Of a DNA stretch of 64,000 nucleotides, positions 1-64,000 are shown piece after piece; the stretch's first letter is position 1, and every line of letters begins with the position of its first letter. The translations under genes were made by a program, and so were the position numbers. The DNA is taken from sequence record NC_048045.1. One strand, given 5' to 3'. The notes under the pieces are model-generated. The model did not search any database and had not been told where the DNA came from. It saw only the letters and a program-made list of their open reading frames with translations.

Positions 1-3000
1 AAGGCGACCATCGCCTCCATGGGCGATCGCGTGTACGCGACGGCGGGTCAGCACCTGGGCCAGACCGAGAGCAAGGACGCCGCGTCGCTGCAAGCCTACT
101 TCAAGGCCAACGGCGTCACCATCGACCCCAAGAAGCTGTCCTGGTGCGCGGCCTTCGTCAACGCCGTTCTGAACCAGAACGGTTTGGCGGGCACGGGCGA
201 CCTGCGCGCCTCCTCGTTCAAGGATTACGGCTCGGAAGTTTCGCGCCAGGACGCCCGCAAGGGCGACATCGTCGTGCTCAAGCCCCAGGCTCCGGGCGCG
301 ACCGGTCATGTGGGCTTCCTCGACAGCTTCGACAAGAACGGTCGCGTCAACATCCTGGGCGGCAACCAAAGCGATTCGGTCAAGGTCTCGTCGTTTGCCG
401 CCGATCAGGTCGTGTCGTTCCGTCGCACGGGCTCGGGCGGCGCAGCCGGCGGCATGGACCCCAACTTCCTGGGCGGCGCGATCAAGGACGGCCAGGGCGA
501 AGAGGGCGGCTCGCGCTACGAGCGCCGCATGAACGCCTTCAAGTCGCTCGGCACCATCACCGGGCAGGCCTCCCCGGCGGCCGATGCCCTGGCCGACTAC
601 CAGAGCAACCTCGAAAAGCTGCGCGACATCATCGTCTCGGAAGAGAAGCTGATGAAGGACGTCGGCGGCGACGGGGAGTCGTTCTTCAACAAGACCAACC
701 TGGAGGCGCTGGCCGCCGCCCAGAAGAAGTGGAACCGGTCGATCACCGAGGCGCTGAACCCGATCGCCAAGGAAGCCCGCACCCTGGCGGAAGGCAATGA
801 CGTCCTGGAACTGCGCGCCAAGGGCCTGTCGCAGGAAGCCGACTGGCAAGAGCGCCTGACGGAACTGCGCAACTCCGGCCTGAACGTCGACCTCATGCAG
901 GACGAGGCCAAGTGGACCCAGTACCTGAACGAGTTGAAGAAGCAGGGCCTGGAGATCGACGTCAAGGCCCTGCAACTGAAGCCGGACGAACTGCGCTACC
1001 AGCAGGGCCGCCAGGACGCGCTCCAGGCTGAACTCGACCTGACCAAGGCGCTGAACGACGCCAAGCAGGCTCAGGTCGCGCGCACCGGCTCCAGCTACGA
1101 TCGGACCCTGTCGGGCCTGATCGGCGGCAAGAGCAAGGACGGCGAAAGCCTGATGCAAACCCAACAGCGTCTGGCCGGCTCCGTCGGTTCGGACGGCCGT
1201 AACGCCCTGGAGGCTCTGCAAGAGACCGCCGGCGTGATGGAAAGCTCGCGCTTGGCCGACGCCAAGGCCAGCATGCAGTCGCAGCTTCAGATCATGCGCG
1301 AAAGCGCGCGCCTGAACAACAGCCAGCGCGGCGTCTACGAGGACTATCGCAACATCCTGGGCGAACTGCTCAACAAGCAGGGCGCCTCGCTGAAGGAACT
1401 GCTCGACTCCGCCGACGAGCAGACCAAGCAGCTTGCCCAATCGTTCGTCAAGGCCAAGCAGGAGTTCGAGAACCCGCCGGGCTTCCAGAAGTGGGCGGAC
1501 GCCCTGGAGCCGCTCGACAAGCGCCTCCAGGACATCAAGTCGCAGTTCATGGACGATCTGGGCGGCGGCATCACCGACGCGCTGCTCGGCGAGAAGGTTG
1601 ATTGGCGCGGCATGCTCCACGAGACCTTCAAGAAGCAGCTTCGCGCTCAGGTCGACGAAGGCTTGAAGAACGTCACCTACCTGCTGACCGGCCAGGACCC
1701 CAACGCGGCTGCGGCCAAGACGCCGGAAGCCCAGGCCCTGGTCTCGGCGGCCGACGTCCAGAAGCAGGCTGGTGACACGCTTCAGCAGGCCGCCAATAGC
1801 CTGCTCCAGGTCGCTCAGGGCGGAACGCCCGGCGCGCCGGGCATGATGCCGGGCGCCACGGGTCCCATGGGGGCGATGACCTCGGCGATCCAGCCGGGCA
1901 TGACCCCGATGCAGGGCCTCGCCGCGCAAGGCATCAACAGCGCGGTCCAGGGCGTGGGCTCGCTGATCGGCGGCGACCCGACCCAGCACACCGGCGCGCG
2001 CAGCTTCGGCCAGCGCGTGGGCGGCATCCTGTCGAGCGTCGGCAGCATGTTCGGCTTTGGCGGCGGCCGTCCCACGGCGATCGCGCCGGGCGGGCTGGGC
2101 GCCATTGGCGAGACCAAGACCTCGGGCGGGCTCTTCGGTGCCTTCATGAAGGCCAACAACGGCATCACCGGGTTCCAGAAGACCTCGACCCCGGTCGGCG
2201 GCATCTCTTCGGCTGGCGGCTCGACCGCGATCTCCGACGCCCTGACCATGGGCGGCGACCTGTCGCGCAACGCGGGCATGTCCAACGCGCTGTCGATCGG
2301 CAGCGCCACCATCTCGATCGGCAGCGCCAACATCTCCGGCGGCGGCCTGGGTGGTGGCGGCGGTGGAGCCGGCGGCGCGGGTGGTGCTCCGGGCGGCATG
2401 GGCATGATGGGCGGCGGCGGCCTGGGCGGGCTGCTGGGCAACCTCAACACCAGCACCGTGGGCGTCGGCGACAACATGCTGAGCGCCCTGACCATGGACG
2501 GCTCGGGCGGACCGGGCTTCATGCCCGCCGGCTCGGGCCTTATGAACCTGTTCGGCGGCGGCGGCGGCGGTGGCTTTGGCGGCGGCGCGGACCTGTCGGG
2601 CCTGACCAACAATGCCGTCGGCATCGGCGACAACATGCTGACCCCGTTCATGATGGACGGCTCGGGCGGTCCCGGCTTCCAGGCGGCGGGCACTGCCCTG
2701 CAAAACCTGAACATCGGCGGCCAGGGCGGCGGCTTCATGAGCATGCTGTCGAACTTCGGTCCCATGCTGCAAGGCGCGATGAGCTTTGCCGGCCCGCTGC
2801 TGGGTGCCCTGCTGACGGGCGGCAAGAAGCGCAACAACGCTCCGGACACTTATCGCACGCCCAACGGCGTGTTCGGTCAGGCCAGCCAGAACGCCGTCAC
2901 CGGGCGCCTGCTCGGCCCGCGCAAGAACATCTTCGGCGAGATCGCCAACATGGCGTTCCAGGCGTTCACGGGCGGCATGGGCGGCATGGGCGGCGGCGGT

Positions 3001-3402
3001 CCGATGTCGATGATGAGTATGTTCGGTGGCGGCGGCGGCGGCGGGTTCATGGGCTTCAAGGAGGGCGGCTACACCAACGCCCCGGTGACCCACTACTCGG
3101 CCGCGTCGCTGTTCGCGGGCGCCCCGCATTACGCCGAGGGTACGCCCAACACCAGCCTCGCTAATGGCGGTATGCCGGCCATCGTTCACCCGGACGAAGC
3201 CGTGATCCCGCTGTCGCGCGGCCGGAACATCCCGGTCGAATTGAACGGCGCCGGCGGCGGCCATTCCACGACGGTGATCTCGCCGATCACGGTCTACGCC
3301 AACGACGCCGACAGCTTCCGCCCGGCCCAGGCTCAGATCGCCCGCAAGCAGAACAAGACCCTGCGCCGCGCGGCCCTGCGCAACGCCACCATGGCGGCCT
3401 AA
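1..3402 (+). CDS. Tape measure protein, C-terminal part (5' end outside window), with CHAP/TIGR02594-like cell-wall hydrolase domain
   Basis: Frame is open upstream of the ATG at 19. WCAAFVNAVL...GHVGF is a Cys/His amidase-type motif, followed by a long helical region and a Gly/Met-rich tail. Lies directly before the distal tail gene. Confidence 0.8.
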   Translation, partial: KATIASMGDRVYATAGQHLGQTESKDAASLQAYFKANGVTIDPKKLSWCAAFVNAVLNQNGLAGTGDLRASSFKDYGSEVSRQDARKGDIVVLKPQAPGATGHVGFLDSFDKNGRVNILGGNQSDSVKVSSFAADQVVSFRRTGSGGAAGGMDPNFLGGAIKDGQGEEGGSRYERRMNAFKSLGTITGQASPAADALADYQSNLEKLRDIIVSEEKLMKDVGGDGESFFNKTNLEALAAAQKKWNRSITEALNPIAKEARTLAEGNDVLELRAKGLSQEADWQERLTELRNSGLNVDLMQDEAKWTQYLNELKKQGLEIDVKALQLKPDELRYQQGRQDALQAELDLTKALNDAKQAQVARTGSSYDRTLSGLIGGKSKDGESLMQTQQRLAGSVGSDGRNALEALQETAGVMESSRLADAKASMQSQLQIMRESARLNNSQRGVYEDYRNILGELLNKQGASLKELLDSADEQTKQLAQSFVKAKQEFENPPGFQKWADALEPLDKRLQDIKSQFMDDLGGGITDALLGEKVDWRGMLHETFKKQLRAQVDEGLKNVTYLLTGQDPNAAAAKTPEAQALVSAADVQKQAGDTLQQAANSLLQVAQGGTPGAPGMMPGATGPMGAMTSAIQPGMTPMQGLAAQGINSAVQGVGSLIGGDPTQHTGARSFGQRVGGILSSVGSMFGFGGGRPTAIAPGGLGAIGETKTSGGLFGAFMKANNGITGFQKTSTPVGGISSAGGSTAISDALTMGGDLSRNAGMSNALSIGSATISIGSANISGGGLGGGGGGAGGAGGAPGGMGMMGGGGLGGLLGNLNTSTVGVGDNMLSALTMDGSGGPGFMPAGSGLMNLFGGGGGGGFGGGADLSGLTNNAVGIGDNMLTPFMMDGSGGPGFQAAGTALQNLNIGGQGGGFMSMLSNFGPMLQGAMSFAGPLLGALLTGGKKRNNAPDTYRTPNGVFGQASQNAVTGRLLGPRKNIFGEIANMAFQAFTGGMGGMGGGGPMSMMSMFGGGGGGGFMGFKEGGYTNAPVTHYSAASLFAGAPHYAEGTPNTSLANGGMPAIVHPDEAVIPLSRGRNIPVELNGAGGGHSTTVISPITVYANDADSFRPAQAQIARKQNKTLRRAALRNATMAA

Positions 3403-3418
3403 CGACATCACCCACGAC

Positions 3419-3458
3419 TGTCGTGAATCTTGACGTCCCTGGATGGTCGTGGCATCCA
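3419..3458 (+). promoter_or_regulatory. Promoter with GTCGTGAATC-TTGAC motif
   Basis: TGTCGTGAATCTTGACG, 17-nt spacer, CATCCA; intergenic upstream of the distal tail gene. Confidence 0.6.
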
Positions 3459-3486
3459 GGGACTCCCTTCTCGCATGGTTAACGTG

Positions 3487-4143
3487 ATGCCGAACTACAG
3501 CTTCCACGACGTGCTGTTCCCCGAGACCATCAGCTACGGCTCGTCGGGCGGTCCGAAGTTCAAGACCACGATCTTCCAGGCCGACTCGGGCTACGAGCAG
3601 CGCAACAAGGACTGGAGCGACGTGCGGCACGAGTACGATGTCGCCCAGTCGATCCGCTCGACCGAGGACATGGAAGAACTGCGAGCCTTCTTCATGGCCC
3701 GCAACGGCCGCGCCCACGGCTTCCGCTACAAGGACTGGGGCGACTTCCGCCTGAAGAACCAGTTGATCGGCGTCGGCGACGGCGTCACCAAGACCTTCCA
3801 GATCGTCAAGACCTACACCAGCACCGGGCACGACGGCACCGACTACACCTATACTCGCAACATCCGCAAGCCCAAGTGGGACTCGATCGCCGGCGTCAAA
3901 GTCGGGCCGGTCGTCCAGGTGGCTCCGACCAACTACGAGGTCGACTATTCGACCGGCCTGATGACCTTCGTCAACGCGCCCGCGCCCGACGCGCCAGTCA
4001 CCATTGGCCTGGGCGAGTTTCACGTCCCCGTGCGCTTCGACACGGACATGATGGACGTGACCCAGGAATTCTGGATGCGCGAGACGTGGCCCAACATCGC
4101 CATCGTCGAAATCCGCGACTATCAGGAGATCATCCTCCCGTGA
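3487..4143 (+). CDS. Distal tail protein, DUF2460/TIGR02217 (GTA-like)
   Basis: FHDVLFP...SGGPKFKT...SGYEQRN, GRAHGFRYKDW and VPVRFDTD motifs typical of DUF2460. ATG 3487 preferred to the upstream TTG. Confidence 0.85.
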   Translation: MPNYSFHDVLFPETISYGSSGGPKFKTTIFQADSGYEQRNKDWSDVRHEYDVAQSIRSTEDMEELRAFFMARNGRAHGFRYKDWGDFRLKNQLIGVGDGVTKTFQIVKTYTSTGHDGTDYTYTRNIRKPKWDSIAGVKVGPVVQVAPTNYEVDYSTGLMTFVNAPAPDAPVTIGLGEFHVPVRFDTDMMDVTQEFWMRETWPNIAIVEIRDYQEIILP

Positions 4144-5765
4144 AATCCGTCCCGCCGCTCCTGATGGAGCACATCCAGCAGGAGGTGACGACGCTGGCGA
4201 CCTGCATCACGATCGTGCGGCAGGACGGCAAGGCCTTCTTCTTGACCGACCACGACCGGCCGATCCTGTTCGAGAACCAGCACTTCGTCCCCTACGACTC
4301 CTACCAGCGCACCTCGATCCTGATGTCGTCGGAACTCGAAGTCGACACCGCCGACATCACCGCCTTCCTGACCTCCGATGGCGTCACCCGCGACGACGTG
4401 GCCTCAGGCCTGTTCGACTATGCCGCGATCAAGGTGCAGTTGCTCAACTACACCAGCCCGCAGGACGGCGCGATCCTGCTGCGCAAGGGCACCTTCGGCG
4501 AAGTGGTGATGAATCAGGACGAGACGTTCACGGCCGAAATTCGCGGCCTGACCCAGGTCCTGACCTATCGGGTGGGCGAGTCCTACGCGCCCGAGTGTCG
4601 CGCCGACCTGGGCGATCGCCGCTGCAAGATCGGCCTGATGCCTGCGGAATGGCAGGGCAACACCTATTACGCCACCAGCACCTGCGTGCTGGGCGAGGTC
4701 TCGGCCGCCAACTCCTTCGTCAACCTCGACGTCATCAACTGGAGCTTCGAGTCCGGCGACCTCAACACCGTCGTCACCGCGCCGGCGGGCTGGGTGGCCT
4801 ATGGCGATCCGACCAGCCGCTGGGTCTACAAGCACGACTGGTACAACCTTTTTCGCCCGCAACTGGGTGACAAGTTCATCGCCGCCACCCGCACGTCGAT
4901 CGACGACAAGCAGGAGATCGCCGGCATGTTCCAGGACATCAGCCTCCTCAGTGCTGGCGTCTCCGAAGAAGACCTCGATTCGGGCCTCTGCCGCGTCCGC
5001 TACAAGTCGTTCGTCGCGTGCCTCAACAACCGCGCCCAGTCGCGCGAGCGCCTGACCTGCATCAAGGTCGACGGGTCGGTCGAGACGATCTGGGACACCG
5101 GCGAGAAGAAGTACCCCGAGGACCGCTGGGTCGCCGTCAACGCCGACGACGTCCTTATCCCGGCCGGCACCCGAACCCTGCGCATCGACCTGTGGTCCAA
5201 GAAGCGCAATGTCCACGAAGAGGGCGTCGCCTACGACGGCATCAAGGCCTCGATCAACCTGCCCGACGGCACGGCCGGCAATGCCGACGTCTATGGTGGG
5301 GTGATGTTCAAGTGCATCCAGGCGGGCGTCAGCGGCGACACGCCTCCCGAATGGACCAACGAGATCGGCGCCACCTTCAACGACGGCACCGTCATCTGGC
5401 AGTGCGTCACCAACTACAAGCGCGTGGGCACGGTCGACACGGTCGACTCCAACAAGTCCTTCACCCCTGAGGGTATCGGCGAGCAGGGCGGCTTCTACGA
5501 CGGCGGCGTTCTCTACTGGGAGACCGGGCGCAACGCCGGCCGCGCCCAGGAGATCAAGCTCTGGTCGGGCGGGGTCTTCACGCTCTTCCAGCGTACCTAC
5601 TACCCGATCACCGAGGGCGACCGCTTCGTGGTCTATCCCGGCTGCGACAAGCGTCGCAGCACCTGCGGCGACAAGTTCAACAACATCCTCAACTTCCGCG
5701 CCGAGCCCGACGTGCCCGGCCAGGACATCTACTATCGCACGCCCAACGCGCCGGAGCAGGAATGA
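4140..5765 (+). CDS. Baseplate hub-like tail protein (DUF2163/BR0599 family) with internal insertion
   Basis: GTG start overlaps upstream TGA. FLTDHDR, CRADLGDRRC and PGCDKRRSTCGDKFNNILNFRAEPDVPG motifs. Confidence 0.8.
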   Translation: MKSVPPLLMEHIQQEVTTLATCITIVRQDGKAFFLTDHDRPILFENQHFVPYDSYQRTSILMSSELEVDTADITAFLTSDGVTRDDVASGLFDYAAIKVQLLNYTSPQDGAILLRKGTFGEVVMNQDETFTAEIRGLTQVLTYRVGESYAPECRADLGDRRCKIGLMPAEWQGNTYYATSTCVLGEVSAANSFVNLDVINWSFESGDLNTVVTAPAGWVAYGDPTSRWVYKHDWYNLFRPQLGDKFIAATRTSIDDKQEIAGMFQDISLLSAGVSEEDLDSGLCRVRYKSFVACLNNRAQSRERLTCIKVDGSVETIWDTGEKKYPEDRWVAVNADDVLIPAGTRTLRIDLWSKKRNVHEEGVAYDGIKASINLPDGTAGNADVYGGVMFKCIQAGVSGDTPPEWTNEIGATFNDGTVIWQCVTNYKRVGTVDTVDSNKSFTPEGIGEQGGFYDGGVLYWETGRNAGRAQEIKLWSGGVFTLFQRTYYPITEGDRFVVYPGCDKRRSTCGDKFNNILNFRAEPDVPGQDIYYRTPNAPEQE

Positions 5766-6187
5766 CCCGCGACGACATCGTGACCGAAGCGCGCCGCTAT
5801 GTGGCGCTCCAAACCCCCTGGCGCCATCGGGGTCGCACCGAACGCGGCCTCGACTGCATCGGGCTGGCGGTGATGATCTTCGAGAAGTACAACCTGGAGT
5901 ACATGGATCAGGATGGCTACGCGCGCACGCCCGACGGCGAGCGGTTCGTCGATGTGATCAAGGCCCACATGACCCTGGCCGACCCCACCGACCTCAAGCC
6001 CGGCATGTTGGTCCTGTTCAACGACGATGCCCGGCCCTGCCATGTGGGCATCCTGGCCCAGAAGCATGGGGTCATGACCCTGATCCACGCGACCGCCGAT
6101 AAGAAGCGCACGGTCGAAGAAATCTATGATCGCCGCTACGCCGCCCGGTTCCGGATGGCGTTCGATTTCCCCGGCGTTGAGGACTAA
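5762..6187 (+). CDS. NlpC/P60 family tail-associated peptidase
   Basis: TPWRHRGR...GLDCIGL (catalytic Cys), CHVGIL (His), IHA; GTA-like gene order. Confidence 0.85.
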   Translation: MTRDDIVTEARRYVALQTPWRHRGRTERGLDCIGLAVMIFEKYNLEYMDQDGYARTPDGERFVDVIKAHMTLADPTDLKPGMLVLFNDDARPCHVGILAQKHGVMTLIHATADKKRTVEEIYDRRYAARFRMAFDFPGVED

Positions 6188-6189
6188 GC

Positions 6190-9100
6190 ATGGGCGCAGC
6201 TATTGCTCTTCCGATCGTCTCGGCCATTGTCAGTACGGCGATCAGCTACATCTTCCCGGACGAAGGTCCGCGCCTGCGCGACACCAAGGTCTCGGCCTCG
6301 ACCTACGGCAACGTGATTCCCGAAATCTTCGGGACCGCGCGCGTGGCCGGCAACATGATCTGGTCCAAGCCCTTCACCGAGAAGAAGAAGAAGAAGCGCG
6401 CCGGCAAGGGCGGCTCCTACTACAACCAGTACACCTACTTCTGCGACTTCGCGATGGGCTTCTGCAAGGGTCCGGTCAAGGAGGTGCGGCGCATCTGGGC
6501 CGACGGCAAGGTGATCTACGACACCACCGGCGGCTCGGAGGTCGTCGATAACAACAAGTACCGCTTCCGCTTCTACGCCGGCGATGAAGAGCAGCTTCCC
6601 GACAGCCTCGTTTCGGAAGACAAGGGCCTGGACTACGCGCCGGCCTATCGCGGGCTCTGCTACGTCGTGTTCGACGACTTCGCCCTGGCCGATTTCGGCA
6701 ACCGCATCCCCCAGATCATGGCCGAGGTCTATGCCGGCGACGAGGGCGGCACGGCGATCACCGACGTCACCTCGCTCGGCGACGACACGCCCCAACCGGG
6801 CGGCTCCTTCGCCCTGGACCAGTGCATCATCGACACCGACCGGGGCTATTTCTACCTCGTCGACCAAATCTCCGACCCGCGTGGCGGCGTGCTGCGCCGC
6901 TTCCTGCTGTCGAACGGCAAGGAAGATCGGCGCGAACTGGTGCAGGTGGCGCCCAAGACGTCGCCGTCGGTCTACGACAGCCCGGCCCTGACCTCCGTGC
7001 GCGGCTTGACGTCGAAGGGCGAACTGCTCTGCGTGTTCGGCGGCATCAACAACTACATGCGGATCGAGAAGCTCGATCCCTATTCCTGGACCTCGCTGGG
7101 GACGGTGGGGCGCAGCTTCCCGTTCGAAAATCCCGACCGCCCCGACTTTAGCCTGGAGTTCTCGAACGCCGACTTCAAGACCTCGCGCGACGACAAGGGC
7201 AACTACCTGACCCTGACGCTGGGCATCTTCGGCGAGTACAACATCTTCGACCCGACCAGTATGACCTACGTGTCCAAGGGGCACATGGCTGGCTGGAATG
7301 GTCCAGGCACGCCGATGTACATTACCGCGCGCCAGGGCGGCTCGCCGAGCGCGCGCCGCTTCTATCACGTCACCTACGACGGCGGCCCGACTCTGTCGGT
7401 GTGCAGCCTGGGTGAGACCCTCTACCATCACCCCCTGCCTCATCCGGGGCCGGCCGGCGCGACCGGCTGGGCCTTCTGGGACGAGGGTGATCCGGGCGTG
7501 GTCTTCTTCTACACCGACGGCAACCAGGATCGCTATCTGGCCAAGTGGTCGGAGACGACCGGCGCCCTGGCGTGGCAGACCCAACTCCGCAACAGCGACC
7601 CGGTCTGCGGCTATCCGGTCTGGGGCATGGACGCGCGGATCAAGGACAACGAACTCCACTGGGTCTATATCGACCACCTGTTCTCGATCAACACCTCGAC
7701 GGGCAAGTGGATCGACCGCACCTTCGACCAGGACTTCTACAAGACCACGAACGACAAAACCGCCGACCAAGTCAATGACGGCGATCGCGGCCAGTTGCTG
7801 TCCCGCGAGGTCGCCTACGACCACGTCATCTACGACCCGCGCCGCAACATCGTCATCGGCCTGGGCAACCCCCAGGTCACCAACGGCATCGTGCATGTCG
7901 GGGCCTATACCGGGCAGAAGACCAACGTCGGCCGCATCGTCGAGCAGTTGCTGGTCACCACGGGGCAGTTGACCTCCAACGACTACGACCTGACGCCGCT
8001 CTACGAAATCCCCGTGCGCGGCTACGGCTATGCGACCTCGACCGACGTCAAGTCGATCATCTCCGAACTGCGCAACCTGTTCATGTTCGACCTCGTCGAA
8101 AGCGACGGCAAGCTGGTGGCGCGCGTGCGCGGCGACCAGGAGGCGGACGCCGAGGTCCCCTGGCAGCTTCTCGGCTCCCAGAGCGGCCCCAGCGACGACA
8201 AGGCCGAATACTGGAAGGAGACGCGGATGTCGGAGTCCGATCTCCCGTCCGCGATCGACCTGACCTACATGAACATCGACGACGACTACAACCCGTCGAC
8301 GGCCAAGTCCAAGCGCATCTCCTCGCCGGTGGCGACCATGATGTCGCGCCAGCAGGTCAAGACCGAGTGCAACCTCGTCATGGACGCGACCGAGGCCAAG
8401 AACCGCGTCAACATCATGCTCTACACCCAGTGGGACGAGCGCACCCAGCACAACACCGCCCTGCCCTGGGCGTTCGCGCACCTGGACGCCTCCGACCTCA
8501 TCTCGGTGACCATGGAGGACGGCCGCAACTACTTCGACCGCATCGGCTCGATCGAGTTCGGTGCCGACTTCTCCTCGCGCCTGGAGACCTACGGCACCGA
8601 CAGCGGCGCCTACCTGTCCGAGAAGGTCGGTGACGGCGGCGGCGCGGGTCGCCCGACCGTGGTTCATGCGCCCAAGCCGGTCGTGGGCTTCATCATGAAC
8701 CTGCCGCTGCTGCGCGACACCCACGACACCGGCGCCAACTTCTCCAACTGGTACAGCGCCATCGGCCAGGGCGCGCCGGGCACCTTCTATGGCGGGACGA
8801 TGTTCAAGTCCGCCAACAGCCAGGACTACGTCGATCTCTACCAGGAGACCGAGAGCGCCGAGTGGGGCACCGTCAAGGGGATCGTCCCGCCGGCCTCGCG
8901 CGGCTGGTTCGCGCTGGACTGGGAGACCAAGATCACCATCGTCCCGGCGGTCGAGTTCTTCGAACTGGAGTCGATCACCGACGACGAACTGTGGGAAGGC
9001 CAGAACGGCTTCGTGGTCGGTAACGAGGTCATGCAGTTCCGCGACGCGGTTGAGAACGCCGACGGGACCTGGACGATCTGGAACCTGCTGCGCGGCCGGC

Positions 9101-9672
9101 GCGGGACGCAGTACGCCTGCGACACCCACGTCGCGGGCGAGAAGTTCATCTTCCTGGACGAGCGCTCGCTCGAACTCCAGGCCGAGAACCTCGACACCGC
9201 CGGGCAGAACCGCTGGTACAAGGCGGTCGGCTCGGGCATGTCGCTGTTCGAGACCGACGCCACCCAGATCAACTACCAGCCGCGCGACCTCATGCCCTAC
9301 CGGCCGTCGGACATCCGCCGCGCGATCGCCGGCGGGGACGTGACGGTCACCTGGAAGCGCCGCACGCGCTTCACCGCCACCATGAAGGACGGCACGGGCG
9401 TGGTTCCGGTCAACGAGGGCAGCGAAGCCTACGAGGCCTATGTGCTGGCCACGGCGTTCACGGGTGACCCTTCGCGTCAGGACGCGCCGGCGACTTTCGT
9501 GCGGAAATACGACCTGACGAGCCCCACCTTCACCTATACGGCGGCCGAGCAGACGGCCGATGGATTTGACGTGAATCTTGACACTCTCCACGTCGTGATC
9601 TATCAGTTGAGTTCGGCTGTTGGTCGGGGTTTCCCCGGCGCTCGCTCGATCGAGTCCTGGCAGGACTTCTAA
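6190..9672 (+). CDS. Tail tip / central fibre (host-specificity J-like, GTA orf15-like)
   Basis: STYGNVIPEIFGTARVAGNMIW, PAYRGLCYVVF, DFGNRIPQI and LLRGRRGT motifs; 1160 aa. Confidence 0.8.
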   Translation: MGAAIALPIVSAIVSTAISYIFPDEGPRLRDTKVSASTYGNVIPEIFGTARVAGNMIWSKPFTEKKKKKRAGKGGSYYNQYTYFCDFAMGFCKGPVKEVRRIWADGKVIYDTTGGSEVVDNNKYRFRFYAGDEEQLPDSLVSEDKGLDYAPAYRGLCYVVFDDFALADFGNRIPQIMAEVYAGDEGGTAITDVTSLGDDTPQPGGSFALDQCIIDTDRGYFYLVDQISDPRGGVLRRFLLSNGKEDRRELVQVAPKTSPSVYDSPALTSVRGLTSKGELLCVFGGINNYMRIEKLDPYSWTSLGTVGRSFPFENPDRPDFSLEFSNADFKTSRDDKGNYLTLTLGIFGEYNIFDPTSMTYVSKGHMAGWNGPGTPMYITARQGGSPSARRFYHVTYDGGPTLSVCSLGETLYHHPLPHPGPAGATGWAFWDEGDPGVVFFYTDGNQDRYLAKWSETTGALAWQTQLRNSDPVCGYPVWGMDARIKDNELHWVYIDHLFSINTSTGKWIDRTFDQDFYKTTNDKTADQVNDGDRGQLLSREVAYDHVIYDPRRNIVIGLGNPQVTNGIVHVGAYTGQKTNVGRIVEQLLVTTGQLTSNDYDLTPLYEIPVRGYGYATSTDVKSIISELRNLFMFDLVESDGKLVARVRGDQEADAEVPWQLLGSQSGPSDDKAEYWKETRMSESDLPSAIDLTYMNIDDDYNPSTAKSKRISSPVATMMSRQQVKTECNLVMDATEAKNRVNIMLYTQWDERTQHNTALPWAFAHLDASDLISVTMEDGRNYFDRIGSIEFGADFSSRLETYGTDSGAYLSEKVGDGGGAGRPTVVHAPKPVVGFIMNLPLLRDTHDTGANFSNWYSAIGQGAPGTFYGGTMFKSANSQDYVDLYQETESAEWGTVKGIVPPASRGWFALDWETKITIVPAVEFFELESITDDELWEGQNGFVVGNEVMQFRDAVENADGTWTIWNLLRGRRGTQYACDTHVAGEKFIFLDERSLELQAENLDTAGQNRWYKAVGSGMSLFETDATQINYQPRDLMPYRPSDIRRAIAGGDVTVTWKRRTRFTATMKDGTGVVPVNEGSEAYEAYVLATAFTGDPSRQDAPATFVRKYDLTSPTFTYTAAEQTADGFDVNLDTLHVVIYQLSSAVGRGFPGARSIESWQDF
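9568..9606 (+). promoter_or_regulatory. Motif promoter embedded in the 3' end of the tail-tip gene
   Basis: GACGTGAATCTTGACA-N17-TATCAG inside the CDS, in a locally AT-richer stretch upstream of the fibre genes. Confidence 0.45.
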
Positions 9673-9692
9673 GCTCCCTTTCCACAATCCCA

Positions 9693-9718
9693 CCGATCCC
9701 GGAGCGATCCGGGATCGG
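9693..9718. terminator. GCGA-tetraloop hairpin (terminator or processing site; no U-tract)
   Basis: CCGATCCCGGA-GCGA-TCCGGGATCGG, perfect 11-bp stem. Confidence 0.45.
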
Positions 9719-9743
9719 CCCTTGTCATAAAAGCCGTGGAACG

Positions 9744-10589
9744 ATGACCGACTACACGCCGATCCTGGGCATCCCCGAAGTCGCGCCCAACCAGAACCAA
9801 AAAGAAGACACGATCAACACCGGCTTCGCGATTCTGGAGGCGGCGCAGAACGACGACGTCCAGATCACGGTGACGTCCGGGACCTACAACGTCACCGCCG
9901 ACCAGTTCACCAAGGCCTTCGTGCATCGGTATTCGGGGCACGCCGACGCCACCGTGGTCGCGGTGATCCCGACCTCCGCCCGCTGGTTTGCCCTGTCGAA
10001 CGAAGGCGGGTTCGCCATGGGTCTGAAGGTCTTCGGGCAGGTGCCCGTCGTGACCATCCAGCCGGGCAAGATCGTCCTCTTCCAGTCCGACGGCGTCACC
10101 CTGCGCGCAGTGTCCGAGGGTGTCAGCCGCATCTTCGATCTCTCCGACGTCGACGGCTCCGATACGCCCTCCAACGGCCAGACCCTGGTCTGGAACTCGA
10201 CCTCCGGTCAGTTCGAGCCGGCCGATCTCCCGGCCGACGTCGATTTCTGGACGAGCGGGGCCACGGCCGGCAGCGGCGTGGTTCTGCGCAAGCTCTTCCT
10301 GCGGCCGGTGCGCTTCCTGGCCGATTTCCTGGGCTCGATCGCTAAGGCGGGCGTCGCCGCCACCGGCAGCGCCGTCTTCACGGTCAAGAAGACCACGGGC
10401 GTGACGACCACCAACGTCGGCACCATCACCTTCACCGGAACCACCGCCACCTTCTCCACCGATGTCGGGGCGGGTTCGGTCACCGTCAATTTCGGCGCCG
10501 GCGACATCATGACCATCACCGGTCCCGCCTCCGCCAACGCCACCCTCGCTGACATCGTCGCTTCCCTCAAGGGCGTCATCCTGCAATGA
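9744..10589 (+). CDS. DUF2793-like tail fibre-associated protein
   Basis: N-terminus MTDYTPILGIPEVAPNQNQKEDTIN resembles the DUF2793 anchor; paralogous to the N-terminus of the next gene. Confidence 0.6.
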   Translation: MTDYTPILGIPEVAPNQNQKEDTINTGFAILEAAQNDDVQITVTSGTYNVTADQFTKAFVHRYSGHADATVVAVIPTSARWFALSNEGGFAMGLKVFGQVPVVTIQPGKIVLFQSDGVTLRAVSEGVSRIFDLSDVDGSDTPSNGQTLVWNSTSGQFEPADLPADVDFWTSGATAGSGVVLRKLFLRPVRFLADFLGSIAKAGVAATGSAVFTVKKTTGVTTTNVGTITFTGTTATFSTDVGAGSVTVNFGAGDIMTITGPASANATLADIVASLKGVILQ

Positions 10590-13500
10590 CCGACTACACG
10601 CCGATCCTGAAGCTGCCTGAGGTCGCGCCGAACCAGAACCAGAAGGAAGACACGATCAACACCGCGCTCGCCATCCTGGAGAGCGCGATGAACAACGTGA
10701 AGCCCTACACCCTGTCGGGCGCGGGTCCGTTCGCCCTGACCGACGACGACTTCACTCGCTACTTCCTGCACCGCTTCTCGGGCCAGACCGCCGCCTACGA
10801 GATCACCGTCCCCGCTGGCCAGCCGCGTTGGTTCGCCGTCGAGAACGCCGGCAGCTTCGCGATCACCGTGCGCTGCTTCGGCGTGGTCGGCGGCCTGCCG
10901 TTCGAGGTCCCCTCCGGCAAGATTGGCCTCGTGGTCTCCGACGGCGCGGACCTGCGCACGGTCGTGCCGCAGTCGGGCATGGGCCTGCTCCAGGACCTTT
11001 CCGACGTCTCGGGCGTGCCCACCGACAAGCAGGTCCTGCGCTATGATGCGCCGACGAACCTGTGGAAGCCCTCGACCTTCCTGATCTCGTTTGGCGAACT
11101 GACCGACACGCCCAACAACTACTTCGGAGCCAACGGCAAGATCGTCGCGGTCAACGCTGCGGGCGATGGCCTGGAGTTCGTCTCCTCGGCCGCCAACGTC
11201 AACTCCTTCGTCGACCTCGACGACACGCCCAGCAGCTACTCGGGCGCCGCCGGCCTGACCGTCAAGGTCTCCTCGGGCGGCACCGGCCTGATCTTCGCCG
11301 CCCCGACCTTCCTCGAAGCCGCTGACACGCCCAACAGCTACGTCGGGCAGGCCAAGAAGTACCTGCGCGTCAAGTCCGACTTCTCGGGCCTGGAGTTCTT
11401 CGGCGTCGCCTTGACCGACCTCACCGACGGACCCGGCAGCTACTCGGGCGCGGCCGGCAAGTTCGTGCGCGTCAAGTCCGACGGCACCGGCTTTGAGTTC
11501 AACAATGGCTCGGGCGGGCCGGACAACTTCCTGGACCTGACCGACACGCCTGACGCGTACACGGGTCAGGGGAGCAAGGCCGTTCGCGTCAAGTCTGACG
11601 TCAGCGGCCTGGAGTTCTATACCCCCACGCTGCTGGGCCTGGGCGACACGCCGGCCAACTACACCGGCGCGGCCAACAAGGTCCTGCGGGTCAACGGCTC
11701 GGGTAACGCGGTCGTCTTCAGCACCCTGGCCTTCGGCGACTTGTCGAACGTCCCGCTGCCGGAGGCCAACAAGTGGCTGCGCTGGAGCCCGACGGGCACG
11801 GCGATCGTCAACGACACCCCTACCTTCCTGGGGCTGCTGGACACCCCCAACGCCTATGCGGGCAACGAGGGCAAGTACGTCTACGTCAAGGGTGACGGTT
11901 CGGGCCTGGGCTTTGCCGCCTCGTCGGTCAACCTGTCGTTCCTGGAACTGAACGACGCGATCGATACCACCTACGACAGCAAGACCGACATGGTGCCGAT
12001 CGTCACGATCGTCACCGGCACGCCGGTGCTCAAGCTGGGCTACTACGCCTTCAATAAGCTGGCGGGCGTCAGCCTCTCCTCGCCCACCGAAGGGCAAATC
12101 CTCGGCTATGATGCCGACCTGGGCCTGTGGACCAATATCGACGCGCCCGAGGGCGGCGGCGGCGGCTCGATCGGCGTGCCCTCCTATGGCGAACACGCCT
12201 ACTGGCGCCTGCTGCTGCACGCCACCGATGGCAGCACCGTCCAATACGGCATCCAGGAAATCCAGTTCAAGCACTCCAAGACCGGCGGGGACTTGGCCAA
12301 CGGCGGTACGGCCTCGGCCAGCAGCGATGAGTTCGGCACCGTCTCGGGCGCCTTCGACAATGTCATCTCCGGCGCGTGGTTCTCCAGCACCGCCAGCGAC
12401 GGGGAGTGGATCGCCTACCACTTCGCCACCCCGGCTGACGTGCGTTATGTGACGCTTCAGGGCTCGCAATCTCAGCCCAACACTTCGCCCAGCGCGTTCT
12501 CCGTCCAATACAGCGACGACGGTACCGTCTACACCACCGCCTGGGAAGTCACGGGGCAGAACGGCTGGGCGCCGGGCCAGACCCGCGAGTTCCATGCGCC
12601 GATCGACCTCTTCTTCACCGATCTGGCCGACGCCCCGCCCAGCTATATCGGGCAGGCGCTCAAGGTCCTGCGGGTCAATGCTGGCGAAACCGCGCTCGAA
12701 CTCTTCACCCTGCCGTCGATCCCGACCAAGCTCGATGACCTGACCGATGTCCAGGTCACGGGGACTCCGGTCGACGGGCAGGTCCTGGCCTGGGACGACG
12801 CAACGGGGGTCTTCAAGCCCACGTCCGTTCCGGGCATTACGCCGACCGCCTTCACGGACCTGACCGACGCGCCCACCTCCTACGCGGGCGAGGGCGGTAA
12901 CGCCGTGCGCGTCAAGATGACCGAGGACGGCCTGGAGTTCTACACGCCGGGCACGGGTGGCGGCGGCAGCGGCGGCAGCTATCGCGGGACTTGGGCGTCG
13001 GGCTCCGAGCAGGTCATCCTCAACTTCGAGAGCGGTGAACTCAACCCCGCCTTCACCTACGACGCGGCCGGGTTCAACGTCGTCATCCAGCCTGACGCGG
13101 TCTCCGGCACCACCCTGGCCCTGAAGTTCCGTCCGATCGGCAACGGCGGCCTCTGCTACTGCGAACTGCCCGTCGTGGATGCGGTGGGCATCGCCAACTT
13201 CAAGGTCCGCTACAAGGTTTCCTCCGAAGGCCCGGACTTGTTCCGGGTCATCCAGGATGGCACCACCACGCTGTTGACCGACAGCGGCAACACCGGGCTC
13301 TATGAGGAGGGCTCCTTCCCGGTCACCGGCGACCACACCCTGCGCTTCCAGTACACCAAGGATGGTTCGCTGGCGGTTGGTGACGACACCGTCTACATCT
13401 CTCAGATCACCTATTTCAAGACCCTGACCAACCCCTATGTCTATGGGGACACGATCACCTATGCCGGGTCCTATTGGCTCTGCCGCGTCAGCGGCACCTC

Positions 13501-15322
13501 CGAGCAGCCGGGCGTGGGTGACGATTGGATCAAGCTGCCCGACAAGCTGGCGCTCCTGACGGACGTCGACCTTTCGATTCCTCCGTCGCCCGGACAGGCC
13601 CTGGTCTTCGACGGGGCGTCCTCGAAGTTCAAGGCCGGCGATGTCGCCGGCGGATCGGGCGGGACCACCAAGTATAACGCCGGTGTCACCCCGCGCACGC
13701 GCCTGCATCGTGCCGCGACGCAGTCGATCGCCTCGTCGACCTGGACGGCCGTCCAGTGGGACACCGAGGCCGAGGATGCGATCAACGCCTTCAACAGCGC
13801 GGCCAATACCCGCATCACCATCCCGAACGGCATCAAGGCCGCGCGCGTGACGGCCTACGCCAACTGGGTGTCTCCGGTGTCGGGCGCCACGGTGGGTATG
13901 GCCTTGCGCCGTAACGGCATTGAAATCGGGGTCGGCGGCGGTTCGCCGATCGTGGCTTCGCGCGATGGCCTCTATCAGAGCCATCTCAATTTCACGTCCG
14001 AATGGTTCCCCGTGACGCCTGGGGACTACTATGAGGTGTTCGTTCTCCAGGCCACCGGCAGCACCGCCAATCTCAACGGGCCGGTCACGAACTATGGGGA
14101 AAACACCTACGTCCAGTTCGAGTGGGATGAAGGCACCACGGCCTCGACGGCGGTCGCCGGCGACTTTCACGCCGCCCACCAGGGCTGGCGGGTTCTGACC
14201 CTCGACAGCCAGACGGGCACCTACGCGACGTTCTCGGAACTGAAGTTCTATGACCGCACCGGCGTCCAGATCGCCACGACGGGCGGGAAGCTCTTCGACA
14301 CCAACTCCCATGCCTCCTATCCGGTCCAGCAGGCGTTCGATGGTAACACCTCCACCTACTGGTCGTCGCTCCAGCAGACCTCGACGGGCCAGCTTGCTGG
14401 TCCTGGCTACATCTTCGCCACGCCTGTCGACGTGGGGTCGATCAAGCTGACCTCGACGGGGACCGACTTCAACACCACCAACTCGCCCAAGAATTTCGTC
14501 ATCCAGTACACCGATGATGGCGGCGCGTCTTGGCTCACCTATGCCACCTTCAGCAACCAGACGGCCTGGGGTGATAAGGAAGAGCGCACCTTCGTCCTGC
14601 CTCTCAGCGGGATCGCGCGGGTTGGCGGCGCGCGGGCGCTCGGCGAACTCAACGACGTCACGATCGGCACGCCGAAGAACGGCGACGTGCTGACCTACGA
14701 CGACGCGGCGTCGACCTGGAAGCAGAAGAGCCGCTGGGGCTATGCGCCGCCTAAGGTGGCCGACTTCCCTACCGCCGTGGGTACCGTCCCCCTGACCCTG
14801 TCGTATGACGACGAGGCCGGCCTGATGGTCGACTGCGGGGCCAGCGCCTCCGGGGATATCCAACGCGGCGTCTTCAAGGCTCTGCCCTCGGGGGACTGGT
14901 CTTTGACGGCCAAGATCGCCGACCATCTAGCGCCGGTCTACTACAACGCCGTCGGGGTCATGCTGCGTGAGTCGTCGACCAGCAAGATCGTGCTGTTCGG
15001 CTGCGAAGTCGCTGGTTCGAGCTTCTCCGTCCCCATGCGCCAAGTGCGCTTTTCCCGCCTTCCGGGCCTGTCGGGCTTCACGGCCAACGACTACGCCCGG
15101 CCGTCTCCGTCGCTGCCGCAGTGGTATCGCCTCTCCCTGACGGGCAGCACGCTGAAGGCCGAGGTGTCGGTTGACGGCAAGTTCTGGCGCACCGTGGTCT
15201 CGCAGGCCGTGACCACGGGGTTCACGGTCAAGCCCGACCAGATCGGGCTCGGCTGCTCGCTCAACTACACCGACAGCCAGAGCGCGATGTTCTCGGTCCC
15301 CTACTGGAGCCAGTCCTGGTAA
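10586..15322 (+). CDS. Long tail fibre with DxPxxYxG repeats and discoidin/F5-8-type carbohydrate-binding modules
   Basis: 1578 aa; about 9-10 repeats FxDLxDTPxxYxGxxxKxxxV; two AFD(G)N...W(F/S)S...F...QY(S/T)DDG lectin-like modules. Confidence 0.75.
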   Translation: MTDYTPILKLPEVAPNQNQKEDTINTALAILESAMNNVKPYTLSGAGPFALTDDDFTRYFLHRFSGQTAAYEITVPAGQPRWFAVENAGSFAITVRCFGVVGGLPFEVPSGKIGLVVSDGADLRTVVPQSGMGLLQDLSDVSGVPTDKQVLRYDAPTNLWKPSTFLISFGELTDTPNNYFGANGKIVAVNAAGDGLEFVSSAANVNSFVDLDDTPSSYSGAAGLTVKVSSGGTGLIFAAPTFLEAADTPNSYVGQAKKYLRVKSDFSGLEFFGVALTDLTDGPGSYSGAAGKFVRVKSDGTGFEFNNGSGGPDNFLDLTDTPDAYTGQGSKAVRVKSDVSGLEFYTPTLLGLGDTPANYTGAANKVLRVNGSGNAVVFSTLAFGDLSNVPLPEANKWLRWSPTGTAIVNDTPTFLGLLDTPNAYAGNEGKYVYVKGDGSGLGFAASSVNLSFLELNDAIDTTYDSKTDMVPIVTIVTGTPVLKLGYYAFNKLAGVSLSSPTEGQILGYDADLGLWTNIDAPEGGGGGSIGVPSYGEHAYWRLLLHATDGSTVQYGIQEIQFKHSKTGGDLANGGTASASSDEFGTVSGAFDNVISGAWFSSTASDGEWIAYHFATPADVRYVTLQGSQSQPNTSPSAFSVQYSDDGTVYTTAWEVTGQNGWAPGQTREFHAPIDLFFTDLADAPPSYIGQALKVLRVNAGETALELFTLPSIPTKLDDLTDVQVTGTPVDGQVLAWDDATGVFKPTSVPGITPTAFTDLTDAPTSYAGEGGNAVRVKMTEDGLEFYTPGTGGGGSGGSYRGTWASGSEQVILNFESGELNPAFTYDAAGFNVVIQPDAVSGTTLALKFRPIGNGGLCYCELPVVDAVGIANFKVRYKVSSEGPDLFRVIQDGTTTLLTDSGNTGLYEEGSFPVTGDHTLRFQYTKDGSLAVGDDTVYISQITYFKTLTNPYVYGDTITYAGSYWLCRVSGTSEQPGVGDDWIKLPDKLALLTDVDLSIPPSPGQALVFDGASSKFKAGDVAGGSGGTTKYNAGVTPRTRLHRAATQSIASSTWTAVQWDTEAEDAINAFNSAANTRITIPNGIKAARVTAYANWVSPVSGATVGMALRRNGIEIGVGGGSPIVASRDGLYQSHLNFTSEWFPVTPGDYYEVFVLQATGSTANLNGPVTNYGENTYVQFEWDEGTTASTAVAGDFHAAHQGWRVLTLDSQTGTYATFSELKFYDRTGVQIATTGGKLFDTNSHASYPVQQAFDGNTSTYWSSLQQTSTGQLAGPGYIFATPVDVGSIKLTSTGTDFNTTNSPKNFVIQYTDDGGASWLTYATFSNQTAWGDKEERTFVLPLSGIARVGGARALGELNDVTIGTPKNGDVLTYDDAASTWKQKSRWGYAPPKVADFPTAVGTVPLTLSYDDEAGLMVDCGASASGDIQRGVFKALPSGDWSLTAKIADHLAPVYYNAVGVMLRESSTSKIVLFGCEVAGSSFSVPMRQVRFSRLPGLSGFTANDYARPSPSLPQWYRLSLTGSTLKAEVSVDGKFWRTVVSQAVTTGFTVKPDQIGLGCSLNYTDSQSAMFSVPYWSQSW

Positions 15323-15362
15323 TGTCGTGAATCTTGACATCGGCACAAATCCGGGCCATGGT
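15323..15362 (+). promoter_or_regulatory. Motif promoter of the lysis cassette
   Basis: TGTCGTGAATCTTGACA-N17-CATGGT immediately after the fibre stop codon. Confidence 0.65.
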
Positions 15363-15399
15363 CAAGACCTGATTTTCAGCACTTCCGGAATTCTCCCAC

Positions 15400-16038
15400 A
15401 TGCGTGTCTCTGACGCCGGTCTGAAGCTCATCCAGGCCTGGGAAGGTCTCGGTGACGGCAACCCCGCCACCGTCGACCTCGAACCCTACATCTGCCCGGC
15501 CAAGGTTTGGACCGTCGGCTGGGGGCACGCCCTGAAGACGCCGACCGGTCAGATCATCGACGTCGACGTCTTCGGCGCGGCCAGGGCCAAGGCCCTGGCC
15601 GCCGAATCCATGCAGCGCAAGTTCGGCAAGGGCGCCATCACCAAGGCCCAGGCCGTGGACCTCGTGCGCGAGGACGTGACCTTCTTCGAGCGGCAGGTCG
15701 AAAAGCTGGTCGCGGGCAATGCGGCCCAGTGCGAATTCGATGCCCTGGTGTCGTTCGCCTTCAACTGCGGCGTCGCCAACCTCCAGTCCTCGACCCTGCT
15801 GCGGATGCACAACGCCGGCAAGCGTAAGGTCGGCGACGTCTCGCTCTCGGACCTCTGCCAGAAGAGCAAGCTCACCACCCCGATCGATAACCCGGCCGTC
15901 GCGTTCGTCCGCTGGAATAAGTTCAACGGCAAGTGGGCGCTGGGGCTGTTCCGTCGGCGTCTGTCGGAGGCCTTGGTCTACGGCGGTCACGATCCTGACG
16001 AGGCGGTGAAGACCGCCCAAGCCTTCAAGGGCTGCTGA
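15400..16038 (+). CDS. Endolysin, GH24 lysozyme
   Basis: LKLIQAWEG...YICPAKVWTVGWGH, QCEFDALVSFAFNCG and LGLFRRRLSE motifs. Confidence 0.9.
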   Translation: MRVSDAGLKLIQAWEGLGDGNPATVDLEPYICPAKVWTVGWGHALKTPTGQIIDVDVFGAARAKALAAESMQRKFGKGAITKAQAVDLVREDVTFFERQVEKLVAGNAAQCEFDALVSFAFNCGVANLQSSTLLRMHNAGKRKVGDVSLSDLCQKSKLTTPIDNPAVAFVRWNKFNGKWALGLFRRRLSEALVYGGHDPDEAVKTAQAFKGC

Positions 16039-16039
16039 C

Positions 16040-16528
16040 ATGAGCCTCTTCGGGATCATCGCCCTGACCGTGAAGTTCTTGATGAACCCGGCCGTCATGG
16101 GCGTCGTCTTCGCCACGATCGCGGCCCTGACCGGCCTGTGGTTCCTCGGCGGCCCGGCGCTGTTCTGGAAGGTGATCCGCGACGCGCGTCTTTGGCTGCT
16201 CGTCGCCGTGGCTTCGGTGGTCTTCGGCTACGCCCATCTCCAGGCCAAGCTCGAAAAGACCGAGCAGCGCCTGGAGCAGGTCGAGCAACAGAAGCAGGCT
16301 CACGACGACGGCCAGGAGGTCGTCAAGAACAACATCAAAAAGCAGGTTAAGCGCGCCCAGCAGGGGGCCAAGTACCAAGAGGTTATCCACAATGCCCCGA
16401 CTGGCGAAAAGCTCGATGCTCTCCTCGACGAGTTCGCGCGCGATCAAGGCGTTCCTGATCCCCGCCCTCCTGCTGCTCTGCCTGACCCTGACGGCGTGTC
16501 AAAGTCTCCCGGTCGGATTCTCCCCTGA
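16040..16528 (+). CDS. Inner-membrane spanin (Rz-like)
   Basis: N-terminal hydrophobic segments, then a coiled coil; follows endolysin and overlaps a lipoprotein gene. Confidence 0.7.
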   Translation: MSLFGIIALTVKFLMNPAVMGVVFATIAALTGLWFLGGPALFWKVIRDARLWLLVAVASVVFGYAHLQAKLEKTEQRLEQVEQQKQAHDDGQEVVKNNIKKQVKRAQQGAKYQEVIHNAPTGEKLDALLDEFARDQGVPDPRPPAALPDPDGVSKSPGRILP

Positions 16529-16778
16529 CGATCTCTACCCGAAGGAACTGCGCACCTGCGCGCCTTCGCCTCAGGTCCCGCCGCGCCCCGCCCCCGATGC
16601 CCCGCGCTCGGAGGACGCCAAGGCCGGCTACATCAAGGATGACCACCTCGCCGGCGCCGACTGCCGCGACAAGGTCGAGTCCTGGAACGAGCGCGCCGTC
16701 AAGTACGAAGCCCAGTACAAGGCCATGAACGCCGGCCCGGTCGGCAAGCTGTTTGGCAAGCTGAAGGGGAAGCACTGA
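16392..16778 (+). CDS. Outer-membrane spanin lipoprotein (Rz1-like); start may be 16416
   Basis: Signal peptide with lipobox LTLTAC, Pro-rich mature part, overlaps the i-spanin 3' end in another frame. Confidence 0.75.
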   Translation: MPRLAKSSMLSSTSSRAIKAFLIPALLLLCLTLTACQSLPVGFSPDDLYPKELRTCAPSPQVPPRPAPDAPRSEDAKAGYIKDDHLAGADCRDKVESWNERAVKYEAQYKAMNAGPVGKLFGKLKGKH

Positions 16779-17254
16779 TGCCGCCCTGGGCCGCCGCGCC
16801 GCTGCGGGTCTGCGGCAACTTCTTCCGCTGGGTCCGCCTGACCCTGGACAATCTCTGTGATCGGCCGGACCACCTTCAGCGCCTGTCGATCATCGGCTCG
16901 GGCATGGCGGCCTTCCCGCTGATCCTGCTGATCATCCACATCCTCGTCTACTTCGGGCTCCACGGTCCGGACACGGCCGCCGCCCTGGCGGTCATCCCGA
17001 TCATCGGCAACATGGGCTATGGGGCCTTGGCGCTCTATGCGCTGTCCCAGGTTGCGCTCCTTGGGATCATCAAGGGCATCCGGATCGCCGCGCCCGGCGG
17101 CGTCAACGTCGCCATCGAGACCACGGCGGGCAATGGCGATGGCCTGTCCGACGACAACGACGACGATCATGGACACGGCCGCTGGCGCGGACGCGACCAC
17201 GATGGTCCACCCAATCCCTCTGCCGGCTCTGGCGCCGGCGCTATCACGGAGTAG
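16778..17254 (+). CDS. Membrane protein, holin candidate
   Basis: Two to three hydrophobic segments and a charged Asp/His/Arg C-tail; sits in the lysis cassette. Confidence 0.45.
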   Translation: MPPWAAAPLRVCGNFFRWVRLTLDNLCDRPDHLQRLSIIGSGMAAFPLILLIIHILVYFGLHGPDTAAALAVIPIIGNMGYGALALYALSQVALLGIIKGIRIAAPGGVNVAIETTAGNGDGLSDDNDDDHGHGRWRGRDHDGPPNPSAGSGAGAITE

Positions 17255-17259
17255 GGACC

Positions 17260-17424
17260 ATGCGCGAAGGCTTCATGCTGGAAGGCTACGGCGGGCTGAA
17301 GATCGGTCCCGGCGGCGGCGGTGGGGGCGGCGGCCTGGGTGATGGCGGCTCGGCCGGCATCATCCCGGTCAAGGACGACATCAATACCGGCTTCCCGGAC
17401 GGCGACGCGCTCGACTACGGCTAG
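17260..17424 (+). CDS. Small Gly-rich protein (54 aa), below the ORF-track cutoff
   Basis: AGGGA then ATG; MREGFMLEGYGGLKIGPGGGGGGGGLGDGGSAGIIPVKDDINTGFPDGDALDYG; GC3-rich codons like its neighbours. Confidence 0.55.
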   Translation: MREGFMLEGYGGLKIGPGGGGGGGGLGDGGSAGIIPVKDDINTGFPDGDALDYG

Positions 17425-17444
17425 GCATGCGACATCCGGTCGCA

Positions 17445-17484
17445 TGTCGTGATCCTTGACATATCGACGTTCTTGCATTATGGT
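17445..17484 (+). promoter_or_regulatory. Variant motif promoter upstream of an ORF-free region
   Basis: TGTCGTGATCCTTGACA-N17-TATGGT. Confidence 0.6.
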
Positions 17485-17489
17485 CGCGC

Positions 17490-17753
17490 TTCTTCGACGG
17501 CATCCCACCGTCCAACATGGCTCGCGACCCACCGTTCGCAGGGACACGATCGCGACCAAGGCGGTAGCCGGAACGATGCTAGGCTGCAAAGCCAAGCCTC
17601 CGGAACACGCAGTAGCCGGCTGGAACGCTAGGCTCCTATGTCCAAACGGGGTACGGACTTCCTGAGCCTCCGGGCGATAGACCCCACCACCTCGCAAGAG
17701 GTTCACGCGTGATGCGGAGAAGGGCTGAAAAGCCCAAGTGTCTGGAAGGACAG
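17490..17753 (+). ncRNA. Candidate structured ncRNA (about 270 nt)
   Basis: Between a promoter and a terminator with no credible ORF; GNRA hairpins at 17582-17593, 17689-17702, 17722-17735 and 17739-17752. Confidence 0.55.
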
Positions 17754-17787
17754 AAGGCCCCGCCGGAGCGATCCGGCGGGCCTTTTT
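17754..17787. terminator. Intrinsic terminator, GCGA loop
   Basis: AAGGCCCCGCCGGA-GCGA-TCCGGCGGGCCTTTTT between convergent units. Confidence 0.8.
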
Positions 17788-17810
17788 CCGTTGGGGCGGA
17801 GGAAGTCCCC

Positions 17811-18605
17811 TTAGGCGTGGGCGCGGACGCGAACCTTGGACGTGACCGGCAGCGTCGGCGCCAGGGCGCCCACCTTGCCGACCACCTTGCCCAGGATGAC
17901 GATCTTGCCGGCGTCGACGTCGACGTGATCCTTCAGGTCCGCGTCGTAGATGCGGTAGGGGCCGGTCTTGCTTGGGCGGGTGATGTGCGCCACCTGCATG
18001 GCCTTGTTGAGCCCGTAGACGAACTCGCCGCCGGCCGCGTTGGGCTCGACGTCGCGGCGGACCACCGCCATGTCGCCCGGATTGAGGCCAGGGGCGAAGT
18101 CGTGGATCGCCGCCAGGGCCAGATCGGTGGGCTCGGCCTCGAAGCGCTCACGCAGCCAGTCCGGATCGAGGTTCCAGGTCCGCAGACGCTGGAACTCGCC
18201 GGCGCGAGGCTTGAAGGTCAGTTCCTCGACCGGGTTGGGCGAGCCGACCCCGAAGGTGATGTACTCGGGCGTGGTCTTCAGGACGTGGGCGATCTGCTCC
18301 AACACGTCGATGTGCGGCTTGACGCTGTCGGACTCGTACATGATGTACGCAGTGCGGGCCAGGGGCCGGCGCTCACCAGCCTGCTTCGGCTCCCAGCCGG
18401 GCTTGGTGCTGACGTCCTTGCGGGAATTGCTCTGCTGGGTCAGATAGACCCGCGAGGCGACTTGCTCCTGGGTCAGGCCCAGGCCCATGCGACAGGCGGT
18501 AATCCGCTGGCCGATGGTGCGAGGATGCGCGAGGTCGGCATCCTTGTGGATCAGGGAACGAGACCGGTGCGGAACACCCGGCTTCATCTCGATCACGGCT
18601 TGCAT
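17811..18605 (-). CDS. XRE-family HTH regulator with S24-like C-terminal domain (CI/LexA-like)
   Basis: TIGQRITACRMGLGLTQEQVASRV and YIMYESDSVKPHIDVLEQIAHVLKTTPEYI HTH; C-terminal PGDMAVV...ILGKVVG S24-type fold. Confidence 0.7.
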   Translation of the reverse strand: MQAVIEMKPGVPHRSRSLIHKDADLAHPRTIGQRITACRMGLGLTQEQVASRVYLTQQSNSRKDVSTKPGWEPKQAGERRPLARTAYIMYESDSVKPHIDVLEQIAHVLKTTPEYITFGVGSPNPVEELTFKPRAGEFQRLRTWNLDPDWLRERFEAEPTDLALAAIHDFAPGLNPGDMAVVRRDVEPNAAGGEFVYGLNKAMQVAHITRPSKTGPYRIYDADLKDHVDVDAGKIVILGKVVGKVGALAPTLPVTSKVRVRAHA

Positions 18606-18700
18606 TTTGTTCTCCTCCGTCCGTTGAGAACCGCGTCATTGGGTGTCGGTGTAACCCATGACATTCGCGATGGTTCCCAGACGCAACGTCTGTTTGCCAA

Positions 18701-18737
18701 TGTTGACAAAGAGGGATTTACACCCTCTTTGGCAACA
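18701..18737. promoter_or_regulatory. 15-bp inverted repeat, candidate operator
   Basis: TGTTGACAAAGAGGG-N7-CCCTCTTTGGCAACA (1 mismatch) upstream of the repressor-like gene; contains TTGACA. Confidence 0.5.
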
Positions 18738-18739
18738 CA

Positions 18740-19474
18740 TCAAGGCCAGAGAAGAAAAAAGTTGACAGGTCGGCTTAAGGGTGCGGCTGCACTAATTCCC
18801 GGTAGAGCCAAAACCCCCGCCCCGCGCTCGGTCGAGACGAGGTCATCGACCTCGACGACGGGCACGATCAGGCATTGTTCGAGGATGATCTGAGCGATGC
18901 GGTCGCCCGGATTGATCTCCACGGTCTCGCGGAAGGACGGCCCACCGAAGACGTCCGTTTGCCGGCCGTGGTGGGTCAGGATGACCTTGACCTCGCCGGT
19001 GTAGTCCTCGTCCACCACGCCGGCCAGGACGCCCAGGCCCTTGACGCCCAGCCCCGAGCGCGGCGCGACGCGGGCATAGGTGCCCTCGGGCGCGGTGATC
19101 GCCAGCCCTGTCGACAGCAGAGCGCGCTCCCCAGGGTGCAGCCGCACCTTCTCGGTCCCGTCGTAGTAGACGTCCAGGCCGGCGGCCTTGGGCGAGCCGC
19201 GCGTCGGCAGCTTGGCGGTCTGCGTCAGGCGCTTGACCTTCAGAACGGGCTCGTCGCTCTTCATGCGCGTCAACTCCAAAGCCTCCGACCAGGAGACGAA
19301 CTTCACGTCGCGCGTGAACCGGCCGTAGAGTTCGACGTCCTGGCCCGGCCCGACCTTGACCTCCGCCTCGATGCCCGACGCCGCCAGGGTGTCGGCCAGG
19401 GCGTAGGCCTGCTCGGCTTGCGCAGTCCGTTGGTAGAAGACGACAGCTTTGCTGTAAAGGCGGGTCGGGGGCAT
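18740..19474 (-). CDS. dut: dUTPase (trimeric type) with N-terminal extension; motif V apparently frameshifted
   Basis: AAGLDV, RVAPRSGL, GVVDEDYTGEV and GDRIAQ motifs; RGAGGFGSTG appears only in a shifted frame. Confidence 0.85.
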   Translation of the reverse strand: MPPTRLYSKAVVFYQRTAQAEQAYALADTLAASGIEAEVKVGPGQDVELYGRFTRDVKFVSWSEALELTRMKSDEPVLKVKRLTQTAKLPTRGSPKAAGLDVYYDGTEKVRLHPGERALLSTGLAITAPEGTYARVAPRSGLGVKGLGVLAGVVDEDYTGEVKVILTHHGRQTDVFGGPSFRETVEINPGDRIAQIILEQCLIVPVVEVDDLVSTERGAGVLALPGISAAAPLSRPVNFFLLWP

Positions 19475-19491
19475 TATTTTCGGGCCTCTGG

Positions 19492-20856
19492 TTAACGGGG
19501 AATGTCGAGATGGTCGGCCAGATCGTCGGCGCCGCCGATGAAGGCCTCTTCGGAGCCGTCGTCCGCGTCCAGCAGGAAGATCATCGGCGAGGAGTTCCAG
19601 GCCGGATGACCCCAGGTGTTGCGGACCTCCTCGAACTTTGCGCGGCGGCCGGCATCGCTCGGCTGGACCGCCTCATAGGGGATGCCCAGGTCGTCGAGAT
19701 AGGCCTTGGCCCGGTCGCAGTGCGGGCAGTCCTTCTTGGTGTAGACGCGGTACGCCGTCACGTCCGGATCGTAGGTCTTCTCGGCCGACACCGCCGGGCG
19801 CGCGACGCTCCAGTAGCGCAGCGGCTCGGGCAGTTCGCAGACCGCCTCGTCGGTGCAGCCGCCGCCGGCGTAAGGCGTCCAGATCGGGCGCTGGAGGAAG
19901 GCGAAGGCGGTGTTCCAGCCGGCGACCTCGCCCTTGCCGTACTCGGTCGAGCGCTGCTCGAAGAAGTTGGCGTGGGTCGGGGCGTTCATGATCCAGTCGA
20001 GCCAGTCGAAGGGGTTTTCCTTCTGGCCGTAGTTGGGCTTCATGCCCAGTTGCAGCCACCGGCGGTCGGCGATGTAGCGGATGTACTTCTTGGTGTCCTC
20101 GGGCGTGACGCCGTCGACCTCGCCCAGGGCGAAGGCTTGGTCGATGAACGCATCCTCCAGGTCGACCATCCGCCGGCCGGCGTCGTAGATGCGCTTCTTG
20201 GTCTCGTCGTTCCAGGCGCGCGGGTGCTCCTTGATCAACTCGTGCAGGAGCTTGATCATGCTCTCGACGTGGTGGGTCTCGTCGCGGATCGACCACTCGA
20301 CGATCGTGGTCATGCCCTTCATCAGCCCGCGCCGCTGGTAGTTCATCAGCAGGGCGAACGAGGAGAAAAGCTGCATGCCTTCGCCGAAGGCCGAGAACAC
20401 GGCGATGTCGACGATCAGGTCGGCGATCGACGTGCCGCTCTCGCGCTCGAACATGTACTCGTGCTTCTCGCGCATCGCCTGATAGTCCAGGAAGGCGCGG
20501 AACTCGACCTCGGGCAGGCCCAGAGTGTCGATCAGGGTGGCGTAGGCGTCGATGTGATTGGCTTCGGCCGCCATGAACGCCGCCAGCATCATCCGCACTT
20601 CCGGGTGCGGGAAGCGCGGGCCGTACTTTTCGAAGTAGCCGCGCGCCACGTCCACGTCGGCTTGCGTGAAGAAACGGAAGAGTTGCGTGAGTTGGTTCTT
20701 CTCGCTGGGCTTGAGTTTCTCGTTCCAGTCCTGGATGTCGGTGTCCATCGGCGCCTCGTGGGGGAGCCAGTGGAGCGACTGCATGATCCGGTAGGCGTCG
20801 TAGGCCCAGGGGTAGGCGAAGGGCTTGTAGTAGTCGCGCGGCTTGAGCAGGGACAT
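19492..20856 (-). CDS. nrdB: Class Ia ribonucleotide reductase beta subunit with C-terminal glutaredoxin domain
   Basis: FFTQAD, EANHIDAY, EGMQLFSSF, IRDETHH and NFFEQRSTEY; C-terminal VYTKKDCPHC...SSPMIF...FIGG Grx fold. Confidence 0.92.
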   Translation of the reverse strand: MSLLKPRDYYKPFAYPWAYDAYRIMQSLHWLPHEAPMDTDIQDWNEKLKPSEKNQLTQLFRFFTQADVDVARGYFEKYGPRFPHPEVRMMLAAFMAAEANHIDAYATLIDTLGLPEVEFRAFLDYQAMREKHEYMFERESGTSIADLIVDIAVFSAFGEGMQLFSSFALLMNYQRRGLMKGMTTIVEWSIRDETHHVESMIKLLHELIKEHPRAWNDETKKRIYDAGRRMVDLEDAFIDQAFALGEVDGVTPEDTKKYIRYIADRRWLQLGMKPNYGQKENPFDWLDWIMNAPTHANFFEQRSTEYGKGEVAGWNTAFAFLQRPIWTPYAGGGCTDEAVCELPEPLRYWSVARPAVSAEKTYDPDVTAYRVYTKKDCPHCDRAKAYLDDLGIPYEAVQPSDAGRRAKFEEVRNTWGHPAWNSSPMIFLLDADDGSEEAFIGGADDLADHLDIPR

Positions 20857-20910
20857 GTGTGGGAGGTCTCGAAAGGAGGGATGGAGGAGGTGAAGGGCGC
20901 CAGCGGCGCC

Positions 20911-23721
20911 CTAGCCCTCGCAGGCCACGCAGGTGGAGTCGGACGTCGGGTTCAGGGCCAGCAGCGCGGCCTCTTCAGCAGACCCCGTGGTCGGGGCCTC
21001 CCCCATGTCGATCTGCTTGCGCTCGACCTTGGTGTTGGTGTTCTCGGCCCGCTTGGGCGTCGTCGACCGCAGGTAGTACATCGACTTGACGCCGTACCCC
21101 TCGTTCCAGGCCAGGAAGGTGACTTCCGACAGCGTCTCGGCCGTGGCGTCGTGCGGGTGGAACACGTTCAGGGACTGGCCCTGGCAGATGTCCTCGGTCC
21201 GCCCGACCGCCAGCCGCACGACCCAGCGCTGGTCGAGTTCCATCGCCGTCTTGTAGACGCGCTTCTTATGCTCCAGGACCGCCGGGTCGACGTCGATGCC
21301 CAGGGCCTCGAAGAACTCGACCGAGAAGTGCTGGATCGAGCCCTCGTTAGCGACGATGGTCTTCCAGACCTCATCGGTGTCGGCGCCCAGGCTGGCCAGC
21401 CACGCGCGCAGCCAGCGGTTCTTGACCTGGAACGAGCCCGAGAGGGTCTTGTGCAGGAAGGTGTTGGCGCGGTTGGGCTCAATCGACGGCGAGGCGCCGC
21501 CGCAGAGGATCGACGAGGAGGCGTTGGGGGCCACCGCCAGCTTGTGGGCGAAACGCTCGCCCGAGCCTTCCATGTCCGGAGCTTCGCCGCGCTCGGCGCC
21601 CAGGATCAGCGACGCCGCGTCGGCCTTGCGGCGCATGTGGCGGAAGATGGTCTTGTTGAGCGTCTCGGCCGCCATGCTCTCGAATGGGATGTCGAGCGAC
21701 TGGAGCAGCGAGTGGAAGCCCAGCAGGCCCAGGCCGACCGACCGCTCGCGCACGGCGCTGTAGGAGGCCCGGTGCATCTCGTCCGGCGCGTTGTCGATGA
21801 ACACCTGGAGGCAGTTGTCCAGCATGCGCATCAGGTCTTCGATGAAGGTCGGGTGATCCTTCCACTCGACCCACTTCTCGGCGTTGACGCTCGACAGGCA
21901 GCAGACGGCCGTGCGCATCTTGCCGAACACGTCGCGGCCGGTACCCAGCATGATCTCCGAGCAGTTGCCCGTCAGGTAGCCATTGAACACCAGCCGGTTG
22001 CGCTTGGGCTCGGTGGCGCAGAAGACGTCGGCCTTGTGGGCGAGCGGATGCACACTGGCGACCGTGGCGGCCAGCTTCGGCGCGACCTCGATCTGGTGGG
22101 CCGCGTCGATTTGCTCGGCGGTTTTGGACAGCACCGCGCCGATCTTCGACAGGTAGGCCACGTCCCAGGCCGACAGCGAGAAGGCGCTGACCGTGTCGGT
22201 CAGGCGGATGCGCGGGTGCAGGCCCGACTCGATGGCCAGCAGGCGCATCTCGCGGATCAGGTCCGCATCGGTCGAGCCGACCGTCAGCCAGCGCACGCCG
22301 TCGATCTCGACCCATTCGCCGGCCGCGTCCAGCGCCCCGCCCAGCCATGCCAGACGGCGGCTCGGGGTGTGGTGGAACGGCACGACGCCGGTGTTGATCG
22401 TCAGCGGGTCGTAGCGCAGGGTGGTGCCCGCCTCGTCGCCTTCCAGGTTCAGCGACAGAGCCGACAGGGTCTTGAGCACCGCGTCGGGCAGGCCGACCGG
22501 CACGAAGGCCGACAGGCGGTTCTTGTCACTGAAGCCGGCGAAGGTCGTCCAGCCAGCCGTGTAGGCGACCTCCAGCGGCGGGCTGGCGTCGCTCACGCCC
22601 TCGGTGACCGGCACGTTGGCTTTGGCCAGCACCGTGCCGTCCTTCAGTTCACCGGCCCGGACTTCGACGCCGGCCTCGGTGTAGAACTTGTGGTAGGGGG
22701 TGCAGTCGACAAAGTCGCCGTCCTCGAACCAGACGCGGACCAGTTCGGCCTTCTCGTCGGTGGCGTTGGTCTGGTGGATCAGGACGTTGCTGAATTCGAC
22801 GCCGTTCCAGACGTCATGGAAGCCGCCGGCCAGCGAGGCGATCGGCAGGTGCCCGTTGCGGGTCAGGATTTCGGTCTCGCCCGCCACGCAGAGGTTCGAC
22901 TGGCGAACGCTCAGGCCGAGCTTCTTCTGCCGGTCCGGGAAGTGGCGGTTGGAGGTGTCGATGAAGTGGATGTAGGGCTCGCCCGTCTGCACGCGCGTCT
23001 CGATCAGCAGGCGCCACAGGTCGCGCGCCCGCTCCATGCGGATCACCTCGCCCGTCTTGGGCGAGCGCAGGGCGAAGTCGGTGTCGTCGCGCACTGCGAT
23101 CATGAACTCGTCGGTGACGTTGACCGCGTTGTGCAGGTTGGTGATCTTGCGGTTGTGGTCGCCGCCGGTCGGCTTGCGGGCGGTGATGAACTCGCGGATT
23201 TCCGGGTGATGGATGTCCAGGTAGACGGCGTTGGAGCCCCGGCGAGTGCCGCCCTGGCTGACGGCCAGGATCAGACGGTCGTCCACGGCCATGAACGGGA
23301 TGACGCCGGTCGACTGCGAGCCCTTGGAGGTCTTTTCGCCCAGGGCGCGCAAGGCACCATAGTAGGAGCCGATGCCGCCGCCCATCGACGAGAGCCAGAT
23401 GACCTCGTCATAGTGCTCGGAGATCGACTCGCGGCTGTCCTCGATCGCGGTGAGGAAGCAGGAGATCGGCAGGCCACGGGCCGAGCCGCCATTCGACAGC
23501 AGCGGGGTGGCGTACATGAACCAGAGGTTGGAGACGTAGTCGTACAGACGCTGGCCGTGCTCGGCGTCATCCGCAAAGGCCGCACTCGCGCGCGCGAAGG
23601 CCTCCTGGGGAGACGTTTCCCCAGGCAGCAGATAGCGTTCACGGAGGGTCTGGAGGGTGAAGTCGTCGAGCAGGGCGTCGCGGGTGAGATCGATCTTGAT
23701 TTCGTGCGTTGCGACAGCCAT
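20911..23721 (-). CDS. nrdA: Class Ia ribonucleotide reductase alpha subunit containing an intein
   Basis: ATPLLSN, PISCFL, GGGIG, GEPYI, SNL/C-EI split by an insertion, APNASSS, KSMYYLR, C-terminal CVACEG. Confidence 0.92.
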   Translation of the reverse strand: MAVATHEIKIDLTRDALLDDFTLQTLRERYLLPGETSPQEAFARASAAFADDAEHGQRLYDYVSNLWFMYATPLLSNGGSARGLPISCFLTAIEDSRESISEHYDEVIWLSSMGGGIGSYYGALRALGEKTSKGSQSTGVIPFMAVDDRLILAVSQGGTRRGSNAVYLDIHHPEIREFITARKPTGGDHNRKITNLHNAVNVTDEFMIAVRDDTDFALRSPKTGEVIRMERARDLWRLLIETRVQTGEPYIHFIDTSNRHFPDRQKKLGLSVRQSNLCVAGETEILTRNGHLPIASLAGGFHDVWNGVEFSNVLIHQTNATDEKAELVRVWFEDGDFVDCTPYHKFYTEAGVEVRAGELKDGTVLAKANVPVTEGVSDASPPLEVAYTAGWTTFAGFSDKNRLSAFVPVGLPDAVLKTLSALSLNLEGDEAGTTLRYDPLTINTGVVPFHHTPSRRLAWLGGALDAAGEWVEIDGVRWLTVGSTDADLIREMRLLAIESGLHPRIRLTDTVSAFSLSAWDVAYLSKIGAVLSKTAEQIDAAHQIEVAPKLAATVASVHPLAHKADVFCATEPKRNRLVFNGYLTGNCSEIMLGTGRDVFGKMRTAVCCLSSVNAEKWVEWKDHPTFIEDLMRMLDNCLQVFIDNAPDEMHRASYSAVRERSVGLGLLGFHSLLQSLDIPFESMAAETLNKTIFRHMRRKADAASLILGAERGEAPDMEGSGERFAHKLAVAPNASSSILCGGASPSIEPNRANTFLHKTLSGSFQVKNRWLRAWLASLGADTDEVWKTIVANEGSIQHFSVEFFEALGIDVDPAVLEHKKRVYKTAMELDQRWVVRLAVGRTEDICQGQSLNVFHPHDATAETLSEVTFLAWNEGYGVKSMYYLRSTTPKRAENTNTKVERKQIDMGEAPTTGSAEEAALLALNPTSDSTCVACEG
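21964..22890 (-). mobile_element. Intein (309 aa) in nrdA
   Basis: Starts CVAGETEILT after QSNL, has block B CTPYHKF, ends FNGYLTGN followed by extein CSEIM. Confidence 0.9.
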
Positions 23722-23802
23722 GGGGTCTCGTTTTCGCGTCAAGGCGCGATGCGTTAAAAGCCCTGAGAAATCAGGGCCTTAAGATGAAAGCAAAGGATGG
23801 TT

Positions 23803-23842
23803 AAGATAGCCTGAGGGGTCCCGAAAGTCAAGATTCACGACA
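23803..23842 (-). promoter_or_regulatory. Motif promoter of the nrd operon
   Basis: TGTCGTGAATCTTGACT-N17-TATCTT on minus; TTAACCAT overlaps the -10 (23797-23804). Confidence 0.65.
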
Positions 23843-23882
23843 GTCGCGAGCCCCTCAAAGATTCCTTGACAGACCCTGGGAT

Positions 23883-24134
23883 TTACTCGTCGGCGAACTT
23901 CATCCCGGCCGCCTTCAGGATGTCCTTGGTATTGCAAGGCTTTCCGTCCAGCAGGAAGCAGGTCTTGGTTTCCCGGACCCGGTCGCCCAGGGCCGCCATC
24001 GCCCGCTCCAGGATGGTGAGCCCATCGCCGAGCGGCGCGATCAGGGCGCCGGTTTCGCGGGGAAGGCGAGGACCGCTGGTGCTCACCTTCTCGGGTTTCT
24101 TGGCGCGCTTAGCGGACAACGCCCTGGACCCCAA
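23883..24134 (-). CDS. Hypothetical protein (start uncertain)
   Basis: Fills the operon gap with GC3-rich codons. Confidence 0.45.
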   Translation of the reverse strand: MGSRALSAKRAKKPEKVSTSGPRLPRETGALIAPLGDGLTILERAMAALGDRVRETKTCFLLDGKPCNTKDILKAAGMKFADE

Positions 24135-24459
24135 CGATGCTGCGGAACTTGTCGAGGGCGGCGTCGACGTCCTGGCCGCTGGCGATCTGGGCCGACAGGT
24201 CCGAGACGGCGGTGTTGATCTTGTCGACTTCAGCCTTGAACACGTCGGGCGTGTCCTTCAGGATGTTGACCAGGGCCAGGATCACGATGTCGACCACCGG
24301 GATGCGAATGGTCTCGCCGTCGGCTTCGTTGAACGAGGCCAGCGACAGGCCGATGGTGAAGCCGCCGGGATTGGTGGGGCTCTCGGTCAGGGCGAGCACC
24401 GACTGGGCGGTGATCACCTCTTCGCGGACCGGGATGAAATCTTCAGTGGGGGAGGTCAT
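24109..24459 (-). CDS. Hypothetical protein
   Basis: AGGA SD-like sequence upstream, tight packing. Confidence 0.6.
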   Translation of the reverse strand: MTSPTEDFIPVREEVITAQSVLALTESPTNPGGFTIGLSLASFNEADGETIRIPVVDIVILALVNILKDTPDVFKAEVDKINTAVSDLSAQIASGQDVDAALDKFRSIVGVQGVVR

Positions 24460-24742
24460 GGGATTCCTGCTGCATGAGGAGGGCGATGCGGTTGACGGCG
24501 TCGACTTCGTTGATCGGGCCGGCGGCGAGCAGGGCCTCGATCGTGTCGGCGATCACCCCCTGCTGGTCGAGGGTCATGATCGCGAGGCCGTAGAGAAGCG
24601 CCTGGGAGGCGTGCCGGCGGATGCTCGGGACGGTGTTGTGGATGATGAGGTCGACCTCGCCACGGTCGCCATCGGCCGGCACGTAGGCCGCGAGGGAGAA
24701 CTGCGGCTCCAGGTCTTCGGGGATGGCGAGCGGGGCGTTCAT
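24443..24742 (-). CDS. Hypothetical protein
   Basis: GGAG then ATG at 24742, downstream of a motif promoter. Confidence 0.6.
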   Translation of the reverse strand: MNAPLAIPEDLEPQFSLAAYVPADGDRGEVDLIIHNTVPSIRRHASQALLYGLAIMTLDQQGVIADTIEALLAAGPINEVDAVNRIALLMQQESHDLPH

Positions 24743-24757
24743 GGGCGGCTCCGGGGG

Positions 24758-24797
24758 ATGTCGTGTCTCCCGACAAGACATGTCAGGATTCACGACA
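24758..24797 (-). promoter_or_regulatory. Variant motif promoter
   Basis: TGTCGTGAATCCTGACA on minus; TTAACCAC at 24807-24814. Confidence 0.45.
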
Positions 24798-24834
24798 TCG
24801 GTCAACGTGGTTAATGGGCGGGTGCGCGCTTTTG

Positions 24835-25770
24835 TCAGGCGTCCCAGACCGCCTCGCCCGGCACGAACTTGCGGAACTGCTGGAAGCCCCGGAAATTGCC
24901 CTGGAACTGGCTATTGAGCCCCGCCGGCCGCGCTTGGTGTTCGAGCGGGGAGGCGTGGACCGGCTGGGAGCCGGCGAGCTTCAGGAAGGTGCCGACGTCG
25001 CGCTCGATCGCGGCCTTGGAGCCGTCGAAGTCACGATAGCTGGCGCGGGCGCAGCGGGCCGCCGAGGAGACGATCAGCAGGCGCTCGACGAGCGGCAGGT
25101 TCGGAAGATTCTTGAACGCGAAGTCGACCTGCCCTGCCAGGGCCATGAAGAGGTCGGATTGATCGCGCATCATCCGCAAGACGTCGTCGAGATCGGCTTC
25201 CAGGTCGACGAACGGCAGGTGCCATTCGTTCGGCCCCAGCAGGCGCGGCGTCTGGGCTTCGAGATCGGCCTTGATCCTGCGGGCCAGGACCTGGATTTCG
25301 TCCTGGGCGCCGGCGTCGTCGCGCAGGGTCAGGAAATTGATCCAGTCGGTGGCCGAGACCACCACCGAGATGTAGCCGAAGAACTCGGTCGCGCGGTTCA
25401 CCCACTGCTTGTGGATGTTCAGGCCGCCCTCGGCGCGCGGCAGGCCCAGCTTGGCGACGCCGGCGCGCACCGCGTCGGCCATCTCCAACCAGATCGCCTC
25501 GGCCGCTTTCTGGTCGGCGTTGGAGAGGTATTCGCCCGGCTGCATGCCCGGCTGGTTCTCGCGGAACAGCGGCACGTAGGGCGCGTCCAGCAGCATCTTC
25601 TTGAGCGGGATGGCCCGGCTCGAAGAGGCGTTGCGACTGAACACCCGGTGGGTCATGAAGTCGGCATGGACCATGCGCGGATAGCGCAGGAGCAGGCTGT
25701 CCAGGCGCTTGCCGTCATGGGTGATCGACGACGCCAGGGGCGTCGTCTGCACGAAGTCGAGGGTAGGCAT
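24835..25770 (-). CDS. thyX: Flavin-dependent thymidylate synthase
   Basis: THRVFSRNASSSRAIP ThyX motif, HKQWVNR, HASPLEHQA. Confidence 0.85.
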   Translation of the reverse strand: MPTLDFVQTTPLASSITHDGKRLDSLLLRYPRMVHADFMTHRVFSRNASSSRAIPLKKMLLDAPYVPLFRENQPGMQPGEYLSNADQKAAEAIWLEMADAVRAGVAKLGLPRAEGGLNIHKQWVNRATEFFGYISVVVSATDWINFLTLRDDAGAQDEIQVLARRIKADLEAQTPRLLGPNEWHLPFVDLEADLDDVLRMMRDQSDLFMALAGQVDFAFKNLPNLPLVERLLIVSSAARCARASYRDFDGSKAAIERDVGTFLKLAGSQPVHASPLEHQARPAGLNSQFQGNFRGFQQFRKFVPGEAVWDA

Positions 25771-25776
25771 GGGGGA

Positions 25777-26313
25777 TTAGTCCTGGTCTTCGGGGAGCAC
25801 GATCATGCCGATCGCGTTGTGGAGGTCGTGGATCGTCCGGTCGTTGACGATGGTCCAGTCGGGGACGATTTTCTCCATCTCCAGTTCGGAGGCGTGCTGC
25901 GACGCCGCGTCCGTGGAGACCTTGCGCGGATCGTCGACGCGGATGATCATCCCGCCCAGGGCGCGCACGGCGTCGGCCTCGTTCAGGAACCGGCAGTCCG
26001 AGCAGACCACCAGCTTGTAATCGCCGGCCGAGCGCTTGAAGGCCTCGATCCAGGTGTCCTCGGCGTAGGAGCGGAACATCTCGGTCCCGATCTTCTGAAG
26101 GATGTCGCGAGGGCTCTTGAAGGGGTAGCGATCCAGCACCTTCTCCTTCAGGATCGGGTCCAGCATCTCCTCCATCGTCACCCCGTAGGCGACGCGGGCG
26201 ATCTCGCGCAGCGGATCGGCGAAGTTGATGTGCTTGTAGCCGGCTTGCTCCAGGCGGGCGGCGGCGGTCGACTTGCCGTGCCCCCGCTTGCCGGTGATGG
26301 CGACGAGTTCCAT
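25777..26313 (-). CDS. Deoxynucleoside monophosphate kinase
   Basis: ITGKRGHGKST P-loop, FADPLR, PRDILQKIGTE, DCRFLNE, HASE. Confidence 0.85.
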   Translation of the reverse strand: MELVAITGKRGHGKSTAAARLEQAGYKHINFADPLREIARVAYGVTMEEMLDPILKEKVLDRYPFKSPRDILQKIGTEMFRSYAEDTWIEAFKRSAGDYKLVVCSDCRFLNEADAVRALGGMIIRVDDPRKVSTDAASQHASELEMEKIVPDWTIVNDRTIHDLHNAIGMIVLPEDQD

Positions 26314-26323
26314 GGTCTGCTCC

Positions 26324-27658
26324 CTAGCGAAGGACGGTGAGGGTTTCGGCCGCGCGGGTGACGGCCGTGTAGAGCCACTTGTCCTCGTCGGCGCGGAAGC
26401 AGCCGGACTCGTCGATCACGACGACGTCCTTCCACTGCGAGCCCTGCGAGGCGTGGCAGGTGATGGCGTAGGCCCAGTCGGCGACGATCGAGTTCTTCAG
26501 CGCCCGCCACGCCTTCTGCTCGGGCGCGGTGTAGCCCTTGGGCGTGCGCGAGAAGTGCTCCTCGAACATGCCCTGGAACATCATCTTGTCGTGGTGCTCG
26601 ACTCCGCTCTCCTCCTGGAACGAGCCCATGAAGGTGGCGTCGCCTTTGGTGAAGCTGACGTCCTTGATCGAGGTGACCTCGGTGCCGTTGGTCAGGTCCG
26701 GGTTGTCGCGGACGTTCTTGCGGATCATCAGCGGCTCACCCTTCTGGGGGCCGACGCGCTCGCCGGGATATTCGACGAAGCCGAACTCCGAGCGCAGTTG
26801 CTGGTTGGTGTTCCAGCGCGTCTTGTTGCGGCCGACGATGAACTGCGGGCGGTCCTCGAAATCGAAGACCTCCTCGTACTCCTGGCGCCGCATCACCTTC
26901 ACGCCGCTGCCGTAGTCGCGGTACGGCAGGTCCTTGCCTTCGCGCGCCAGGGTCGACAGGTGGATGATCGGATTGTCCTTGGCCTGACGGTGGATTTCCG
27001 ACAGGAAGAAGTCAGGGTCGTTCGCCAGCAGGCCTGCGGAGTCCTCGACCGGCGGAAGCTGACCGGGATCGCCCATTGCGAAGATCGGCACGCCGAATTC
27101 CATCAGGTCGTCGGTCATGCGCCGGCCGACCATGGAGGCTTCGTCGACCACGATCAGGCTGGCCAGTTGGATGGCGCTGTCGGGGTTGAGTTGGAAGTTG
27201 ATCTTGTCCTCGCGGTACGCGGCGCTGAGTTCGGCCTCCAGGCGCGTGATCAGCTTGCGTTGCGTGAAGATGTGCTGATCCTTGTCGGGATCGCCGCCGT
27301 CCATGGCCAAGATGTACATCGCCTCCGAGAGCGCTTCCCGGTGGTTTTCCAGGTCGGTTTCCAGTTGCGAGATCGGCGCGGGCTTGGCGCGATAGATGGA
27401 CGAGTGGATCGTGCCGGCGTTGGTGTTCGGGTAGCCCTGGGCCTTGAGCTTGGTGCGCATGACCTTGGCGGCCTTGCCCGTCGGGGCGACGAAGGCCACG
27501 GTCTCGGGCGCGATGCCGAGGGTGTCGAGGATGAAGGGTAGGATGGTCGACTTGCCCGAGCCGGCGAAGCCGGTCATGGTCGTCAGAGGCTGGCCGTCCT
27601 TGATCTTCTCAACGACGACCTTGCGGCACTTGTCCTGTTGATCGCTGAGAGTGGTCAT
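26324..27658 (-). CDS. SF1B helicase (RecD/Dda-like)
   Basis: GFAGSGKS, APTGKAA, VDEASM, GDPGQLPPV, YAITCHASQGSQW, YTAVTRA. Confidence 0.88.
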   Translation of the reverse strand: MTTLSDQQDKCRKVVVEKIKDGQPLTTMTGFAGSGKSTILPFILDTLGIAPETVAFVAPTGKAAKVMRTKLKAQGYPNTNAGTIHSSIYRAKPAPISQLETDLENHREALSEAMYILAMDGGDPDKDQHIFTQRKLITRLEAELSAAYREDKINFQLNPDSAIQLASLIVVDEASMVGRRMTDDLMEFGVPIFAMGDPGQLPPVEDSAGLLANDPDFFLSEIHRQAKDNPIIHLSTLAREGKDLPYRDYGSGVKVMRRQEYEEVFDFEDRPQFIVGRNKTRWNTNQQLRSEFGFVEYPGERVGPQKGEPLMIRKNVRDNPDLTNGTEVTSIKDVSFTKGDATFMGSFQEESGVEHHDKMMFQGMFEEHFSRTPKGYTAPEQKAWRALKNSIVADWAYAITCHASQGSQWKDVVVIDESGCFRADEDKWLYTAVTRAAETLTVLR

Positions 27659-27730
27659 CGGGGTCTTTCGGGCACGAGCGAGGTAACCCGCCCGGACAAG
27701 CCGGGCGGGTTGGTCGAAGCAGAGAGGTGC

Positions 27731-28819
27731 TTAGAAGCGCCCGCGCGTGGTGCGCGGCTTGTCCTCGTCCTCGTCGTCGCGGCTCGAACGACGGGTCGAA
27801 CGCTCTTCACGTTCGTCGCGGTCGTCACGATCGTCGTCGCGCGAGCGGCGGGCCGGACGCTCATCCTCGTCGTCGCGGCTCGAACGACGCGCCGGGCGCT
27901 CTTCGTCCTCGTCACGCGAACGGCGGGCCGGGCGTTCCTCGCGGTCGTCCTTGGCCTTGTCGTCCTCGTCGTCGCGGCTCGAACGGCGGGTCGAACGCTC
28001 TTCACGCTCGTCCTCGTCACGGGCCGGGCGGCGGGTCGAACGCTCTTCGCGCTCGTCCTCGTCGCGCGAGGTGCGCTTGTCCTCGTCGCCGCGCGCGCGG
28101 CGGGCCGGACGCTCGTCTTCGTCCTCGCGACCACGGCGCGAGCCGCGCTTGTCTTCGAGGGCCTTGCCCTTGCCGGCTTCGTAGTCTTCCTGCGAGCCCT
28201 CGACCAGGGAGGCGAGGTCCTTCTCGGCCATCCAGTCGACGATCTTGAACTTGGGCGCGTACTTGGTGACCTTACGGCCGCCCTTGGTCTTGCCCTCGAA
28301 CTCGTTGGAGTCCAGTTCGATGATCGGCAGTTCGCCGGGGTGGTTGCGGAAGCTGTTGCCGAAGTCCTTCAGGAACGCGGCCAGCGCGCGGCGCTTGGAC
28401 ACGTTGTTGGCCTGGAAGACCATCTCGACATAGGGCTCGTCGATCAGACGGAAGTCGATCGTGTACTGCTCGACCGGGCCGTCTTCTTCGCCGTAGGGGC
28501 CGTGGTCCGGCAGGCTACCCTTGGTGGGCTGCGGGCCGTCCGCCAGGGCGACCATTTCTTCGTAGACGACCTTGCCGTCCACCCAGATCACCCAGCCGCG
28601 CTTGTAGGAGCGCAGGTTCGCGGCCATCCGCGTGCCCGTCTTCAGCGGCTCGTCTTCGGCGCCGTAGGAATACGAGCCGTCGTTGCCGTCGAACTTCATG
28701 AAGGCCTTGCCGTCGCCGCCGCCCTTGAGGTTGTTGGCCTCGGTGGCGATCATGGCGTAGAAATCGTCGTTCGAGGTCAGATAGCCGCCGCTCGAACGGG
28801 TGGTCACTTCGTTACCCAT
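27731..28819 (-). CDS. Putative single-stranded DNA-binding protein with Arg/Asp/Glu repeat tail
   Basis: N-terminal MKFDG...Y, GWVIW, YAPKFKIVDW beta-rich domain in a replication module; low-complexity repeat tail. Function inferred. Confidence 0.5.
   Translation of the reverse strand: MGNEVTTRSSGGYLTSNDDFYAMIATEANNLKGGGDGKAFMKFDGNDGSYSYGAEDEPLKTGTRMAANLRSYKRGWVIWVDGKVVYEEMVALADGPQPTKGSLPDHGPYGEEDGPVEQYTIDFRLIDEPYVEMVFQANNVSKRRALAAFLKDFGNSFRNHPGELPIIELDSNEFEGKTKGGRKVTKYAPKFKIVDWMAEKDLASLVEGSQEDYEAGKGKALEDKRGSRRGREDEDERPARRARGDEDKRTSRDEDEREERSTRRPARDEDEREERSTRRSSRDDEDDKAKDDREERPARRSRDEDEERPARRSSRDDEDERPARRSRDDDRDDRDEREERSTRRSSRDDEDEDKPRTTRGRF
27760..28150 (-). repeat. Degenerate coding tandem repeats (RRSSRDDEDE / EREERSTRR / ERPARR)
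   Basis: Repeated tcgtcgtcgcggctcgaacg and gggtcgaacgctcttc units on plus. Confidence 0.75.
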
Positions 28820-28930
28820 AGTGCTGATGCCTATTTTCTGGGAGTTCCCCGGAAGCGAGATTGCCTCCGGGGCTGTTTCTAGGACTAGACTGAGACTAGC
28901 TAGGACTAAGTGAAGAGAACCGAAGTAGAG

Positions 28931-30067
28931 CTATTCCTCGTCCGCCTTCTGAGCACCCTTTTCAGAGATGTTCAGGCGGCCGTGGCCTTCGCCTTCCTTC
29001 ATGTAATCTTCGATATTGAGACCATGTTCAGCCAGCGCCTCGCGAACCGCGCTGGTGTCGAGGGTCTTGCGACCCTTGATCCAGGAAATGGAGCCCTTGA
29101 TCTTGCCGTCCGCAGACTTCGCGACCCGGACCCCGGTATTCGTGAACCACTGCTTCAGAGCCTCCGAAGCAGCTTTGTGGCCCACTTCGGCGGCCTTTTT
29201 CGCAGCCGAGGCGCACCGCTCCTCGACCACAAGGCGTTCGAACTCAGCCAGGATGGGCAGCGGCGTCTCCTTGGAGTTCGCCTCGCCCTTCGTGGGGGTG
29301 GACTTTTTGATGGTCTGCGCGCACGCGACCTTGTAGGGGCAGTAGGTGCAGGAACTGTCGATCTTGCCCTCGGCCATGATCTCGCTCGGGTCTTCGATCT
29401 CGAAGACGTCCCGCGAGCGCTGCATGGCCACGTCGAAGGCCTTCTGGTCGAAGGGCACCACGAAGATTTCGATGTCGTCGAAGAAGCTGGCGTCGACGTA
29501 GATGATCACCGCGTAGTTCGGTCGCCACGACGAAAGCTGACGGGTAAGGCCCATCTGGACGATCGTCTGGCCCCGATGGATGGCCTTTTCCTCCTTCAGA
29601 TTCACGCGGGGATCGACCGATTTGATCTCCACGTTGAAGCAGTTGGAGGGGTGCTCGACATCCTTGCGCGAGCCGCCCAGCGAGGCGATCCCGTAGTTGG
29701 CCAGGGCGTCGTCGTCGGCGTAGATCACCAGCCCGTCGGGCGTGGCCGACAGCGGGGCCTCAGGCGAGATGAGGGTCTTCTGGTTGGCGCCGCCCCAGAT
29801 CAGTTGGGCGTCGCGCGTCAGGTTCTCGGTGATCCACTGCACGCCGGGCTCGACGAAGTGGTTCTCGATCATGTCCCCGCGCTGGAGCGCGCCCCAGGAC
29901 TGCTCATAGTCGGGGTCCTTGGGGGCGTCGTGCTTGGCGTACCAGACCTTGCGCAGGCACCCAAAAGCCTCGGACGCGCCCACGGACTTGGTCCGGTCGT
30001 GCTTCCAGACCTTCTGGCGGGAGTTCACCCACTTGTCGAAGCCGTCTTTGAAATCGATCGCAGCCAT
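28931..30067 (-). CDS. Cas4-like PD-(D/E)XK exonuclease
   Basis: GCLRK, SATPDGL, VEIKS and CTYCPYKVAC (Fe-S-type cysteines). Confidence 0.8.
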   Translation of the reverse strand: MAAIDFKDGFDKWVNSRQKVWKHDRTKSVGASEAFGCLRKVWYAKHDAPKDPDYEQSWGALQRGDMIENHFVEPGVQWITENLTRDAQLIWGGANQKTLISPEAPLSATPDGLVIYADDDALANYGIASLGGSRKDVEHPSNCFNVEIKSVDPRVNLKEEKAIHRGQTIVQMGLTRQLSSWRPNYAVIIYVDASFFDDIEIFVVPFDQKAFDVAMQRSRDVFEIEDPSEIMAEGKIDSSCTYCPYKVACAQTIKKSTPTKGEANSKETPLPILAEFERLVVEERCASAAKKAAEVGHKAASEALKQWFTNTGVRVAKSADGKIKGSISWIKGRKTLDTSAVREALAEHGLNIEDYMKEGEGHGRLNISEKGAQKADEE

Positions 30068-30142
30068 TAGCGTACCGCCGTCATAAAATCCTGGTTTCGT
30101 GACTAGGGTTCATCCAGGGTCACGGGCCTGGGGACGCGGGCG

Positions 30143-30226
30143 CTAGGTCCGGTCGAGCCGGTTGCGCAACCAGATCAGGCCGCCGATCGCGGCGACGACG
30201 AAGAGGGTCAGGATGACGTCGTTCAC
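30143..30226 (-). CDS. Possible 27-aa membrane peptide
   Basis: GTG overlapping the upstream TGA; MNDVILTLFVVAAIGGLIWLRNRLDRT. Confidence 0.35.
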   Translation of the reverse strand: MNDVILTLFVVAAIGGLIWLRNRLDRT

Positions 30227-30852
30227 GCCGTCTTCTCCTGGAGCTTGGCCGCCACCATGTCCTGCATGGCGTAGTAGCAGCGGCGCGTGGCCTGGACGTC
30301 GGCGATTGCGGTGTGGGCGTCTTCGAAGCCTTCGCCGGTCAGGTGCTTGTGCAGGTCGATCAGCTTGGGCTTGCGATAGCCGCCCTGGCGCGAGGGCAGC
30401 TTCATCAGCGGCGTGCCCGCCACGATGGTGTCAAACATCGACTTGCCTTCGAACGGGTCGGCGTCGGGCCGGCCCATGACGCGGCGCACCACGTTGGTCA
30501 CGATCTTGTTGTCGAAGGAGATGTGGTTGTGCCCCACGATCACGTCGGCGACGGCGACGAGGTCCATGAAGGCCTCGATCGCGATGGCCTCGGTCATGCC
30601 GATCTTCTCGGAGATTTCCGGCGAGACGCCGTGGATGGCGGCGGCGCCGCCCTTGCCGTCGCGGCCAATCGTCCAATCGCTCAAGACGCTGGTCGGGACC
30701 GTCCCCAGGCTCAGGATCGTGTCGAGGCGGGCGGCCTCGCGGCGATCGGGATAGGCCAGGATCGCACCCAGTTGGACGATGCGGGGTTGCTCGTCCAGGG
30801 GCTTCTTGCCGTCCGGAAAACCGGTGGTCTCGGTGTCGTAAAAAAGGATCAT
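30223..30852 (-). CDS. DEDDh 3'-5' exonuclease (DnaQ-like)
   Basis: FYDTETTG, IHG, VGHNHISFD, AHTAIADV. Confidence 0.85.
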   Translation of the reverse strand: MILFYDTETTGFPDGKKPLDEQPRIVQLGAILAYPDRREAARLDTILSLGTVPTSVLSDWTIGRDGKGGAAAIHGVSPEISEKIGMTEAIAIEAFMDLVAVADVIVGHNHISFDNKIVTNVVRRVMGRPDADPFEGKSMFDTIVAGTPLMKLPSRQGGYRKPKLIDLHKHLTGEGFEDAHTAIADVQATRRCYYAMQDMVAAKLQEKTA

Positions 30853-30877
30853 CGGGGCGATCTCGTTCGGGAGTGTC

Positions 30878-30917
30878 TTGTTAACCAAGTTCCGGATGGG
30901 TGTCAAGATTCACGACA
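30878..30917 (-). promoter_or_regulatory. Motif promoter
   Basis: TGTCGTGAATCTTGACA-N17-TAACAA on minus; TTAACCAA overlaps the -10. Confidence 0.65.
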
Positions 30918-30924
30918 TCAAAAG

Positions 30925-31587
30925 TCACGAAGGATGACGCACGGCCTTGATGATTTCGTAGACGCGCTGCACCGACAGGCCCAGGTCCGCCGCGATCGAC
31001 GACACCGGCTCGCCGTCGGCGTAGCGCTTCTCGGTCCAGGCGTAGTGCGCCTTCTTGGTCTCCTCGCGCTTGGCCTTGGCCTCGGGCGCGTGGCGGTCGA
31101 TGAAGCGGTAGATCGCGATCCGCGAGACGCCGTATTGCTCGGCGATGAACGGCACGGGCGCGAAGCTGGTGAATTGCAGGACGATGTCGTCGGCGTGGTC
31201 GGCGAGGGCCATGTTGTGCTCCAGGGTATCGAGGGCGCGGTCGATCACCACCGCCGCGCGCTTGGAAGGCTGTTTGGTCAGGAAGCCGCAGGGGCGGCCG
31301 GCGGCGTAGGGCGGCTCGCACCCTTCGATGAGGTATTGTTCGGCGGTAGGGTCCAGCCGCTGGCCGGCCGCGTTCGCCAGCCACCAGTGGGTGCCGCCGT
31401 CGGGGTCGGGCGCGACCATGGGCCGCCAGGGGCCGTCGCGCCCGCCGGACAGATGCCAGAGCGCCTCGGAGGCGACATAGCAGTGCCCGGCGGTCGGGTT
31501 CGAAGCCGTGTACGCGGAACGGTAGGGCTCGCGCAGAAGCTCGGGTGTAAGGGCGCGCTGCACCGCTCTGAGGGTCTCGATGTCCAT
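30925..31587 (-). CDS. Hypothetical protein: Cys-His-Asp (papain/transglutaminase-like) N-domain plus tandem HTH C-domain
   Basis: ATG overlaps the polA TGA; GHCYVASE...THWWL...LDPT; GVSRIAIYR and DLGLSVQRVYEII HTH-like segments. Confidence 0.6.
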   Translation of the reverse strand: MDIETLRAVQRALTPELLREPYRSAYTASNPTAGHCYVASEALWHLSGGRDGPWRPMVAPDPDGGTHWWLANAAGQRLDPTAEQYLIEGCEPPYAAGRPCGFLTKQPSKRAAVVIDRALDTLEHNMALADHADDIVLQFTSFAPVPFIAEQYGVSRIAIYRFIDRHAPEAKAKREETKKAHYAWTEKRYADGEPVSSIAADLGLSVQRVYEIIKAVRHPS

Positions 31588-33833
31588 CAGTGCGTCTCGG
31601 CCCAGGTGCGGCCCCACTTTACGTCCACGTCGACCGGCAGGCGGAAGTCGAACCGGTGCCCGGCTTCCTTCGCCGCGTCGACGATGTTGCGGCGGCAGAT
31701 TTCCTTGATCGCAGGGTCGTCGCGCACGGCGACTTGCATTTCGTCGTGGACCCAGGCCAGCACCGCGTAGTCGCCGTCCCAGCCGTGGACGAGGCCGTCG
31801 TCTTCGTTGAAGGTCTCGAAGTTGACGCACCAGCCCTTGGCGATGGTCGCGCCCGCGCCCTGGAGCTTGGTGTTGAGCGCCGAGTGCTTGGCCCGCACAT
31901 AGAGCAGGCGCCCGTCGAGCGCGTCGACATAGCCGCGCTTGGCCTCCCGCTGCACGGCCTTGACGACCTGTTGTAGCGCGGGGATGCGCGTCATAATGCG
32001 GCGGCGCATTTCCGAGCCCAGGGCCTTGGCCTTGGCGACGTTCATCGTCAGGGTCGGATCGACGGTGCAGCCCAGCTTGTAGTCCTGAGCGCCGTAGATC
32101 ATGGCGTAGATGAAGGTCTTGGCGGTGTCGCGCGACTCCATTTCCATGGCGGCTTGGTGGACGCCGTGGACATCGCCATCCAGGACGATCTTGCCGTACT
32201 GGCCGTTGTCGAACTCCGCCATGAAGTGCGCAAGACAGCGCAGTTCGATGCCCGCTTGGTCGGCGCCCATGAGGACCCAGCCCTCGGGCACGTAGAAGAG
32301 GTCGCGGCTGTCCCAGCCGTGGTCGCCCTCGCGGCCCTTCATCAGGACCTTCTTGGTGACCACCTCGCCCTTCTCGTTGAGCGTGAACTCGCCCTCGGGC
32401 GTCAGCACCGGCCGGCCCCGGATTTGCTTGCCGTCCGGGCCGAGCAGCGGGACCTTCTTGGCCTCGTCCTGCCATTGCGGCGGCGACTTGAAGACGACGC
32501 GGGGGACCTGGGCGATGTTGGGATTGGAGTGCGAGGCGCGGTTGGTCACCGTGCCGCCCACGTTGACGCGGCCGTGAATCTTGCCGTCGCCGTTCCATTC
32601 CTCGCACTTGGCGAGCCAGCCGTTCTTGCCGTCGACCAGTTGTCCCAGGCGCTTCTTGTAGTAGAAGATTTCCGCCAGGGTCTCGCAGATCGGGATGACC
32701 AGCTTCTTGGTGTTCTCGTCCTCGGCCTTGGCCAGATCGCGCAGCACCTCGTCGTCGACGACGGGGGCGTTGTTCTCGGTGAACTCCTGGGGCTCCCAGC
32801 CGTAGACCTTGGTCAGGCGGTCGACGATCTGCTGGCGCGAGTTCGGGTTGAACTCGGTCAGCTTCACCGGGCAGAACGGGGCGCCGGCGGTGCGGTCGCC
32901 CTTCATCGGGTCCTTGTACTTGACGTCGCGCGTGGGCACCGTCACCTCGGCCCAGTGCTCGCGCGTGTCGTCCTCGCCGAACTCCGGGCGCGGACGATAG
33001 GAGACCTGATCCTTCTCGGGCTTGCCGGTCTCGGGCGAGCAGTAGGTGGTCGACTTGTTGCGCTTCAACCACTTGCCCGGAACCCACCAGGAGCCGAAGT
33101 GCTCGATCGCCTCGTCCGACATCTTGGTGTGGGCCGTGCGCAGTTCGTCTTCCAGGCGGCGCGCGCGCTCGCGGTGGAACGGGAAGCCGTTGCGCTGCAC
33201 CCGCTCCATCATGTCGTGAACCATGTGTTCGAGCGTGATCGCGGTCTTGGACCACGGCCGGCTCTCGATCTTGCGCCACAGGGCCTCGGTGACCTCGACG
33301 TCCTGGATGGCGTAGTCTTCCATGTCCTGGTTCCAGGAGCCCCAGACGTAGCGGCTGATTTCCGCCTTGTCGGTGATGCCCTTGGCCTTGGCCTCTTCCT
33401 CGGCGACGTCGGCATAGTCGCCCTTGGGGAAGCCCAGGCGCTGGCCCCAGGCCCCCAGTTCGTGCGAGCCGATGTAGCCGCCGTAGAGGTCGCCGCGCTT
33501 CCACATCCGGAAGTCGTCGTCCTTCAGGTCGGCGAACAGCATCCGCGTCATCACCAGGGTGTCGCGCAGGATGCCTTGCGGGTTGAACTTGTCGCCGTAG
33601 ACCTTCTTGAGGGCCTCGCAGTCGAAGCCCACGATGTTGTGGCCGATCAACATCTCGGCCTCGTTCAGCATCTTGATGCCTTCGAGGATGTTGTCCTCGC
33701 GCTTGTTGCGGTGGAAGACCCACCGCTGGCGCGTGTCGGCGTCCTTGATCACCAGGATGTGGATGCGCGTGAGTTGCAGTAGCAGCCCATCGGTTTCCAA
33801 GTCGAAGAGGAGGCGGCGCTTACGCAGCTTCAT
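31587..33833 (-). CDS. polA: Family A DNA polymerase (T7 gp5-like) with 3'-5' exonuclease
   Basis: FDLETDG, GHNIVGFD, GADQAGIELR, RDTAKTFIYAMIYG, LNTKLQGAG, WVHDEMQ. Confidence 0.93.
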   Translation of the reverse strand: MKLRKRRLLFDLETDGLLLQLTRIHILVIKDADTRQRWVFHRNKREDNILEGIKMLNEAEMLIGHNIVGFDCEALKKVYGDKFNPQGILRDTLVMTRMLFADLKDDDFRMWKRGDLYGGYIGSHELGAWGQRLGFPKGDYADVAEEEAKAKGITDKAEISRYVWGSWNQDMEDYAIQDVEVTEALWRKIESRPWSKTAITLEHMVHDMMERVQRNGFPFHRERARRLEDELRTAHTKMSDEAIEHFGSWWVPGKWLKRNKSTTYCSPETGKPEKDQVSYRPRPEFGEDDTREHWAEVTVPTRDVKYKDPMKGDRTAGAPFCPVKLTEFNPNSRQQIVDRLTKVYGWEPQEFTENNAPVVDDEVLRDLAKAEDENTKKLVIPICETLAEIFYYKKRLGQLVDGKNGWLAKCEEWNGDGKIHGRVNVGGTVTNRASHSNPNIAQVPRVVFKSPPQWQDEAKKVPLLGPDGKQIRGRPVLTPEGEFTLNEKGEVVTKKVLMKGREGDHGWDSRDLFYVPEGWVLMGADQAGIELRCLAHFMAEFDNGQYGKIVLDGDVHGVHQAAMEMESRDTAKTFIYAMIYGAQDYKLGCTVDPTLTMNVAKAKALGSEMRRRIMTRIPALQQVVKAVQREAKRGYVDALDGRLLYVRAKHSALNTKLQGAGATIAKGWCVNFETFNEDDGLVHGWDGDYAVLAWVHDEMQVAVRDDPAIKEICRRNIVDAAKEAGHRFDFRLPVDVDVKWGRTWAETH

Positions 33834-34893
33834 GGAGCACCTTGAGAATCTGGTCGCCGATCCAGTCCACCATCGGGACGATCAAGCTGTTGCCGATGAT
33901 GGTCCGGCGCTCGGTGTCGGAGAGGCCGGGCACGTCGGTATGGGTCCCCGACATCCCCATCAGGCGCTCGCACTCGGACACCGAATGGTTGCGGAGACGC
34001 CAGTCCTCGCCCTCCTTGACCAGGAGCATGCCGATGCTGGAGCCGCCGGCGGCGGTGCGCAGGCAGTTGGCGATCTGCCCGCCTTCTTCGATCTGCTGAC
34101 CCGAGAAGCCGTTGATCACCCGCCCCCGGACGGCGACGGTGCGAGCCCGAAAGACAGGGCGGCCATCAATTCCGGGGACAACGTCCGCCCCGCGCTCAAA
34201 GCATTGCTCAAGAGCGTCGCACGGCGCGACGGGCTCATGTACAATCCGGCGGGGATCGAACCCGGAGCGTCGAGTACACGCGACAACGACAAGCCGCCGG
34301 CGGGACTGCGGGATTCCGAACTCAGGGCCGTCGAAGACGCGCCAAGCGATGGCGCGACGGGGTCCCAGCACGAAACCACAGTCCGGCCACCGACGCCCTG
34401 CCGCGTCGTCGTCACCTTCGGGCTTTCCGTAGGGGTAGAGGGGCTCGCGCTCTCCGGCGAGACGGCCGAGGAACTGTCCAAAGGCGTTGTCCTTGTTGGT
34501 GAGGAGCTTCGGGACGTTCTCGAAGCAGAAGATCGGAGGATCGACCTCGTCGACCACGCGCAGCCCCGAGAGCGTCAACTGCCCGCGCGGGTCATCCAGG
34601 CCCAGGCCCTTGCCGGCCTCGCTATAGGGCTGGCACGGGAACGAGGCCCACAGGACGTCGACCTCGCCCTCGTGGGCCGTGCCGTCGATCTGTTCGAGGT
34701 CCCCCAGGTTGGGGACGCTCGACCAGTGGTGCTTCAGCAGCCGGATCGGCGCCGAGGCGATTTCGCTGAAGAAGCGGGCCTTGCCGCCCTTACGCTCCCA
34801 GGCGTAGGACGGGACGTCCGCGCCGGAGCAAAGGGTCGCAAAGGTCCACGGCTGGACGTCGGGGACGTCCGCCTGGGGAGGGATCGAGGGCAT
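33820..34893 (-). CDS. DNA (cytosine-5) methyltransferase
   Basis: ASFPCQPYSEAG (catalytic PC), FENVP, PQSRRR, IGNS. Confidence 0.88.
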   Translation of the reverse strand: MPSIPPQADVPDVQPWTFATLCSGADVPSYAWERKGGKARFFSEIASAPIRLLKHHWSSVPNLGDLEQIDGTAHEGEVDVLWASFPCQPYSEAGKGLGLDDPRGQLTLSGLRVVDEVDPPIFCFENVPKLLTNKDNAFGQFLGRLAGEREPLYPYGKPEGDDDAAGRRWPDCGFVLGPRRAIAWRVFDGPEFGIPQSRRRLVVVACTRRSGFDPRRIVHEPVAPCDALEQCFERGADVVPGIDGRPVFRARTVAVRGRVINGFSGQQIEEGGQIANCLRTAAGGSSIGMLLVKEGEDWRLRNHSVSECERLMGMSGTHTDVPGLSDTERRTIIGNSLIVPMVDWIGDQILKVLHEAA

Positions 34894-34898
34894 GAGGT

Positions 34899-34928
34899 AT
34901 GGTTAACCGATGTCGTGAATCACGTCAA
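34899..34928 (-). promoter_or_regulatory. Promoter with inverted half-motif in the spacer and TTAACCAT on the -10
   Basis: TTGACG-N17-TAACCA on minus; GTCGTGAATC at 34912-34921 on plus. Confidence 0.55.
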
Positions 34929-34947
34929 GAAATGTCGTCAGGGACGA

Positions 34948-35754
34948 CTACTTCTGACCGTTGGCGGCGGCGATCTCGGCATCCGTCAGCAGACGGCGGC
35001 CGGTGGTCTTGACCTCGCCGCGCCAGACGCGGTCGGCCATCTTCAGGAAGGCCTTGGCGACCTTCTGCTTGTTCTCGTGGCCGATGTGACGCACCATCGA
35101 CAGCGGCCAGCGCGGGGGAAGGGCGTAGAAGAACATCACCCCCGGCTTGGTGTAGGCGTCGACGACGAAGTCGCCGGCCATCCGCTTGTTGACCGAGAAC
35201 GACTGGTCGCCCAGGATCGCGGTGTTGGTGTCGTCGTAGTAGCCGATGCCCAGCCTGATCTTGTCGATCGCGCTGTCGTAGGCCAGCCAGATGAGGCGCC
35301 CGTCACCCAGGCTCACCTCGTCGACCTTCCAGTCCTCAGGGTGGCCCCAGACGGCGTCGTGCGCCATCCGGATGGCCTCGGCCAGCAGGGTGCGTTTCAT
35401 GGGCGCGGGCTTGATCAGTTCCCTGGTCGGCCGGCCTTCTGCGTCGGTGCCTTCGAGGTAGTACGCCATCCCCGGACCCTCGCCGCTCAGGTCGAACGCT
35501 TCCAGGCCGTTGAACATCGGGGCCAGCCGCCCCGTCTTCAGGCGGATGCCTTCGCGCTCGATCTGGTCGGCGATCTCGTAGGCGAAACCCGGCTTGAGAT
35601 TCATGGTCATGACGTGCGTCATGTTGAGGCCCGTGGGGGACTCATGGCCCACGCCGATCTGGATCGACTGGGTTTCGTCGGTGACCAGGGCGTAGAGGAA
35701 GCCGCCCTTGGGGCTCGTGTCCATGGGGACGCGGCGGGAGACGAGAAGGGTCAT
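34948..35754 (-). CDS. Hypothetical protein (two internally similar halves)
   Basis: 268-aa ORF in a minus-strand operon. Confidence 0.65.
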   Translation of the reverse strand: MTLLVSRRVPMDTSPKGGFLYALVTDETQSIQIGVGHESPTGLNMTHVMTMNLKPGFAYEIADQIEREGIRLKTGRLAPMFNGLEAFDLSGEGPGMAYYLEGTDAEGRPTRELIKPAPMKRTLLAEAIRMAHDAVWGHPEDWKVDEVSLGDGRLIWLAYDSAIDKIRLGIGYYDDTNTAILGDQSFSVNKRMAGDFVVDAYTKPGVMFFYALPPRWPLSMVRHIGHENKQKVAKAFLKMADRVWRGEVKTTGRRLLTDAEIAAANGQK

Positions 35755-35766
35755 GGAGGGTCCTCG

Positions 35767-37473
35767 TTACAGGCGCCAGCGGCGGCCGTGGAAAGTGACG
35801 AGCGCGCGCTTGCCGTTCGGGTACTGCACGCAATGGGTGTGCGCCCAGGACGAGGGGCCGGTGTTGTAGCCCATGTCCAGCTTCGAGGTCGTGCCGGTGT
35901 TGTAGGCGCTCTCGAAGATGCCCGGCGAGTGGGTGTGCCCGAACGTCACCTTGGGGCCGATCTTGGCGAACTGCTGGATGTTGCCACGCGAGCCATTGGC
36001 CCCGTTGTGACCGTGGTTCGAGTGCTCGACGCCCCCGATGACGCAGCTTTCGTCCTCGCGCAGGAAGCGCACGCCCTCACAGGCCCAGGGCGTGAAGGCG
36101 TTGCGCATCACCTCCTCGAAGATCGAGAAGCCGCGTTCGCCCGTCCGGATGGCGGCATAGACCGCCTGCTGGCACTTGAGGAAGAACTCGGCATTGACCG
36201 GGTCCTGGCGGTAGTCGGCGGTCTTCAGCCACTTGTTGAGGGCCAGATCATGGTTGCTCTCGACCACCGTGATCTCGGTATCGAAGCGGTCGCGCGCCAG
36301 GATCGACAGGAACATCGCCACCTCGCGCAGTTCGTGCTCGACGCTTTCGGTCCCCTTGACGTACAGACGGAAGCGGTCATGCGGGTCGGCGATGTTGTGG
36401 TGGTTGCGCGCCCGGAAGTCGGAGACGTCGTGGACGAAGACGTGCTCGGGCCGCAGGACGTCGATCATCGACGGGGTCGCCACGCTGGCCCAGACCCGGC
36501 TCCCGTCCGACGACTTCTGCTCGGTCGGATAGAAGCCGAACGTCGCGGCCGAGACCTCGGGGTCGATCTGGGCGACATGGACGTCGCCGGGCGTGATGCA
36601 GGCCACGCGCTGGCCCTCGGTCACGACCCCATCCTTGACCAGGACGTCGAGGTCGTAGAACGAGCCATCGTGGACATCGCCCAGGAGGTGGCGACAGAAG
36701 AACGCGCCATCCTCGTCGACCTCGACCAGGACCGCGCCCAGTTGGTGGTGGAAGCTGGCCTTGATGCCGGCCTTCTTGGGCACGTAGTTGGGCTTGGTGA
36801 CCGCGCCGGTCGTCATGACCTGCTTGGACGGGGTGTGCTTCATCGTCGGAACGCTGACGAGTTGCACCTTGGCGTGAGGGAAGATGCCCCAGCGCTCGCG
36901 CGTGTAGGAGTGGAAGCCCGACAGCGGGTTCTCGGCGGTCGGCAGGGTGTTCATCTCGCCGCAGAAGTCGACCCGGTCGGCGATCCGGATGCGCTCGTTC
37001 ACGAGGTACTGCATCACCCGCTTGTGGAAGAACGCCGCGTGCTTGGCGTGATCCTCGAACAGGCGCTTGGAGTAGGTGAAGCCGGCGATCATGATCTCGC
37101 ACGGGGCATCGCGCCGCAGGTGCTCGGCGTAGGCTTCCAGGTTGTCGACGAACTCCTCGTGGATGTGCGTGGAGTCCTGGGCCGACGACAGGATGAAGCG
37201 GCGCCGGCCGGTCTCGACGCTGACTTCGATCTCACGCGCTGCGGGAGCCGGGCGGTGCGACAACGGGTCCTTGCGCATCGCGTAGAGGCGGTTCTGGAGC
37301 GTGGTGCGCTTGACGCCGTACTTACGCGAGAACGCCCGCTGGCCGCCGGCCTTCTTGACCATCGCGTTGAGGTCCTCGGGCGACACCGAGTAGATGTCGA
37401 ACGGGCCGTCCGGCGGGAGATCGACCTTGGACTTCTTGCGCGCCTGGGACGCGTGTTCGAACTCAGCCGGCAT
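35767..37473 (-). CDS. T5 A1-like metallophosphoesterase/nuclease with N-terminal HTH
   Basis: PGDVH, HDVSD, VESNHD, NHGHNG and FGHTH calcineurin-like motifs; YGVKRTTLQNRL HTH. Confidence 0.7.
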   Translation of the reverse strand: MPAEFEHASQARKKSKVDLPPDGPFDIYSVSPEDLNAMVKKAGGQRAFSRKYGVKRTTLQNRLYAMRKDPLSHRPAPAAREIEVSVETGRRRFILSSAQDSTHIHEEFVDNLEAYAEHLRRDAPCEIMIAGFTYSKRLFEDHAKHAAFFHKRVMQYLVNERIRIADRVDFCGEMNTLPTAENPLSGFHSYTRERWGIFPHAKVQLVSVPTMKHTPSKQVMTTGAVTKPNYVPKKAGIKASFHHQLGAVLVEVDEDGAFFCRHLLGDVHDGSFYDLDVLVKDGVVTEGQRVACITPGDVHVAQIDPEVSAATFGFYPTEQKSSDGSRVWASVATPSMIDVLRPEHVFVHDVSDFRARNHHNIADPHDRFRLYVKGTESVEHELREVAMFLSILARDRFDTEITVVESNHDLALNKWLKTADYRQDPVNAEFFLKCQQAVYAAIRTGERGFSIFEEVMRNAFTPWACEGVRFLREDESCVIGGVEHSNHGHNGANGSRGNIQQFAKIGPKVTFGHTHSPGIFESAYNTGTTSKLDMGYNTGPSSWAHTHCVQYPNGKRALVTFHGRRWRL

Positions 37474-38146
37474 AGAGAAGCTCCGGTTTGGCGCTGACGG
37501 GCTTGGACCAGTCCCAGACGAACCACGCGTAAGCGAAGCGCGGCGCGCCCTTGGTCCCCTCGATCCAGCGGGGGCGATGGCGAAGAGTGACCTTCGCGGC
37601 GAAAGCAGGGTGATCGAAGAGGTCCGAGCGCGAGCGCGCGGCGTCCCATTCGTGGCGGCAGAGGAAGGCGACGAAGCCCTTGTCGGCTTCCATCAGCTTG
37701 AGGGCGTGGCGGGCGGCGCGCTCGGCGTCCTTGCCGTAGGGCGGGTTGGAGATGATGGCGTCCGGGCGCGCCGGCAGCGGAGTGACCTTGCGCTCCTTGC
37801 CCTCGTCATCGATCACCGTCTCGGGGCGGGCCTTCAGCGCGCCCAGGCGATCGAGATCGTCCGGGGTCAGCTTGAAGAAGTCCTCGACCGCGTCGACGTC
37901 GAAGCCCTCGTAGCGATGGATGTCTGTGGAAAGGACCTCCTGCACGTAGGGCCGCAGCGGGTTGGCAATCGCGCCGTTGCCGGCGAAGGGCTCCCAGGCG
38001 AAGAAGCCGGCGAACTCGTCGCCCATGGCCTCAATCAGCGCGTCGAACGCGGGACGAGGCGTCGGATAGAAATCCAAGGGGTTCCTGGCATAGCCCGAGG
38101 CGCCCAGCATGGAGGGGTCTTTGCGACCGGCATCGGAGAGAGACAT
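37463..38146 (-). CDS. Amino (N6A/N4C) DNA methyltransferase-like protein; start 38146 or 38164
   Basis: WEPFAGNG SAM-binding motif and IISNPPY catalytic motif. Confidence 0.75.
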   Translation of the reverse strand: MSLSDAGRKDPSMLGASGYARNPLDFYPTPRPAFDALIEAMGDEFAGFFAWEPFAGNGAIANPLRPYVQEVLSTDIHRYEGFDVDAVEDFFKLTPDDLDRLGALKARPETVIDDEGKERKVTPLPARPDAIISNPPYGKDAERAARHALKLMEADKGFVAFLCRHEWDAARSRSDLFDHPAFAAKVTLRHRPRWIEGTKGAPRFAYAWFVWDWSKPVSAKPELLYAG

Positions 38147-38154
38147 GGCCTGGA

Positions 38155-38194
38155 GGGATGTCATGGTTAACGAAGGGTGTCAAGATTCACGACA
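38155..38194 (-). promoter_or_regulatory. Motif promoter (divergent from the RNA island)
   Basis: TGTCGTGAATCTTGACA-N17-CATCCC on minus; TTAACCAT in the spacer. Confidence 0.6.
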
Positions 38195-38223
38195 TTGACT
38201 GTCGTGACGCACCACGCTAGATA
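38195..38223 (+). promoter_or_regulatory. Sigma70-type promoter of the large ncRNA
   Basis: TTGACT-N17-TAGATA; GCTAGATA resembles the Caulobacter housekeeping -10. Confidence 0.65.
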
Positions 38224-38855
38224 CCCTCGACGAGGCGGTCTCCTGCTCCTAGCGCGTGCCCTCCAGCCTTTCCGAAGGCAATGCGCCGGATCGCTGAGCG
38301 TGGGAATCCAGAGCGAGGCAGCGCTCTGCTCCCCAAAGAGTGGGCCAAGCGGTGCGGGCGGAAAGGCTCAGGGTCCGTGGCTCCATCCAATGCGCAGGAG
38401 AGGCCGTGCTCCTTCTGACGCAGCGGGCGCCCGACGTTGCGGGTTGTGAGGCGGGACTGGCCGAGATGATCAACGGTCCGGGGCGGGAGGGGCTTGACCT
38501 CTCCCGCGTCCGCCTCTAGCGTAGCCAGACATTTAGGCGCAGCACTGCCCTAAGGATGCGGGTCAAGTTCGGGCCGGTCTAGGGCTTGGAAGTCTACCCT
38601 TGGAGCAGGACTGCCTCTGCGACTTGGACGGCCTGGGCGACGCACCCGACCCATGAGGCGAACGCCGGCCAAGACATGGCACTAGGCGTGACGGGGACCA
38701 GAGGTCCCGCCCATTCGCCGCGCCGGCGGCAGCAAAGCTCATTGAGCGGATGGTGGCACGGGCGCGAGCCCGATTTTGAGAGCCAGCGGAGAGCCACCTT
38801 CCTCCCTGGCCCGGCGACGACGAAAGCTGGGTGGCTGTAACCGCTCGTCTGAGGG
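38224..38855 (+). ncRNA. Large (about 630 nt) multidomain structured ncRNA, family unassigned
   Basis: 5'/3' ends complementary (38224-38239 with 38840-38855); 38241-38249 pairs with 38602-38610; many local hairpins; promoter before, terminator after, no credible ORF. Confidence 0.7.
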
Positions 38856-38881
38856 ATGCGTCCCCAAGATCATCAAGACGC

Positions 38882-38912
38882 AAAAGGCCCCGATCTCGCG
38901 ATCGGGGCCTTT
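38882..38912. terminator. Bidirectional intrinsic terminator
   Basis: AAAAGGCCCCGATC-TCGC-GATCGGGGCCTTT (GCGA loop on minus) between convergent RNAs. Confidence 0.8.
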
Positions 38913-38919
38913 CAAAATC

Positions 38920-39008
38920 TGGAGCTACGGGAGGGACTCGAACCCTCATAGGTGTCGCCACCAGCAGAGCTTTGCAGGCCCGCGCCTAACCTCTCGGACC
39001 ACCGTAGC
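38920..39008 (-). tRNA. tRNA-Cys(GCA) with long variable arm
   Basis: GCTACGG/CCGTAGC acceptor, CTGCAAA anticodon loop, GAGGG-TTCGAGT-CCCTC T-arm, U73 plus encoded CCA; 89 nt. Confidence 0.85.
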
Positions 39009-39009
39009 A

Positions 39010-39190
39010 AAATCAGGACTGGCGCCCGAAGGCCCAGCCCCGATCCCGACGATCCAAGGGAGGGCCATAGCTGTCCCAAGGAGCACCGTGACGGCGTGGC
39101 AGGCGACTGAAGCCGTCAAGTCGAAGGGCTTCCGGCGCCGGTCACCCTAACCTCCGGGCTCTTTCGAGCGCGAGTGAGGTCCTCCTACGC
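39010..39190 (-). ncRNA. Structured leader or ncRNA upstream of tRNA-Cys
   Basis: GCTC-GAAA-GAGC and GCC-TTCG-GGC tetraloop hairpins downstream of promoter 39196-39224. Confidence 0.4.
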
Positions 39191-39195
39191 CGATC

Positions 39196-39224
39196 CTTAT
39201 AGCGGAGCCTTCACGTGTCCGCAA
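39196..39224 (-). promoter_or_regulatory. Promoter for the minus-strand RNA unit
   Basis: TTGCGG-N17-TATAAG (GCTATAAG). Confidence 0.5.
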
Positions 39225-39256
39225 CGAAAAATGTGTCGTGAGCGACGACTTTTCTC

Positions 39257-39286
39257 TTGACAGTCCCGATTGGGCTCTGGTAGAGA
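39257..39286 (+). promoter_or_regulatory. Promoter for the tmRNA/tRNA unit
   Basis: TTGACA followed after 17-18 nt by GTAGAGA; start near 39290. Confidence 0.55.
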
Positions 39287-39289
39287 ACA

Positions 39290-39665
39290 GGCATCGTTGT
39301 AATTCGGACAACGGAAACGGCGGCAAGACAGGGGTGCGATTCCCCTCGCCTCCACCATGAGCCCCTGGCGCTGGGAGTACGCGACTCCTGGGCGGGGAGC
39401 GTTACCCCGACGGGATGCGTCCCGAGCAAAGGTGTAGCCAGGGTCTCATGATGGGGGCGATCAGTTTCGATTGGCGCATGTGACTGGAAGACGCAACGGT
39501 GGGTGACCTCCAGGCCAGCTTGCTGGTGATCGGGTCAGTGCAACAGAAATGTCGCATCGAACGACAACGACGTCGTGGCTTACGCCTCGGCTCGTGAAGC
39601 CATCGCCGCCTAATAAGCGGTAGAGGCGTGTCCCGGCGGACGCGCGTGTCACAAAAAGGCCCTGC
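39290..39665 (+). ncRNA. ssrA: tmRNA, circularly permuted two-piece type (acceptor piece to 39357; intervening segment 39358-39452; coding piece from 39453)
   Basis: T-arm AGGGG-TGCGATT-CCCCT plus CGCCTCCACCA precedes GGGGGCG (G3-U70 pair). Resume codon GCA at 39554; tag ASNDNDVVAYASAREAIAA then TAA TAA. Outer ends approximate. Confidence 0.88.
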
Positions 39666-39824
39666 ATCTACGGACCGGGGCCAGTCCGCCTCCCACCTTT
39701 CGCAGGTGGGATCGTCATCATCGCGTGTCTGTCGGAAACTTCACGTAACCATTGACGATCCCATCTCCGTAAGGTGGTCCCATTCTGGAGCGTGGTGTGA
39801 TATCCACGGGGACCACCACACAAA

Positions 39825-39903
39825 CGCGGGGTAGAGGAGTCCGGTTGTCCTCGTCTGGCTCATAACCAGGAGATCGGGGGTTCAAATCCCCCTCCCGCTC
39901 CCA
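39825..39903 (+). tRNA. tRNA-Met(CAT), initiator-like
   Basis: CGCGGGG 5' end with unpaired C1, CTCATAA loop, GGGGG-TTCAAAT-CCCCC, CCA. Confidence 0.85.
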
Positions 39904-40146
39904 ATGCGAACGCCGGCTATTGAGAACGAAGGCGTGACAGGCTCGGAGAGAACGAGCACTGCAATCCGGGCTATGAGGCCGTGATGTAGCGGACGTCGGC
40001 GAGATCAGACGTGACACCTGGAGAGACGGGACCAGTTTTCCAGGCCGCATGCTCGGCGCGCCGCGATCCGCCCTAGGGTCAAGCGTCAGGGGATGAGGCT
40101 AGTCTCCGGCTTCCGAGCTAGGGCATGCGGCTTGGAAAGCTGGTTT
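39904..40146 (+). ncRNA. Structured inter-tRNA RNA(s)
   Basis: 23-bp continuous stem 40031-40053/40122-40144; modules shared with the large ncRNA. Confidence 0.5.
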
Positions 40147-40233
40147 GGTACGGTGGCTCGACAGGTAAGGCATCGGCCTCATAAGCCGAGGGACTAGCTC
40201 CCGATCCTGGTTCAAATCCAGGTCGTACCTCCA
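40147..40233 (+). tRNA. tRNA with CAT anticodon (Met/Ile2) and long variable arm
   Basis: GGTACGG/TCGTACC acceptor, TCGGC-CTCATAA-GCCGA, V-arm GGGA-CTAGC-TCCC, CCTGG-TTCAAAT-CCAGG, U73-CCA; 87 nt. Confidence 0.82.
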
Positions 40234-40240
40234 AAAATCA

Positions 40241-40272
40241 GACGGCCGCCGGGGCGATCCGGCGGCCGTTTT
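40241..40272 (+). terminator. Intrinsic terminator, GCGA loop
   Basis: GACGGCCGCCGGG-GCGA-TCCGGCGGCCGTTTT. Confidence 0.75.
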
Positions 40273-40274
40273 GC

Positions 40275-40314
40275 TGTCGTGAATCTTGACACTCCGGGTT
40301 GAGCTAGGCATTAT
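40275..40314 (+). promoter_or_regulatory. Motif promoter of the cadherin-repeat gene
   Basis: TGTCGTGAATCTTGACA-N17-CATTAT. Confidence 0.7.
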
Positions 40315-40342
40315 GCCGCTTGACTTTCAGGAGATTTGTGTC

Positions 40343-43033
40343 GTGGCTCGATCCACTCGTTCCGTCGCGTTGGCGCGCGTCGTCACGCCCGCGCAACTGA
40401 AGCGCGATATCCGTATTCGTCGCGCGGACGAACTGGCTGGGCCGAGCGGCCCCAATGGCGTGGTCCTGATCGGGATCACCAACGACCGCGTCATGGAAAA
40501 CAGCGCGCCGGGCACGCCCGTGGGCGACATCTACACGATCCCGGCCGGCGCCGACATCGAACTCGTCACCACCGGCGGCAATCGCTTCGATCTCGTCGGC
40601 TCGACCCTGGTGGTGGGCACGACGCCCCTCGACCACGAGGCCACGCCCGTCGTCAACGTCCTGGTGCATGCCGAGTACGCGGGATCGACCCTGGAAACCA
40701 ACCTGCCGATCACCATCCTCAACGAGACCGAGGTGATCGGCGTCACGCTGTCGGCCAACACCGTCCTGGAAAACTCGGCGGCCGGCGTGACGATCGGGAC
40801 CTTGACCCCCAACCCGGCGGACGCGACGCTCCAGGTCGTCGGCCCCTACGCCGGCTATTTCACGGTCGCGGCCGGCAACATCCTGAAGACCGGGGCGACG
40901 CCGACCGACTACGAGACCGCACCCAACCTGACCGATCACTCCTACCCGGTGACGATCGCCGCCACCCGCCAGGGCGAGACGGCCAATTTCACCATCCCGG
41001 TCTTCGTCCTCAACCAAGTCGAGATCACCAACATCACCCTCTCGGCCAATCACATCGCCGAGGGCTCGGGTAGCGGCACGGTGGTGGGCGGCCTGACTTC
41101 CACGCCGTCGGGCGCGACCTTCTCGCTGGTCGACAACGCCGGCTCGCGCTTCGCCCTGGCCGGCAACAACGTCGTCGCCGGCAGCGTCGCCACCAACTAC
41201 GACACCGCTACCCAGCACGACATCACCGTGCGCGGCACGATCGGCAACGAGAGCCTCAACAAGACCTTTACGATCCTGGTCGACAACGTCAACTCGATCA
41301 GCGACATCACCTTGACGGGCGCGTCGGTCAACGAGAACACTGCCGCTGGCGTTACCGTCGGGACCTTCGCCACTGTCCCGCCCGGCCTGCCGCTGACCCT
41401 GTCCGACACGGCTGGAAACCGCTTCGCCCTGGTTGGAAACACGCTCCAGACGGGCGCGGTCGCGACCAACTACGAGGTCGCCCAGACCCACCAGATCACG
41501 GCCCAGGCGACGTTCGGCAGCGACACCCTGTCGAAGAACTTCACGATCACCGTGGTCGACGTCGACGAGATCAGCGACATCACGCTCTCGGCCAACACGG
41601 TGACCGAGAATACGGCCGCCGGCGTCACCGTCGGCGCCCTGACCTCGACGCCGTCGGGCGCGACCTTCTCGATCGTTTCCCAGACGCCGGCTGGAACCTA
41701 TTTCGCTGTCAACGGGACTAACCTCCAGACGGGGGCGACGCCGACCAACTACGAGGCCAATACCAGCCATTCGGTCACGATCCGGGGCACGCGTCAGAGC
41801 GAGACCTTCGACAAGACGTTCACGATCAACGTGTCCGACGTCGACGAGATCAACAACATCACCCTGTCGGCCACGTCCTTGAACGAGAACTCGCCGCAGG
41901 GCACCACCGTTGGTACACTGACGGCCGCGCCGATTGACACCGGGGTGACCTACTCGATCGTCTCCCAGACGCCGGCTGGCAACTATCTCCAGATCAGCAG
42001 CAACACCCTCCAGGCCGGATCGACCGCGACCAACTACGAGGCCAACACCAGCCACTCGGTCACGATCCGGGGCACGCGCCTGAGCGAGACCTTCGACAAG
42101 ACGTTCACGATCACCATCAACGATCTGGTCGAACTGAGCACCATCAGCCTGTCGGGCTCGTCGATCGACGAGAACTCGGGACCGGGCACGGGGGTGGGCA
42201 CGCTCTCGTCGTCGCCGGCCGGCGCGAGCTTCAGTCTGACGGACAACGCCGGCGGGCGGTTCGCCTTGACCGGTGGCGTGAACATCGTCGCAGGCTCCGT
42301 GGGCACGGATTATGAGGCCGCCCAGTCGCACCAAATCACCGTCCAAGGTACGCGCCTGGGCGAGACCAAGAGCCAGAGCTTCACCATCACCGTCAACGAC
42401 GTGAACGAAGCTCCGCCGGCGCCTGATCTGGACAGCTTCAGCCTGTCGGGCAACTCGCTACAAGAGAACTCGGCGCCGGGCACGCCAATCGGGACCTTCT
42501 CGTCTTCGCCGTCGGGGGCGAGCTATACGCTGACCGACAGCGCGGGCGGCCGGGTATCGCTGGCGGGCGCCAACCTCTCGGCGGGCTCGACCAACACCGA
42601 CTACGAGACCACGCCTTCGTTCTCGATCGGCGTCACCGCGACGCGCGGCGCGACCTCGATCCCGCAGAACTTCACGATCAACGTGGGCGACGTCTCGGAA
42701 GGCGGCGGCGGCGGAAGCCAGACCCTTTCCGTCTCGAAAAACGCCGGTAATCTGACCGGCTCGGCCGTTGGGGGTACGACCCCGCCCACTACCACCCAGA
42801 CCATCACCGCGACTGCCTCGGGCGGTACCGCTCCGTATAGCTATCAATGGGAATATGTGAGTGGCGATACGGGTTGCCTGCTCGCCAACGTTTCTGACCG
42901 TGAAGCCTACTGGTACCTCGCCAATGGTGATCGGCCGTCCAACCGCACGGCGATCTGGCGGTGTAAGGCCACCGACGCGATCGGGAACTACGGCTACACG
43001 TCGAACTCCCAGATCACGCTTACCTGGAGCTAA
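40343..43033 (+). CDS. Cadherin/Ig-like repeat protein (8 repeats), probable virion appendage
   Basis: AGGAG SD then GTG 40343; eight roughly 95-aa repeats ITLSxxxxxENxxxGxxVGxL...(N/D)YE...FTIxVxDV. Confidence 0.8.
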   Translation: MARSTRSVALARVVTPAQLKRDIRIRRADELAGPSGPNGVVLIGITNDRVMENSAPGTPVGDIYTIPAGADIELVTTGGNRFDLVGSTLVVGTTPLDHEATPVVNVLVHAEYAGSTLETNLPITILNETEVIGVTLSANTVLENSAAGVTIGTLTPNPADATLQVVGPYAGYFTVAAGNILKTGATPTDYETAPNLTDHSYPVTIAATRQGETANFTIPVFVLNQVEITNITLSANHIAEGSGSGTVVGGLTSTPSGATFSLVDNAGSRFALAGNNVVAGSVATNYDTATQHDITVRGTIGNESLNKTFTILVDNVNSISDITLTGASVNENTAAGVTVGTFATVPPGLPLTLSDTAGNRFALVGNTLQTGAVATNYEVAQTHQITAQATFGSDTLSKNFTITVVDVDEISDITLSANTVTENTAAGVTVGALTSTPSGATFSIVSQTPAGTYFAVNGTNLQTGATPTNYEANTSHSVTIRGTRQSETFDKTFTINVSDVDEINNITLSATSLNENSPQGTTVGTLTAAPIDTGVTYSIVSQTPAGNYLQISSNTLQAGSTATNYEANTSHSVTIRGTRLSETFDKTFTITINDLVELSTISLSGSSIDENSGPGTGVGTLSSSPAGASFSLTDNAGGRFALTGGVNIVAGSVGTDYEAAQSHQITVQGTRLGETKSQSFTITVNDVNEAPPAPDLDSFSLSGNSLQENSAPGTPIGTFSSSPSGASYTLTDSAGGRVSLAGANLSAGSTNTDYETTPSFSIGVTATRGATSIPQNFTINVGDVSEGGGGGSQTLSVSKNAGNLTGSAVGGTTPPTTTQTITATASGGTAPYSYQWEYVSGDTGCLLANVSDREAYWYLANGDRPSNRTAIWRCKATDAIGNYGYTSNSQITLTWS

Positions 43034-43143
43034 AGTCGACCGCCCAGCAGGTTCCAGACACTTTCGATGTGCTTGACCACCGCGTCTGATCTGCTACCCT
43101 GATCTCGGTAGGGTCCGCGTCCTTCCAGACAGCACTCAAAACC

Positions 43144-43175
43144 AAGCCGCCGAAGCCCTGCTTCGGCGGCTTTTC
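43144..43175. terminator. Bidirectional terminator
   Basis: AAGCCGCCGAAGC-CCT-GCTTCGGCGGCTTTT. Confidence 0.75.
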
Positions 43176-43527
43176 AGTTCTCGACGATCCGCAGTTTCCG
43201 GGCCGCGTCGGCGCGCTCCATCGCGGCGTATCGCGACACATCCTGGAGGTGGGCCTTGGCGATGAGGTCGGGCGCACCAACGGGCCGGAAGGGCACGGCT
43301 GGCGAGAGTTCGACATAGCGCCGCAGCAGCGGCTCGAACTCCAGGTCGCGGGCCTTGGCCAACCGCGACAGGGCGCCGGCGACGATGGCGACGACCAGGA
43401 CGGTGGCCGGCGTCTCCTTGGTCAGGTTCCAGACGCCGGGCAAGCTCTGACCCGGATGGAGGGGCTGACGCGCCACGTCGTCTGCGGCGGCGCGAAAGAT
43501 GTTCTCGTAGGGGACGCCATCATTCAT
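43174..43527 (-). CDS. Hypothetical protein
   Basis: ATG 43527; ends at the terminator. Confidence 0.5.
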   Translation of the reverse strand: MNDGVPYENIFRAAADDVARQPLHPGQSLPGVWNLTKETPATVLVVAIVAGALSRLAKARDLEFEPLLRRYVELSPAVPFRPVGAPDLIAKAHLQDVSRYAAMERADAARKLRIVEN

Positions 43528-43607
43528 GCGGGGCACATTACTCAAACCGAGCACTCTGTCTACCGCCTACCCCTGATAGTAGAAATGTCGATTTTACAAC
43601 ACAGGCG

Positions 43608-44003
43608 CTAAAGCCGCCCGCCGTAGTAATCGCGCCACATCCCTTCCCAGTATGTGATATGTTCCTCGGTGCAGGGCGGGCAGTACCGGCGGTCACGGTT
43701 GGGGTCCTCGCCCTTGCCGTCCCAGTGGTAGCAGGTCATCGAGCCCACCATGTCCAGGCGCCAGAACGTGCCGCAATGCTCGCACCCGCCCAGGGCGATG
43801 TTCTGCATCAGCCGGTGGCCGTTCCACCACGCCAGGGGCCGGCGCCAGAGTTCATAGACCAGCGCCGAGCGGATGCTCGGGTACTGGTGGAGCCCGACCT
43901 GGACGACCTTGCGCTGCCCGTTAGGCGCGACCAAGCCCCCGGCCCAGCGGTAGGCCGGTTCGTGGTAGACCTTGATCTTCGGGAGCCAGCGGCGCTTCTT
44001 CAC
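43608..44003 (-). CDS. Hypothetical protein with two CxxC pairs
   Basis: GTG overlapping the helicase TGA; GCEHCG and YCPPC. Confidence 0.55.
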   Translation of the reverse strand: MKKRRWLPKIKVYHEPAYRWAGGLVAPNGQRKVVQVGLHQYPSIRSALVYELWRRPLAWWNGHRLMQNIALGGCEHCGTFWRLDMVGSMTCYHWDGKGEDPNRDRRYCPPCTEEHITYWEGMWRDYYGGRL

Positions 44004-45946
44004 GTGTCCATGACCTTCGCGATATTGTCCTCCTTCTCCTTGGCGGCCTGGGCGATGCGCGCGTCGAGCGAGCCGTTGGCCACCAGGAAGAAGCACATGA
44101 TTTTCTCGGCCGTCTGCCCGATCCGGCAGGCGCGGTCCTCGGCCTGCTCGATCAGGGTCGGCGTCCAGTCCCCCTCGGCGAACGCCACGTCGTGCGCCCG
44201 CGTCATGGTGAAGCCTACACCGGCGGCCTGGAGGTTGCAAACGATGACCCGGCAGGTCTCGTCCTCCTGGAACTTGTCGACCTGAAGCTGGCGCTTGTTG
44301 ACGGGGGTCCCGCCGTAAATCATGGCGGGGTTGTAGTCGGCCAGGGCCTCGGCGAGCGCCTTGACAACGTCGGAGTGGTAGGCGAACAGGATCAGCTTGT
44401 CGCCGCCGTCCAGGAAGTTCTTGACCCACGGGATGATCGCCGGGAGCTTGGCCATCCCCAGTTCGCGGCGGACGGCGGCGATCTCCTCGAACAGCACCGC
44501 CACGGCCGGCGGCGCGAGGCCCAGCACGGCGGCGGCATAGTCGAGGTTCAGCGCCCGCGAGTTGGGCTTGTCGGGATCGCCGTCCACGCCCACGGCCTTG
44601 TCGAAGCCGTAGGCCTCGGCCGTCTCCAGGATCGACAGACCCAGGCGGATGTCGCGCTGGTCCTCGGTCTCGTCGTCGCCGGCCAGGACCGAGGACTCGT
44701 AGAGCTTGAGCGCCTGGGAAAGCTCGTCTTCGCGGGCCACCACCTCGCGGATTTCCGGGCTGTCGAGGAGCACGACTTGCCGGAACTTCGGGGGAAGTTC
44801 GGGCAGCACCTCGCGCTTGTTGCGCCGGACCATGAAGGTCGATCGCAGGCGATAGCCTAGCTCCTCCAGGTTCGAGGCGCCGGTGAAGTTGTAGGCCCCG
44901 TTCTTGCCGCGCGTGTTGTCGAACCAGCCCTCGCAGTAGCGATAGCCGTAGTCGTTGTAGCTCTTACCCAGGCCGTCGGGGTCGAAGGCCTTGACGATCG
45001 ACCACATCTCGATCGGGCGGTTCATCATCGGCGTGCCCGACAGGAAGACCCGCCGCTTGGCGTCGACCGGGTTGAACCAGATGTCGGCCAGCACCGGCTC
45101 GCGGTTCTCGGCCTCGGCCTTCTTGATCTCGGCGGCGTTGGCCTCCTTGCGCTTCTTGCGCACGGCCGCCTTGGAGCGGGCGTCCATCTGCTCGCCGCCC
45201 AGGATGAAGATCGTTCGACCACTGTCGGGGGTCTTGATCGCGTGGCACTCGTCGCAGACCAGCAGGTCCCACGGCTGCTCGTGGATTTCCTTGGAGAAGC
45301 GCTCCAGGATGTCGTAGTTGATGATCACCACGTCGGTCTTGGGCCACCAGCGCGGGTGGACGACCTTCTTGAAGCGCGGCTTGCCGTTCTTGTAGAAGCC
45401 GTCGCGCACGGTTTCGCGGTAGCGGGTCTCGGCGATCCCCACCGTCAGGCCCTTGCTGCACCAGAGCTTCCACTCGCGACGCCAGTTCTCCTTCAGCGAC
45501 GCCGGCACCACCACCAGCACGCGGCGGATTTTCTTCATCGCGTTGGAGACGCCGACCGCCTGGATCGTCTTGCCCAGGCCGGGCGGATCGGCAATGAGCG
45601 TGTCGCGCCGGCCCGGCAGGGTGGCGAAGTCGATCCCCGCACGCTGGAACGGCTTGAAGTCCCAGCCCTTGGCCTCGACCGCCTTGGAGATCGGCGGCCA
45701 GAAGTCGCAGTCGGCCTTGTAGGAAAGCTCGCGGCTGATGTTGGCCAGATGCTCGCGCCGGCTCAGTTCGTCGAGCGCGTTGGCCTTCCAGACCACGCCC
45801 GCCACCTTGAGGGCCACGGCGGGATTGTGGGTGATCAGCGCCTTGCGCGGCGGGCTCCAGCTAAAGCCGGCCTCCTGGAACCGCTTGCGGTCTTCCCATT
45901 CGGTGACGGCCCAGAAATAGCCGTCTCGGTAGTCGATAAATGCCAT
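44000..45946 (-). CDS. SNF2-family helicase (HARP/SMARCAL1-like)
   Basis: KPFQRAG, ADPPGLGKT, LVCDECH, LSGTPMMNR, AAGVGFTM, QAEDRACRIGQ. Confidence 0.88.
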   Translation of the reverse strand: MAFIDYRDGYFWAVTEWEDRKRFQEAGFSWSPPRKALITHNPAVALKVAGVVWKANALDELSRREHLANISRELSYKADCDFWPPISKAVEAKGWDFKPFQRAGIDFATLPGRRDTLIADPPGLGKTIQAVGVSNAMKKIRRVLVVVPASLKENWRREWKLWCSKGLTVGIAETRYRETVRDGFYKNGKPRFKKVVHPRWWPKTDVVIINYDILERFSKEIHEQPWDLLVCDECHAIKTPDSGRTIFILGGEQMDARSKAAVRKKRKEANAAEIKKAEAENREPVLADIWFNPVDAKRRVFLSGTPMMNRPIEMWSIVKAFDPDGLGKSYNDYGYRYCEGWFDNTRGKNGAYNFTGASNLEELGYRLRSTFMVRRNKREVLPELPPKFRQVVLLDSPEIREVVAREDELSQALKLYESSVLAGDDETEDQRDIRLGLSILETAEAYGFDKAVGVDGDPDKPNSRALNLDYAAAVLGLAPPAVAVLFEEIAAVRRELGMAKLPAIIPWVKNFLDGGDKLILFAYHSDVVKALAEALADYNPAMIYGGTPVNKRQLQVDKFQEDETCRVIVCNLQAAGVGFTMTRAHDVAFAEGDWTPTLIEQAEDRACRIGQTAEKIMCFFLVANGSLDARIAQAAKEKEDNIAKVMDT

Positions 45947-45973
45947 GGGACCGCACGTGGTTAACGCGCGGCA

Positions 45974-46041
45974 ATGTCGCCCATCACGACGTCACGTGTC
46001 AAGATTCACGACTTGACCAGCGGCGTTAACCATGGCACGGT
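45974..46041. promoter_or_regulatory. Divergent promoter pair with motif and TTAACCAT
   Basis: Minus: GTCGTGAATCTTGACA (46012-45997). Plus: TTGACC-N17-CACGGT with TTAACCAT at 46026-46033. Confidence 0.55.
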
Positions 46042-46084
46042 CGGGGTACGGCTGAGAGATCGGCCGGTCACAAGGAGAACTACC

Positions 46085-46384
46085 ATGACCCTGATCGTCA
46101 AGATCATGTCGGATGAGAACCTGCCCGACACCGACCCCTCCAAGCGCTTCTCGCTTTATGCCGGGGTGAAGTCCTTCCATCCGATCGTCCAGGAGCCTGA
46201 GGTGGCGGGTGGCAAGCCCTACTGCTACCTGCGGCTCTACATCGCCGATCCCGTCAAGACCGCTGCCGTGCCCGGCTTTGTCGAGCATGAGACCTGCGTC
46301 GACGTGGACGGCAACGTCTACGTGATGAACGAGGCCGGCAAGACCATCGCCACCTGGACCCCGCCCTGCGGCGCGCCCAACTAG
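46085..46384 (+). CDS. Hypothetical protein
   Basis: AAGGAG SD, ATG 46085. Confidence 0.65.
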   Translation: MTLIVKIMSDENLPDTDPSKRFSLYAGVKSFHPIVQEPEVAGGKPYCYLRLYIADPVKTAAVPGFVEHETCVDVDGNVYVMNEAGKTIATWTPPCGAPN

Positions 46385-46617
46385 GTCTTCTGCGCTTCCA
46401 GACCCGGATCGTCTTTCCAGGCGGCCGGGTCTTTCTGCCAGCCCATCCGCTCCATGACCGCGTGGCAGTCGAGCGGCGCGCTGCCGTCCTTGGGCTCCTC
46501 GCCCAGGCAGAGGAAGACGAACCGCTTGCCCTTGCTGGCCTTGTAGCGGATGCGCAGATCGCCGTCTTCGGAGACGATCTCGCAGGCGGTCATGTTGACG
46601 ACTTCACCGGGCCTCAT
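46381..46617 (-). CDS. Hypothetical protein
   Basis: ATG overlapping the 3' end of the upstream gene. Confidence 0.55.
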   Translation of the reverse strand: MRPGEVVNMTACEIVSEDGDLRIRYKASKGKRFVFLCLGEEPKDGSAPLDCHAVMERMGWQKDPAAWKDDPGLEAQKT

Positions 46618-46852
46618 TGGCGGCGCCTTCCGGAAGAGGGAGGGGATCAAGGCTCAGGGCCATGCGGGCGAGATTGCGCCAGGGGCGCTTGGAACGGATG
46701 CTGAGCGAGTGCCAGCCCTTGCCGTTGCCTTCGCCCTGCTGGTCGGCGATGTAGAACTGCATCGCCAGCGTCTCGATCGCGGCCTGCTCTTGGAGGGTGA
46801 ATGTCTCGCCCGGCAGGAGGGGGATGCGCGTGGCGTTCTGGAGTGCGGTCAT
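46604..46852 (-). CDS. Hypothetical protein
   Basis: ATGA coupling with the glycosylase stop; AAGGA SD. Confidence 0.55.
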   Translation of the reverse strand: MTALQNATRIPLLPGETFTLQEQAAIETLAMQFYIADQQGEGNGKGWHSLSIRSKRPWRNLARMALSLDPLPLPEGAANEAR

Positions 46853-47421
46853 GCGGCTTCCTTGATTTCCCGAGCGCGCTCGGTCCAGATCATCAGGTCG
46901 TAGTCGGCCGGGCTCATCCCGGCGGCGTCGGCAAGGCCCAGGAAGGCCTCCTCCAGGCGGCGATAGACCTTCGGGTTGCCCGGCGTCACCTTGGGCGCTT
47001 CCACCCCGTTCTGGGCCAGATGCGCGAGGATGTGGGTGTCCAGGGCCGACAGGCGTTGGTCGGCGCGCGAGTGCAGCAGGAAGAACCGGGCGGTCTTGGG
47101 GCCAACCCCGTGGATGGCCTCGAACTTCTCGACCGGGTCGTGACGCAGGTCCAGGCCCCAGGCGCTCTGGGCGAAGCAGGCTTCCAGCCGGGCGTATTGG
47201 CCGATGCCGAACATCTCCATGTAGGCGCGCAGCTTGTTCTCGAAGATCGCGCAGCGCAGCTTGTCGAACGGCGTGGTCCCGACCATGGCGTGGAGCATCT
47301 GGTCGAGCTTGCGGGCCTGGATGTCGGCGGTCTTGCCCGCGACGATGCAGCAGAACAGCCACCACTCTTCCAGTTCCGCGTCGGTGCGGTCGAACTTGGT
47401 CACGTCACGCGGGTCGATCAT
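46849..47421 (-). CDS. HhH-GPD DNA glycosylase (OGG/EndoIII-like)
   Basis: IHGVGPKTARFFLL helix-hairpin-helix with Lys, followed by ALDTHIL (catalytic Asp). Confidence 0.75.
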   Translation of the reverse strand: MIDPRDVTKFDRTDAELEEWWLFCCIVAGKTADIQARKLDQMLHAMVGTTPFDKLRCAIFENKLRAYMEMFGIGQYARLEACFAQSAWGLDLRHDPVEKFEAIHGVGPKTARFFLLHSRADQRLSALDTHILAHLAQNGVEAPKVTPGNPKVYRRLEEAFLGLADAAGMSPADYDLMIWTERAREIKEAA

Positions 47422-47424
47422 GGG

Positions 47425-47880
47425 TCACTTCTTGTACTTTTTGGCGTGCTGGCGGCCTTTCCAGGACACCTTATAGCCGCCGATCTTGCGCCAGCCGCCG
47501 CAACAGGGCGAGCCGCAGTCGCAACGTTCGTGCGCCTCCTCGACCAAGCCGCGCTGGTGGAGGTTGTGCATGTGCGAGCCCTTGAACGGCGTGGGCGCTG
47601 GCCTGACCTTGTCGTCCGCCGCCATCTCGATCAGCAGCCACTTTGGACCGTCGATCTCGCACTGGCGACAGATGTGCTCGTCCTCGGCGGCGAACATCGC
47701 TTCGGTCTCGGCCTGTGAGCGCACGAGAGCGGAGAACTGCTCGTCCGTGTACGCGCCACTGATGTAGCGCTCGACGACGACCTCCCGCTTCAGCGTCCGG
47801 CCGCAGGTCTTGCAGGCGCAGGTGTAGCCCACCTTGGCCGTGAAGCGATCGACGTCGTCGTGGACAGCGTAACCGGCCAT
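47425..47880 (-). CDS. Hypothetical Cys-rich (Zn-binding) protein
   Basis: CACKTC, ICRQC, CDCGSPCC. Confidence 0.55.
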   Translation of the reverse strand: MAGYAVHDDVDRFTAKVGYTCACKTCGRTLKREVVVERYISGAYTDEQFSALVRSQAETEAMFAAEDEHICRQCEIDGPKWLLIEMAADDKVRPAPTPFKGSHMHNLHQRGLVEEAHERCDCGSPCCGGWRKIGGYKVSWKGRQHAKKYKK

Positions 47881-47882
47881 GG

Positions 47883-48332
47883 CTAGAGGTGGGGCGCCAG
47901 TTCGCGTTCCAGGCGGTCGAGTTCGCCGCGCTTGTGGAGTTCGGAGACGCGATGCAGGGCGATGATCTTCTGCTCGATGTAGGTCATGGTCGCCGGCGCC
48001 CGCGTGGGCAGTTCCGACAGGCCCGTGCCGATCCCGTCGGACGGGTAGACCACGATGCCGCCCTTCTTGACGTGCTCGAACAACGGACGGAAATCCTCGT
48101 CGATCGTCCGGCACTGGGCGTCGGTGGCGATCGGATCGTCGCCGAAGAAGTCGGTGGCGTGCATGCCCGGCGTGCGCTTGGTCGCCACGCCGATGGCGTT
48201 TGGCTCGCCACGCATGTGGCCGGCCTGCCCGCCCATCCCCTGGCGGATCATGTTGTCGCCGAAGACGTAGAGGACGTCGGGGTTGCGGCGCAGGTCTTCG
48301 CGGAAAATGCGGTGCTGGTAGATGACGGGCAT
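47883..48332 (-). CDS. Hypothetical protein, possible macrodomain-like fold
   Basis: LYVFGDN...GMGGQA...NAIGVATK and PSDGIGTGL resemble macro-type Gly-rich loops (recognition from memory). Confidence 0.5.
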   Translation of the reverse strand: MPVIYQHRIFREDLRRNPDVLYVFGDNMIRQGMGGQAGHMRGEPNAIGVATKRTPGMHATDFFGDDPIATDAQCRTIDEDFRPLFEHVKKGGIVVYPSDGIGTGLSELPTRAPATMTYIEQKIIALHRVSELHKRGELDRLERELAPHL

Positions 48333-48393
48333 GGAAGCGATCCTTCAAGGTGGAAGAGGGGCCGGCGGGCCGGCCCTCGGGTTGCAGGGTGGA

Positions 48394-49953
48394 CTAGGCG
48401 CCGTGGGTGGCGACGTAGGCCTTGGCGTAGGCTTCGCGGTAGACGTCCTCGTAGGTGACGCCGGCGTCGTTCTCGCCCAGGTCCTCGAACGTCTCGAAGG
48501 CGCCGCCGCGCGAGGGCACGAGATTGAAGCCGTCGGTGTCGCCCTGGGCGTCCTGGCGGCCGTCATAGTCGCCGGCCAGCTTGGCGAAGGTGGTGTGATT
48601 GGCGTTCACCACCGCATCGAAGGCGTCGTCGTAGATCGTCGTGAAGTCGCCCGACGCGTCGATCTCCGATTCGTCGATCACGTCGCGGCGCTCGCCGTCG
48701 GTCGAGTTGTCGATCAGATCGATGATCGCATCGATCTTCTTGTCCTCGTCGCTGTTGGCGAGGATGTCGGCGATGAACTTCTCGGCGTCCTCCGTGCCCC
48801 AGGACTTGGCCATGGTCTCGGCCAGATCACGATCGTTGGCGGCGAAGCCGTTGGCGTCGTAGACCGGGCTCTCGGCGGTCGTGTCGTCCTTGGCGTCGTC
48901 TTCAGCGGCGGCCGAGAAACCCACGCCATAGCCGGACACATAGCCCTCCGAGTACGCCTGCCGGGCCGAGTCGGGGCCGTCGGTGAGTTCGCCCGGCAGA
49001 TCGAAAGACGCGTCGTACTCGTAGCCGTTGTCGAGGTCGGCCGCGCCCGCCTTCAGGCCGGCGTCGTGACCGATCTTGGCCCAGTCGACCACCGCTTCGG
49101 GAGCCTCGGTGGTGATCACGCCGTCCGCCGCCGTGGCGTCGGTCTCGATCTCGGGGTCCTGCTCAGGCGGGGTGTTGGCCTTCTCTTCGGCGTAGCGGCG
49201 CTCGACCGCCGACTGGAAGTAGTTGACCGCGTCGGCCTCGGGGATTTCGCCCAGGACCTTCATCTCGCAGCAGCGCAGCTTGGTGAGGTTGTAGTCGGTC
49301 GGGATCGCCGTGACGTCCTTGGGGTTGATCTCGACGATGATGATCTTGCCCCGGCCGCCGTGGAACGACTGGAGATAGTCGAACGAGCAGGCGTGCAGAC
49401 CGCGCGAGCAGGTCTGGTTGCGATTGGGATCGCACTTGTCGCGGTCCATCGAGACCGTGCTGCCGATCTTGTACTCGACGGTGTGCGAGTGCAGGTCGAA
49501 GTAGTCTTCGCCCACGCGCTTGAAGGCGTGGAACATGCCGTCCGGGGTCAGCGGGTTGCGGCCCTTCTCCAGGAAGGCGTAGAGATCGGCGGCGATCGAC
49601 TTGTCGGGGTTGAGGTCGACGTTGGCGATGAAGTTGGTCAGCGGCTCCATGTCGAAGCCTTCCGCCAGCACGCGCTTGAAGGTGCCGGCCGCCACGTAGT
49701 CGACGACCTTGCCGTCCAGGCGCAGGCGGTCGCGGTCGTCCAGGATGACGCGGCCGAACGAGTGGGCCGCCACATAGGCCGCCACGTCGGCGATCAGCCG
49801 GATTTCGTCGATGTCCTGCGGGACCTTCTTGACGGCTTCCTCCAGCTTCTTGCCCTGCGACGAGCCGCGCGGGAAGGAGCGGTAGCGCCCGTCCAGGGTA
49901 ATCGAGATCGCGTCGACGGTGATCGTCACGGCGACCTTCGCTTGGGTAGTCAT
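48394..49953 (-). CDS. rIIB: T4 rIIB-like protein with acidic C-terminal extension
   Basis: PLTPDGMFHAFKRV, CSRGLHAC, EINPKDVTAIPTDYN, KLRCC; adjacent to rIIA. Confidence 0.85.
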   Translation of the reverse strand: MTTQAKVAVTITVDAISITLDGRYRSFPRGSSQGKKLEEAVKKVPQDIDEIRLIADVAAYVAAHSFGRVILDDRDRLRLDGKVVDYVAAGTFKRVLAEGFDMEPLTNFIANVDLNPDKSIAADLYAFLEKGRNPLTPDGMFHAFKRVGEDYFDLHSHTVEYKIGSTVSMDRDKCDPNRNQTCSRGLHACSFDYLQSFHGGRGKIIIVEINPKDVTAIPTDYNLTKLRCCEMKVLGEIPEADAVNYFQSAVERRYAEEKANTPPEQDPEIETDATAADGVITTEAPEAVVDWAKIGHDAGLKAGAADLDNGYEYDASFDLPGELTDGPDSARQAYSEGYVSGYGVGFSAAAEDDAKDDTTAESPVYDANGFAANDRDLAETMAKSWGTEDAEKFIADILANSDEDKKIDAIIDLIDNSTDGERRDVIDESEIDASGDFTTIYDDAFDAVVNANHTTFAKLAGDYDGRQDAQGDTDGFNLVPSRGGAFETFEDLGENDAGVTYEDVYREAYAKAYVATHGA

Positions 49954-49974
49954 GGGAGACTCCTTGCTCGCGGC

Positions 49975-52098
49975 TTAGTAGCTGCCGAACTTCAGGTTGA
50001 GAGGGATGGTGCGGATCAGGGCTTCCAGGGCCTTGGTGCAGGCGGTCACCTGCTCGGTCGAGGTCGCATGATTCATGGTGTCGAGGAACTTGCGGATCGG
50101 GTGGTTGGTGTTGGCGTTCAGCTTGGTGTGCCCGTCCTCGAACGTCTTGGTCAGTTCCGAGCGCGGCGGTGCCTTGAACTGGCCCTCCACCTCGTAGAGC
50201 GCCTTGATGAAGGAGCGCTCGCGCTCGGTCCACTCGACGAGACCGGCGTCCAGCAGCGGCTTGAGCGCGCCGAAGTAGGCCGCGACCGGCGACTTCATCC
50301 GCGTCAGGCGGTCGAAGTCGGCCGGGCACTTGCTGATCGCCCGGCTGTAGAAGCTGTAGGACGTCGACGAGGTCGAGAGCTTCTGGACGGCCACGACGCA
50401 GTCATCCAGACCGATGTTGTGCTTGGCCTTGACCGCCGCGTCGATCGCCTCGCGCATGGTCGGGACCTTGGCGTCCTCGACGTGCTTCTGAGCGGTGGGC
50501 GAGGCGATGTAGATGTTCTTGATGCCGTACTTGTTGGCGACGACGAAGACGTCCTCGGCCTTCTTGCGGTACAGGTCCGACGACACCCAGGCCACCGTGC
50601 CGGCAGGGAAGGTGTCGACGCCGGTCACCGCCATCTGCTCGCCCGCGCGCTTGGCCAGGGCCAGACCCCGGATCGGCGGCACGTAGGCGGGCGCGTCCTT
50701 GCTGACCTTGTCGCGGCGCGGGACCTCGCCCTTCAGAGTGGCCACGTCGATGTCCTCGAACTTGGCGGTCGGCAGGGCGCAGTTCCAGAAGGCCTTGTCC
50801 TTGTCGAAGCCCAGCATGAACACGCCGTCTTTCAGGCTCTTGCTCTCCAGGTAGAGGCGCAGGATGCGCGCAAGGCGCCGCGTCTCGCTCTGGGAGAATT
50901 CGCGCTTGGTTGTATCGTCGCGCGACGGGTCAAGCAGGTCGGAGATGTCGCGCAGGACAAGGAAGTGAGTGTCGGTCTTCTGGTTCAGGTCGAGCGTGTT
51001 CTCGATCCGGTAGCCCCAGCGCTCGCGGTGCTGGTCGAACGAGGCCTTGTAGAGGCAGGCCACGCCGGGGAAGGAGATCGTCGTGCCGTCCAGGCCCGTC
51101 GCCGGGTGCTTGGGACGGCTGTTGATGAACGGCGGGCGCAGCTTGTTGTGGGTCGTGAAGAACTCGGTGACCGACTCGATGTCCTTGATCTTGACCCAGA
51201 TCGCCGCCTCGACCTCCTGGCTGATGGACTCGATCGTGTCTTGCAGGACCTTGACCGCCTCGGGCTTGTACTGGATTTCTTCGCGCGACGGAATGGGCTC
51301 GACCGTGCCCATCGGGACGGTGATCAGCCACTTGCGGCCGTTGTCGTGCGGCAGGTTCAGGCCACCTTTGGCGGCCAGCGGGTAGATGGCGCAGCCCTGG
51401 CGCACGTTCCAGGTCGCCGGCAGTGCCGAGTCCGCATAGGCGGCCCAGACGCCGTTGGCGGCTTCGAACTGCGTCGTGCCCAGCGGGGTCCCCAGGTCGA
51501 TGTTGCTGTCGTACATGGGGATGAAGCCCATGGCGACGTTCTTGACGGCGCGCTCGAAGGCGGCGAAGTCCTTGCTGTCGACCGCGACGGTGACCCGCAC
51601 GCCGGCCGGCTCCGAACAGTCCTCGGTGCCCTGAAGCATGACGCGCGGCACACCGCCCTTGCCGATCGCGGCGGTGTAATGGCGCACGACGTCGCCGTCG
51701 TAGCAGGACAGGGCGAATTGGCTGGTGTAGGCGAAGGGGCTCTTGGAGCCCAGGCCGAAGGCGCCGGTGAGATCGTCGGTCTCGTCCTTGTCCGACTCGA
51801 ACAGGGTCGAGTAGAGGTGCATGACCTTGCCGTGGTCCATGCCGGGGCCGTAGTCGCGCACGTAGAATTCGGGGCGCATCTCGTTGGGGACGTGGACGAA
51901 GAAGCTGCCGGGGTAGCCGGCGACGATATGGGCGTCCTGGGCGTTCGAGCAGATTTCGCGGACCAGCGAGCCGATCTTGTCCGAATAGAGCCCGTCGATC
52001 AGCATCTTGAACGCTTTGCCGGAGGCCTTGATCCGGAACTCCTGCTCCTCCTCAACGCCAATGGTTTCGAGGAAGACCGGTTCGGTGGCAAGACGCAT
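49975..52098 (-). CDS. rIIA: T4 rIIA-like protein (GHKL ATPase)
   Basis: LYSDKIGSLVREICSNAQDAH, RDYGPGM, GAFGLGSKSPFAY. Confidence 0.87.
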   Translation of the reverse strand: MRLATEPVFLETIGVEEEQEFRIKASGKAFKMLIDGLYSDKIGSLVREICSNAQDAHIVAGYPGSFFVHVPNEMRPEFYVRDYGPGMDHGKVMHLYSTLFESDKDETDDLTGAFGLGSKSPFAYTSQFALSCYDGDVVRHYTAAIGKGGVPRVMLQGTEDCSEPAGVRVTVAVDSKDFAAFERAVKNVAMGFIPMYDSNIDLGTPLGTTQFEAANGVWAAYADSALPATWNVRQGCAIYPLAAKGGLNLPHDNGRKWLITVPMGTVEPIPSREEIQYKPEAVKVLQDTIESISQEVEAAIWVKIKDIESVTEFFTTHNKLRPPFINSRPKHPATGLDGTTISFPGVACLYKASFDQHRERWGYRIENTLDLNQKTDTHFLVLRDISDLLDPSRDDTTKREFSQSETRRLARILRLYLESKSLKDGVFMLGFDKDKAFWNCALPTAKFEDIDVATLKGEVPRRDKVSKDAPAYVPPIRGLALAKRAGEQMAVTGVDTFPAGTVAWVSSDLYRKKAEDVFVVANKYGIKNIYIASPTAQKHVEDAKVPTMREAIDAAVKAKHNIGLDDCVVAVQKLSTSSTSYSFYSRAISKCPADFDRLTRMKSPVAAYFGALKPLLDAGLVEWTERERSFIKALYEVEGQFKAPPRSELTKTFEDGHTKLNANTNHPIRKFLDTMNHATSTEQVTACTKALEALIRTIPLNLKFGSY

Positions 52099-52137
52099 AG
52101 TCAACTCCAGGGGTTGGGATCAGTGATGTCGCCGATC

Positions 52138-52226
52138 CTTCTAGCTACCGCCTCCGGTTCTGTCAACACACTCGATCCGGCTTTTTGGTCGTGAATCTTG
52201 ACGTTCGCGCGCGGGTCAGGCACAAT
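52138..52226. promoter_or_regulatory. Divergent promoters
   Basis: Minus: TTGACA-N17-TAGAAG (52166-52138). Plus: GTCGTGAATCTTGACG-N17-CACAAT (52188-52226). Confidence 0.6.
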
Positions 52227-52232
52227 TTTCGC

Positions 52233-52481
52233 ATGTGGTCAATCCGCAACATCACGTCCGAAGCCTCCCACTCGATTCGCACCTGCACCTCCAAGGACTA
52301 CCCGTGGCCTGAGCGGGGGTCGGAGGGCTGCATTTGCCGCGAACCGGGCGCGCGCCGCGACCGGGACTTCATGTTGCTGGTCGATCGCCATGGCGAGATT
52401 CAATGGTACGCGAGGACGACATGCCCGATCCACGGCCCGAAGATCACGACGGTGGACGTCGCAACAAAATCCACGACCTGA
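52233..52481 (+). CDS. Hypothetical protein (probably leaderless mRNA)
   Basis: ATG 7 nt after the -10; CIC...CPIH motif. Confidence 0.5.
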   Translation: MWSIRNITSEASHSIRTCTSKDYPWPERGSEGCICREPGARRDRDFMLLVDRHGEIQWYARTTCPIHGPKITTVDVATKSTT

Positions 52482-52828
52482 TCGTCGGTGACCCGCGCGA
52501 GGACCCGCGCTACAACCGCAAGCTCAGCAACCGCGACAAGACCGCCTTCCTCTGCGGGGTCCTGCGCCATCCGCCCCAGGCGTTCGACCTGGACCTGCCG
52601 TTCCCGGTCGAGGACTGGGTTGCCTCGGACGACAACTCCCTGATCGTGGCCGGCCTCTACCTGTCGGACCTGCGGCTCCAGTTCTACGACGCCCTGGAAG
52701 TCAAGCCCGAGGACGAGCACGGCTTCGTGCGCCAGGGCGAGGCCGAGTTCTGGCACCATGCCTTCAACGTCATGGTCGAGCGCCGCAGCCACGGCGTGCT
52801 GGTCTCCGACGGGCGCGTGCTCAATTGA
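52421..52828 (+). CDS. Hypothetical protein
   Basis: GAGGA SD, ATG 52421, GC3-rich codons. Confidence 0.55.
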   Translation: MPDPRPEDHDGGRRNKIHDLIVGDPREDPRYNRKLSNRDKTAFLCGVLRHPPQAFDLDLPFPVEDWVASDDNSLIVAGLYLSDLRLQFYDALEVKPEDEHGFVRQGEAEFWHHAFNVMVERRSHGVLVSDGRVLN

Positions 52829-53196
52829 CCCTGCTCTATGACGGCGCCCTGGAAGGCAACTGCGTCGGCCGCTTCGTGCGCGCCGGCCAGACCTTCGACG
52901 TCATTCGCCCCGGCTACGACGCCCAGGGCGTCAAGCGCCAGACCTGGACCCAGATCATCCATGAGGGTGTGCCGGTCTTCGAGGTCAAGGTCCGCACCGA
53001 CCTCGACAACGTGATCGACCGCTTCGACACGCTCTGGGAGCGCCACATCGGCGATGACGCCGACTTCCTGGCCCGCGCCCTGGCCTCGGTCAAGCGCGAG
53101 CGGACCTCCAAGTTCCGCGACGGCAAGTCCGGCGTCGCCCCGGCCCCGACCCTGGTCCACGACGATCATCCCTACCCGCCGCACTATGTCGCATAA
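52825..53196 (+). CDS. Hypothetical protein
   Basis: TTG start overlapping the upstream TGA. Confidence 0.6.
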   Translation: MTLLYDGALEGNCVGRFVRAGQTFDVIRPGYDAQGVKRQTWTQIIHEGVPVFEVKVRTDLDNVIDRFDTLWERHIGDDADFLARALASVKRERTSKFRDGKSGVAPAPTLVHDDHPYPPHYVA

Positions 53197-53212
53197 TGTT
53201 GGCGCGAGACTG

Positions 53213-53241
53213 TTGACACCTCTGATTTTGTGACATAGAAG
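53213..53241 (+). promoter_or_regulatory. Sigma70-type promoter of the recombinase operon
   Basis: TTGACA-N17-TAGAAG. Confidence 0.6.
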
Positions 53242-53270
53242 CCTCCTCGACGACAACGAAGGAGGCTTTC

Positions 53271-53897
53271 ATGCCCAAGCGGATCAAAGGCAAGCGCATC
53301 GCCCTGCACCAAGCCAAGGTGCTGGACGCCCAAGAGTTCCAGATGGTTCTCGACCGCGCCGAGCAGGGGGACAACCCGCTGCGCGACCGCGTGCTCTTCA
53401 AGCTCTCTTTCTATTGCGGCATGCGTGTCGCCGAGATCGCCGGCATGGAGTGGCGCAAGCACCTCCTCGACGCCAGCGGCCGGCTGCGTCCCGCCCTCCA
53501 CGTCACCCACGACATCGGCAAGAACGCCGTCGCCCGCCACGTCCCGATCGAGGCGTCGCTGGCGGCTGACCTGCGCGCCCTGCGCAAGGAACGCCCCAAC
53601 GACCGCTTCGTTATCTACCCGCTGCGCGCCTCGATGCGCGGTGGTCCCGAGAAGACCGACGCCAACACCCTGGCCCAGTATATGCGCCGCCTCTATCGTG
53701 AGGTCGGCCTGGACGGGGCCTCGTCGCACTCGGGTCGCCGCACCTTCATCACCGATCTGGCGCGCAAGGCGAACATGGCCGATTGCTCGCTCCGGGACAT
53801 CCAGGAGATGGTTGGTCACCGGCGGATCGAAACGACCGGGACCTATATCGAGACGAGCCCCCGCCAGGACCGGCTCGTCAACATGGTCCTGCGATAG
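53271..53897 (+). CDS. Tyrosine recombinase (catalytic domain only, XerC/D-like)
   Basis: CGMRVAEI (R), DIGK (K), SHSGRRT (HxxR), MVGH (H), TGTY (Y); GGAGG SD. Confidence 0.87.
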
Positions 53898-53906
53898 GGG
53901 GCGGCG

Positions 53907-54314
53907 ATGACCTTCATCTGCACCGAACTGGACAACGCCACCCCCGTCGATCTGGACGCGGCCGAAGCCCTGCTCGCGCCGCGCGCCCGGCCCAACTTCG
54001 CCAAGGCCAAGGGCATCTGCCGTGAGTGCGGCGCGCCCAAGAACGAGCGCCGCCTGGGCGCAGACTTCTGCTCGGCCCGCTGCCGCTCGGACTTCCACAA
54101 CCGGGCCAAGATGGAGGGCGCCTCGATCGTCCACATCATCAAGCGCTGGCGCCGTTACCGCCGGCCCGGCGACTTCGCCCTGATGACCAAGATGGCCGAC
54201 GACCTGATCCGCATGGACAAGGCGCTCAACCGCAATTTCTACCCCGATCCGCCGACCACCGCCCACGCCAAGGTCGTCGCCACCAACATCGCCGGCCGCC
54301 GCCGGCGCGCCTGA
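53907..54314 (+). CDS. Hypothetical Zn-finger protein
   Basis: CRECG...FCSARC. Confidence 0.6.
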   Translation: MTFICTELDNATPVDLDAAEALLAPRARPNFAKAKGICRECGAPKNERRLGADFCSARCRSDFHNRAKMEGASIVHIIKRWRRYRRPGDFALMTKMADDLIRMDKALNRNFYPDPPTTAHAKVVATNIAGRRRRA

Positions 54315-54328
54315 AGAAGGAGTACAGC

Positions 54329-54583
54329 TTGAACCCACCCACCGAAAAGCCCGTCTACGCCATCGAGAGCGGGGGCTATCTGTTCGAGGTCCATCGGGCG
54401 CCGGACGATCACCCCCGCGCCTATCTGGGCTACTGCGACGGCGAACTGAGCGCCAGCGGCGACAGCGTCGGCGTGCTGCTGCGCGTCCTGGCCCGCAAGC
54501 ACGCGGCGCCCAAGCGCACGGCTCAGGTCATCGATTTCACCGCCGAAAAGCTCAAGCGCCTGCGCGCGGTGGTGGCGGCCTGA
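54329..54583 (+). CDS. Hypothetical protein
   Basis: GAAGGAG SD then TTG. Confidence 0.55.
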   Translation: MNPPTEKPVYAIESGGYLFEVHRAPDDHPRAYLGYCDGELSASGDSVGVLLRVLARKHAAPKRTAQVIDFTAEKLKRLRAVVAA

Positions 54584-54939
54584 TGGCGTCCGAAATAGAA
54601 GAGCGCCTGGACCCGAAACTGCTGGCTCCGCTGATCTACCGCTACTTCTACAATGGCCCCGTCGGCGGTGCGGCCCAACGGCTGGCGCGGATCATCCGCA
54701 ACCATGCCATGGGCTTGCCGATCATGACCTTCGACGAGGTGTTCGCCGAGTATCTCGCCGACCGCTTTGGCCTCGACGAGGACGCCATCGCCGCCGAGCG
54801 CGCCGTCTTCTGGAAGGCGATGAACGGCATGGGCGAGCCGGACCCGATCGACCGCTTTTACCGCTACGCCCAGGCCAAGGAACTCCTCGACTGCGTCAAG
54901 GTGACCCTCGAAAAACGTCGTCCGCAACAACTGTCATGA
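54583..54939 (+). CDS. Hypothetical protein
   Basis: TGATG coupling. Confidence 0.6.
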   Translation: MASEIEERLDPKLLAPLIYRYFYNGPVGGAAQRLARIIRNHAMGLPIMTFDEVFAEYLADRFGLDEDAIAAERAVFWKAMNGMGEPDPIDRFYRYAQAKELLDCVKVTLEKRRPQQLS

Positions 54940-54971
54940 ATCTTGACACCTGTCGGGAAAGGAGGCTAGAT
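54932..54971 (+). promoter_or_regulatory. Variant motif promoter of the primase gene
   Basis: TGTCATGAATCTTGACA followed by GCTAGAT. Confidence 0.55.
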
Positions 54972-55006
54972 GACCCCCGCCTTTCACCCCCGTCCCGACA
55001 GGCTTC

Positions 55007-58000
55007 ATGTCCGACCCCTTTGATTTCCTCGCCGCGCTGTTCGCGGCGCATGAAGGCCCGATCGCCTTCGAACACGACAACAAGACCGTCAAGACCCGCG
55101 AGCCTGAGTTCGTCGAGGATCATGCCGGCGCTCTGTATGTCTCGCCGTCCACGCCGGACGGCCGCGTCGCCTTCGTGTTCGGCTCTGACCAGGATGTCGA
55201 CCGCGACGCCTGGGAGTCGTTCCGTCTCAAGCCGACCGTGGTCCTCTACAAGGAGAAGACCGGCGACATGATCGTCGCCTGGGCCTTCGACGAGACCCAG
55301 GAACCCGACGATGTCCGCCGGCTGGCCGATGCCCTGGGCATGGCTGACCTGGAGGAGCCGATCCCGCTGCCGGGGACCAACGGCTGGGCCTTGGTCCACG
55401 CCGAGGAGAGCGACTACTACACGCTCGACGAGGTCGAACGCGTGTACGCGCCGGCCAAGAAGGTCGGCTACGACGATCCGCCCAAGAATCGGCAAAAAGA
55501 TCGGCAATTTTCTGACGCGCCTGCCGAGCAAGCCTCGGAAAAGTCTAAGAAAAAGGCTGCTTCTGACACCGGCAAGAAAACCGGCGCGGACGACCCGCCC
55601 TGGGACGAGGACCTGGGGACCTATGCCGACGCTCAGGTCAAGACGCCCTATGACGAGCGCGACCCGGCCCTGAGCCGTGAGATCATCGTCTCGGTCGGCG
55701 GCAACAGCAAGTCGATGAACTGGCAACCCAAGGCCATGCCGCTGGGCGCGTTCGTCGCCCAGTTCTGCCAGCACCGCGAGGGCGCCAAGGATGGCGTCTC
55801 CTTCGTCATGGGCGACATGGTCCCCGGCCAGCGCAAGAAGACGGCGGTCAAGGCCCTCTACGCGGTGGGCCTGGACGTCGACGTCGGCATGTCCTCGGCG
55901 GCGATCGACGCGGCGTTGAAGAAGTTCGGGCGCATGGCCGTGCGCTACACCACCCACTCGCACCTGAAGTCGGTCACGGACGTCAAGAAGGACGTCTTGA
56001 TCAAGTGGTGCGAGCAGGAAGCCGACGGCGCTGACTACGAGGAGGACGAGGTCCTCCAGCGCTACTTCCTGGCCAAGGACCTGATGACGCCGGAGATCGC
56101 CAAGACGGTCGAGTTCAACGGCACCGAGCACAAGGACGGCGGCATCATGGTGAGCGTCAAGCACGCTCCCATCGCCAAGCACCGGATCATCGTGCCGCTC
56201 GCCGAGGCGTTCGACATCTCCAAGGTCGCCCCGACCCAGAAGGAGGCGATGGAAAAGTGGGCCAAGGTTCCGACCGCGCTGGCGGCGGAACTGGGCGTGC
56301 CGCTCGACAAGTCGTGCCTGGACCCCTCGCGCCTCTTCTATCTGCCGCGTCACGCCAAGGGCAAGCCGTTCGAGGTCAGCCTGTTTGGTGGCGACCTCTT
56401 CGACTGGAAGAGCCTGACGCTCGACGACCCGTTCGAGGCCGAGATCGCCAAGCTCTCCAAGGGCACCAGCAAGTCCAAGACCGCCGCTGGCCGCGACCTC
56501 GGCCGCTGGTCGATGAAGGCCGCCCACGGCTTCCAGGTCGTGCAGGTGATGGAGGAGCACTGCCCCGACAAGCTGCGCCATCAAGTCTCGACCGGCTACG
56601 AGATCGAGTGCCCGTTTGACGACCTGCACTCCAATGCCGGCGACACCGAAGACCGCGCCTGTCTGGCGGTCAACGCCGGCGATGGCCCCAGCGAGTGGTT
56701 CACCGTCCGCTGCCAACACGAGTCCTGCCGCGAGTTCACCAACCTCGACATGCTGGGCAAGATGGTCGAGGACGGCTGGTTCGACCGCGCCTGCCTGGAC
56801 GACGAGGACTACAACATCGTCGAGGCCGAGAACGCGCCCAACCCGGTCGCGGCCAAGCGCATCGAGACCGAGGACAAGGCCAAGGAAGCCTACATGCAGG
56901 CGATCTTCGACCTGCCTCAGATCGACTTCACCGACGACGACGTCGACAAGGTGGTGCGCATCTGTTGCGAGGCCGCCCTGGGGACCCTGGCCGAGAACAA
57001 GGCCAAGGACGCCCTCAAGGCGCGCCTGGGCGTCAACGGCACGGTCATCAACAAGATGTTCAAGGACATGAAGGCGAGCCTCGCCCGTGAACAGAACGTC
57101 GAGGGCACGGTCAAGGACCCCCTGGGCCGCAGCATCTTCTCCTATGCCGGCGAGTTCAACTTCGACGAGGCGTTCTCCTGCTGCTTCCGGGCGCTGCTGA
57201 ACACCAACCGCGAGAAGGACCAGCCGATCTTCTCCTGCTTGCAGGACAAGCCGGTCCGGATGGCGACGGATGTCGATGGGCGCCTGAAGTTCACCGAGAT
57301 CGGGGCCTCGGCCGCGATGAACGCCGAACTGAACGAGCTTGTCACCTTCGTGCGCAAGAACGATCAGGGCACGGGCGCTCGCGGCCGGGTGCCCGACGAC
57401 GTCGCCCGCCACGTCTACGAGAAGTGCTATACCCGCCTGCCTCGGACGCCCGAGATCATGTACACCCCGATCTACACGGCCGACGGTGACCTGATCCGCA
57501 AGCCGGGCTGGTATCAGAACCTGGACATCATGATGGCCGACATCGGCTTCCAGGTGCCCAAGGTCTATAGCGACCCGACGCCCGAGGAGGTCCAAGAGGC
57601 CGTGCGCCTGCTGACCGACGACGTGCTGATCGACTTCCCGTTCCTGGACTACGACACCCAGGGCAACGAGCGTCGTGAGCCGTCGCTGGCCAACGCCCTG
57701 GCGATGCTGATCACCCCGTTCATGCGCCGCATGATCGATAGCTGCACGCCGGTGTTCTTCGTCTCCAAGCCCACGCCCGGCACGGGTGGGACATTCCTGG
57801 GCATGGTGCCGATCATCCTCTTCGACGGGGAAGAGCCGGCCCCGATCCGCTATACTCAGAACGAAGAAGAGATGCAGAAAGCTCTTCTGGCTTCGCTGAT
57901 GAATTCGAAGGCCTACTTGTTCTTCGATGACGTCAAGGAGTTTAACAATCGGGTGCTCCTGATGGCGATTACTTCCCGCTATATTGGCGGGCGGGTGCTG

Positions 58001-58663
58001 GGTTCCTCGAAGAACATCGAGATGCCTAACAACTCGATCTGGATCGCCACCGGCAACAACCCCTTGATCTCCTCGGAAATGGCGCGGCGGGTGGTCGACA
58101 TCCGCCTGAACGCCAAGACCTCGGACATCCAGAAGCGGACCTACCGCCACCCCGACTACGTCCAGTGGCTCAAGGCCAACCGGGGCGAGATCGTCCATGC
58201 GATCCTGACCCTGATCGCCCACTGGATCAACTGCGGGATGCCCAAGTTCACGGCGCGCAAGCGCGCCTCGTTCGAGGACTGGTCCGAGAAGGTCGGCGGC
58301 GTGCTGATGTGCGCCAACATCGACGGCTTCCTGGACAACCGCCGCTCGGTGGCCGCCGACATGGATGAGGCCGCCATCAAGCAGTTCGTCCGCGACTGGC
58401 TGCTGAAGTGGGGCGAGAAGGCTCCGGTCAAGATTTCCGACCTGTGGAGCTACGCGTTCGACATGGAACTCGACATCGTGTCGGGCGCCAACGACGACCA
58501 GAAGAAGGCCCGCTTCATGCGCATCCTTCCGACCCTGGACGGCCGGACGTTCAAGATGCCGCGCGGCGACTGCATGGTCCGCGCCGGCTCCGACATCGAC
58601 GGCAACGTCACCTATCATCTGGAGCGCTTGAGCGCGCCGGAGGAGGTCCTGGAGACTGCCTGA
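55007..58663 (+). CDS. Large primase (AEP-type) with Zn-binding domain and degenerate P-loop helicase domain
   Basis: GLDVD, RYTTHSH, RIIVPL and DPSRLFYLP AEP-like motifs; CPFDDLH...C...CQHESC; KPTPGTGGT, FFDDV, IATGNN. Confidence 0.7.
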   Translation: MSDPFDFLAALFAAHEGPIAFEHDNKTVKTREPEFVEDHAGALYVSPSTPDGRVAFVFGSDQDVDRDAWESFRLKPTVVLYKEKTGDMIVAWAFDETQEPDDVRRLADALGMADLEEPIPLPGTNGWALVHAEESDYYTLDEVERVYAPAKKVGYDDPPKNRQKDRQFSDAPAEQASEKSKKKAASDTGKKTGADDPPWDEDLGTYADAQVKTPYDERDPALSREIIVSVGGNSKSMNWQPKAMPLGAFVAQFCQHREGAKDGVSFVMGDMVPGQRKKTAVKALYAVGLDVDVGMSSAAIDAALKKFGRMAVRYTTHSHLKSVTDVKKDVLIKWCEQEADGADYEEDEVLQRYFLAKDLMTPEIAKTVEFNGTEHKDGGIMVSVKHAPIAKHRIIVPLAEAFDISKVAPTQKEAMEKWAKVPTALAAELGVPLDKSCLDPSRLFYLPRHAKGKPFEVSLFGGDLFDWKSLTLDDPFEAEIAKLSKGTSKSKTAAGRDLGRWSMKAAHGFQVVQVMEEHCPDKLRHQVSTGYEIECPFDDLHSNAGDTEDRACLAVNAGDGPSEWFTVRCQHESCREFTNLDMLGKMVEDGWFDRACLDDEDYNIVEAENAPNPVAAKRIETEDKAKEAYMQAIFDLPQIDFTDDDVDKVVRICCEAALGTLAENKAKDALKARLGVNGTVINKMFKDMKASLAREQNVEGTVKDPLGRSIFSYAGEFNFDEAFSCCFRALLNTNREKDQPIFSCLQDKPVRMATDVDGRLKFTEIGASAAMNAELNELVTFVRKNDQGTGARGRVPDDVARHVYEKCYTRLPRTPEIMYTPIYTADGDLIRKPGWYQNLDIMMADIGFQVPKVYSDPTPEEVQEAVRLLTDDVLIDFPFLDYDTQGNERREPSLANALAMLITPFMRRMIDSCTPVFFVSKPTPGTGGTFLGMVPIILFDGEEPAPIRYTQNEEEMQKALLASLMNSKAYLFFDDVKEFNNRVLLMAITSRYIGGRVLGSSKNIEMPNNSIWIATGNNPLISSEMARRVVDIRLNAKTSDIQKRTYRHPDYVQWLKANRGEIVHAILTLIAHWINCGMPKFTARKRASFEDWSEKVGGVLMCANIDGFLDNRRSVAADMDEAAIKQFVRDWLLKWGEKAPVKISDLWSYAFDMELDIVSGANDDQKKARFMRILPTLDGRTFKMPRGDCMVRAGSDIDGNVTYHLERLSAPEEVLETA

Positions 58664-58688
58664 CGGGGGTGAGTGCTCCAGGACTACG

Positions 58689-58721
58689 AAAAAGGCCCCA
58701 GGAGCGATCCTGGGGCCTTTT
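58689..58721. terminator. Bidirectional terminator, GCGA loop
   Basis: AAAAAGGCCCCAGGA-GCGA-TCCTGGGGCCTTTT. Confidence 0.85.
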
Positions 58722-58732
58722 GAGTAGGCGGC

Positions 58733-59122
58733 TTAGAGCCAGACCACCCGAGGCGGCTTGCCGCGCTCCCGGACGATCCTGACATCGCCGGAGGCGACGA
58801 GCTTGGCGAACATCTTGTCGAGCGACGAGGTCTTGGTCTTGCCCTTCTGGGCGGCCTGGGCGCGCCGGCGCTGGCGGCGGTTCATCTGCCCTTCATCCGC
58901 GAAGGCGTTATTGGTGCTGTCGGCCTCGGTCCCCCGACCGTAGCTCATCTCGAACGCGCCCGATTGGAGGTCCTGGCGGCTCAGACTGCCGCTGGAGATC
59001 GCTTGGTCCAGGACGGCGATCGCGTCGGGCGGGTACTTGTCGCGGACGGCCTCCAGATAGGCCGCCTTCTCCTCAGGAGAGATGGCCTCGGCCGGATCAA
59101 GGGTGGAGGGGTGGGGCGTCAT
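58733..59122 (-). CDS. Hypothetical protein
   Basis: GGAG SD; ends at the terminator. Confidence 0.6.
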   Translation of the reverse strand: MTPHPSTLDPAEAISPEEKAAYLEAVRDKYPPDAIAVLDQAISSGSLSRQDLQSGAFEMSYGRGTEADSTNNAFADEGQMNRRQRRRAQAAQKGKTKTSSLDKMFAKLVASGDVRIVRERGKPPRVVWL

Positions 59123-59237
59123 GAAAATCTCCAGAGGCGGGAATGTCGCCCTTCATGACACGCCCCGCAGTAGACGTAAAGTGTTGACAGACGACACTCG
59201 ATCCCGGTATGTGATCCTTGTACGGTAAGGGAAACCG

Positions 59238-59837
59238 ATGAACGACGACGATTTGGACTGGCAGGATGGCGAGCTTTCGCCGCCCCGCGCTCCGGTCACG
59301 ACCAAGGACATCGCCGATGTCGCCCAGGCTCCGGCTGGCGGGCGGATGGCGGCGATGCGCGAGGCGGGGGATGCGCATCGGCGCGACTTCCTGCTTCTGC
59401 GTGGTCCGCTGGGCGTTGTCCGTCTGTCGCTCGCGCACATCCCAGCGCTGCACGCTCTTTGGCGGGTCTGGACGCGCAAGCGCACGGCCCAGGCCGCCGA
59501 CCCTGGCGCCAGTCTTGCAGAGATCGGCGAGGAGATGAATTTGCCGGCGGCCTCGGTGCGTCCGATGGTCGTCAGCCTGCTCAAGAACCGACTCATCCGG
59601 ACGCGGCGCAGCCACCACGGATGGCAAGGGGTGCGGGCGACCTACTACCCGTCGGCGATCGCCGTCCAGGCCCTGGCCTTGGCGGAGGTCCTCGGTCCGG
59701 GGCATGCGGTTCAGGTGGGGCGTAACGCCTCGGCCTGGGCCAACCGCAGCCTGACCGAACCCGGCAATTTGTTCCAACACGCCGCCTTGTTGCGCGGCGG
59801 GGCTCCCCTCGGGGCCTCCGAGACGGAGTATTCATGA
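59238..59837 (+). CDS. Putative winged-helix DNA-binding protein
   Basis: SLAEIGEEMNLPAASVRPMVVSLLKNRLI...RATYY; TTGACA promoter at 59184. Confidence 0.55.
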   Translation: MNDDDLDWQDGELSPPRAPVTTKDIADVAQAPAGGRMAAMREAGDAHRRDFLLLRGPLGVVRLSLAHIPALHALWRVWTRKRTAQAADPGASLAEIGEEMNLPAASVRPMVVSLLKNRLIRTRRSHHGWQGVRATYYPSAIAVQALALAEVLGPGHAVQVGRNASAWANRSLTEPGNLFQHAALLRGGAPLGASETEYS

Positions 59838-59838
59838 G

Positions 59839-60255
59839 ATGCCGCAACGCCAAAAAGACGACCAAGCCCAAGCCGCCAAGCCCCCTGGGGTTAAGGGAGG
59901 CTCGCAGCCTGGAAGTCCTCAAGGCGAGGCCACCCAGGGCGCGGTGCTTCTGAGCCCCGAGGCGATCGGTCAGATCGGCGAGGCGCTCGGTGGTCGGACC
60001 CACTGGCAGGCCTCGATCGCGCGCCGCGTCGGCGTCTCCAAGTCGCAGATCACCCGCTACCTCAACGGGGATCGCACGCCCAACACCGCGCTGGGCGACA
60101 GCTATCTCGAACTGATGGTCGACAACATCGAGGAGCTTTCGGAGCTTCTGGCGACGCCGGGCTTGCCCCAGGCCGATAGTCCTGAGGTCAGCGAGGCCCG
60201 CCGCCACATCGAGCAAGCCGTGCGCCTCCTGCGCGAAAAAGTTCTCTACATCTGA
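59839..60255 (+). CDS. XRE-type HTH protein
   Basis: WQASIARRVGVSKSQITRYLNGDRTP. Confidence 0.7.
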   Translation: MPQRQKDDQAQAAKPPGVKGGSQPGSPQGEATQGAVLLSPEAIGQIGEALGGRTHWQASIARRVGVSKSQITRYLNGDRTPNTALGDSYLELMVDNIEELSELLATPGLPQADSPEVSEARRHIEQAVRLLREKVLYI

Positions 60256-60263
60256 AGGACCCC

Positions 60264-60725
60264 ATGACCACCCTGATCGAACAACTCCGCAACGACGCCC
60301 TGGCCGCGCGCAAGGCCGCCGTCAAGAAGGAAGCCGGCGGCGAGCACGCCGCGCTCCTGGCCTCGGTCGCGTCCGACGCCACCATGATCGGCAAGAACGA
60401 CCGGGCCGCGCCCGGCCGCGAGCCGACCGATGACGAAACCGCCAAGGTCGTGAAGAAGTACATCGCCGGCCTGGAGACCTCGATCGAGGCGGCCCGCAGC
60501 GAGGAGGAGCGTTCGCGCTTCATCGTCGAGAAGCGGCGCCTGGAGGGCTTCCTGCCGCAGATGCTCGATGGCGGTCATCTGACCGATGCGATCCACGTCA
60601 CCCTGGCCAAGCTGGGCGTCGAGCGCGACGTCAAGAGCACCAAGGCGGTGGTCGCCGATCTGCAAGAGACCTATCCCGGTCAGATTGACCCGGCGGCCGT
60701 CTCGCGCTACCTTCGCAACGTCTGA
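60264..60725 (+). CDS. YqeY/GatB-domain protein
   Basis: EQLRNDALAARK...PTDDE...VKKY...E...LEGFLPQML...G.ID pattern of YqeY. Confidence 0.7.
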   Translation: MTTLIEQLRNDALAARKAAVKKEAGGEHAALLASVASDATMIGKNDRAAPGREPTDDETAKVVKKYIAGLETSIEAARSEEERSRFIVEKRRLEGFLPQMLDGGHLTDAIHVTLAKLGVERDVKSTKAVVADLQETYPGQIDPAAVSRYLRNV

Positions 60726-60752
60726 TCCCAGACGAAATCCCAACCAGAACTC

Positions 60753-60782
60753 AAAAGGCCCCGGAGCGATCCGAGGCCTTTT
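60753..60782. terminator. Bidirectional terminator, GCGA loop
   Basis: AAAAGGCCCCGGA-GCGA-TCCGAGGCCTTTT. Confidence 0.8.
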
Positions 60783-60794
60783 CTTCGTCCAGGT

Positions 60795-61103
60795 CTATGC
60801 TGGCGGATCGCCGTAGATGACGGGGTAGCGTGCCCGGACGTCCGGCGCGGTGAAGTCGCCGCCATCCTTGAGGCACTCCCGCGCCCGCATGACGGTGTGG
60901 TCGTAGAGTGTCAGAAGCTCCTCGCGCGTCAGCGCCATCAGGGCGTTGGTGAACCAGACCCGCTGGGAGCCGTGGACCTCGGTCCGATCAAACTCCAGCG
61001 GCGCGGTCAAGAAGACCTGATGGGCGCGATCGTCGCGCCAGTTGGCGGTCTTGAGCGCCCGCTGGAGCAGGTCCATGGGGTTGACGGGATCAAGCGGCGT
61101 CAT
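60795..61103 (-). CDS. Hypothetical protein
   Basis: AGGAGG SD before ATG 61103. Confidence 0.6.
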   Translation of the reverse strand: MTPLDPVNPMDLLQRALKTANWRDDRAHQVFLTAPLEFDRTEVHGSQRVWFTNALMALTREELLTLYDHTVMRARECLKDGGDFTAPDVRARYPVIYGDPPA

Positions 61104-62163
61104 CGTCGGCCGCCTCCTGCTGGGCCAGCCAATCGGCGTAGAGCGCTTGAAGGACCTTGACGCGGGCGCCGTCCATGTCGGACGGATCACGCAGGCCCTC
61201 GAACACCCCGTGGCGCGGCAGGTCGTAGTCGCCGGCCAGGGCATAGCTCATCTTGACGAACTGGCCCAGCGGTGGATTGGCGTAGAACTCGGCCTTGTTC
61301 TTGTCGTTCAGCCCCGAAGCGACGCGCGCGACCTCGCCCGGCCATTCGGGGAAGATCACCAGGAGCTTGCCGGCGCGACCCTTGGCGGCCTTGTTCGCCT
61401 TGTGGGTCGAGCGCTTGGTGTAGCCGCGCTCATCGAGCGTCGCCTCGTTGTTGTTGGCGAACTCCTCCTCGACGCCGACGCAGACGCCCTCCAGGTCGGC
61501 CTTGTCCTTGGCCTTGACGTTGTAGCCCTCCAGGACCGTCGAGCGGCCCGGCTTGTAGGGGCCGTCGAGCGCGCAGAAGATCAGGCCCTCGTCGTCGTTC
61601 TCCAGCGCCTCGCGGTACATCGCCAGCGCCTCCTCGGCGTTGCGAAGCAGGCGCTGCTCCAGGACCACCACCCACGACGGCAGGGAGAGTTCCAGGGCCT
61701 TGAGAGCGTTCAGACGCTCGGTCTTGCCGCCCGGCGTCAGGAAGTGCTCGAAGACGTAATAGCGGATGTCCGGCTCGCCAGCCTGGGTCATCACCGCCGA
61801 GGTCGACCCCCGGAAGTTCAGCTTGCCGTCGACCAGGATGCCGATCTCGCCGTCCAGGCCGTGCGGCAGCGTCGACAGCAGCTTGCGCACATGCAGGTTG
61901 GGGATGTATTTCAGTGAGCGGGTGATGCCATGGCCGATCACGTCGCGCTCGCTGGTCACCCAGCCGGTCTCGGTATGGGTGATCACGTCCGCGATCTTGT
62001 CGGGATGCACCGGCGAGACGCTGGCGCGAACCCCATCCTTCTTGAAGGACCCGTAGCACGGGAACTGGATGCGTGTTTCGAATTCGCTCGGCTTGACCGA
62101 GTCGGTGTCGGCCAGGGCGATCCGGAAGCGCCCGTAGAGCTTGGGCTTCTTGGTCTTGCTCAT
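61090..62163 (-). CDS. ATP-dependent DNA ligase
   Basis: KKDGVR (KxDGxR adenylation motif), LDGEI, YYVFE, EGLI, PRHGVF. Confidence 0.87.
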   Translation of the reverse strand: MSKTKKPKLYGRFRIALADTDSVKPSEFETRIQFPCYGSFKKDGVRASVSPVHPDKIADVITHTETGWVTSERDVIGHGITRSLKYIPNLHVRKLLSTLPHGLDGEIGILVDGKLNFRGSTSAVMTQAGEPDIRYYVFEHFLTPGGKTERLNALKALELSLPSWVVVLEQRLLRNAEEALAMYREALENDDEGLIFCALDGPYKPGRSTVLEGYNVKAKDKADLEGVCVGVEEEFANNNEATLDERGYTKRSTHKANKAAKGRAGKLLVIFPEWPGEVARVASGLNDKNKAEFYANPPLGQFVKMSYALAGDYDLPRHGVFEGLRDPSDMDGARVKVLQALYADWLAQQEAADDDAA

Positions 62164-62621
62164 CTCAATTTCCCCTCGATCAACTTGAGGCCGGGTTGGT
62201 CCCGGTCCATCTGGTAGACGGTGTAGCGATCGCCGTCGAACTCGACGCTGTAGACCCGGATGCCGGCGTTGAGGCACTGCATCCACATGTCCCGCGTGCC
62301 CGGCCCGCCGGGGAACGCCACGCAGACGTCGGGCTGGCTGGTCTCACGCATGCGGGTGTTGCGGCGCTTGGGCGCATCGTCGCCCTCGCCGTCCAGCGCG
62401 GGGTCGACCTTGTAGACCTCGGTGGCGAACCCCCACTTCTTGGCCCAGGCCCGGCAGAGCCGGTCATAGCCCACTGCATCACCGTCGACCCAGATCATGT
62501 CGCGCGGCCAGCGCAGCGCCGAGACCAGGGCCGACAGCACCAGGGTGGGCGCGACCTCGACGACGCCGACCCGGCCGCCGCAGACCACCGCCACGAACGG
62601 GCGTTCAGCTTCAGGCGTCAT
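62160..62621 (-). CDS. SLOG/YspA-like (DUF2493) protein
   Basis: VVCGGR, DGDAVGYDRL, APKRRNTRM, VAFPGGPGTRDM. Confidence 0.75.
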   Translation of the reverse strand: MTPEAERPFVAVVCGGRVGVVEVAPTLVLSALVSALRWPRDMIWVDGDAVGYDRLCRAWAKKWGFATEVYKVDPALDGEGDDAPKRRNTRMRETSQPDVCVAFPGGPGTRDMWMQCLNAGIRVYSVEFDGDRYTVYQMDRDQPGLKLIEGKLR

Positions 62622-64000
62622 CGAAGATATCCGGGTTGAGGATTTCGGGTTCCATGTCGATGAACGAGCCGTCGAGCTTGCCGGCGCGGCCAATGCCCGG
62701 CACCTGCGCGTGGTACGACATCAGGTCCATCTCGACACGGTGGCGTTGATAGTCAGCGTTCGCGTTGTAGCTGTATTTGTTGTGATACACCTTGACAGCA
62801 TGCTCAATGGTGTCCGAAGGCGGCGCGTAGCTGACCCCCCGCCCACCGCTGCCGAGATAGTCGTAGCGCGGGCTATGGCGGTGCCGCCCGAACTCGCGCT
62901 CGGACATCACTGCTTGTTGCTGCATCTGGTCGCGGAACTTGGTGTAGCGCGTCGACAGGGCGACGTGATAGGCGCTGACATCGGCCAGGAGCTTGATCAG
63001 GGGCTTGAACGATTTCTGCCCGTCCGAAAACTCGGTCACCGCGTCGACGAAGGCCTCCGCCGCCGCGACCGAACGTGGCGCGCCGCCCAGCCAGGACAGA
63101 AGCTGCCCAGGCTTGACGTCGTAGCAGGAGCCGTCGATCGCCCATCCCCGTTCCTGTTCGTCCCAGGTCCACTGGGCATTGTTCATCAGCGCCAGGACCC
63201 CGAACGGGTCGTAGCGATCCTTGCCGTCGCGCAGCACACCGAACCCGAACTTGGTCTTGGCCATCAGCGCCGTCCACTCGGCCATGATGCCCGCGTCGGC
63301 GTTCATCTGGCTGAGAAGCTGCTGGAGCCGCCGCACGTTCGCCGGGACGTCGGTGCTGACGCTGTCGCGCACGACCGACCCTTGGAACGTCGTCCAGGAT
63401 TCGAGGGTGCAGAACCGCTGGTGCAGGGGCTGACGGTCGTATTCCATGCGCACGTCGTCCAGGGCCGCGAACTGACCGGCGGAGCCGGGGAAGCCATAGC
63501 GATCCCGGCGGCGATAGTACATCCCGCCGCCGACCTTCATGATCGGCATGTCGTGGTAGGCTTCGAAGATGCTGCCCAGGTCGTGGTAGCCGTCGTAGTC
63601 CCGGCTCTTCTCCAGTTCGGCATCGGGGATCGCCCACAGACCCGTCCATTCGCCGTCCGGACCCCAGAGGAAGAGGTTGGCCATCGGCCCCATCTCATTC
63701 ACCGACGGCGTGCGATCCGGCAGGTAGGGCGCGAAGTGGTGAGCGTTCTTGTGGATGAAGTCGCGCACGTGAACTTCATAGCGATCGCGGGCGCGCCTTT
63801 CGCTGCGGTCGTACATCGAGTGATGAATGGAAGACATCTTGGTGTCCATGTACTTGAGGGGCGAGGCGGTCAGCCACCGCATCATGTCGCGTTGGTAGGG
63901 GCGGAGCGAAAGGCTCTGGTCCATGATCAGGTGGTCGCGCATGACCTGATCGGCGGTGCGCCCCTGGGCCTTGTGCGCGGTGATCACGAGGGTCCTCGCC
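62611..64000 (-). CDS. Hypothetical protein (frame open to the window edge; true start uncertain)
   Basis: At least 458 aa with GC3-rich codons; no recognisable domain. Confidence 0.6.
   Translation of the reverse strand, partial: ARTLVITAHKAQGRTADQVMRDHLIMDQSLSLRPYQRDMMRWLTASPLKYMDTKMSSIHHSMYDRSERRARDRYEVHVRDFIHKNAHHFAPYLPDRTPSVNEMGPMANLFLWGPDGEWTGLWAIPDAELEKSRDYDGYHDLGSIFEAYHDMPIMKVGGGMYYRRRDRYGFPGSAGQFAALDDVRMEYDRQPLHQRFCTLESWTTFQGSVVRDSVSTDVPANVRRLQQLLSQMNADAGIMAEWTALMAKTKFGFGVLRDGKDRYDPFGVLALMNNAQWTWDEQERGWAIDGSCYDVKPGQLLSWLGGAPRSVAAAEAFVDAVTEFSDGQKSFKPLIKLLADVSAYHVALSTRYTKFRDQMQQQAVMSEREFGRHRHSPRYDYLGSGGRGVSYAPPSDTIEHAVKVYHNKYSYNANADYQRHRVEMDLMSYHAQVPGIGRAGKLDGSFIDMEPEILNPDIFDDA

Follow-up and report, generated by a model that had tools for sequence, protein, structure and literature searches.

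The DNA under study (the window, 64,000 nucleotides of sequence record NC_048045.1) belongs to Caulobacter phage CcrBL10, and its positions 38224-38860 (+ strand) appear, with a probability of roughly 0.85-0.9 judged from comparative analysis, to specify a real and new structured noncoding RNA. The predicted product is a multi-domain RNA, putatively transcribed from its own promoter, that falls outside all described RNA families. Every phiCbK-like Caulobacter phage has a homologue, as do Brevundimonas phages; by sequence comparison, the RNA is conserved across the phage subfamily Dolichocephalovirinae. A model that was given only the letters of the window (the sequence-only reading) had proposed a large structured noncoding RNA next to tRNA genes that was neither GOLLD nor ROOL and possibly represented a new class. 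The lack of Rfam matches and the covariation described below support that interpretation. In its details the reading was partly confirmed: the listed elements, the promoter, the terminator and the lack of a credible open reading frame stood, and about a third of the helices did not. New beyond it is the finding that a short module forms the basis of the RNA, occurs several times in CcrBL10 and is widespread in unrelated phages, where it recurs beside genes and tRNAs, uncatalogued in Rfam.

The evidence for structure is comparative. Using RNAalifold on nine homologues, 123 pairs were predicted, 42 of them with changes on both sides. Paired cells amounted to 88.7%, compared with 34-47% after sliding the partners, and none of 500 shuffles reached 88.7%; covariation was found in nine phage lineages. 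The folding energy alone is no better than chance on either strand (MFE -308.5 kcal/mol; z = -1.4 for the + strand and -1.7 for the - strand), so it is the comparative evidence, and not thermodynamic stability, that argues for a structured RNA.

The predicted fold, all of it on the + strand, begins with a 5' domain (38243..38397) closed by CTGCTC (38243-48) and GCGCAG (38392-97) with four covarying pairs. Within it lie covarying hairpins at 38252-38284 (tip GCCTT-TCCG-AAGGC), 38287-38377 and 38310-38327 (AGAGCG/CGCTCT), and the helices of the domain carry two to four covarying pairs each in the nine homologues. Further downstream, a three-way junction (38448..38516) closed by GAGGCGG/CCGCCTC holds a hairpin with a GGCCGAGA loop and a second hairpin, GCGGGAGGGG-CTTGA-CCTCTCCCGC; its predicted fold is identical in all seven Caulobacter-phage homologues, and its first hairpin shows compensatory variants when the sequences are read by eye (GGAC/GUCC, GGCC/GGCC and CGCCC/GGGCG). 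This junction is a probable degenerate copy of the module. In phage Gurke, a weak match to the module model (L010 2807-2864, 12 bits) located ~190 nt upstream of the main module may occupy the equivalent position, as judged by spacing and not by alignment. The 3' domain contains hairpins at 38759-72 (CGGGC-GCGA-GCCCG) and 38782-38810 and a helix formed by GACGA (38819-23) and TCGTC (38845-49), each with two covarying pairs.

A coordinate check located all sequence elements from which the sequence-only reading had assembled its fold: the closing-helix strands CCCTCGACGAGGCGGT and ACCGCTCGTCTGAGGG (38224 and 38840), the long-range strands TCCTGCTCC and GGAGCAGGA (38241 and 38602), hairpins GCCTTTCCGAAGGC (38266), GGGACCAGAGGTCCC (38694) and CGGGCGCGAGCCCG (38759), and the pairs AGAGCG/CGCTCT (38310/38322), GAGGCGG/CCGCCTC (38448/38510), GCGGGAGGGG/CCTCTCCCGC (38483/38498), TTAGG/CCTAA (38533/38549) and AGCCACC/GGTGGCT (38792/38830). 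The local hairpins GCCTT/AAGGC and AGAGCG/CGCTCT, the junction formed by GAGGCGG/CCGCCTC and GCGGGAGGGG/CCTCTCCCGC, and the hairpins GGGACC/GGTCCC and CGGGC/GCCCG are all kept, with compensatory changes in the nine homologues. The proposed closure of a domain by TCCTGCTCC/GGAGCAGGA is broken in BL57 (alignment read by eye), and the comparative fold has the CTGCTC/GCGCAG helix in its place. Pairing of AGCCACC with GGTGGCT is possible in BL10 and Rogue only, and conflicts with the covarying GACGA/TCGTC helix. The proposed 15-bp closing helix is likewise strong only in BL10 and Rogue (-25.9 kcal/mol): in the phiCbK group, a phage's own 5' and 3' ends pair no better than with the ends of other lineages, and the middle strand competes with the covarying 38819/38845 helix. 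The outer 5 bp of this closing helix occupy positions +1 to +5 downstream of the -10 box and may not even be transcribed.

The promoter that the sequence-only reading had called good (38195..38223, + strand; TTGACT, 15 nt, GCTAGATA) lies in a block, 38165-38223, that is near-invariant in eight Caulobacter phages, while identity in the transcribed part falls to as little as 67%. We take the promoter to fit the Caulobacter sigma-73 consensus, TTGACgS-N10-14-GCtANAWC; an E. coli-type promoter scan did not call it. At the equivalent place the Brevundimonas phages have TTGACAGGC, preceded by a terminator. Transcription probably starts near 38228-38231, and the predicted transcript probably extends ~650-690 nt to a hairpin terminator. 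Its 3' end would include a hairpin, GCGTC..CCAAGAT..GACGC (38858..38881, + strand), whose stem is invariant in nine homologues and whose CCAAGAT loop is kept in the seven Caulobacter-phage homologues. It is followed by the G+C-rich hairpin terminator that had also been proposed (38883..38912), with a 13-bp stem, which serves both the RNA on the + strand and tRNA-Cys on the - strand. On the - strand it has a good T-run; the T-run of the + strand is weak in BL10 but improves in phiCbK and Gurke. The CcrKarma record annotates the equivalent sequence as a terminator.

Directly beyond the terminator lies an island of stable RNAs (38920..40233) that comprises tRNA-Cys (38920-39008, - strand), a two-piece tmRNA (39295-39613), tRNA-fMet (39825-39903), a long hairpin (about 40033-40146) and tRNA-Met (40147-40233). 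In phage Colossus the module-bearing RNA, tRNA-Cys, tmRNA and tRNA-Met are co-directional, with no annotated gene or terminator separating them, and may therefore form one untranslated operon.

No Rfam family matches 38224-38860 at E = 10, save for a noise match to FsrA (15.7 bits, E = 2.7), and scans of the window, its relatives and metagenomic copies of the module returned tRNA, tmRNA and noise only. Neither GOLLD (RF01998) nor ROOL (RF03087) matched at the gathering score or at E up to 10, the former over 37900-39300, and no match to RNase P RNA, OLE or group I/II introns was found in the window region; the RNase P model itself worked in a positive control, with 253 bits for a metagenomic locus (L301). 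Literature searches for phiCbK noncoding RNA, new phage ribozymes, relatives of GOLLD and ROOL and RAGATH motifs returned nothing relevant. Matches in the literature to strings of the module sequence, e.g., in a SAM/SAH riboswitch construct, were due to chance. In the supplementary material of the phiCbK RNA-seq study gp127-129 go unmentioned, and no expression data for the RNA were found.

The best-conserved part of the RNA is the canonical module (38652..38714, + strand; model R1, 35 bits, E = 1e-7), which is 91% identical between Caulobacter and Brevundimonas phages, against a mean column identity of ~61% for the remainder of a five-phage alignment. Its layout is ..GC-GA-ACGCC-[loop GGCCAAGA..]-GGCGU-GAC-G-GGGACC-AGA-GGUCCC, and its general form reads GC-GA-ACGCC-loop-GGCGU-GAC-R-stem-GAGAGA-stem, followed by A and a pyrimidine-rich tail. 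Model R1 finds two further copies in the window, also on the + strand: one at 39900..39959 (38.6 bits, E = 1e-8), whose core (GCGAAC...) begins 2 nt past the CCA of tRNA-fMet, and one at 39983..40032 (27.2 bits, E = 1e-5), in which the first hairpin is changed in a compensatory way to ACGUC/GACGU. In 74 distinct copies, the second hairpin covaries strongly and its loop and flanks are fixed, a pattern typical of specific binding sites. The first hairpin has two compensatory variants, ACGUC/GACGU and ACGCA/UGCGU; its invariance is partly by construction, because the metagenomic copies were collected with a search pattern in which part of this hairpin is fixed. Downstream of the module runs a G-poor, pyrimidine-rich tract. 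The GA/GA sequences that flank the first hairpin could not be read as a complete kink-turn, as the presumed C helix is a self-contained hairpin.

The large RNA is built of units, each ending in this ~55-nt two-hairpin module. The CcrBL10 RNA has one canonical and one probable degenerate copy, and three to five are found in the RNAs of its relatives; Colossus, CcrPW, Domovoi and Kabachok each have three canonical copies, spaced 225-265 nt apart. About eight copies are present on a metagenomic contig (L131), about five of them in an ORF-poor stretch. Outside the subfamily, the module was found in phages of Ralstonia (16 records), Rhizobium, cyanobacteria and Mannheimia, in one E. coli prophage, and in at least ~45 distinct metagenomic copies among the first 120 matches listed. 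Copies are located 10-35 nt upstream of a ribosome-binding site and ATG of unrelated genes, 4-10 nt 5' of tRNAs, or within ~10 nt 3' of a tRNA CCA, and tandem pairs occur in the window (39900 and 39983), in GP4 (1072 and 1165) and in Pag-Yong1 (1042 and 1193). The flanking ORFs of metagenomic contigs show a mild same-strand bias (24:15 and 26:13), a measure that is noisy in G+C-rich DNA. Matches listed for the pattern GAACGCCGGCCNAGA in viral contigs and for GAACGCCGGCN{3,30}GGCGTGAC in genome contigs were mostly due to chance, and the second hairpin was absent from the first 120 genome-contig matches listed for the latter. Only one of 5426 E. coli genomes carries the module. There, in a lambdoid prophage, two module-like elements lie in a 1-kb untranslated stretch directly downstream of a CI-type repressor gene, followed by a 45-aa Arg/Lys-rich ORF; one of these copies lacks the first hairpin entirely.

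We consider the odds about even that the module defines an unrecognised, widespread functional RNA class of tailed phages, be it a new putative ribozyme or a polymerase- or protein-binding element, and that the Dolichocephalovirinae RNA is a new class of large noncoding RNA that arrays the module one to five times. As to what the module does, we tentatively favor a binding site for a conserved factor, with the large RNA as a multivalent scaffold or decoy, a model that we hold to be appreciably less certain than the class itself. The partner, for which the module would be a high-affinity site, could be a host machine (e.g., RNA polymerase) or a small phage RNA-binding protein. In phage mRNAs, where the module is found just upstream of the ribosome-binding site, the partner would control the downstream gene; the large RNA, together with copies cut from the neighbouring operon by tRNA processing, would offer the same site many-fold and so serve, during infection, as a decoy or scaffold by which the partner is titrated. 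Copies flanked by tRNAs would be freed by RNase P and 3' processing. This sponge-like logic is suggested by the RNA's own promoter and terminator and by the fact that mRNA leaders share the site with a noncoding RNA that has several copies of it. The CsrB/RsmZ sponges are similar in that a noncoding RNA carries repeats of a short hairpin site that mRNA leaders have as well, but they differ from the phage RNA, which has only one to five sites and much further conserved structure. No protein co-occurred with the module in the loci examined. With its one canonical module, the CcrBL10 RNA has poor multivalency, which speaks against a sponge or decoy, and such a role does not account for the conserved and covarying structure, ~500 nt in all, that lies beyond the module.

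The module could instead be a putative small self-cleaving ribozyme, or a target of a conserved host RNase, that punctuates polycistronic phage transcripts: it would separate cistrons, trim tRNA trailers and leaders and leave a structured end on the downstream RNA, and the large RNA would be a precursor or a stable product of this processing. We regard this as unlikely, even though the size of ~50 nt, the ~20 near-invariant nucleotides at junctions and loops and the covarying stems recall twister, pistol and hatchet, and phage ribozymes are known from the same settings (between closely spaced co-directional genes, in tandem and, as with theta ribozymes, directly 3' of tRNAs). A possible pseudoknot of the hairpin loop, followed by a junction and a hairpin, presumably recalls the pistol topology as well; the stem of this pseudoknot, S1, is short and weakly supported, with 2.80 contiguous pairs versus 2.45 +/- 0.09. 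In conservation pattern, too, the module is akin to known phage self-cleaving ribozymes (pistol, twister, hammerhead, theta), but their defining cores are absent and no model matches. Models of pistol, twister, hatchet and HDV-like ribozymes gave nothing at E up to 10 in two module-bearing stretches with lax filters, and the best hammerhead match (Hammerhead_II, 13.1 bits versus a gathering score of 37, E = 4) lacks the CUGANGA core. Threading the module by hand through the HDV-like and hammerhead folds failed on helix order and cores, no ribozyme of known class was found on 20 scanned metagenomic contigs, and the E. coli prophage copy without the first hairpin is hard to square with a catalytic core.

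It is also rather doubtful, to much the same degree, that the module is a nut- or put-like antitermination element, whose nascent RNA would bind RNA polymerase during elongation, on its own or by way of an N-like protein, and so shield long untranslated or multi-gene phage transcripts from Rho and terminators; the large RNA would then be the structured leader of the stable-RNA operon, made autonomous in CcrBL10. The E. coli prophage speaks for such a role, with its two elements between a CI-type gene and a small basic ORF, a position that we take to correspond to nutL on the lambda map. The second hairpin of the module, with its 5-bp G+C stem and purine loop GARAGA, presumably resembles lambda boxB. 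The pyrimidine-rich, G-poor tract after the module and the possible single operon in Colossus can be counted on the same side. The put RNA of HK022 is likewise a ~70-nt pair of stem-loops; through a G-A pair at its fork it touches the beta' zinc domain, which is conserved (PMC9378689), and a similar contact would explain why the module sequence is conserved across bacterial phyla. Like HK022 put and lambda nut, the module consists of paired stem-loops (about 55-65 nt) and occurs in the leaders of phage transcripts and between their cistrons; unlike them, it extends far beyond lambdoid phages and is also found by tRNAs. Further, the CcrBL10 RNA terminates right after the module: the CcrBL10 and Brevundimonas RNAs have their own terminator ~170 nt past it, and read-through would run antisense to tRNA-Cys or an ORF. 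In the tmRNA operon the modules are located ~600 nt after the promoter and not at the operon start, no boxA-like (CGCUCUUA-like) sequence was seen by eye, the basic prophage ORF has no Pfam match, and its nut-like arrangement is not seen in CcrBL10. Homology to HK022 put was rejected, as model R1 with filters off found nothing above 5 bits in the HK022 early region (24000-31000).

Phage-borne large structured RNAs are rare. The RNA of CcrBL10 resembles GOLLD and ROOL in length (about 600-800 nt), ornate multi-domain fold, phage origin and place beside tRNAs and tmRNA, so that it might, by analogy, self-assemble into an RNA-only multimer; GOLLD, ROOL and OLE form homo-oligomers (PMC12286853), and by inspection the module segment GCCGGC is self-complementary. 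We judge this improbable, since the GOLLD and ROOL models find no match in sequence or structure at E up to 10 and the palindromic segment is not kept in all copies of the module. The RNA differs from both in its alphaproteobacterial-phage hosts, in the repeated units around a short module, and in having its own sigma-70-type promoter and terminator.

Still less probable is that the RNA is a giant Y-RNA-like partner of the Ro60 (Rsr) protein. Y RNAs are 80-130 nt long and have a tRNA-like domain. The gene directly upstream of the RNA in Brevundimonas phages, on the same strand, is of the TROVE + vWA (Ro60) type, as YrlA lies with Rsr/Ro60, and Colossus and CcrPW likewise encode such a gene. 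The module opens with (G)GCGAACG, which is similar to GNCGAAN0-1G, a motif suggested to bind Rsr (PMC4201824) and expected near the 5' end of a Y RNA. In the BL10 module the opening reads GGCGAACG and lies 430 nt from the 5' end of the RNA; other copies read NGCGAACG. However, a TROVE gene within about 4 kb on the same strand is a feature of the Brevundimonas phages; CcrBL10 and the phiCbK group carry the RNA without it, and in Colossus the gene is 24 kb away, so the link does not generalise. At about 650 nt, the RNA is five times larger than YrlA, has no tRNA-like D/T domain, with no tRNA-model match inside it in any homologue, and persists without Ro60. Moreover, four other phages have weak tRNA-like matches and not the module by their TROVE genes, and most module-bearing phages, such as those of the 16 Ralstonia records, are not among the TROVE matches in a tally by organism.

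A protein-coding gene on the - strand, annotated here as a "hypothetical protein" in at least six phage records examined (phiCbK gp128, Karma gp130, Rogue gp125, Ccr10 gp126c, Magneto gp126 and Swift gp125), is almost certainly not the explanation: a frame of 200-211 codons is open in phiCbK, Karma and Ccr10, but it is broken in Gurke, BL10 (109 codons), BL57 (106) and Magneto (173, in another frame), the lengths of indels that separate the lineages are almost never divisible by three (1 of 16 and 0 of 20 are), substitutions lack 3-base periodicity, the promoter and covarying helices belong to the + strand, and long antisense frames are expected at 65-70% G+C. In agreement with the sequence-only reading, no ORF is conserved across the homologues; the annotated protein is probably spurious, and at least six records would need correction.

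Because the host, Caulobacter crescentus, is genetically tractable, the function of a phiCbK-type RNA can be put to the test. The embedded module may matter more than the large RNA: it is short, conserved in sequence, outside Rfam and present in alpha-, beta- and gammaproteobacterial, cyanobacterial and possibly Bacteroides phages, and its binding or activity, whatever its nature, probably belongs to the expression of phage genes in general. At the promoter of the RNA, a perfect inverted repeat, TCACGACA-TTGAC-TGTCGTGA (38187..38207, + strand, no mismatches), spans the -35 box as a candidate operator; 0.01 such repeats are expected by chance, it is unchanged in eight Caulobacter phages, and its half-site TGTCGTGA occurs 12 times in the window versus 2.3 expected.

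Phage CcrBL10 (MH588544; identical to the window) is a 221-kb phiCbK-like siphovirus of the subfamily Dolichocephalovirinae. Its structured RNA (38224-38860, plus strand) lies between a minus-strand DNA methylase gene (ORF 37463-38164) and a cluster of stable-RNA genes: an 89-nt tRNA-Cys(GCA) on the minus strand (38920-39008), a two-piece (permuted) tmRNA (39295-39613; Rfam tmRNA_permuted, 82 bits), tRNA-fMet (39825-39903) and an 87-nt tRNA-Met(CAU) on the plus strand (40147-40233). The CcrBL10 GenBank record carries no annotation between the methylase gene and tRNA-Cys; the tmRNA gene is likewise unannotated there. No literature on this RNA was found. We conclude that it is a real, conserved, structured non-coding RNA of an undescribed class. 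Large ornate phage RNAs in tRNA islands are already known as a kind of object; the CcrBL10-type family and its repeated module are new. The overall interpretation of an earlier sequence-only reading, which had proposed an ornate RNA of about 630 nt, thus stands, except for three helices of its list.

Eight Caulobacter phages share, with hardly any change, a 60-nt block that precedes the RNA and contains TTGACT, 15 nt and GCTAGATA, whereas the transcribed part diverges; this fixes the plus strand as the transcribed one. Together with a conserved terminator hairpin (38883-38912) that also serves the converging tRNA-Cys, this block bears out the promoter and terminator proposed earlier. The window has 12 copies of the octamer TGTCGTGA, where 2.3 would be expected. 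At 38187-38207 a perfect inverted repeat of it surrounds the -35 box of the RNA promoter. Its other sites (39234-39241, 40275-40282 and nine more) include ones immediately 5′ of two TTGACA boxes, that of the promoter at 40286 and that of the promoter-like TTGACA-N17-TAGAGA of the tmRNA (ca. 39262-39290). The octamer is a candidate operator of a phage regulator.

The RNA region was matched by blastn in 26 Caulobacter phage records, with identities from 92% (Rogue group) to 67% (phiCbK group), and a 55-nt core was matched at ca. 90% identity in two Brevundimonas phages. Full-length alignment revealed the whole RNA in Brevundimonas phages Gurke and Kikimora, with its own TTGACA promoter at one side and a strong terminator at the other. 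Since the folding energy is not unusual for G+C-rich sequence (z = -1.4 for the plus and -1.7 for the minus strand), the structure was judged by comparison of these relatives. RNAalifold analysis of nine sequences yielded 123 pairs in 26 helices, with 42 of the pairs changed on both sides, as opposed to 10-19 covarying pairs in controls with 3′ partners slid by 1-3 columns. Paired cells amounted to 88.7% versus 34-47% in the slid controls, a figure inflated by taking the structure from the same alignment as the counts; the counts of covarying pairs and pair types are harder to explain away. None of 500 shuffles matched the observed pairing and covariation values.

All complementary segments that had been listed from the sequence alone are present at their positions. 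The comparative fold supports GCCTT/AAGGC, AGAGCG/CGCTCT, GGGACC/GGTCCC and CGGGC/GCCCG, as well as the GAGGCGG/CCGCCTC junction with GCGGGAGGGG/CCTCTCCCGC. It does not support TCCTGCTCC/GGAGCAGGA, and pairs 38243-48 with 38392-97 instead. AGCCACC/GGTGGCT is confined to BL10 and Rogue and clashes with a covarying helix (38819-23/38845-49). The proposed 15-bp closing helix is strong in BL10 and Rogue (-25.9 kcal/mol), but among phiCbK-group phages it does not surpass cross-lineage end pairings; the five outermost pairs of the helix may precede the transcription start.

The best-conserved stretch of the RNA is a two-hairpin module (38652-38714). Its 5′ part is GC-GA followed by hairpin 1 (ACGCC/GGCGU) with a variable loop often beginning GGCC(G/A)AGA; its 3′ part is GAC-R followed by hairpin 2, a variable stem of 4-6 bp with a GAGAGA or CAGAGG loop. 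A covariance model made from 31 copies found three modules in the window, all on the plus strand and inside the RNA island: the one in the RNA and two between tRNA-fMet and tRNA-Met. In the second (39900-39959), the conserved core begins 2 nt past the CCA of tRNA-fMet, and the third (39983-40032) carries a compensatory ACGUC/GACGU in hairpin 1. A further compensatory variant, ACGCA/UGCGU, is found in the A+T-rich Mannheimia phage copy. A set of 74 distinct copies shows covariation at each of the five pairs of hairpin 2, where a position can have as many as six pair types; hairpin 1 hardly varies, which is in part a consequence of the retrieval method. A possible short third pairing, of the nucleotides before GAAC with the start of the hairpin-1 loop, would form a pseudoknot and is weakly supported. 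Hairpin 2 is followed by an A, then by a tract poor in G and rich in U and C; 18 of 44 copies have TTT within 14 nt, compared to 4 of 45 in the upstream control.

Three canonical modules, spaced by 225-265 nt, are present in the counterpart of the RNA in CcrColossus, CcrPW, Domovoi and Kabachok. The last of those in Colossus stops a few nucleotides before tRNA-Cys, and tmRNA and tRNA-Met follow co-directionally. A CcrBL10 three-way junction (38448-38516) has a similar two-hairpin layout with a GGCCGAGA loop and, when sequences are compared by reading, compensatory changes; judged by spacing, a weak model match in Gurke occupies the equivalent position. We read this junction as a putative degenerate module. 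The large RNA is therefore an array of module-ended units, variable in number. A metagenomic contig (L131) has about eight modules, some five of them inside a 2-kb stretch without large ORFs.

Modules extend well beyond these phages. A pattern scan gave at least 45 or so true copies with a proper second hairpin among the 120 metagenome matches listed. By blastn, a 44-nt consensus matched isolated phages of Ralstonia (GP4 group), Planktothrix, Synechococcus, Rhizobium, Rhodobacter, Pseudomonas, Erwinia, Mannheimia, Sinorhizobium, Stenotrophomonas and Bacteroides, and the model confirmed the module in all four isolated phages fetched (GP4, Pag-Yong1, RHph_N2 and the Mannheimia phage). Modules occupy short intergenic gaps, 10-35 nt 5′ of the RBS and ATG of unrelated phage genes. 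Among these genes are HNH endonucleases and, judging from a reading of the translations alone, genes similar to those for ParB-methylase, RecT, VRR-NUC and head-tail adaptors. Others lie 4-10 nt 5′ of long-arm tRNAs or a few nucleotides 3′ of a tRNA, and tandem pairs are common. One of 5426 complete E. coli genomes has the module: in a lambdoid prophage of strain 21AR0133 (locus L386), two minimal copies (ca. 2296-2325 and 2489-2523), one lacking hairpin 1, lie in a 1-kb untranslated, unannotated stretch (2048-3079) 3′ of a CI-type repressor gene. Next comes a basic 45-aa ORF (2603-2740), whose N-terminus we take to recall the arginine-rich motif of lambda N.

Any function must accommodate fixed loops and junctions with free stems, conservation across phages of different bacterial phyla, occurrence in mRNA leaders, beside tRNAs and repeatedly in a dedicated non-coding RNA, and the RNA's own promoter and terminator. 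Our tentative preference, at a probability of about 0.3, is that the module is a site to which some conserved partner binds specifically; the large RNA, like the copies flanked by tRNAs, would then offer that partner a multivalent scaffold or decoy. Less likely is a ribozyme or a signal for RNase processing, which would fit the module contexts; the module contains no known core, and one variant does without hairpin 1. Comparable odds attach to a nut/put-like antiterminator: the E. coli prophage location and a boxB-like hairpin fit, and put is a precedent, being a two-stem RNA that binds the conserved beta′ zinc domain (PMC9378689), but the CcrBL10 RNA ends in a terminator and the module has no homology to HK022 put. 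A GOLLD/ROOL-like assembly is doubtful. Neither at gathering score nor with lax filters at E up to 10 did any Rfam 15 model match the window RNA, its relatives or the metagenomic core copies, so the RNA can indeed be assigned to no Rfam family.

That the RNA is a partner of Ro60 is improbable. A TROVE + vWA (Ro60-type) gene lies directly upstream of it in Brevundimonas phages (L010, Gurke, 1130-2500; L011, 1131-2501; L374, 850-2235), but CcrBL10 and phiCbK lack this gene, and elsewhere it shows no linkage to the module. Colossus has one as well (L385, 2501-3910); there and in CcrPW it is 24 kb off, with a 760-nt unannotated gap in front. Ro60-type genes were detected by tblastn in 98 phage records. 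Weak tRNA-model matches just 5′ of TROVE genes in Xanthomonas phage Sopo (L381, 2315-2385) and Rhizobium phage RHph_TM39 (L382, 1950-2014) are probably unannotated YrlA-type Y RNAs.

A minus-strand hypothetical protein is annotated over the RNA in six of the phage records examined (phiCbK gp128, L002 1577-2149, and equivalents in Karma, Rogue, Ccr10, Magneto and Swift). Only phiCbK, Karma and Ccr10 have it as an open frame of 200-211 codons; interruptions break it in BL10, BL57, Magneto and the Brevundimonas phages. Between-lineage indels are divisible by three in 1 of 16 and 0 of 20 cases, and substitutions between close pairs of homologues show no three-base periodicity. A protein-coding gene, for which no credible ORF had been seen at the outset, is thus extremely improbable, and the annotated proteins are probably artefactual, G+C-rich DNA being prone to long antisense frames.

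Both tRNA-Cys(GCA) and tRNA-Met(CAU) have long variable arms, which as a rule occur only in tRNAs for Leu, Ser, Tyr and Sec. The two are kept across the phage subfamily, with a module directly 5′ of them in several relatives. In CcrBL10, an imperfect ca. 115-nt hairpin (ca. 40033-40146) follows module copies 2 and 3 and ends 1 nt before tRNA-Met. A metagenomic contig (L301) with a module 6 nt upstream of tRNA-Leu also contains, inside a tRNA array, a full bacterial class A RNase P RNA (2663-3035; 253 bits), which may be phage-encoded. In another metagenomic tRNA array (L319), two tRNA-model matches of ca. 140 nt (1748-1890 and 1972-2109) suggest tRNAs with large insertions or introns.

Follow-up and report, generated by a model that had tools for sequence, protein, structure and literature searches.

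tmRNA is an RNA that releases ribosomes which have stalled and marks their incomplete protein for degradation. Keiler, Shapiro and Williams reportedly described, in 2000, a chromosomal two-piece tmRNA in Caulobacter crescentus. Phages are also known to carry tmRNA genes: one-piece tmRNAs are encoded by mycobacteriophages (Bxz1 group) and Bacillus phage G, while DS6A specifies a molecule consisting of the tRNA-like domain only, which has been reported to inhibit tmRNA (PMC4131195). Two-piece tmRNAs have been found in the marine OM43 phage Melnitz and in the pelagiphages HTVC008M and Mosig, where the authors propose a role in ribosome rescue and amino-acid recycling (PMC9004378). In Table S1 of the same ARAGORN survey (Buchholz et al., 2022; PMC9004378), phiCbK, CcrSwift, CcrKarma, CcrMagneto, CcrPW, CcrBL9 and CcrSC are entered with permuted tmRNAs, and the record of Brevundimonas phage vB_BgoS-Bajun (ON529858) annotates a syntenic tmRNA. 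A 2026 announcement gives one tmRNA for Caulobacter phage Shash and none for phage Senya, and a tmRNA was noted in the distant relative Lacusarx, where the authors of the genome paper suggest that it counteracts host tagging (PMC5648845). A tmRNA database paper of 2025 counts 79 phage sequences. The phiCbK genomics paper makes no mention of tmRNA or ssrA, the paper on the phiCbK RNA-seq time course (PMC10688885) does not mention tRNA or tmRNA genes, and in the literature searched we found no experiments on any phage two-piece tmRNA.

Here, we analyzed a 64,000-nucleotide stretch of DNA (the window), which corresponds with 100% identity to bases 62001-126000 of CcrBL10 (MH588544.1 / NC_048045.1), a 221-kb phiCbK-like siphovirus (Dolichocephalovirinae, Poindextervirus) infecting Caulobacter vibrioides CB15. 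Sequence analysis confirms that CcrBL10 carries, on the + strand, a genuine, unannotated gene of the permuted two-piece tmRNA type. We put the probability that it is a functional phage-borne circularly permuted ssrA at roughly three in four. Like the marine phages, CcrBL10 encodes a permuted ssrA and no smpB of its own, although the marine phages belong to other families (myoviruses) and the Melnitz and Mosig genes carry a glutamine riboswitch, whereas Rfam scans detected neither a riboswitch nor any other Rfam family in the CcrBL10 gene. It shares with the Bxz1 group and phage G the presence of a tmRNA on a large phage without smpB, but their genes are of the standard, non-permuted kind; unlike the DS6A molecule, it has a tag frame. 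The earlier note had left it to be checked whether permuted tmRNAs are already catalogued in this phage group: they are, in the seven sister phages of Table S1 (PMC9004378) and in Bajun, but not in CcrBL10. The CcrBL10 gene was therefore overlooked in annotation, and the kind of element that it represents is already known.

The gene is situated in the DNA replication region of the phage genome, in an 816-nt stretch that is free of annotation in both the GenBank and RefSeq records of CcrBL10 and is bounded on the left by tRNA-Cys (38920-39008, - strand) and on the right by tRNA-fMet (39825-39903). Conservation with relatives and the ARAGORN call place its ends at about 39265/39291 and about 39704-39710, so that it is longer than the span of 39290-39665 given in the earlier note. 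The Rfam model tmRNA_permuted (RF04321, gathering score 47) matches positions 39295-39613 (+) end to end (full model, 1-213) with 82.2 bits and an E value of 3.4e-14 in a search of the whole window; this match and the covariation described below go far beyond chance expectation. ARAGORN, one of the checks proposed beforehand, reports no tmRNA in the window at default settings; only with a lowered threshold (-ps) does it return a low-scoring, sub-threshold permuted tmRNA at 39265-39704, with the tag VASNDNDVVAYASAREAIAA followed by two stop symbols. The other proposed check, the alpha_tmRNA model (RF01849), fails in that it stays below its gathering threshold of 50 bits in the window, and in a permissive Rfam scan alpha_tmRNA is outscored by beta_tmRNA (44.3 bits) and so dropped; among relatives, CcrPW (66.8), Bajun (57.4) and Colossus (53.5) do reach this threshold. 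The default ARAGORN miss and the sub-threshold alpha_tmRNA score indicate that the parts of the gene outside the tRNA-like domain are atypical, which would explain why the gene was never annotated although its tRNA-like domain and tag are canonical. By these comparisons the tRNA-like domain is of the host-type alpha kind and the outer parts diverge from the bacterial alpha model, so we assign the gene to the general permuted family rather than to the alpha subtype. RF04321, ARAGORN under -ps and the covariation described below agree in upholding the original claim of a phage-encoded, circularly permuted tmRNA of the two-piece type.

The predicted acceptor piece comes first on the strand and spans about 67 nt (39291..39357, +; RF04321 alignment), its 5' end being predicted from the position of the promoter only. 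It contains the 5' strands of the long helix (CGTTG 39295-99, ACAA 39308-11, GCG 39320-22 and CAA 39324-26, +; RF04321), the T-arm (39330-39346, +), in which the T-stem AGGGG 39330-34 / CCCCT 39342-46 encloses the T-loop TGCGATT (39335-41), the 3' acceptor strand CGCCTCC (39347-53, +) and an encoded ACCA (39354-57, +). The 5' end of the coding piece (39453..39498, +; RF04321 alignment and pair counts) follows on the same strand after a 95-nt spacer and begins with the 5' acceptor strand GGGGGCG (39453-59, +), an RNase P site being predicted before G39453. The half with T-arm and CCA, which ends at 39357, thus precedes the GGGGGCG half, in the permuted order that had been claimed. Next come a D-loop analogue, ATCAGTTTCGA (39460-70, +), which closely matches the host ATCAGCATCGA, and the 3' strands of the long helix (TTG 39471-73, CGC 39475-77, TGGA 39485-88 and CAACG 39494-98, +). 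All seven pairs of the proposed acceptor stem form and, together with G3.U70, the discriminator A73 and the encoded CCA, they make up the sequence features of alanine identity. The stretch that separates the tRNA-like domain from the tag (39499..39546, +; alignment) is a candidate for pseudoknot 1 and holds a hairpin, CAGC-TT-GCTG, that covaries with CGGC-TT-GCCG of phiCbK in the alignment. When the pieces are cofolded without constraints, the T-arm and the intermolecular acceptor stem are recovered, but GGCGGC is paired with a partner that differs from the Rfam model, and we drew no conclusion from this fold.

Covariation in the tRNA-like domain was measured on 14 distinct sequences, 12 from phage or viral contigs and two bacterial (one Caulobacter row, which represents four identical host sequences, and Brevundimonas lutea), with the mature pieces joined. 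The two pieces were taken by anchored extraction, since whole-gene MAFFT alignment of phage and host genes mis-registers. Across the set, 95.6% of cells are paired, as compared with 79.8% in column shuffles and 46-56% with slid partners, and the covariation score is 0.416 against 0.02-0.09 for slid structures. Both sides have changed in 8/18 pairs. The T-stem and acceptor stem are fully paired in 14/14 sequences, with compensatory changes that include a G-C to C-G swap at acceptor pair 5-68, and G3.U70 is present in all 14, phage and host alike. By this evidence the tRNA-like domain is a maintained RNA structure.

The gene has many relatives among phages. By BLAST, the region is found in 31 phage records, all of phiCbK-like Caulobacter phages bar one Brevundimonas phage, and ten related loci (Rogue, BL64, RBC8, Colossus, CcrPW, Bajun, phiCbK, BL57, Swift and Karma) match RF04321 with 69-90 bits. 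The syntenic copies cover the genera Poindextervirus, Shapirovirus and Colossusvirus as well as Brevundimonas phage Bajun; the related copy in CcrBL9 and CcrSC was identified from the ARAGORN call only. In 10/10 related loci the tmRNA gene lies immediately upstream of tRNA-fMet. Its opposite neighbor is tRNA-Cys in six of them (Rogue, BL64, RBC8, Colossus, CcrPW and Bajun), and the four loci of the Shapirovirus type (phiCbK, BL57, Swift and Karma) have tRNA-Gly or tRNA-Lys there. An upstream TTGACA is invariant in the alignment of 11 genes (CcrBL10 and the ten loci), and CcrBL10 has both marks of a Dolichocephalovirinae tmRNA locus, the tRNA-adjacent position and the TTGACA, in common with phiCbK, Swift, Karma, CcrPW and Bajun. 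It also shares the overall architecture of the sister-phage permuted tmRNAs; its DNA is 87-88% identical to the Shapirovirus tmRNA genes over 334 nt, and its tag is nearly that of phiCbK (AANDNDVVAFASAREAIAA in phiCbK, ASNDNDVVAYASAREAIAA in CcrBL10). Unlike the copies in the surveyed sister phages, those of CcrBL10, Rogue, BL64, RBC8 and CcrColossus fall below the ARAGORN default, which is why they are absent from annotation and from the 2022 survey; CcrBL10 and its genus were overlooked because their copies lie just under this threshold. These five copies, missed by default ARAGORN, are new to the record. Annotation should be corrected for CcrBL10 (GenBank and RefSeq) and its genus mates, and pipelines that use ARAGORN only will under-count phage tmRNAs.

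Comparison with the host shows what the phage gene has kept and where it departs. A back-translated search with the Caulobacter tag finds ANDNFAEEFAVAA in 55 Caulobacterales genomes, in most of which ARAGORN predicts permuted tmRNAs of about 339 nt. Host and phage genes have in common the permutation, the acceptor stem with G3.U70, an unusual T-loop (UGCGAUU), a D-loop analogue (GAUCAG..UCGA), AAAU before the tag, NDN near the start of the tag (ANDN in the host) and a terminal AA. The phage gene is longer (about 440 nt, compared with about 339 nt), codes for a tag of 19-20 residues where the host codes for 13, and has in addition a double stop and a GUC triplet that separates AAAU from the first Ala codon. 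Within the tRNA-like domain, 48/67 positions of the core are identical to the host, and elsewhere the two cannot be aligned; alignment to host ssrA is confined to the two halves of this domain (75% across 48 nt, 85% across 20 nt). The phage gene is therefore an old, maintained lineage of alpha-type tmRNA rather than a recent capture.

These findings bear on whether the gene could be functionless in the phage, either as the decaying relic of a captured host ssrA or as part of an attachment site. Integration into tmRNA genes is reportedly common (PMC4383910). Fragments of tmRNA genes are carried by many integrating elements. Permuted tmRNAs that show this T-arm pattern occur on more than 100 IMG/VR contigs, and many of these matches are probably host-prophage junctions; ARAGORN, moreover, marks the CcrBL10 copy as sub-threshold. 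Yet neither half of the gene is truncated, compensatory changes are present and the frame is intact, the gene is only distantly akin to host ssrA, and it is conserved, with its putative promoter, just upstream of tRNA-fMet in ten related loci. The annotated neighborhood of the CcrBL10 gene contains no integrase. A functionless relic is thus scarcely credible, and the readings of the locus as an attachment-site fragment or a pseudogene were rejected because the gene is complete, covarying and conserved.

The tag frame in CcrBL10 runs from GCA to GCC at 39554-39610 (+), a frame of 19 codons that encodes ASNDNDVVAYASAREAIAA and ends in AIAA, and the double stop TAATAA (39611-16, +) follows directly, just as the earlier note had read it. 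The corresponding tags are AANDNDVVAFASAREAIAA in phiCbK and BL57, ADNDNDVVAFASAREAIAA in Karma and Swift, AANDNAPFAVREAIAA in Rogue, BL64, RBC8, Bajun and two IMG/VR contigs, NDNDAPVMEQLLAA in Colossus, NDNDAPVMEQRLAA in CcrPW and NAANDNDVVVSTMTSVKLAA in CcrBL9 and CcrSC. The frame remains open in 11 relatives across 9-nt and 6-nt indels, all indels being multiples of 3. Conserved among the phage tags are NDN near the start and a hydrophobic residue followed by AA at the end, while the middle is variable. In E. coli and Caulobacter, the NDN side and the AA end of the tag are the adaptor-binding and the ClpX-binding ends, respectively.

The earlier note had suggested that the longer, altered tag may change adaptor or protease routing, and a working tmRNA could change the fate of its products in this way, through weak or no binding of SspB-alpha, use of another protease or slower degradation. 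The middle of the tag is wholly unlike the host ANDNFAEEFAVAA and makes it 5-7 residues longer, three lineages retain a REAIAA block down to its nucleotides, and the second residue varies (A, S or D), possibly with a Val in front. However, the family conserves precisely the ends used by the known systems, an N-proximal NDN and a C-terminal [ILV]AA; the tags of other lineages of the family close with LLAA, RLAA or KLAA, as ordinary tags do; and the middle is the least conserved part, which would be unexpected for a new specific signal. With NDN and the terminal hydrophobic-AA kept and only the middle varying, rerouting finds no support in the sequences and we consider it unlikely. The two conserved ends favor, and the comparison of tags argues for, an ordinary degradative tag rather than a rerouting signal.

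The codon at which translation would resume is ambiguous. The sequence AAATGTC (39547..39553, +) is invariant in 11/11 aligned phage genes. The earlier note had proposed AAATGTC-GCA as the resume context, but the choice of GCA as the resume codon is not secure, since GUC is a rival. AAAU makes up the four bases before the resume codon in 25/54 distinct alpha-type permuted tmRNAs, and the host has CUAAAU before GCG. In all phage copies AAAU is followed by an invariant GUC, after which the next codons vary (GCA, GCU, GCC and AAC). Applied to the phage AAAU-GUC, the host register would make Val the first coded residue, which is also the ARAGORN reading, and the tag would then begin V-ASNDND... 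from GTC 39551. In E. coli tmRNA, GUC is the triplet that precedes the resume codon, and an E. coli-style register would give Ala as the first coded residue of the phage tag. GUC (39551-53) may be as good a resume codon as GCA, or a better one.

The tag region also differs from the rest of the gene in its affinities. CcrBL10 and CcrRogue agree at 65/65 positions of the 3' domain, at 68/70 of the acceptor piece and at 46/49 of the part upstream of the tag, compared with 47/59 plus a 9-nt gap in the tag itself, where CcrBL10 instead matches phiCbK at 63/68 positions without a gap. The CcrBL10 gene is thus a mosaic of a Rogue-type backbone and a phiCbK-type tag cassette. Likewise, Rogue and Bajun are identical at 72/73 positions from AAATGTC to the stop hairpin, while their backbones are only about 55% identical. 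The simplest reading of this pattern would be recombination of the tag as a module, and the alternative would be very strong constraint at the nucleotide level.

Between the encoded CCA and G1 lies the 95-nt intervening segment (39358..39452, +), which is presumably removed at maturation. In phiCbK and the Poindextervirus group, RNAalifold gives the spacer a multi-branch consensus fold of -56.7 kcal/mol, closed by a stem of ~11 bp that covaries (GAGCCCCUGGC/GCCAGGGUCUC, GAGCAUCCGGC/GCCGGGUGCUC, CGACGCCCGGC/GCCGGGCGUCG). Spacer length is 51-176 nt across the phage copies, as compared with 29-30 nt in the hosts, so that the multi-branched spacer of CcrBL10 is distinct from theirs. As new findings of small scope we note the mosaicism of the tag cassette and this long, structured spacer. 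One could go further and see in the phage tmRNA more than additional rescue capacity, with the tag cassette as a recombining module, resumption at valine and the 95-nt spacer as a stable, functional small RNA; we regard this combination as doubtful. If it were true, these phages would tune the fate of stalled host and phage polypeptides and not just the release of ribosomes.

The gene would be transcribed from its own promoter. TTGACA (39257..39262, +), the -35-like hexamer, is invariant in 11/11 aligned phage genes between variable flanks, which points to a promoter role, and its position and partial conservation suggest GGTAGAGA (39279..39286, +) as the -10-like element, with GCTAG, GGTAG or GGTAC in relatives. 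We take this element to resemble the Caulobacter housekeeping -10 (GCTANAWC). The pattern TTGACA-N16-GKTAG occurs once in the window where 0.01 occurrences are expected, and transcription is predicted to start at about 39290-39295. A sigma-70 promoter scan, which uses the E. coli consensus, makes no call at 39257. The motif CTTCACGT, seen upstream of both the tmRNA and tRNA-fMet promoters, was dismissed as chance, with 6 matches where 1.9 are expected and a spacing to TTGAC of 48 nt in one case and 13 nt in the other. At the other end of the gene, the 3' domain of the coding piece (39617..39709, +) is the part in which all 65 positions equal CcrRogue, and conservation ends near 39710. In the predicted fold, the loop of one hairpin (CCGC/GCGG) holds the stop codons, others form at 39626-39646 and 39658-39682, and the 3' domain includes a terminal hairpin, CCCACCT-TTCGC-AGGTGGG. 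A terminator scan found no T-tract terminator on the + strand after the gene.

The absence of smpB from the window, pointed out in the earlier note, extends to every Caulobacter and Brevundimonas phage record in the collection: tblastn with E. coli SmpB as query matches 68 phage records, all from other phages, and none from these two groups. The host-type T-loop and D-loop analogue of the phage RNA are consistent with reliance on host SmpB. The same lack of smpB could be taken to mean that the phage RNA is a decoy or inhibitor of host trans-translation, acting by SmpB titration or by unproductive entry into ribosomes, since it must compete for the SmpB of the host. There are precedents for such a role in the inhibition of tmRNA by the tRNA-like-domain-only molecule of DS6A (PMC4131195) and in the suggestion that the Lacusarx tmRNA counteracts host tagging (PMC5648845). 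A decoy, however, needs no reading frame, whereas frame, AA ending and stops are kept family-wide through in-frame indels, and we find this role highly improbable.

For a functional phage-borne ssrA, the reading that we prefer, the pathway would be as follows. Host RNA polymerase would transcribe the precursor from near 39291, using the gene's own host-type promoter. RNase P would cleave before G39453 and 3' trimming would expose the encoded CCA at 39357, freeing the structured 95-nt spacer and leaving the acceptor piece of about 67 nt base-paired with a coding piece of about 250 nt. Host AlaRS would charge the molecule, and host SmpB and EF-Tu would carry it to ribosomes stalled on broken mRNAs. 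Translation would resume at GUC or GCA, the nascent chain would gain (A)[V]ASNDNDVVAYASAREAIAA, and the tagged chain would pass to host ClpXP with SspB-alpha as adaptor. Sequence and comparison show the structure, the conservation, the tag frame and the lack of a phage smpB; alanylation, tagging and ribosome rescue by the CcrBL10 tmRNA are what we infer from them. The likely benefit would be extra ribosome-recycling capacity during infection, independent of the host's cell-cycle-regulated tmRNA, which fits the set of tRNAs of the phage's own that adjoins the tmRNA gene. Caulobacter is the best-understood organism for two-piece tmRNA, its cell-cycle control, SmpB, SspB-alpha and ClpXP, and phiCbK-type phages are its standard phages, which makes them a convenient system in which to ask why large phages carry tmRNA.

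Two minor observations concern the surroundings of the gene. Both elongator-type flanking tRNAs, tRNA-Cys(GCA) of 89 nt and the second tRNA-Met(CAT) of 87 nt, have long variable arms, which are unusual for tRNA-Cys and tRNA-Met identities. The BL64 record has a CDS that overlaps the tmRNA gene on the other strand and is probably spurious.

The tmRNA gene of CcrBL10 is a cassette mosaic, joining a gene of the CcrRogue type to a tag region of the phiCbK type. We compared its tag-coding cassette (window 39549-39616) with those of CcrRogue, the Brevundimonas phage Bajun, phiCbK and an IMG/VR viral contig (L136). Across the tag region CcrBL10 matches phiCbK at 63 of 68 positions with no gaps, while the 3' domain of the gene is identical to that of Rogue (65/65). 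Rogue in turn shares a nearly identical cassette with Bajun (72/73 positions) on a backbone of only about 55% identity. This mismatch between cassette and backbone identity suggests that tag modules are swapped by recombination among phage tmRNAs.

Permuted tmRNAs also occur in other viral sequences: the pattern GACNNGGGTGCGANTCCCNNCGNCTCCACCA matches at least 120 viral contigs in IMG/VR (L067-L186), at least 100 of which carry a complete permuted tmRNA according to ARAGORN. Their tags are highly diverse among the matches listed, and some of the matching contigs are very long, at 259 kb, 333 kb and 361 kb. Many other IMG/VR contigs with GACNNGGGTGCGANTCCCNNCGNCTCCACCA are probably host-prophage junctions.

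The presumably excised spacer between the encoded CCA and G1, the start of the coding piece, spans 95 nt in CcrBL10 (window 39358-39452), compared with 29-30 nt in the tmRNAs of the Caulobacter hosts. It folds into a multi-branched structure with a covarying closing stem of ~11 bp and almost invariant inner hairpins, and could be a stable by-product RNA. A UCUGAAC motif is common to the spacers of Colossus, CcrPW, CcrBL9 and two IMG/VR contigs, which belong to other lineages. At the acceptor end, CcrRogue and BL64 read CGCCTCC-ACCA-CCA, with a second CCA right behind the encoded one; RBC8 and CcrBL10 carry no additional CCA. The BL64 gene (PV745554; RF04321 match at 696-1014 of the locus, 88.5 bits) is overlapped on the opposite strand by BL64_127c (612-953, minus), annotated as a hypothetical protein and probably a spurious gene call.

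CTTCACGT, at window 39209-39216 and 39739-39746, lies 5' of the TTGAC boxes of the tmRNA and tRNA-fMet, respectively, and occurs six times in the window against 1.9 expected. Chance is the probable explanation, given its unequal distance to TTGAC (48 and 13 nt, respectively).

Two neighboring tRNAs, tRNA-Cys(GCA) (38920-39008, minus strand, 89 nt) and a second tRNA-Met(CAT) (40147-40233, plus strand, 87 nt), have a long stem-loop as variable arm, which is unusual for these identities, and a U discriminator base in ARAGORN drawings. The CcrBL10 tRNA-Cys fell under the Rfam tRNA threshold in the whole-window scan; its copies in Rogue and BL64 score 35.8 bits with that model.
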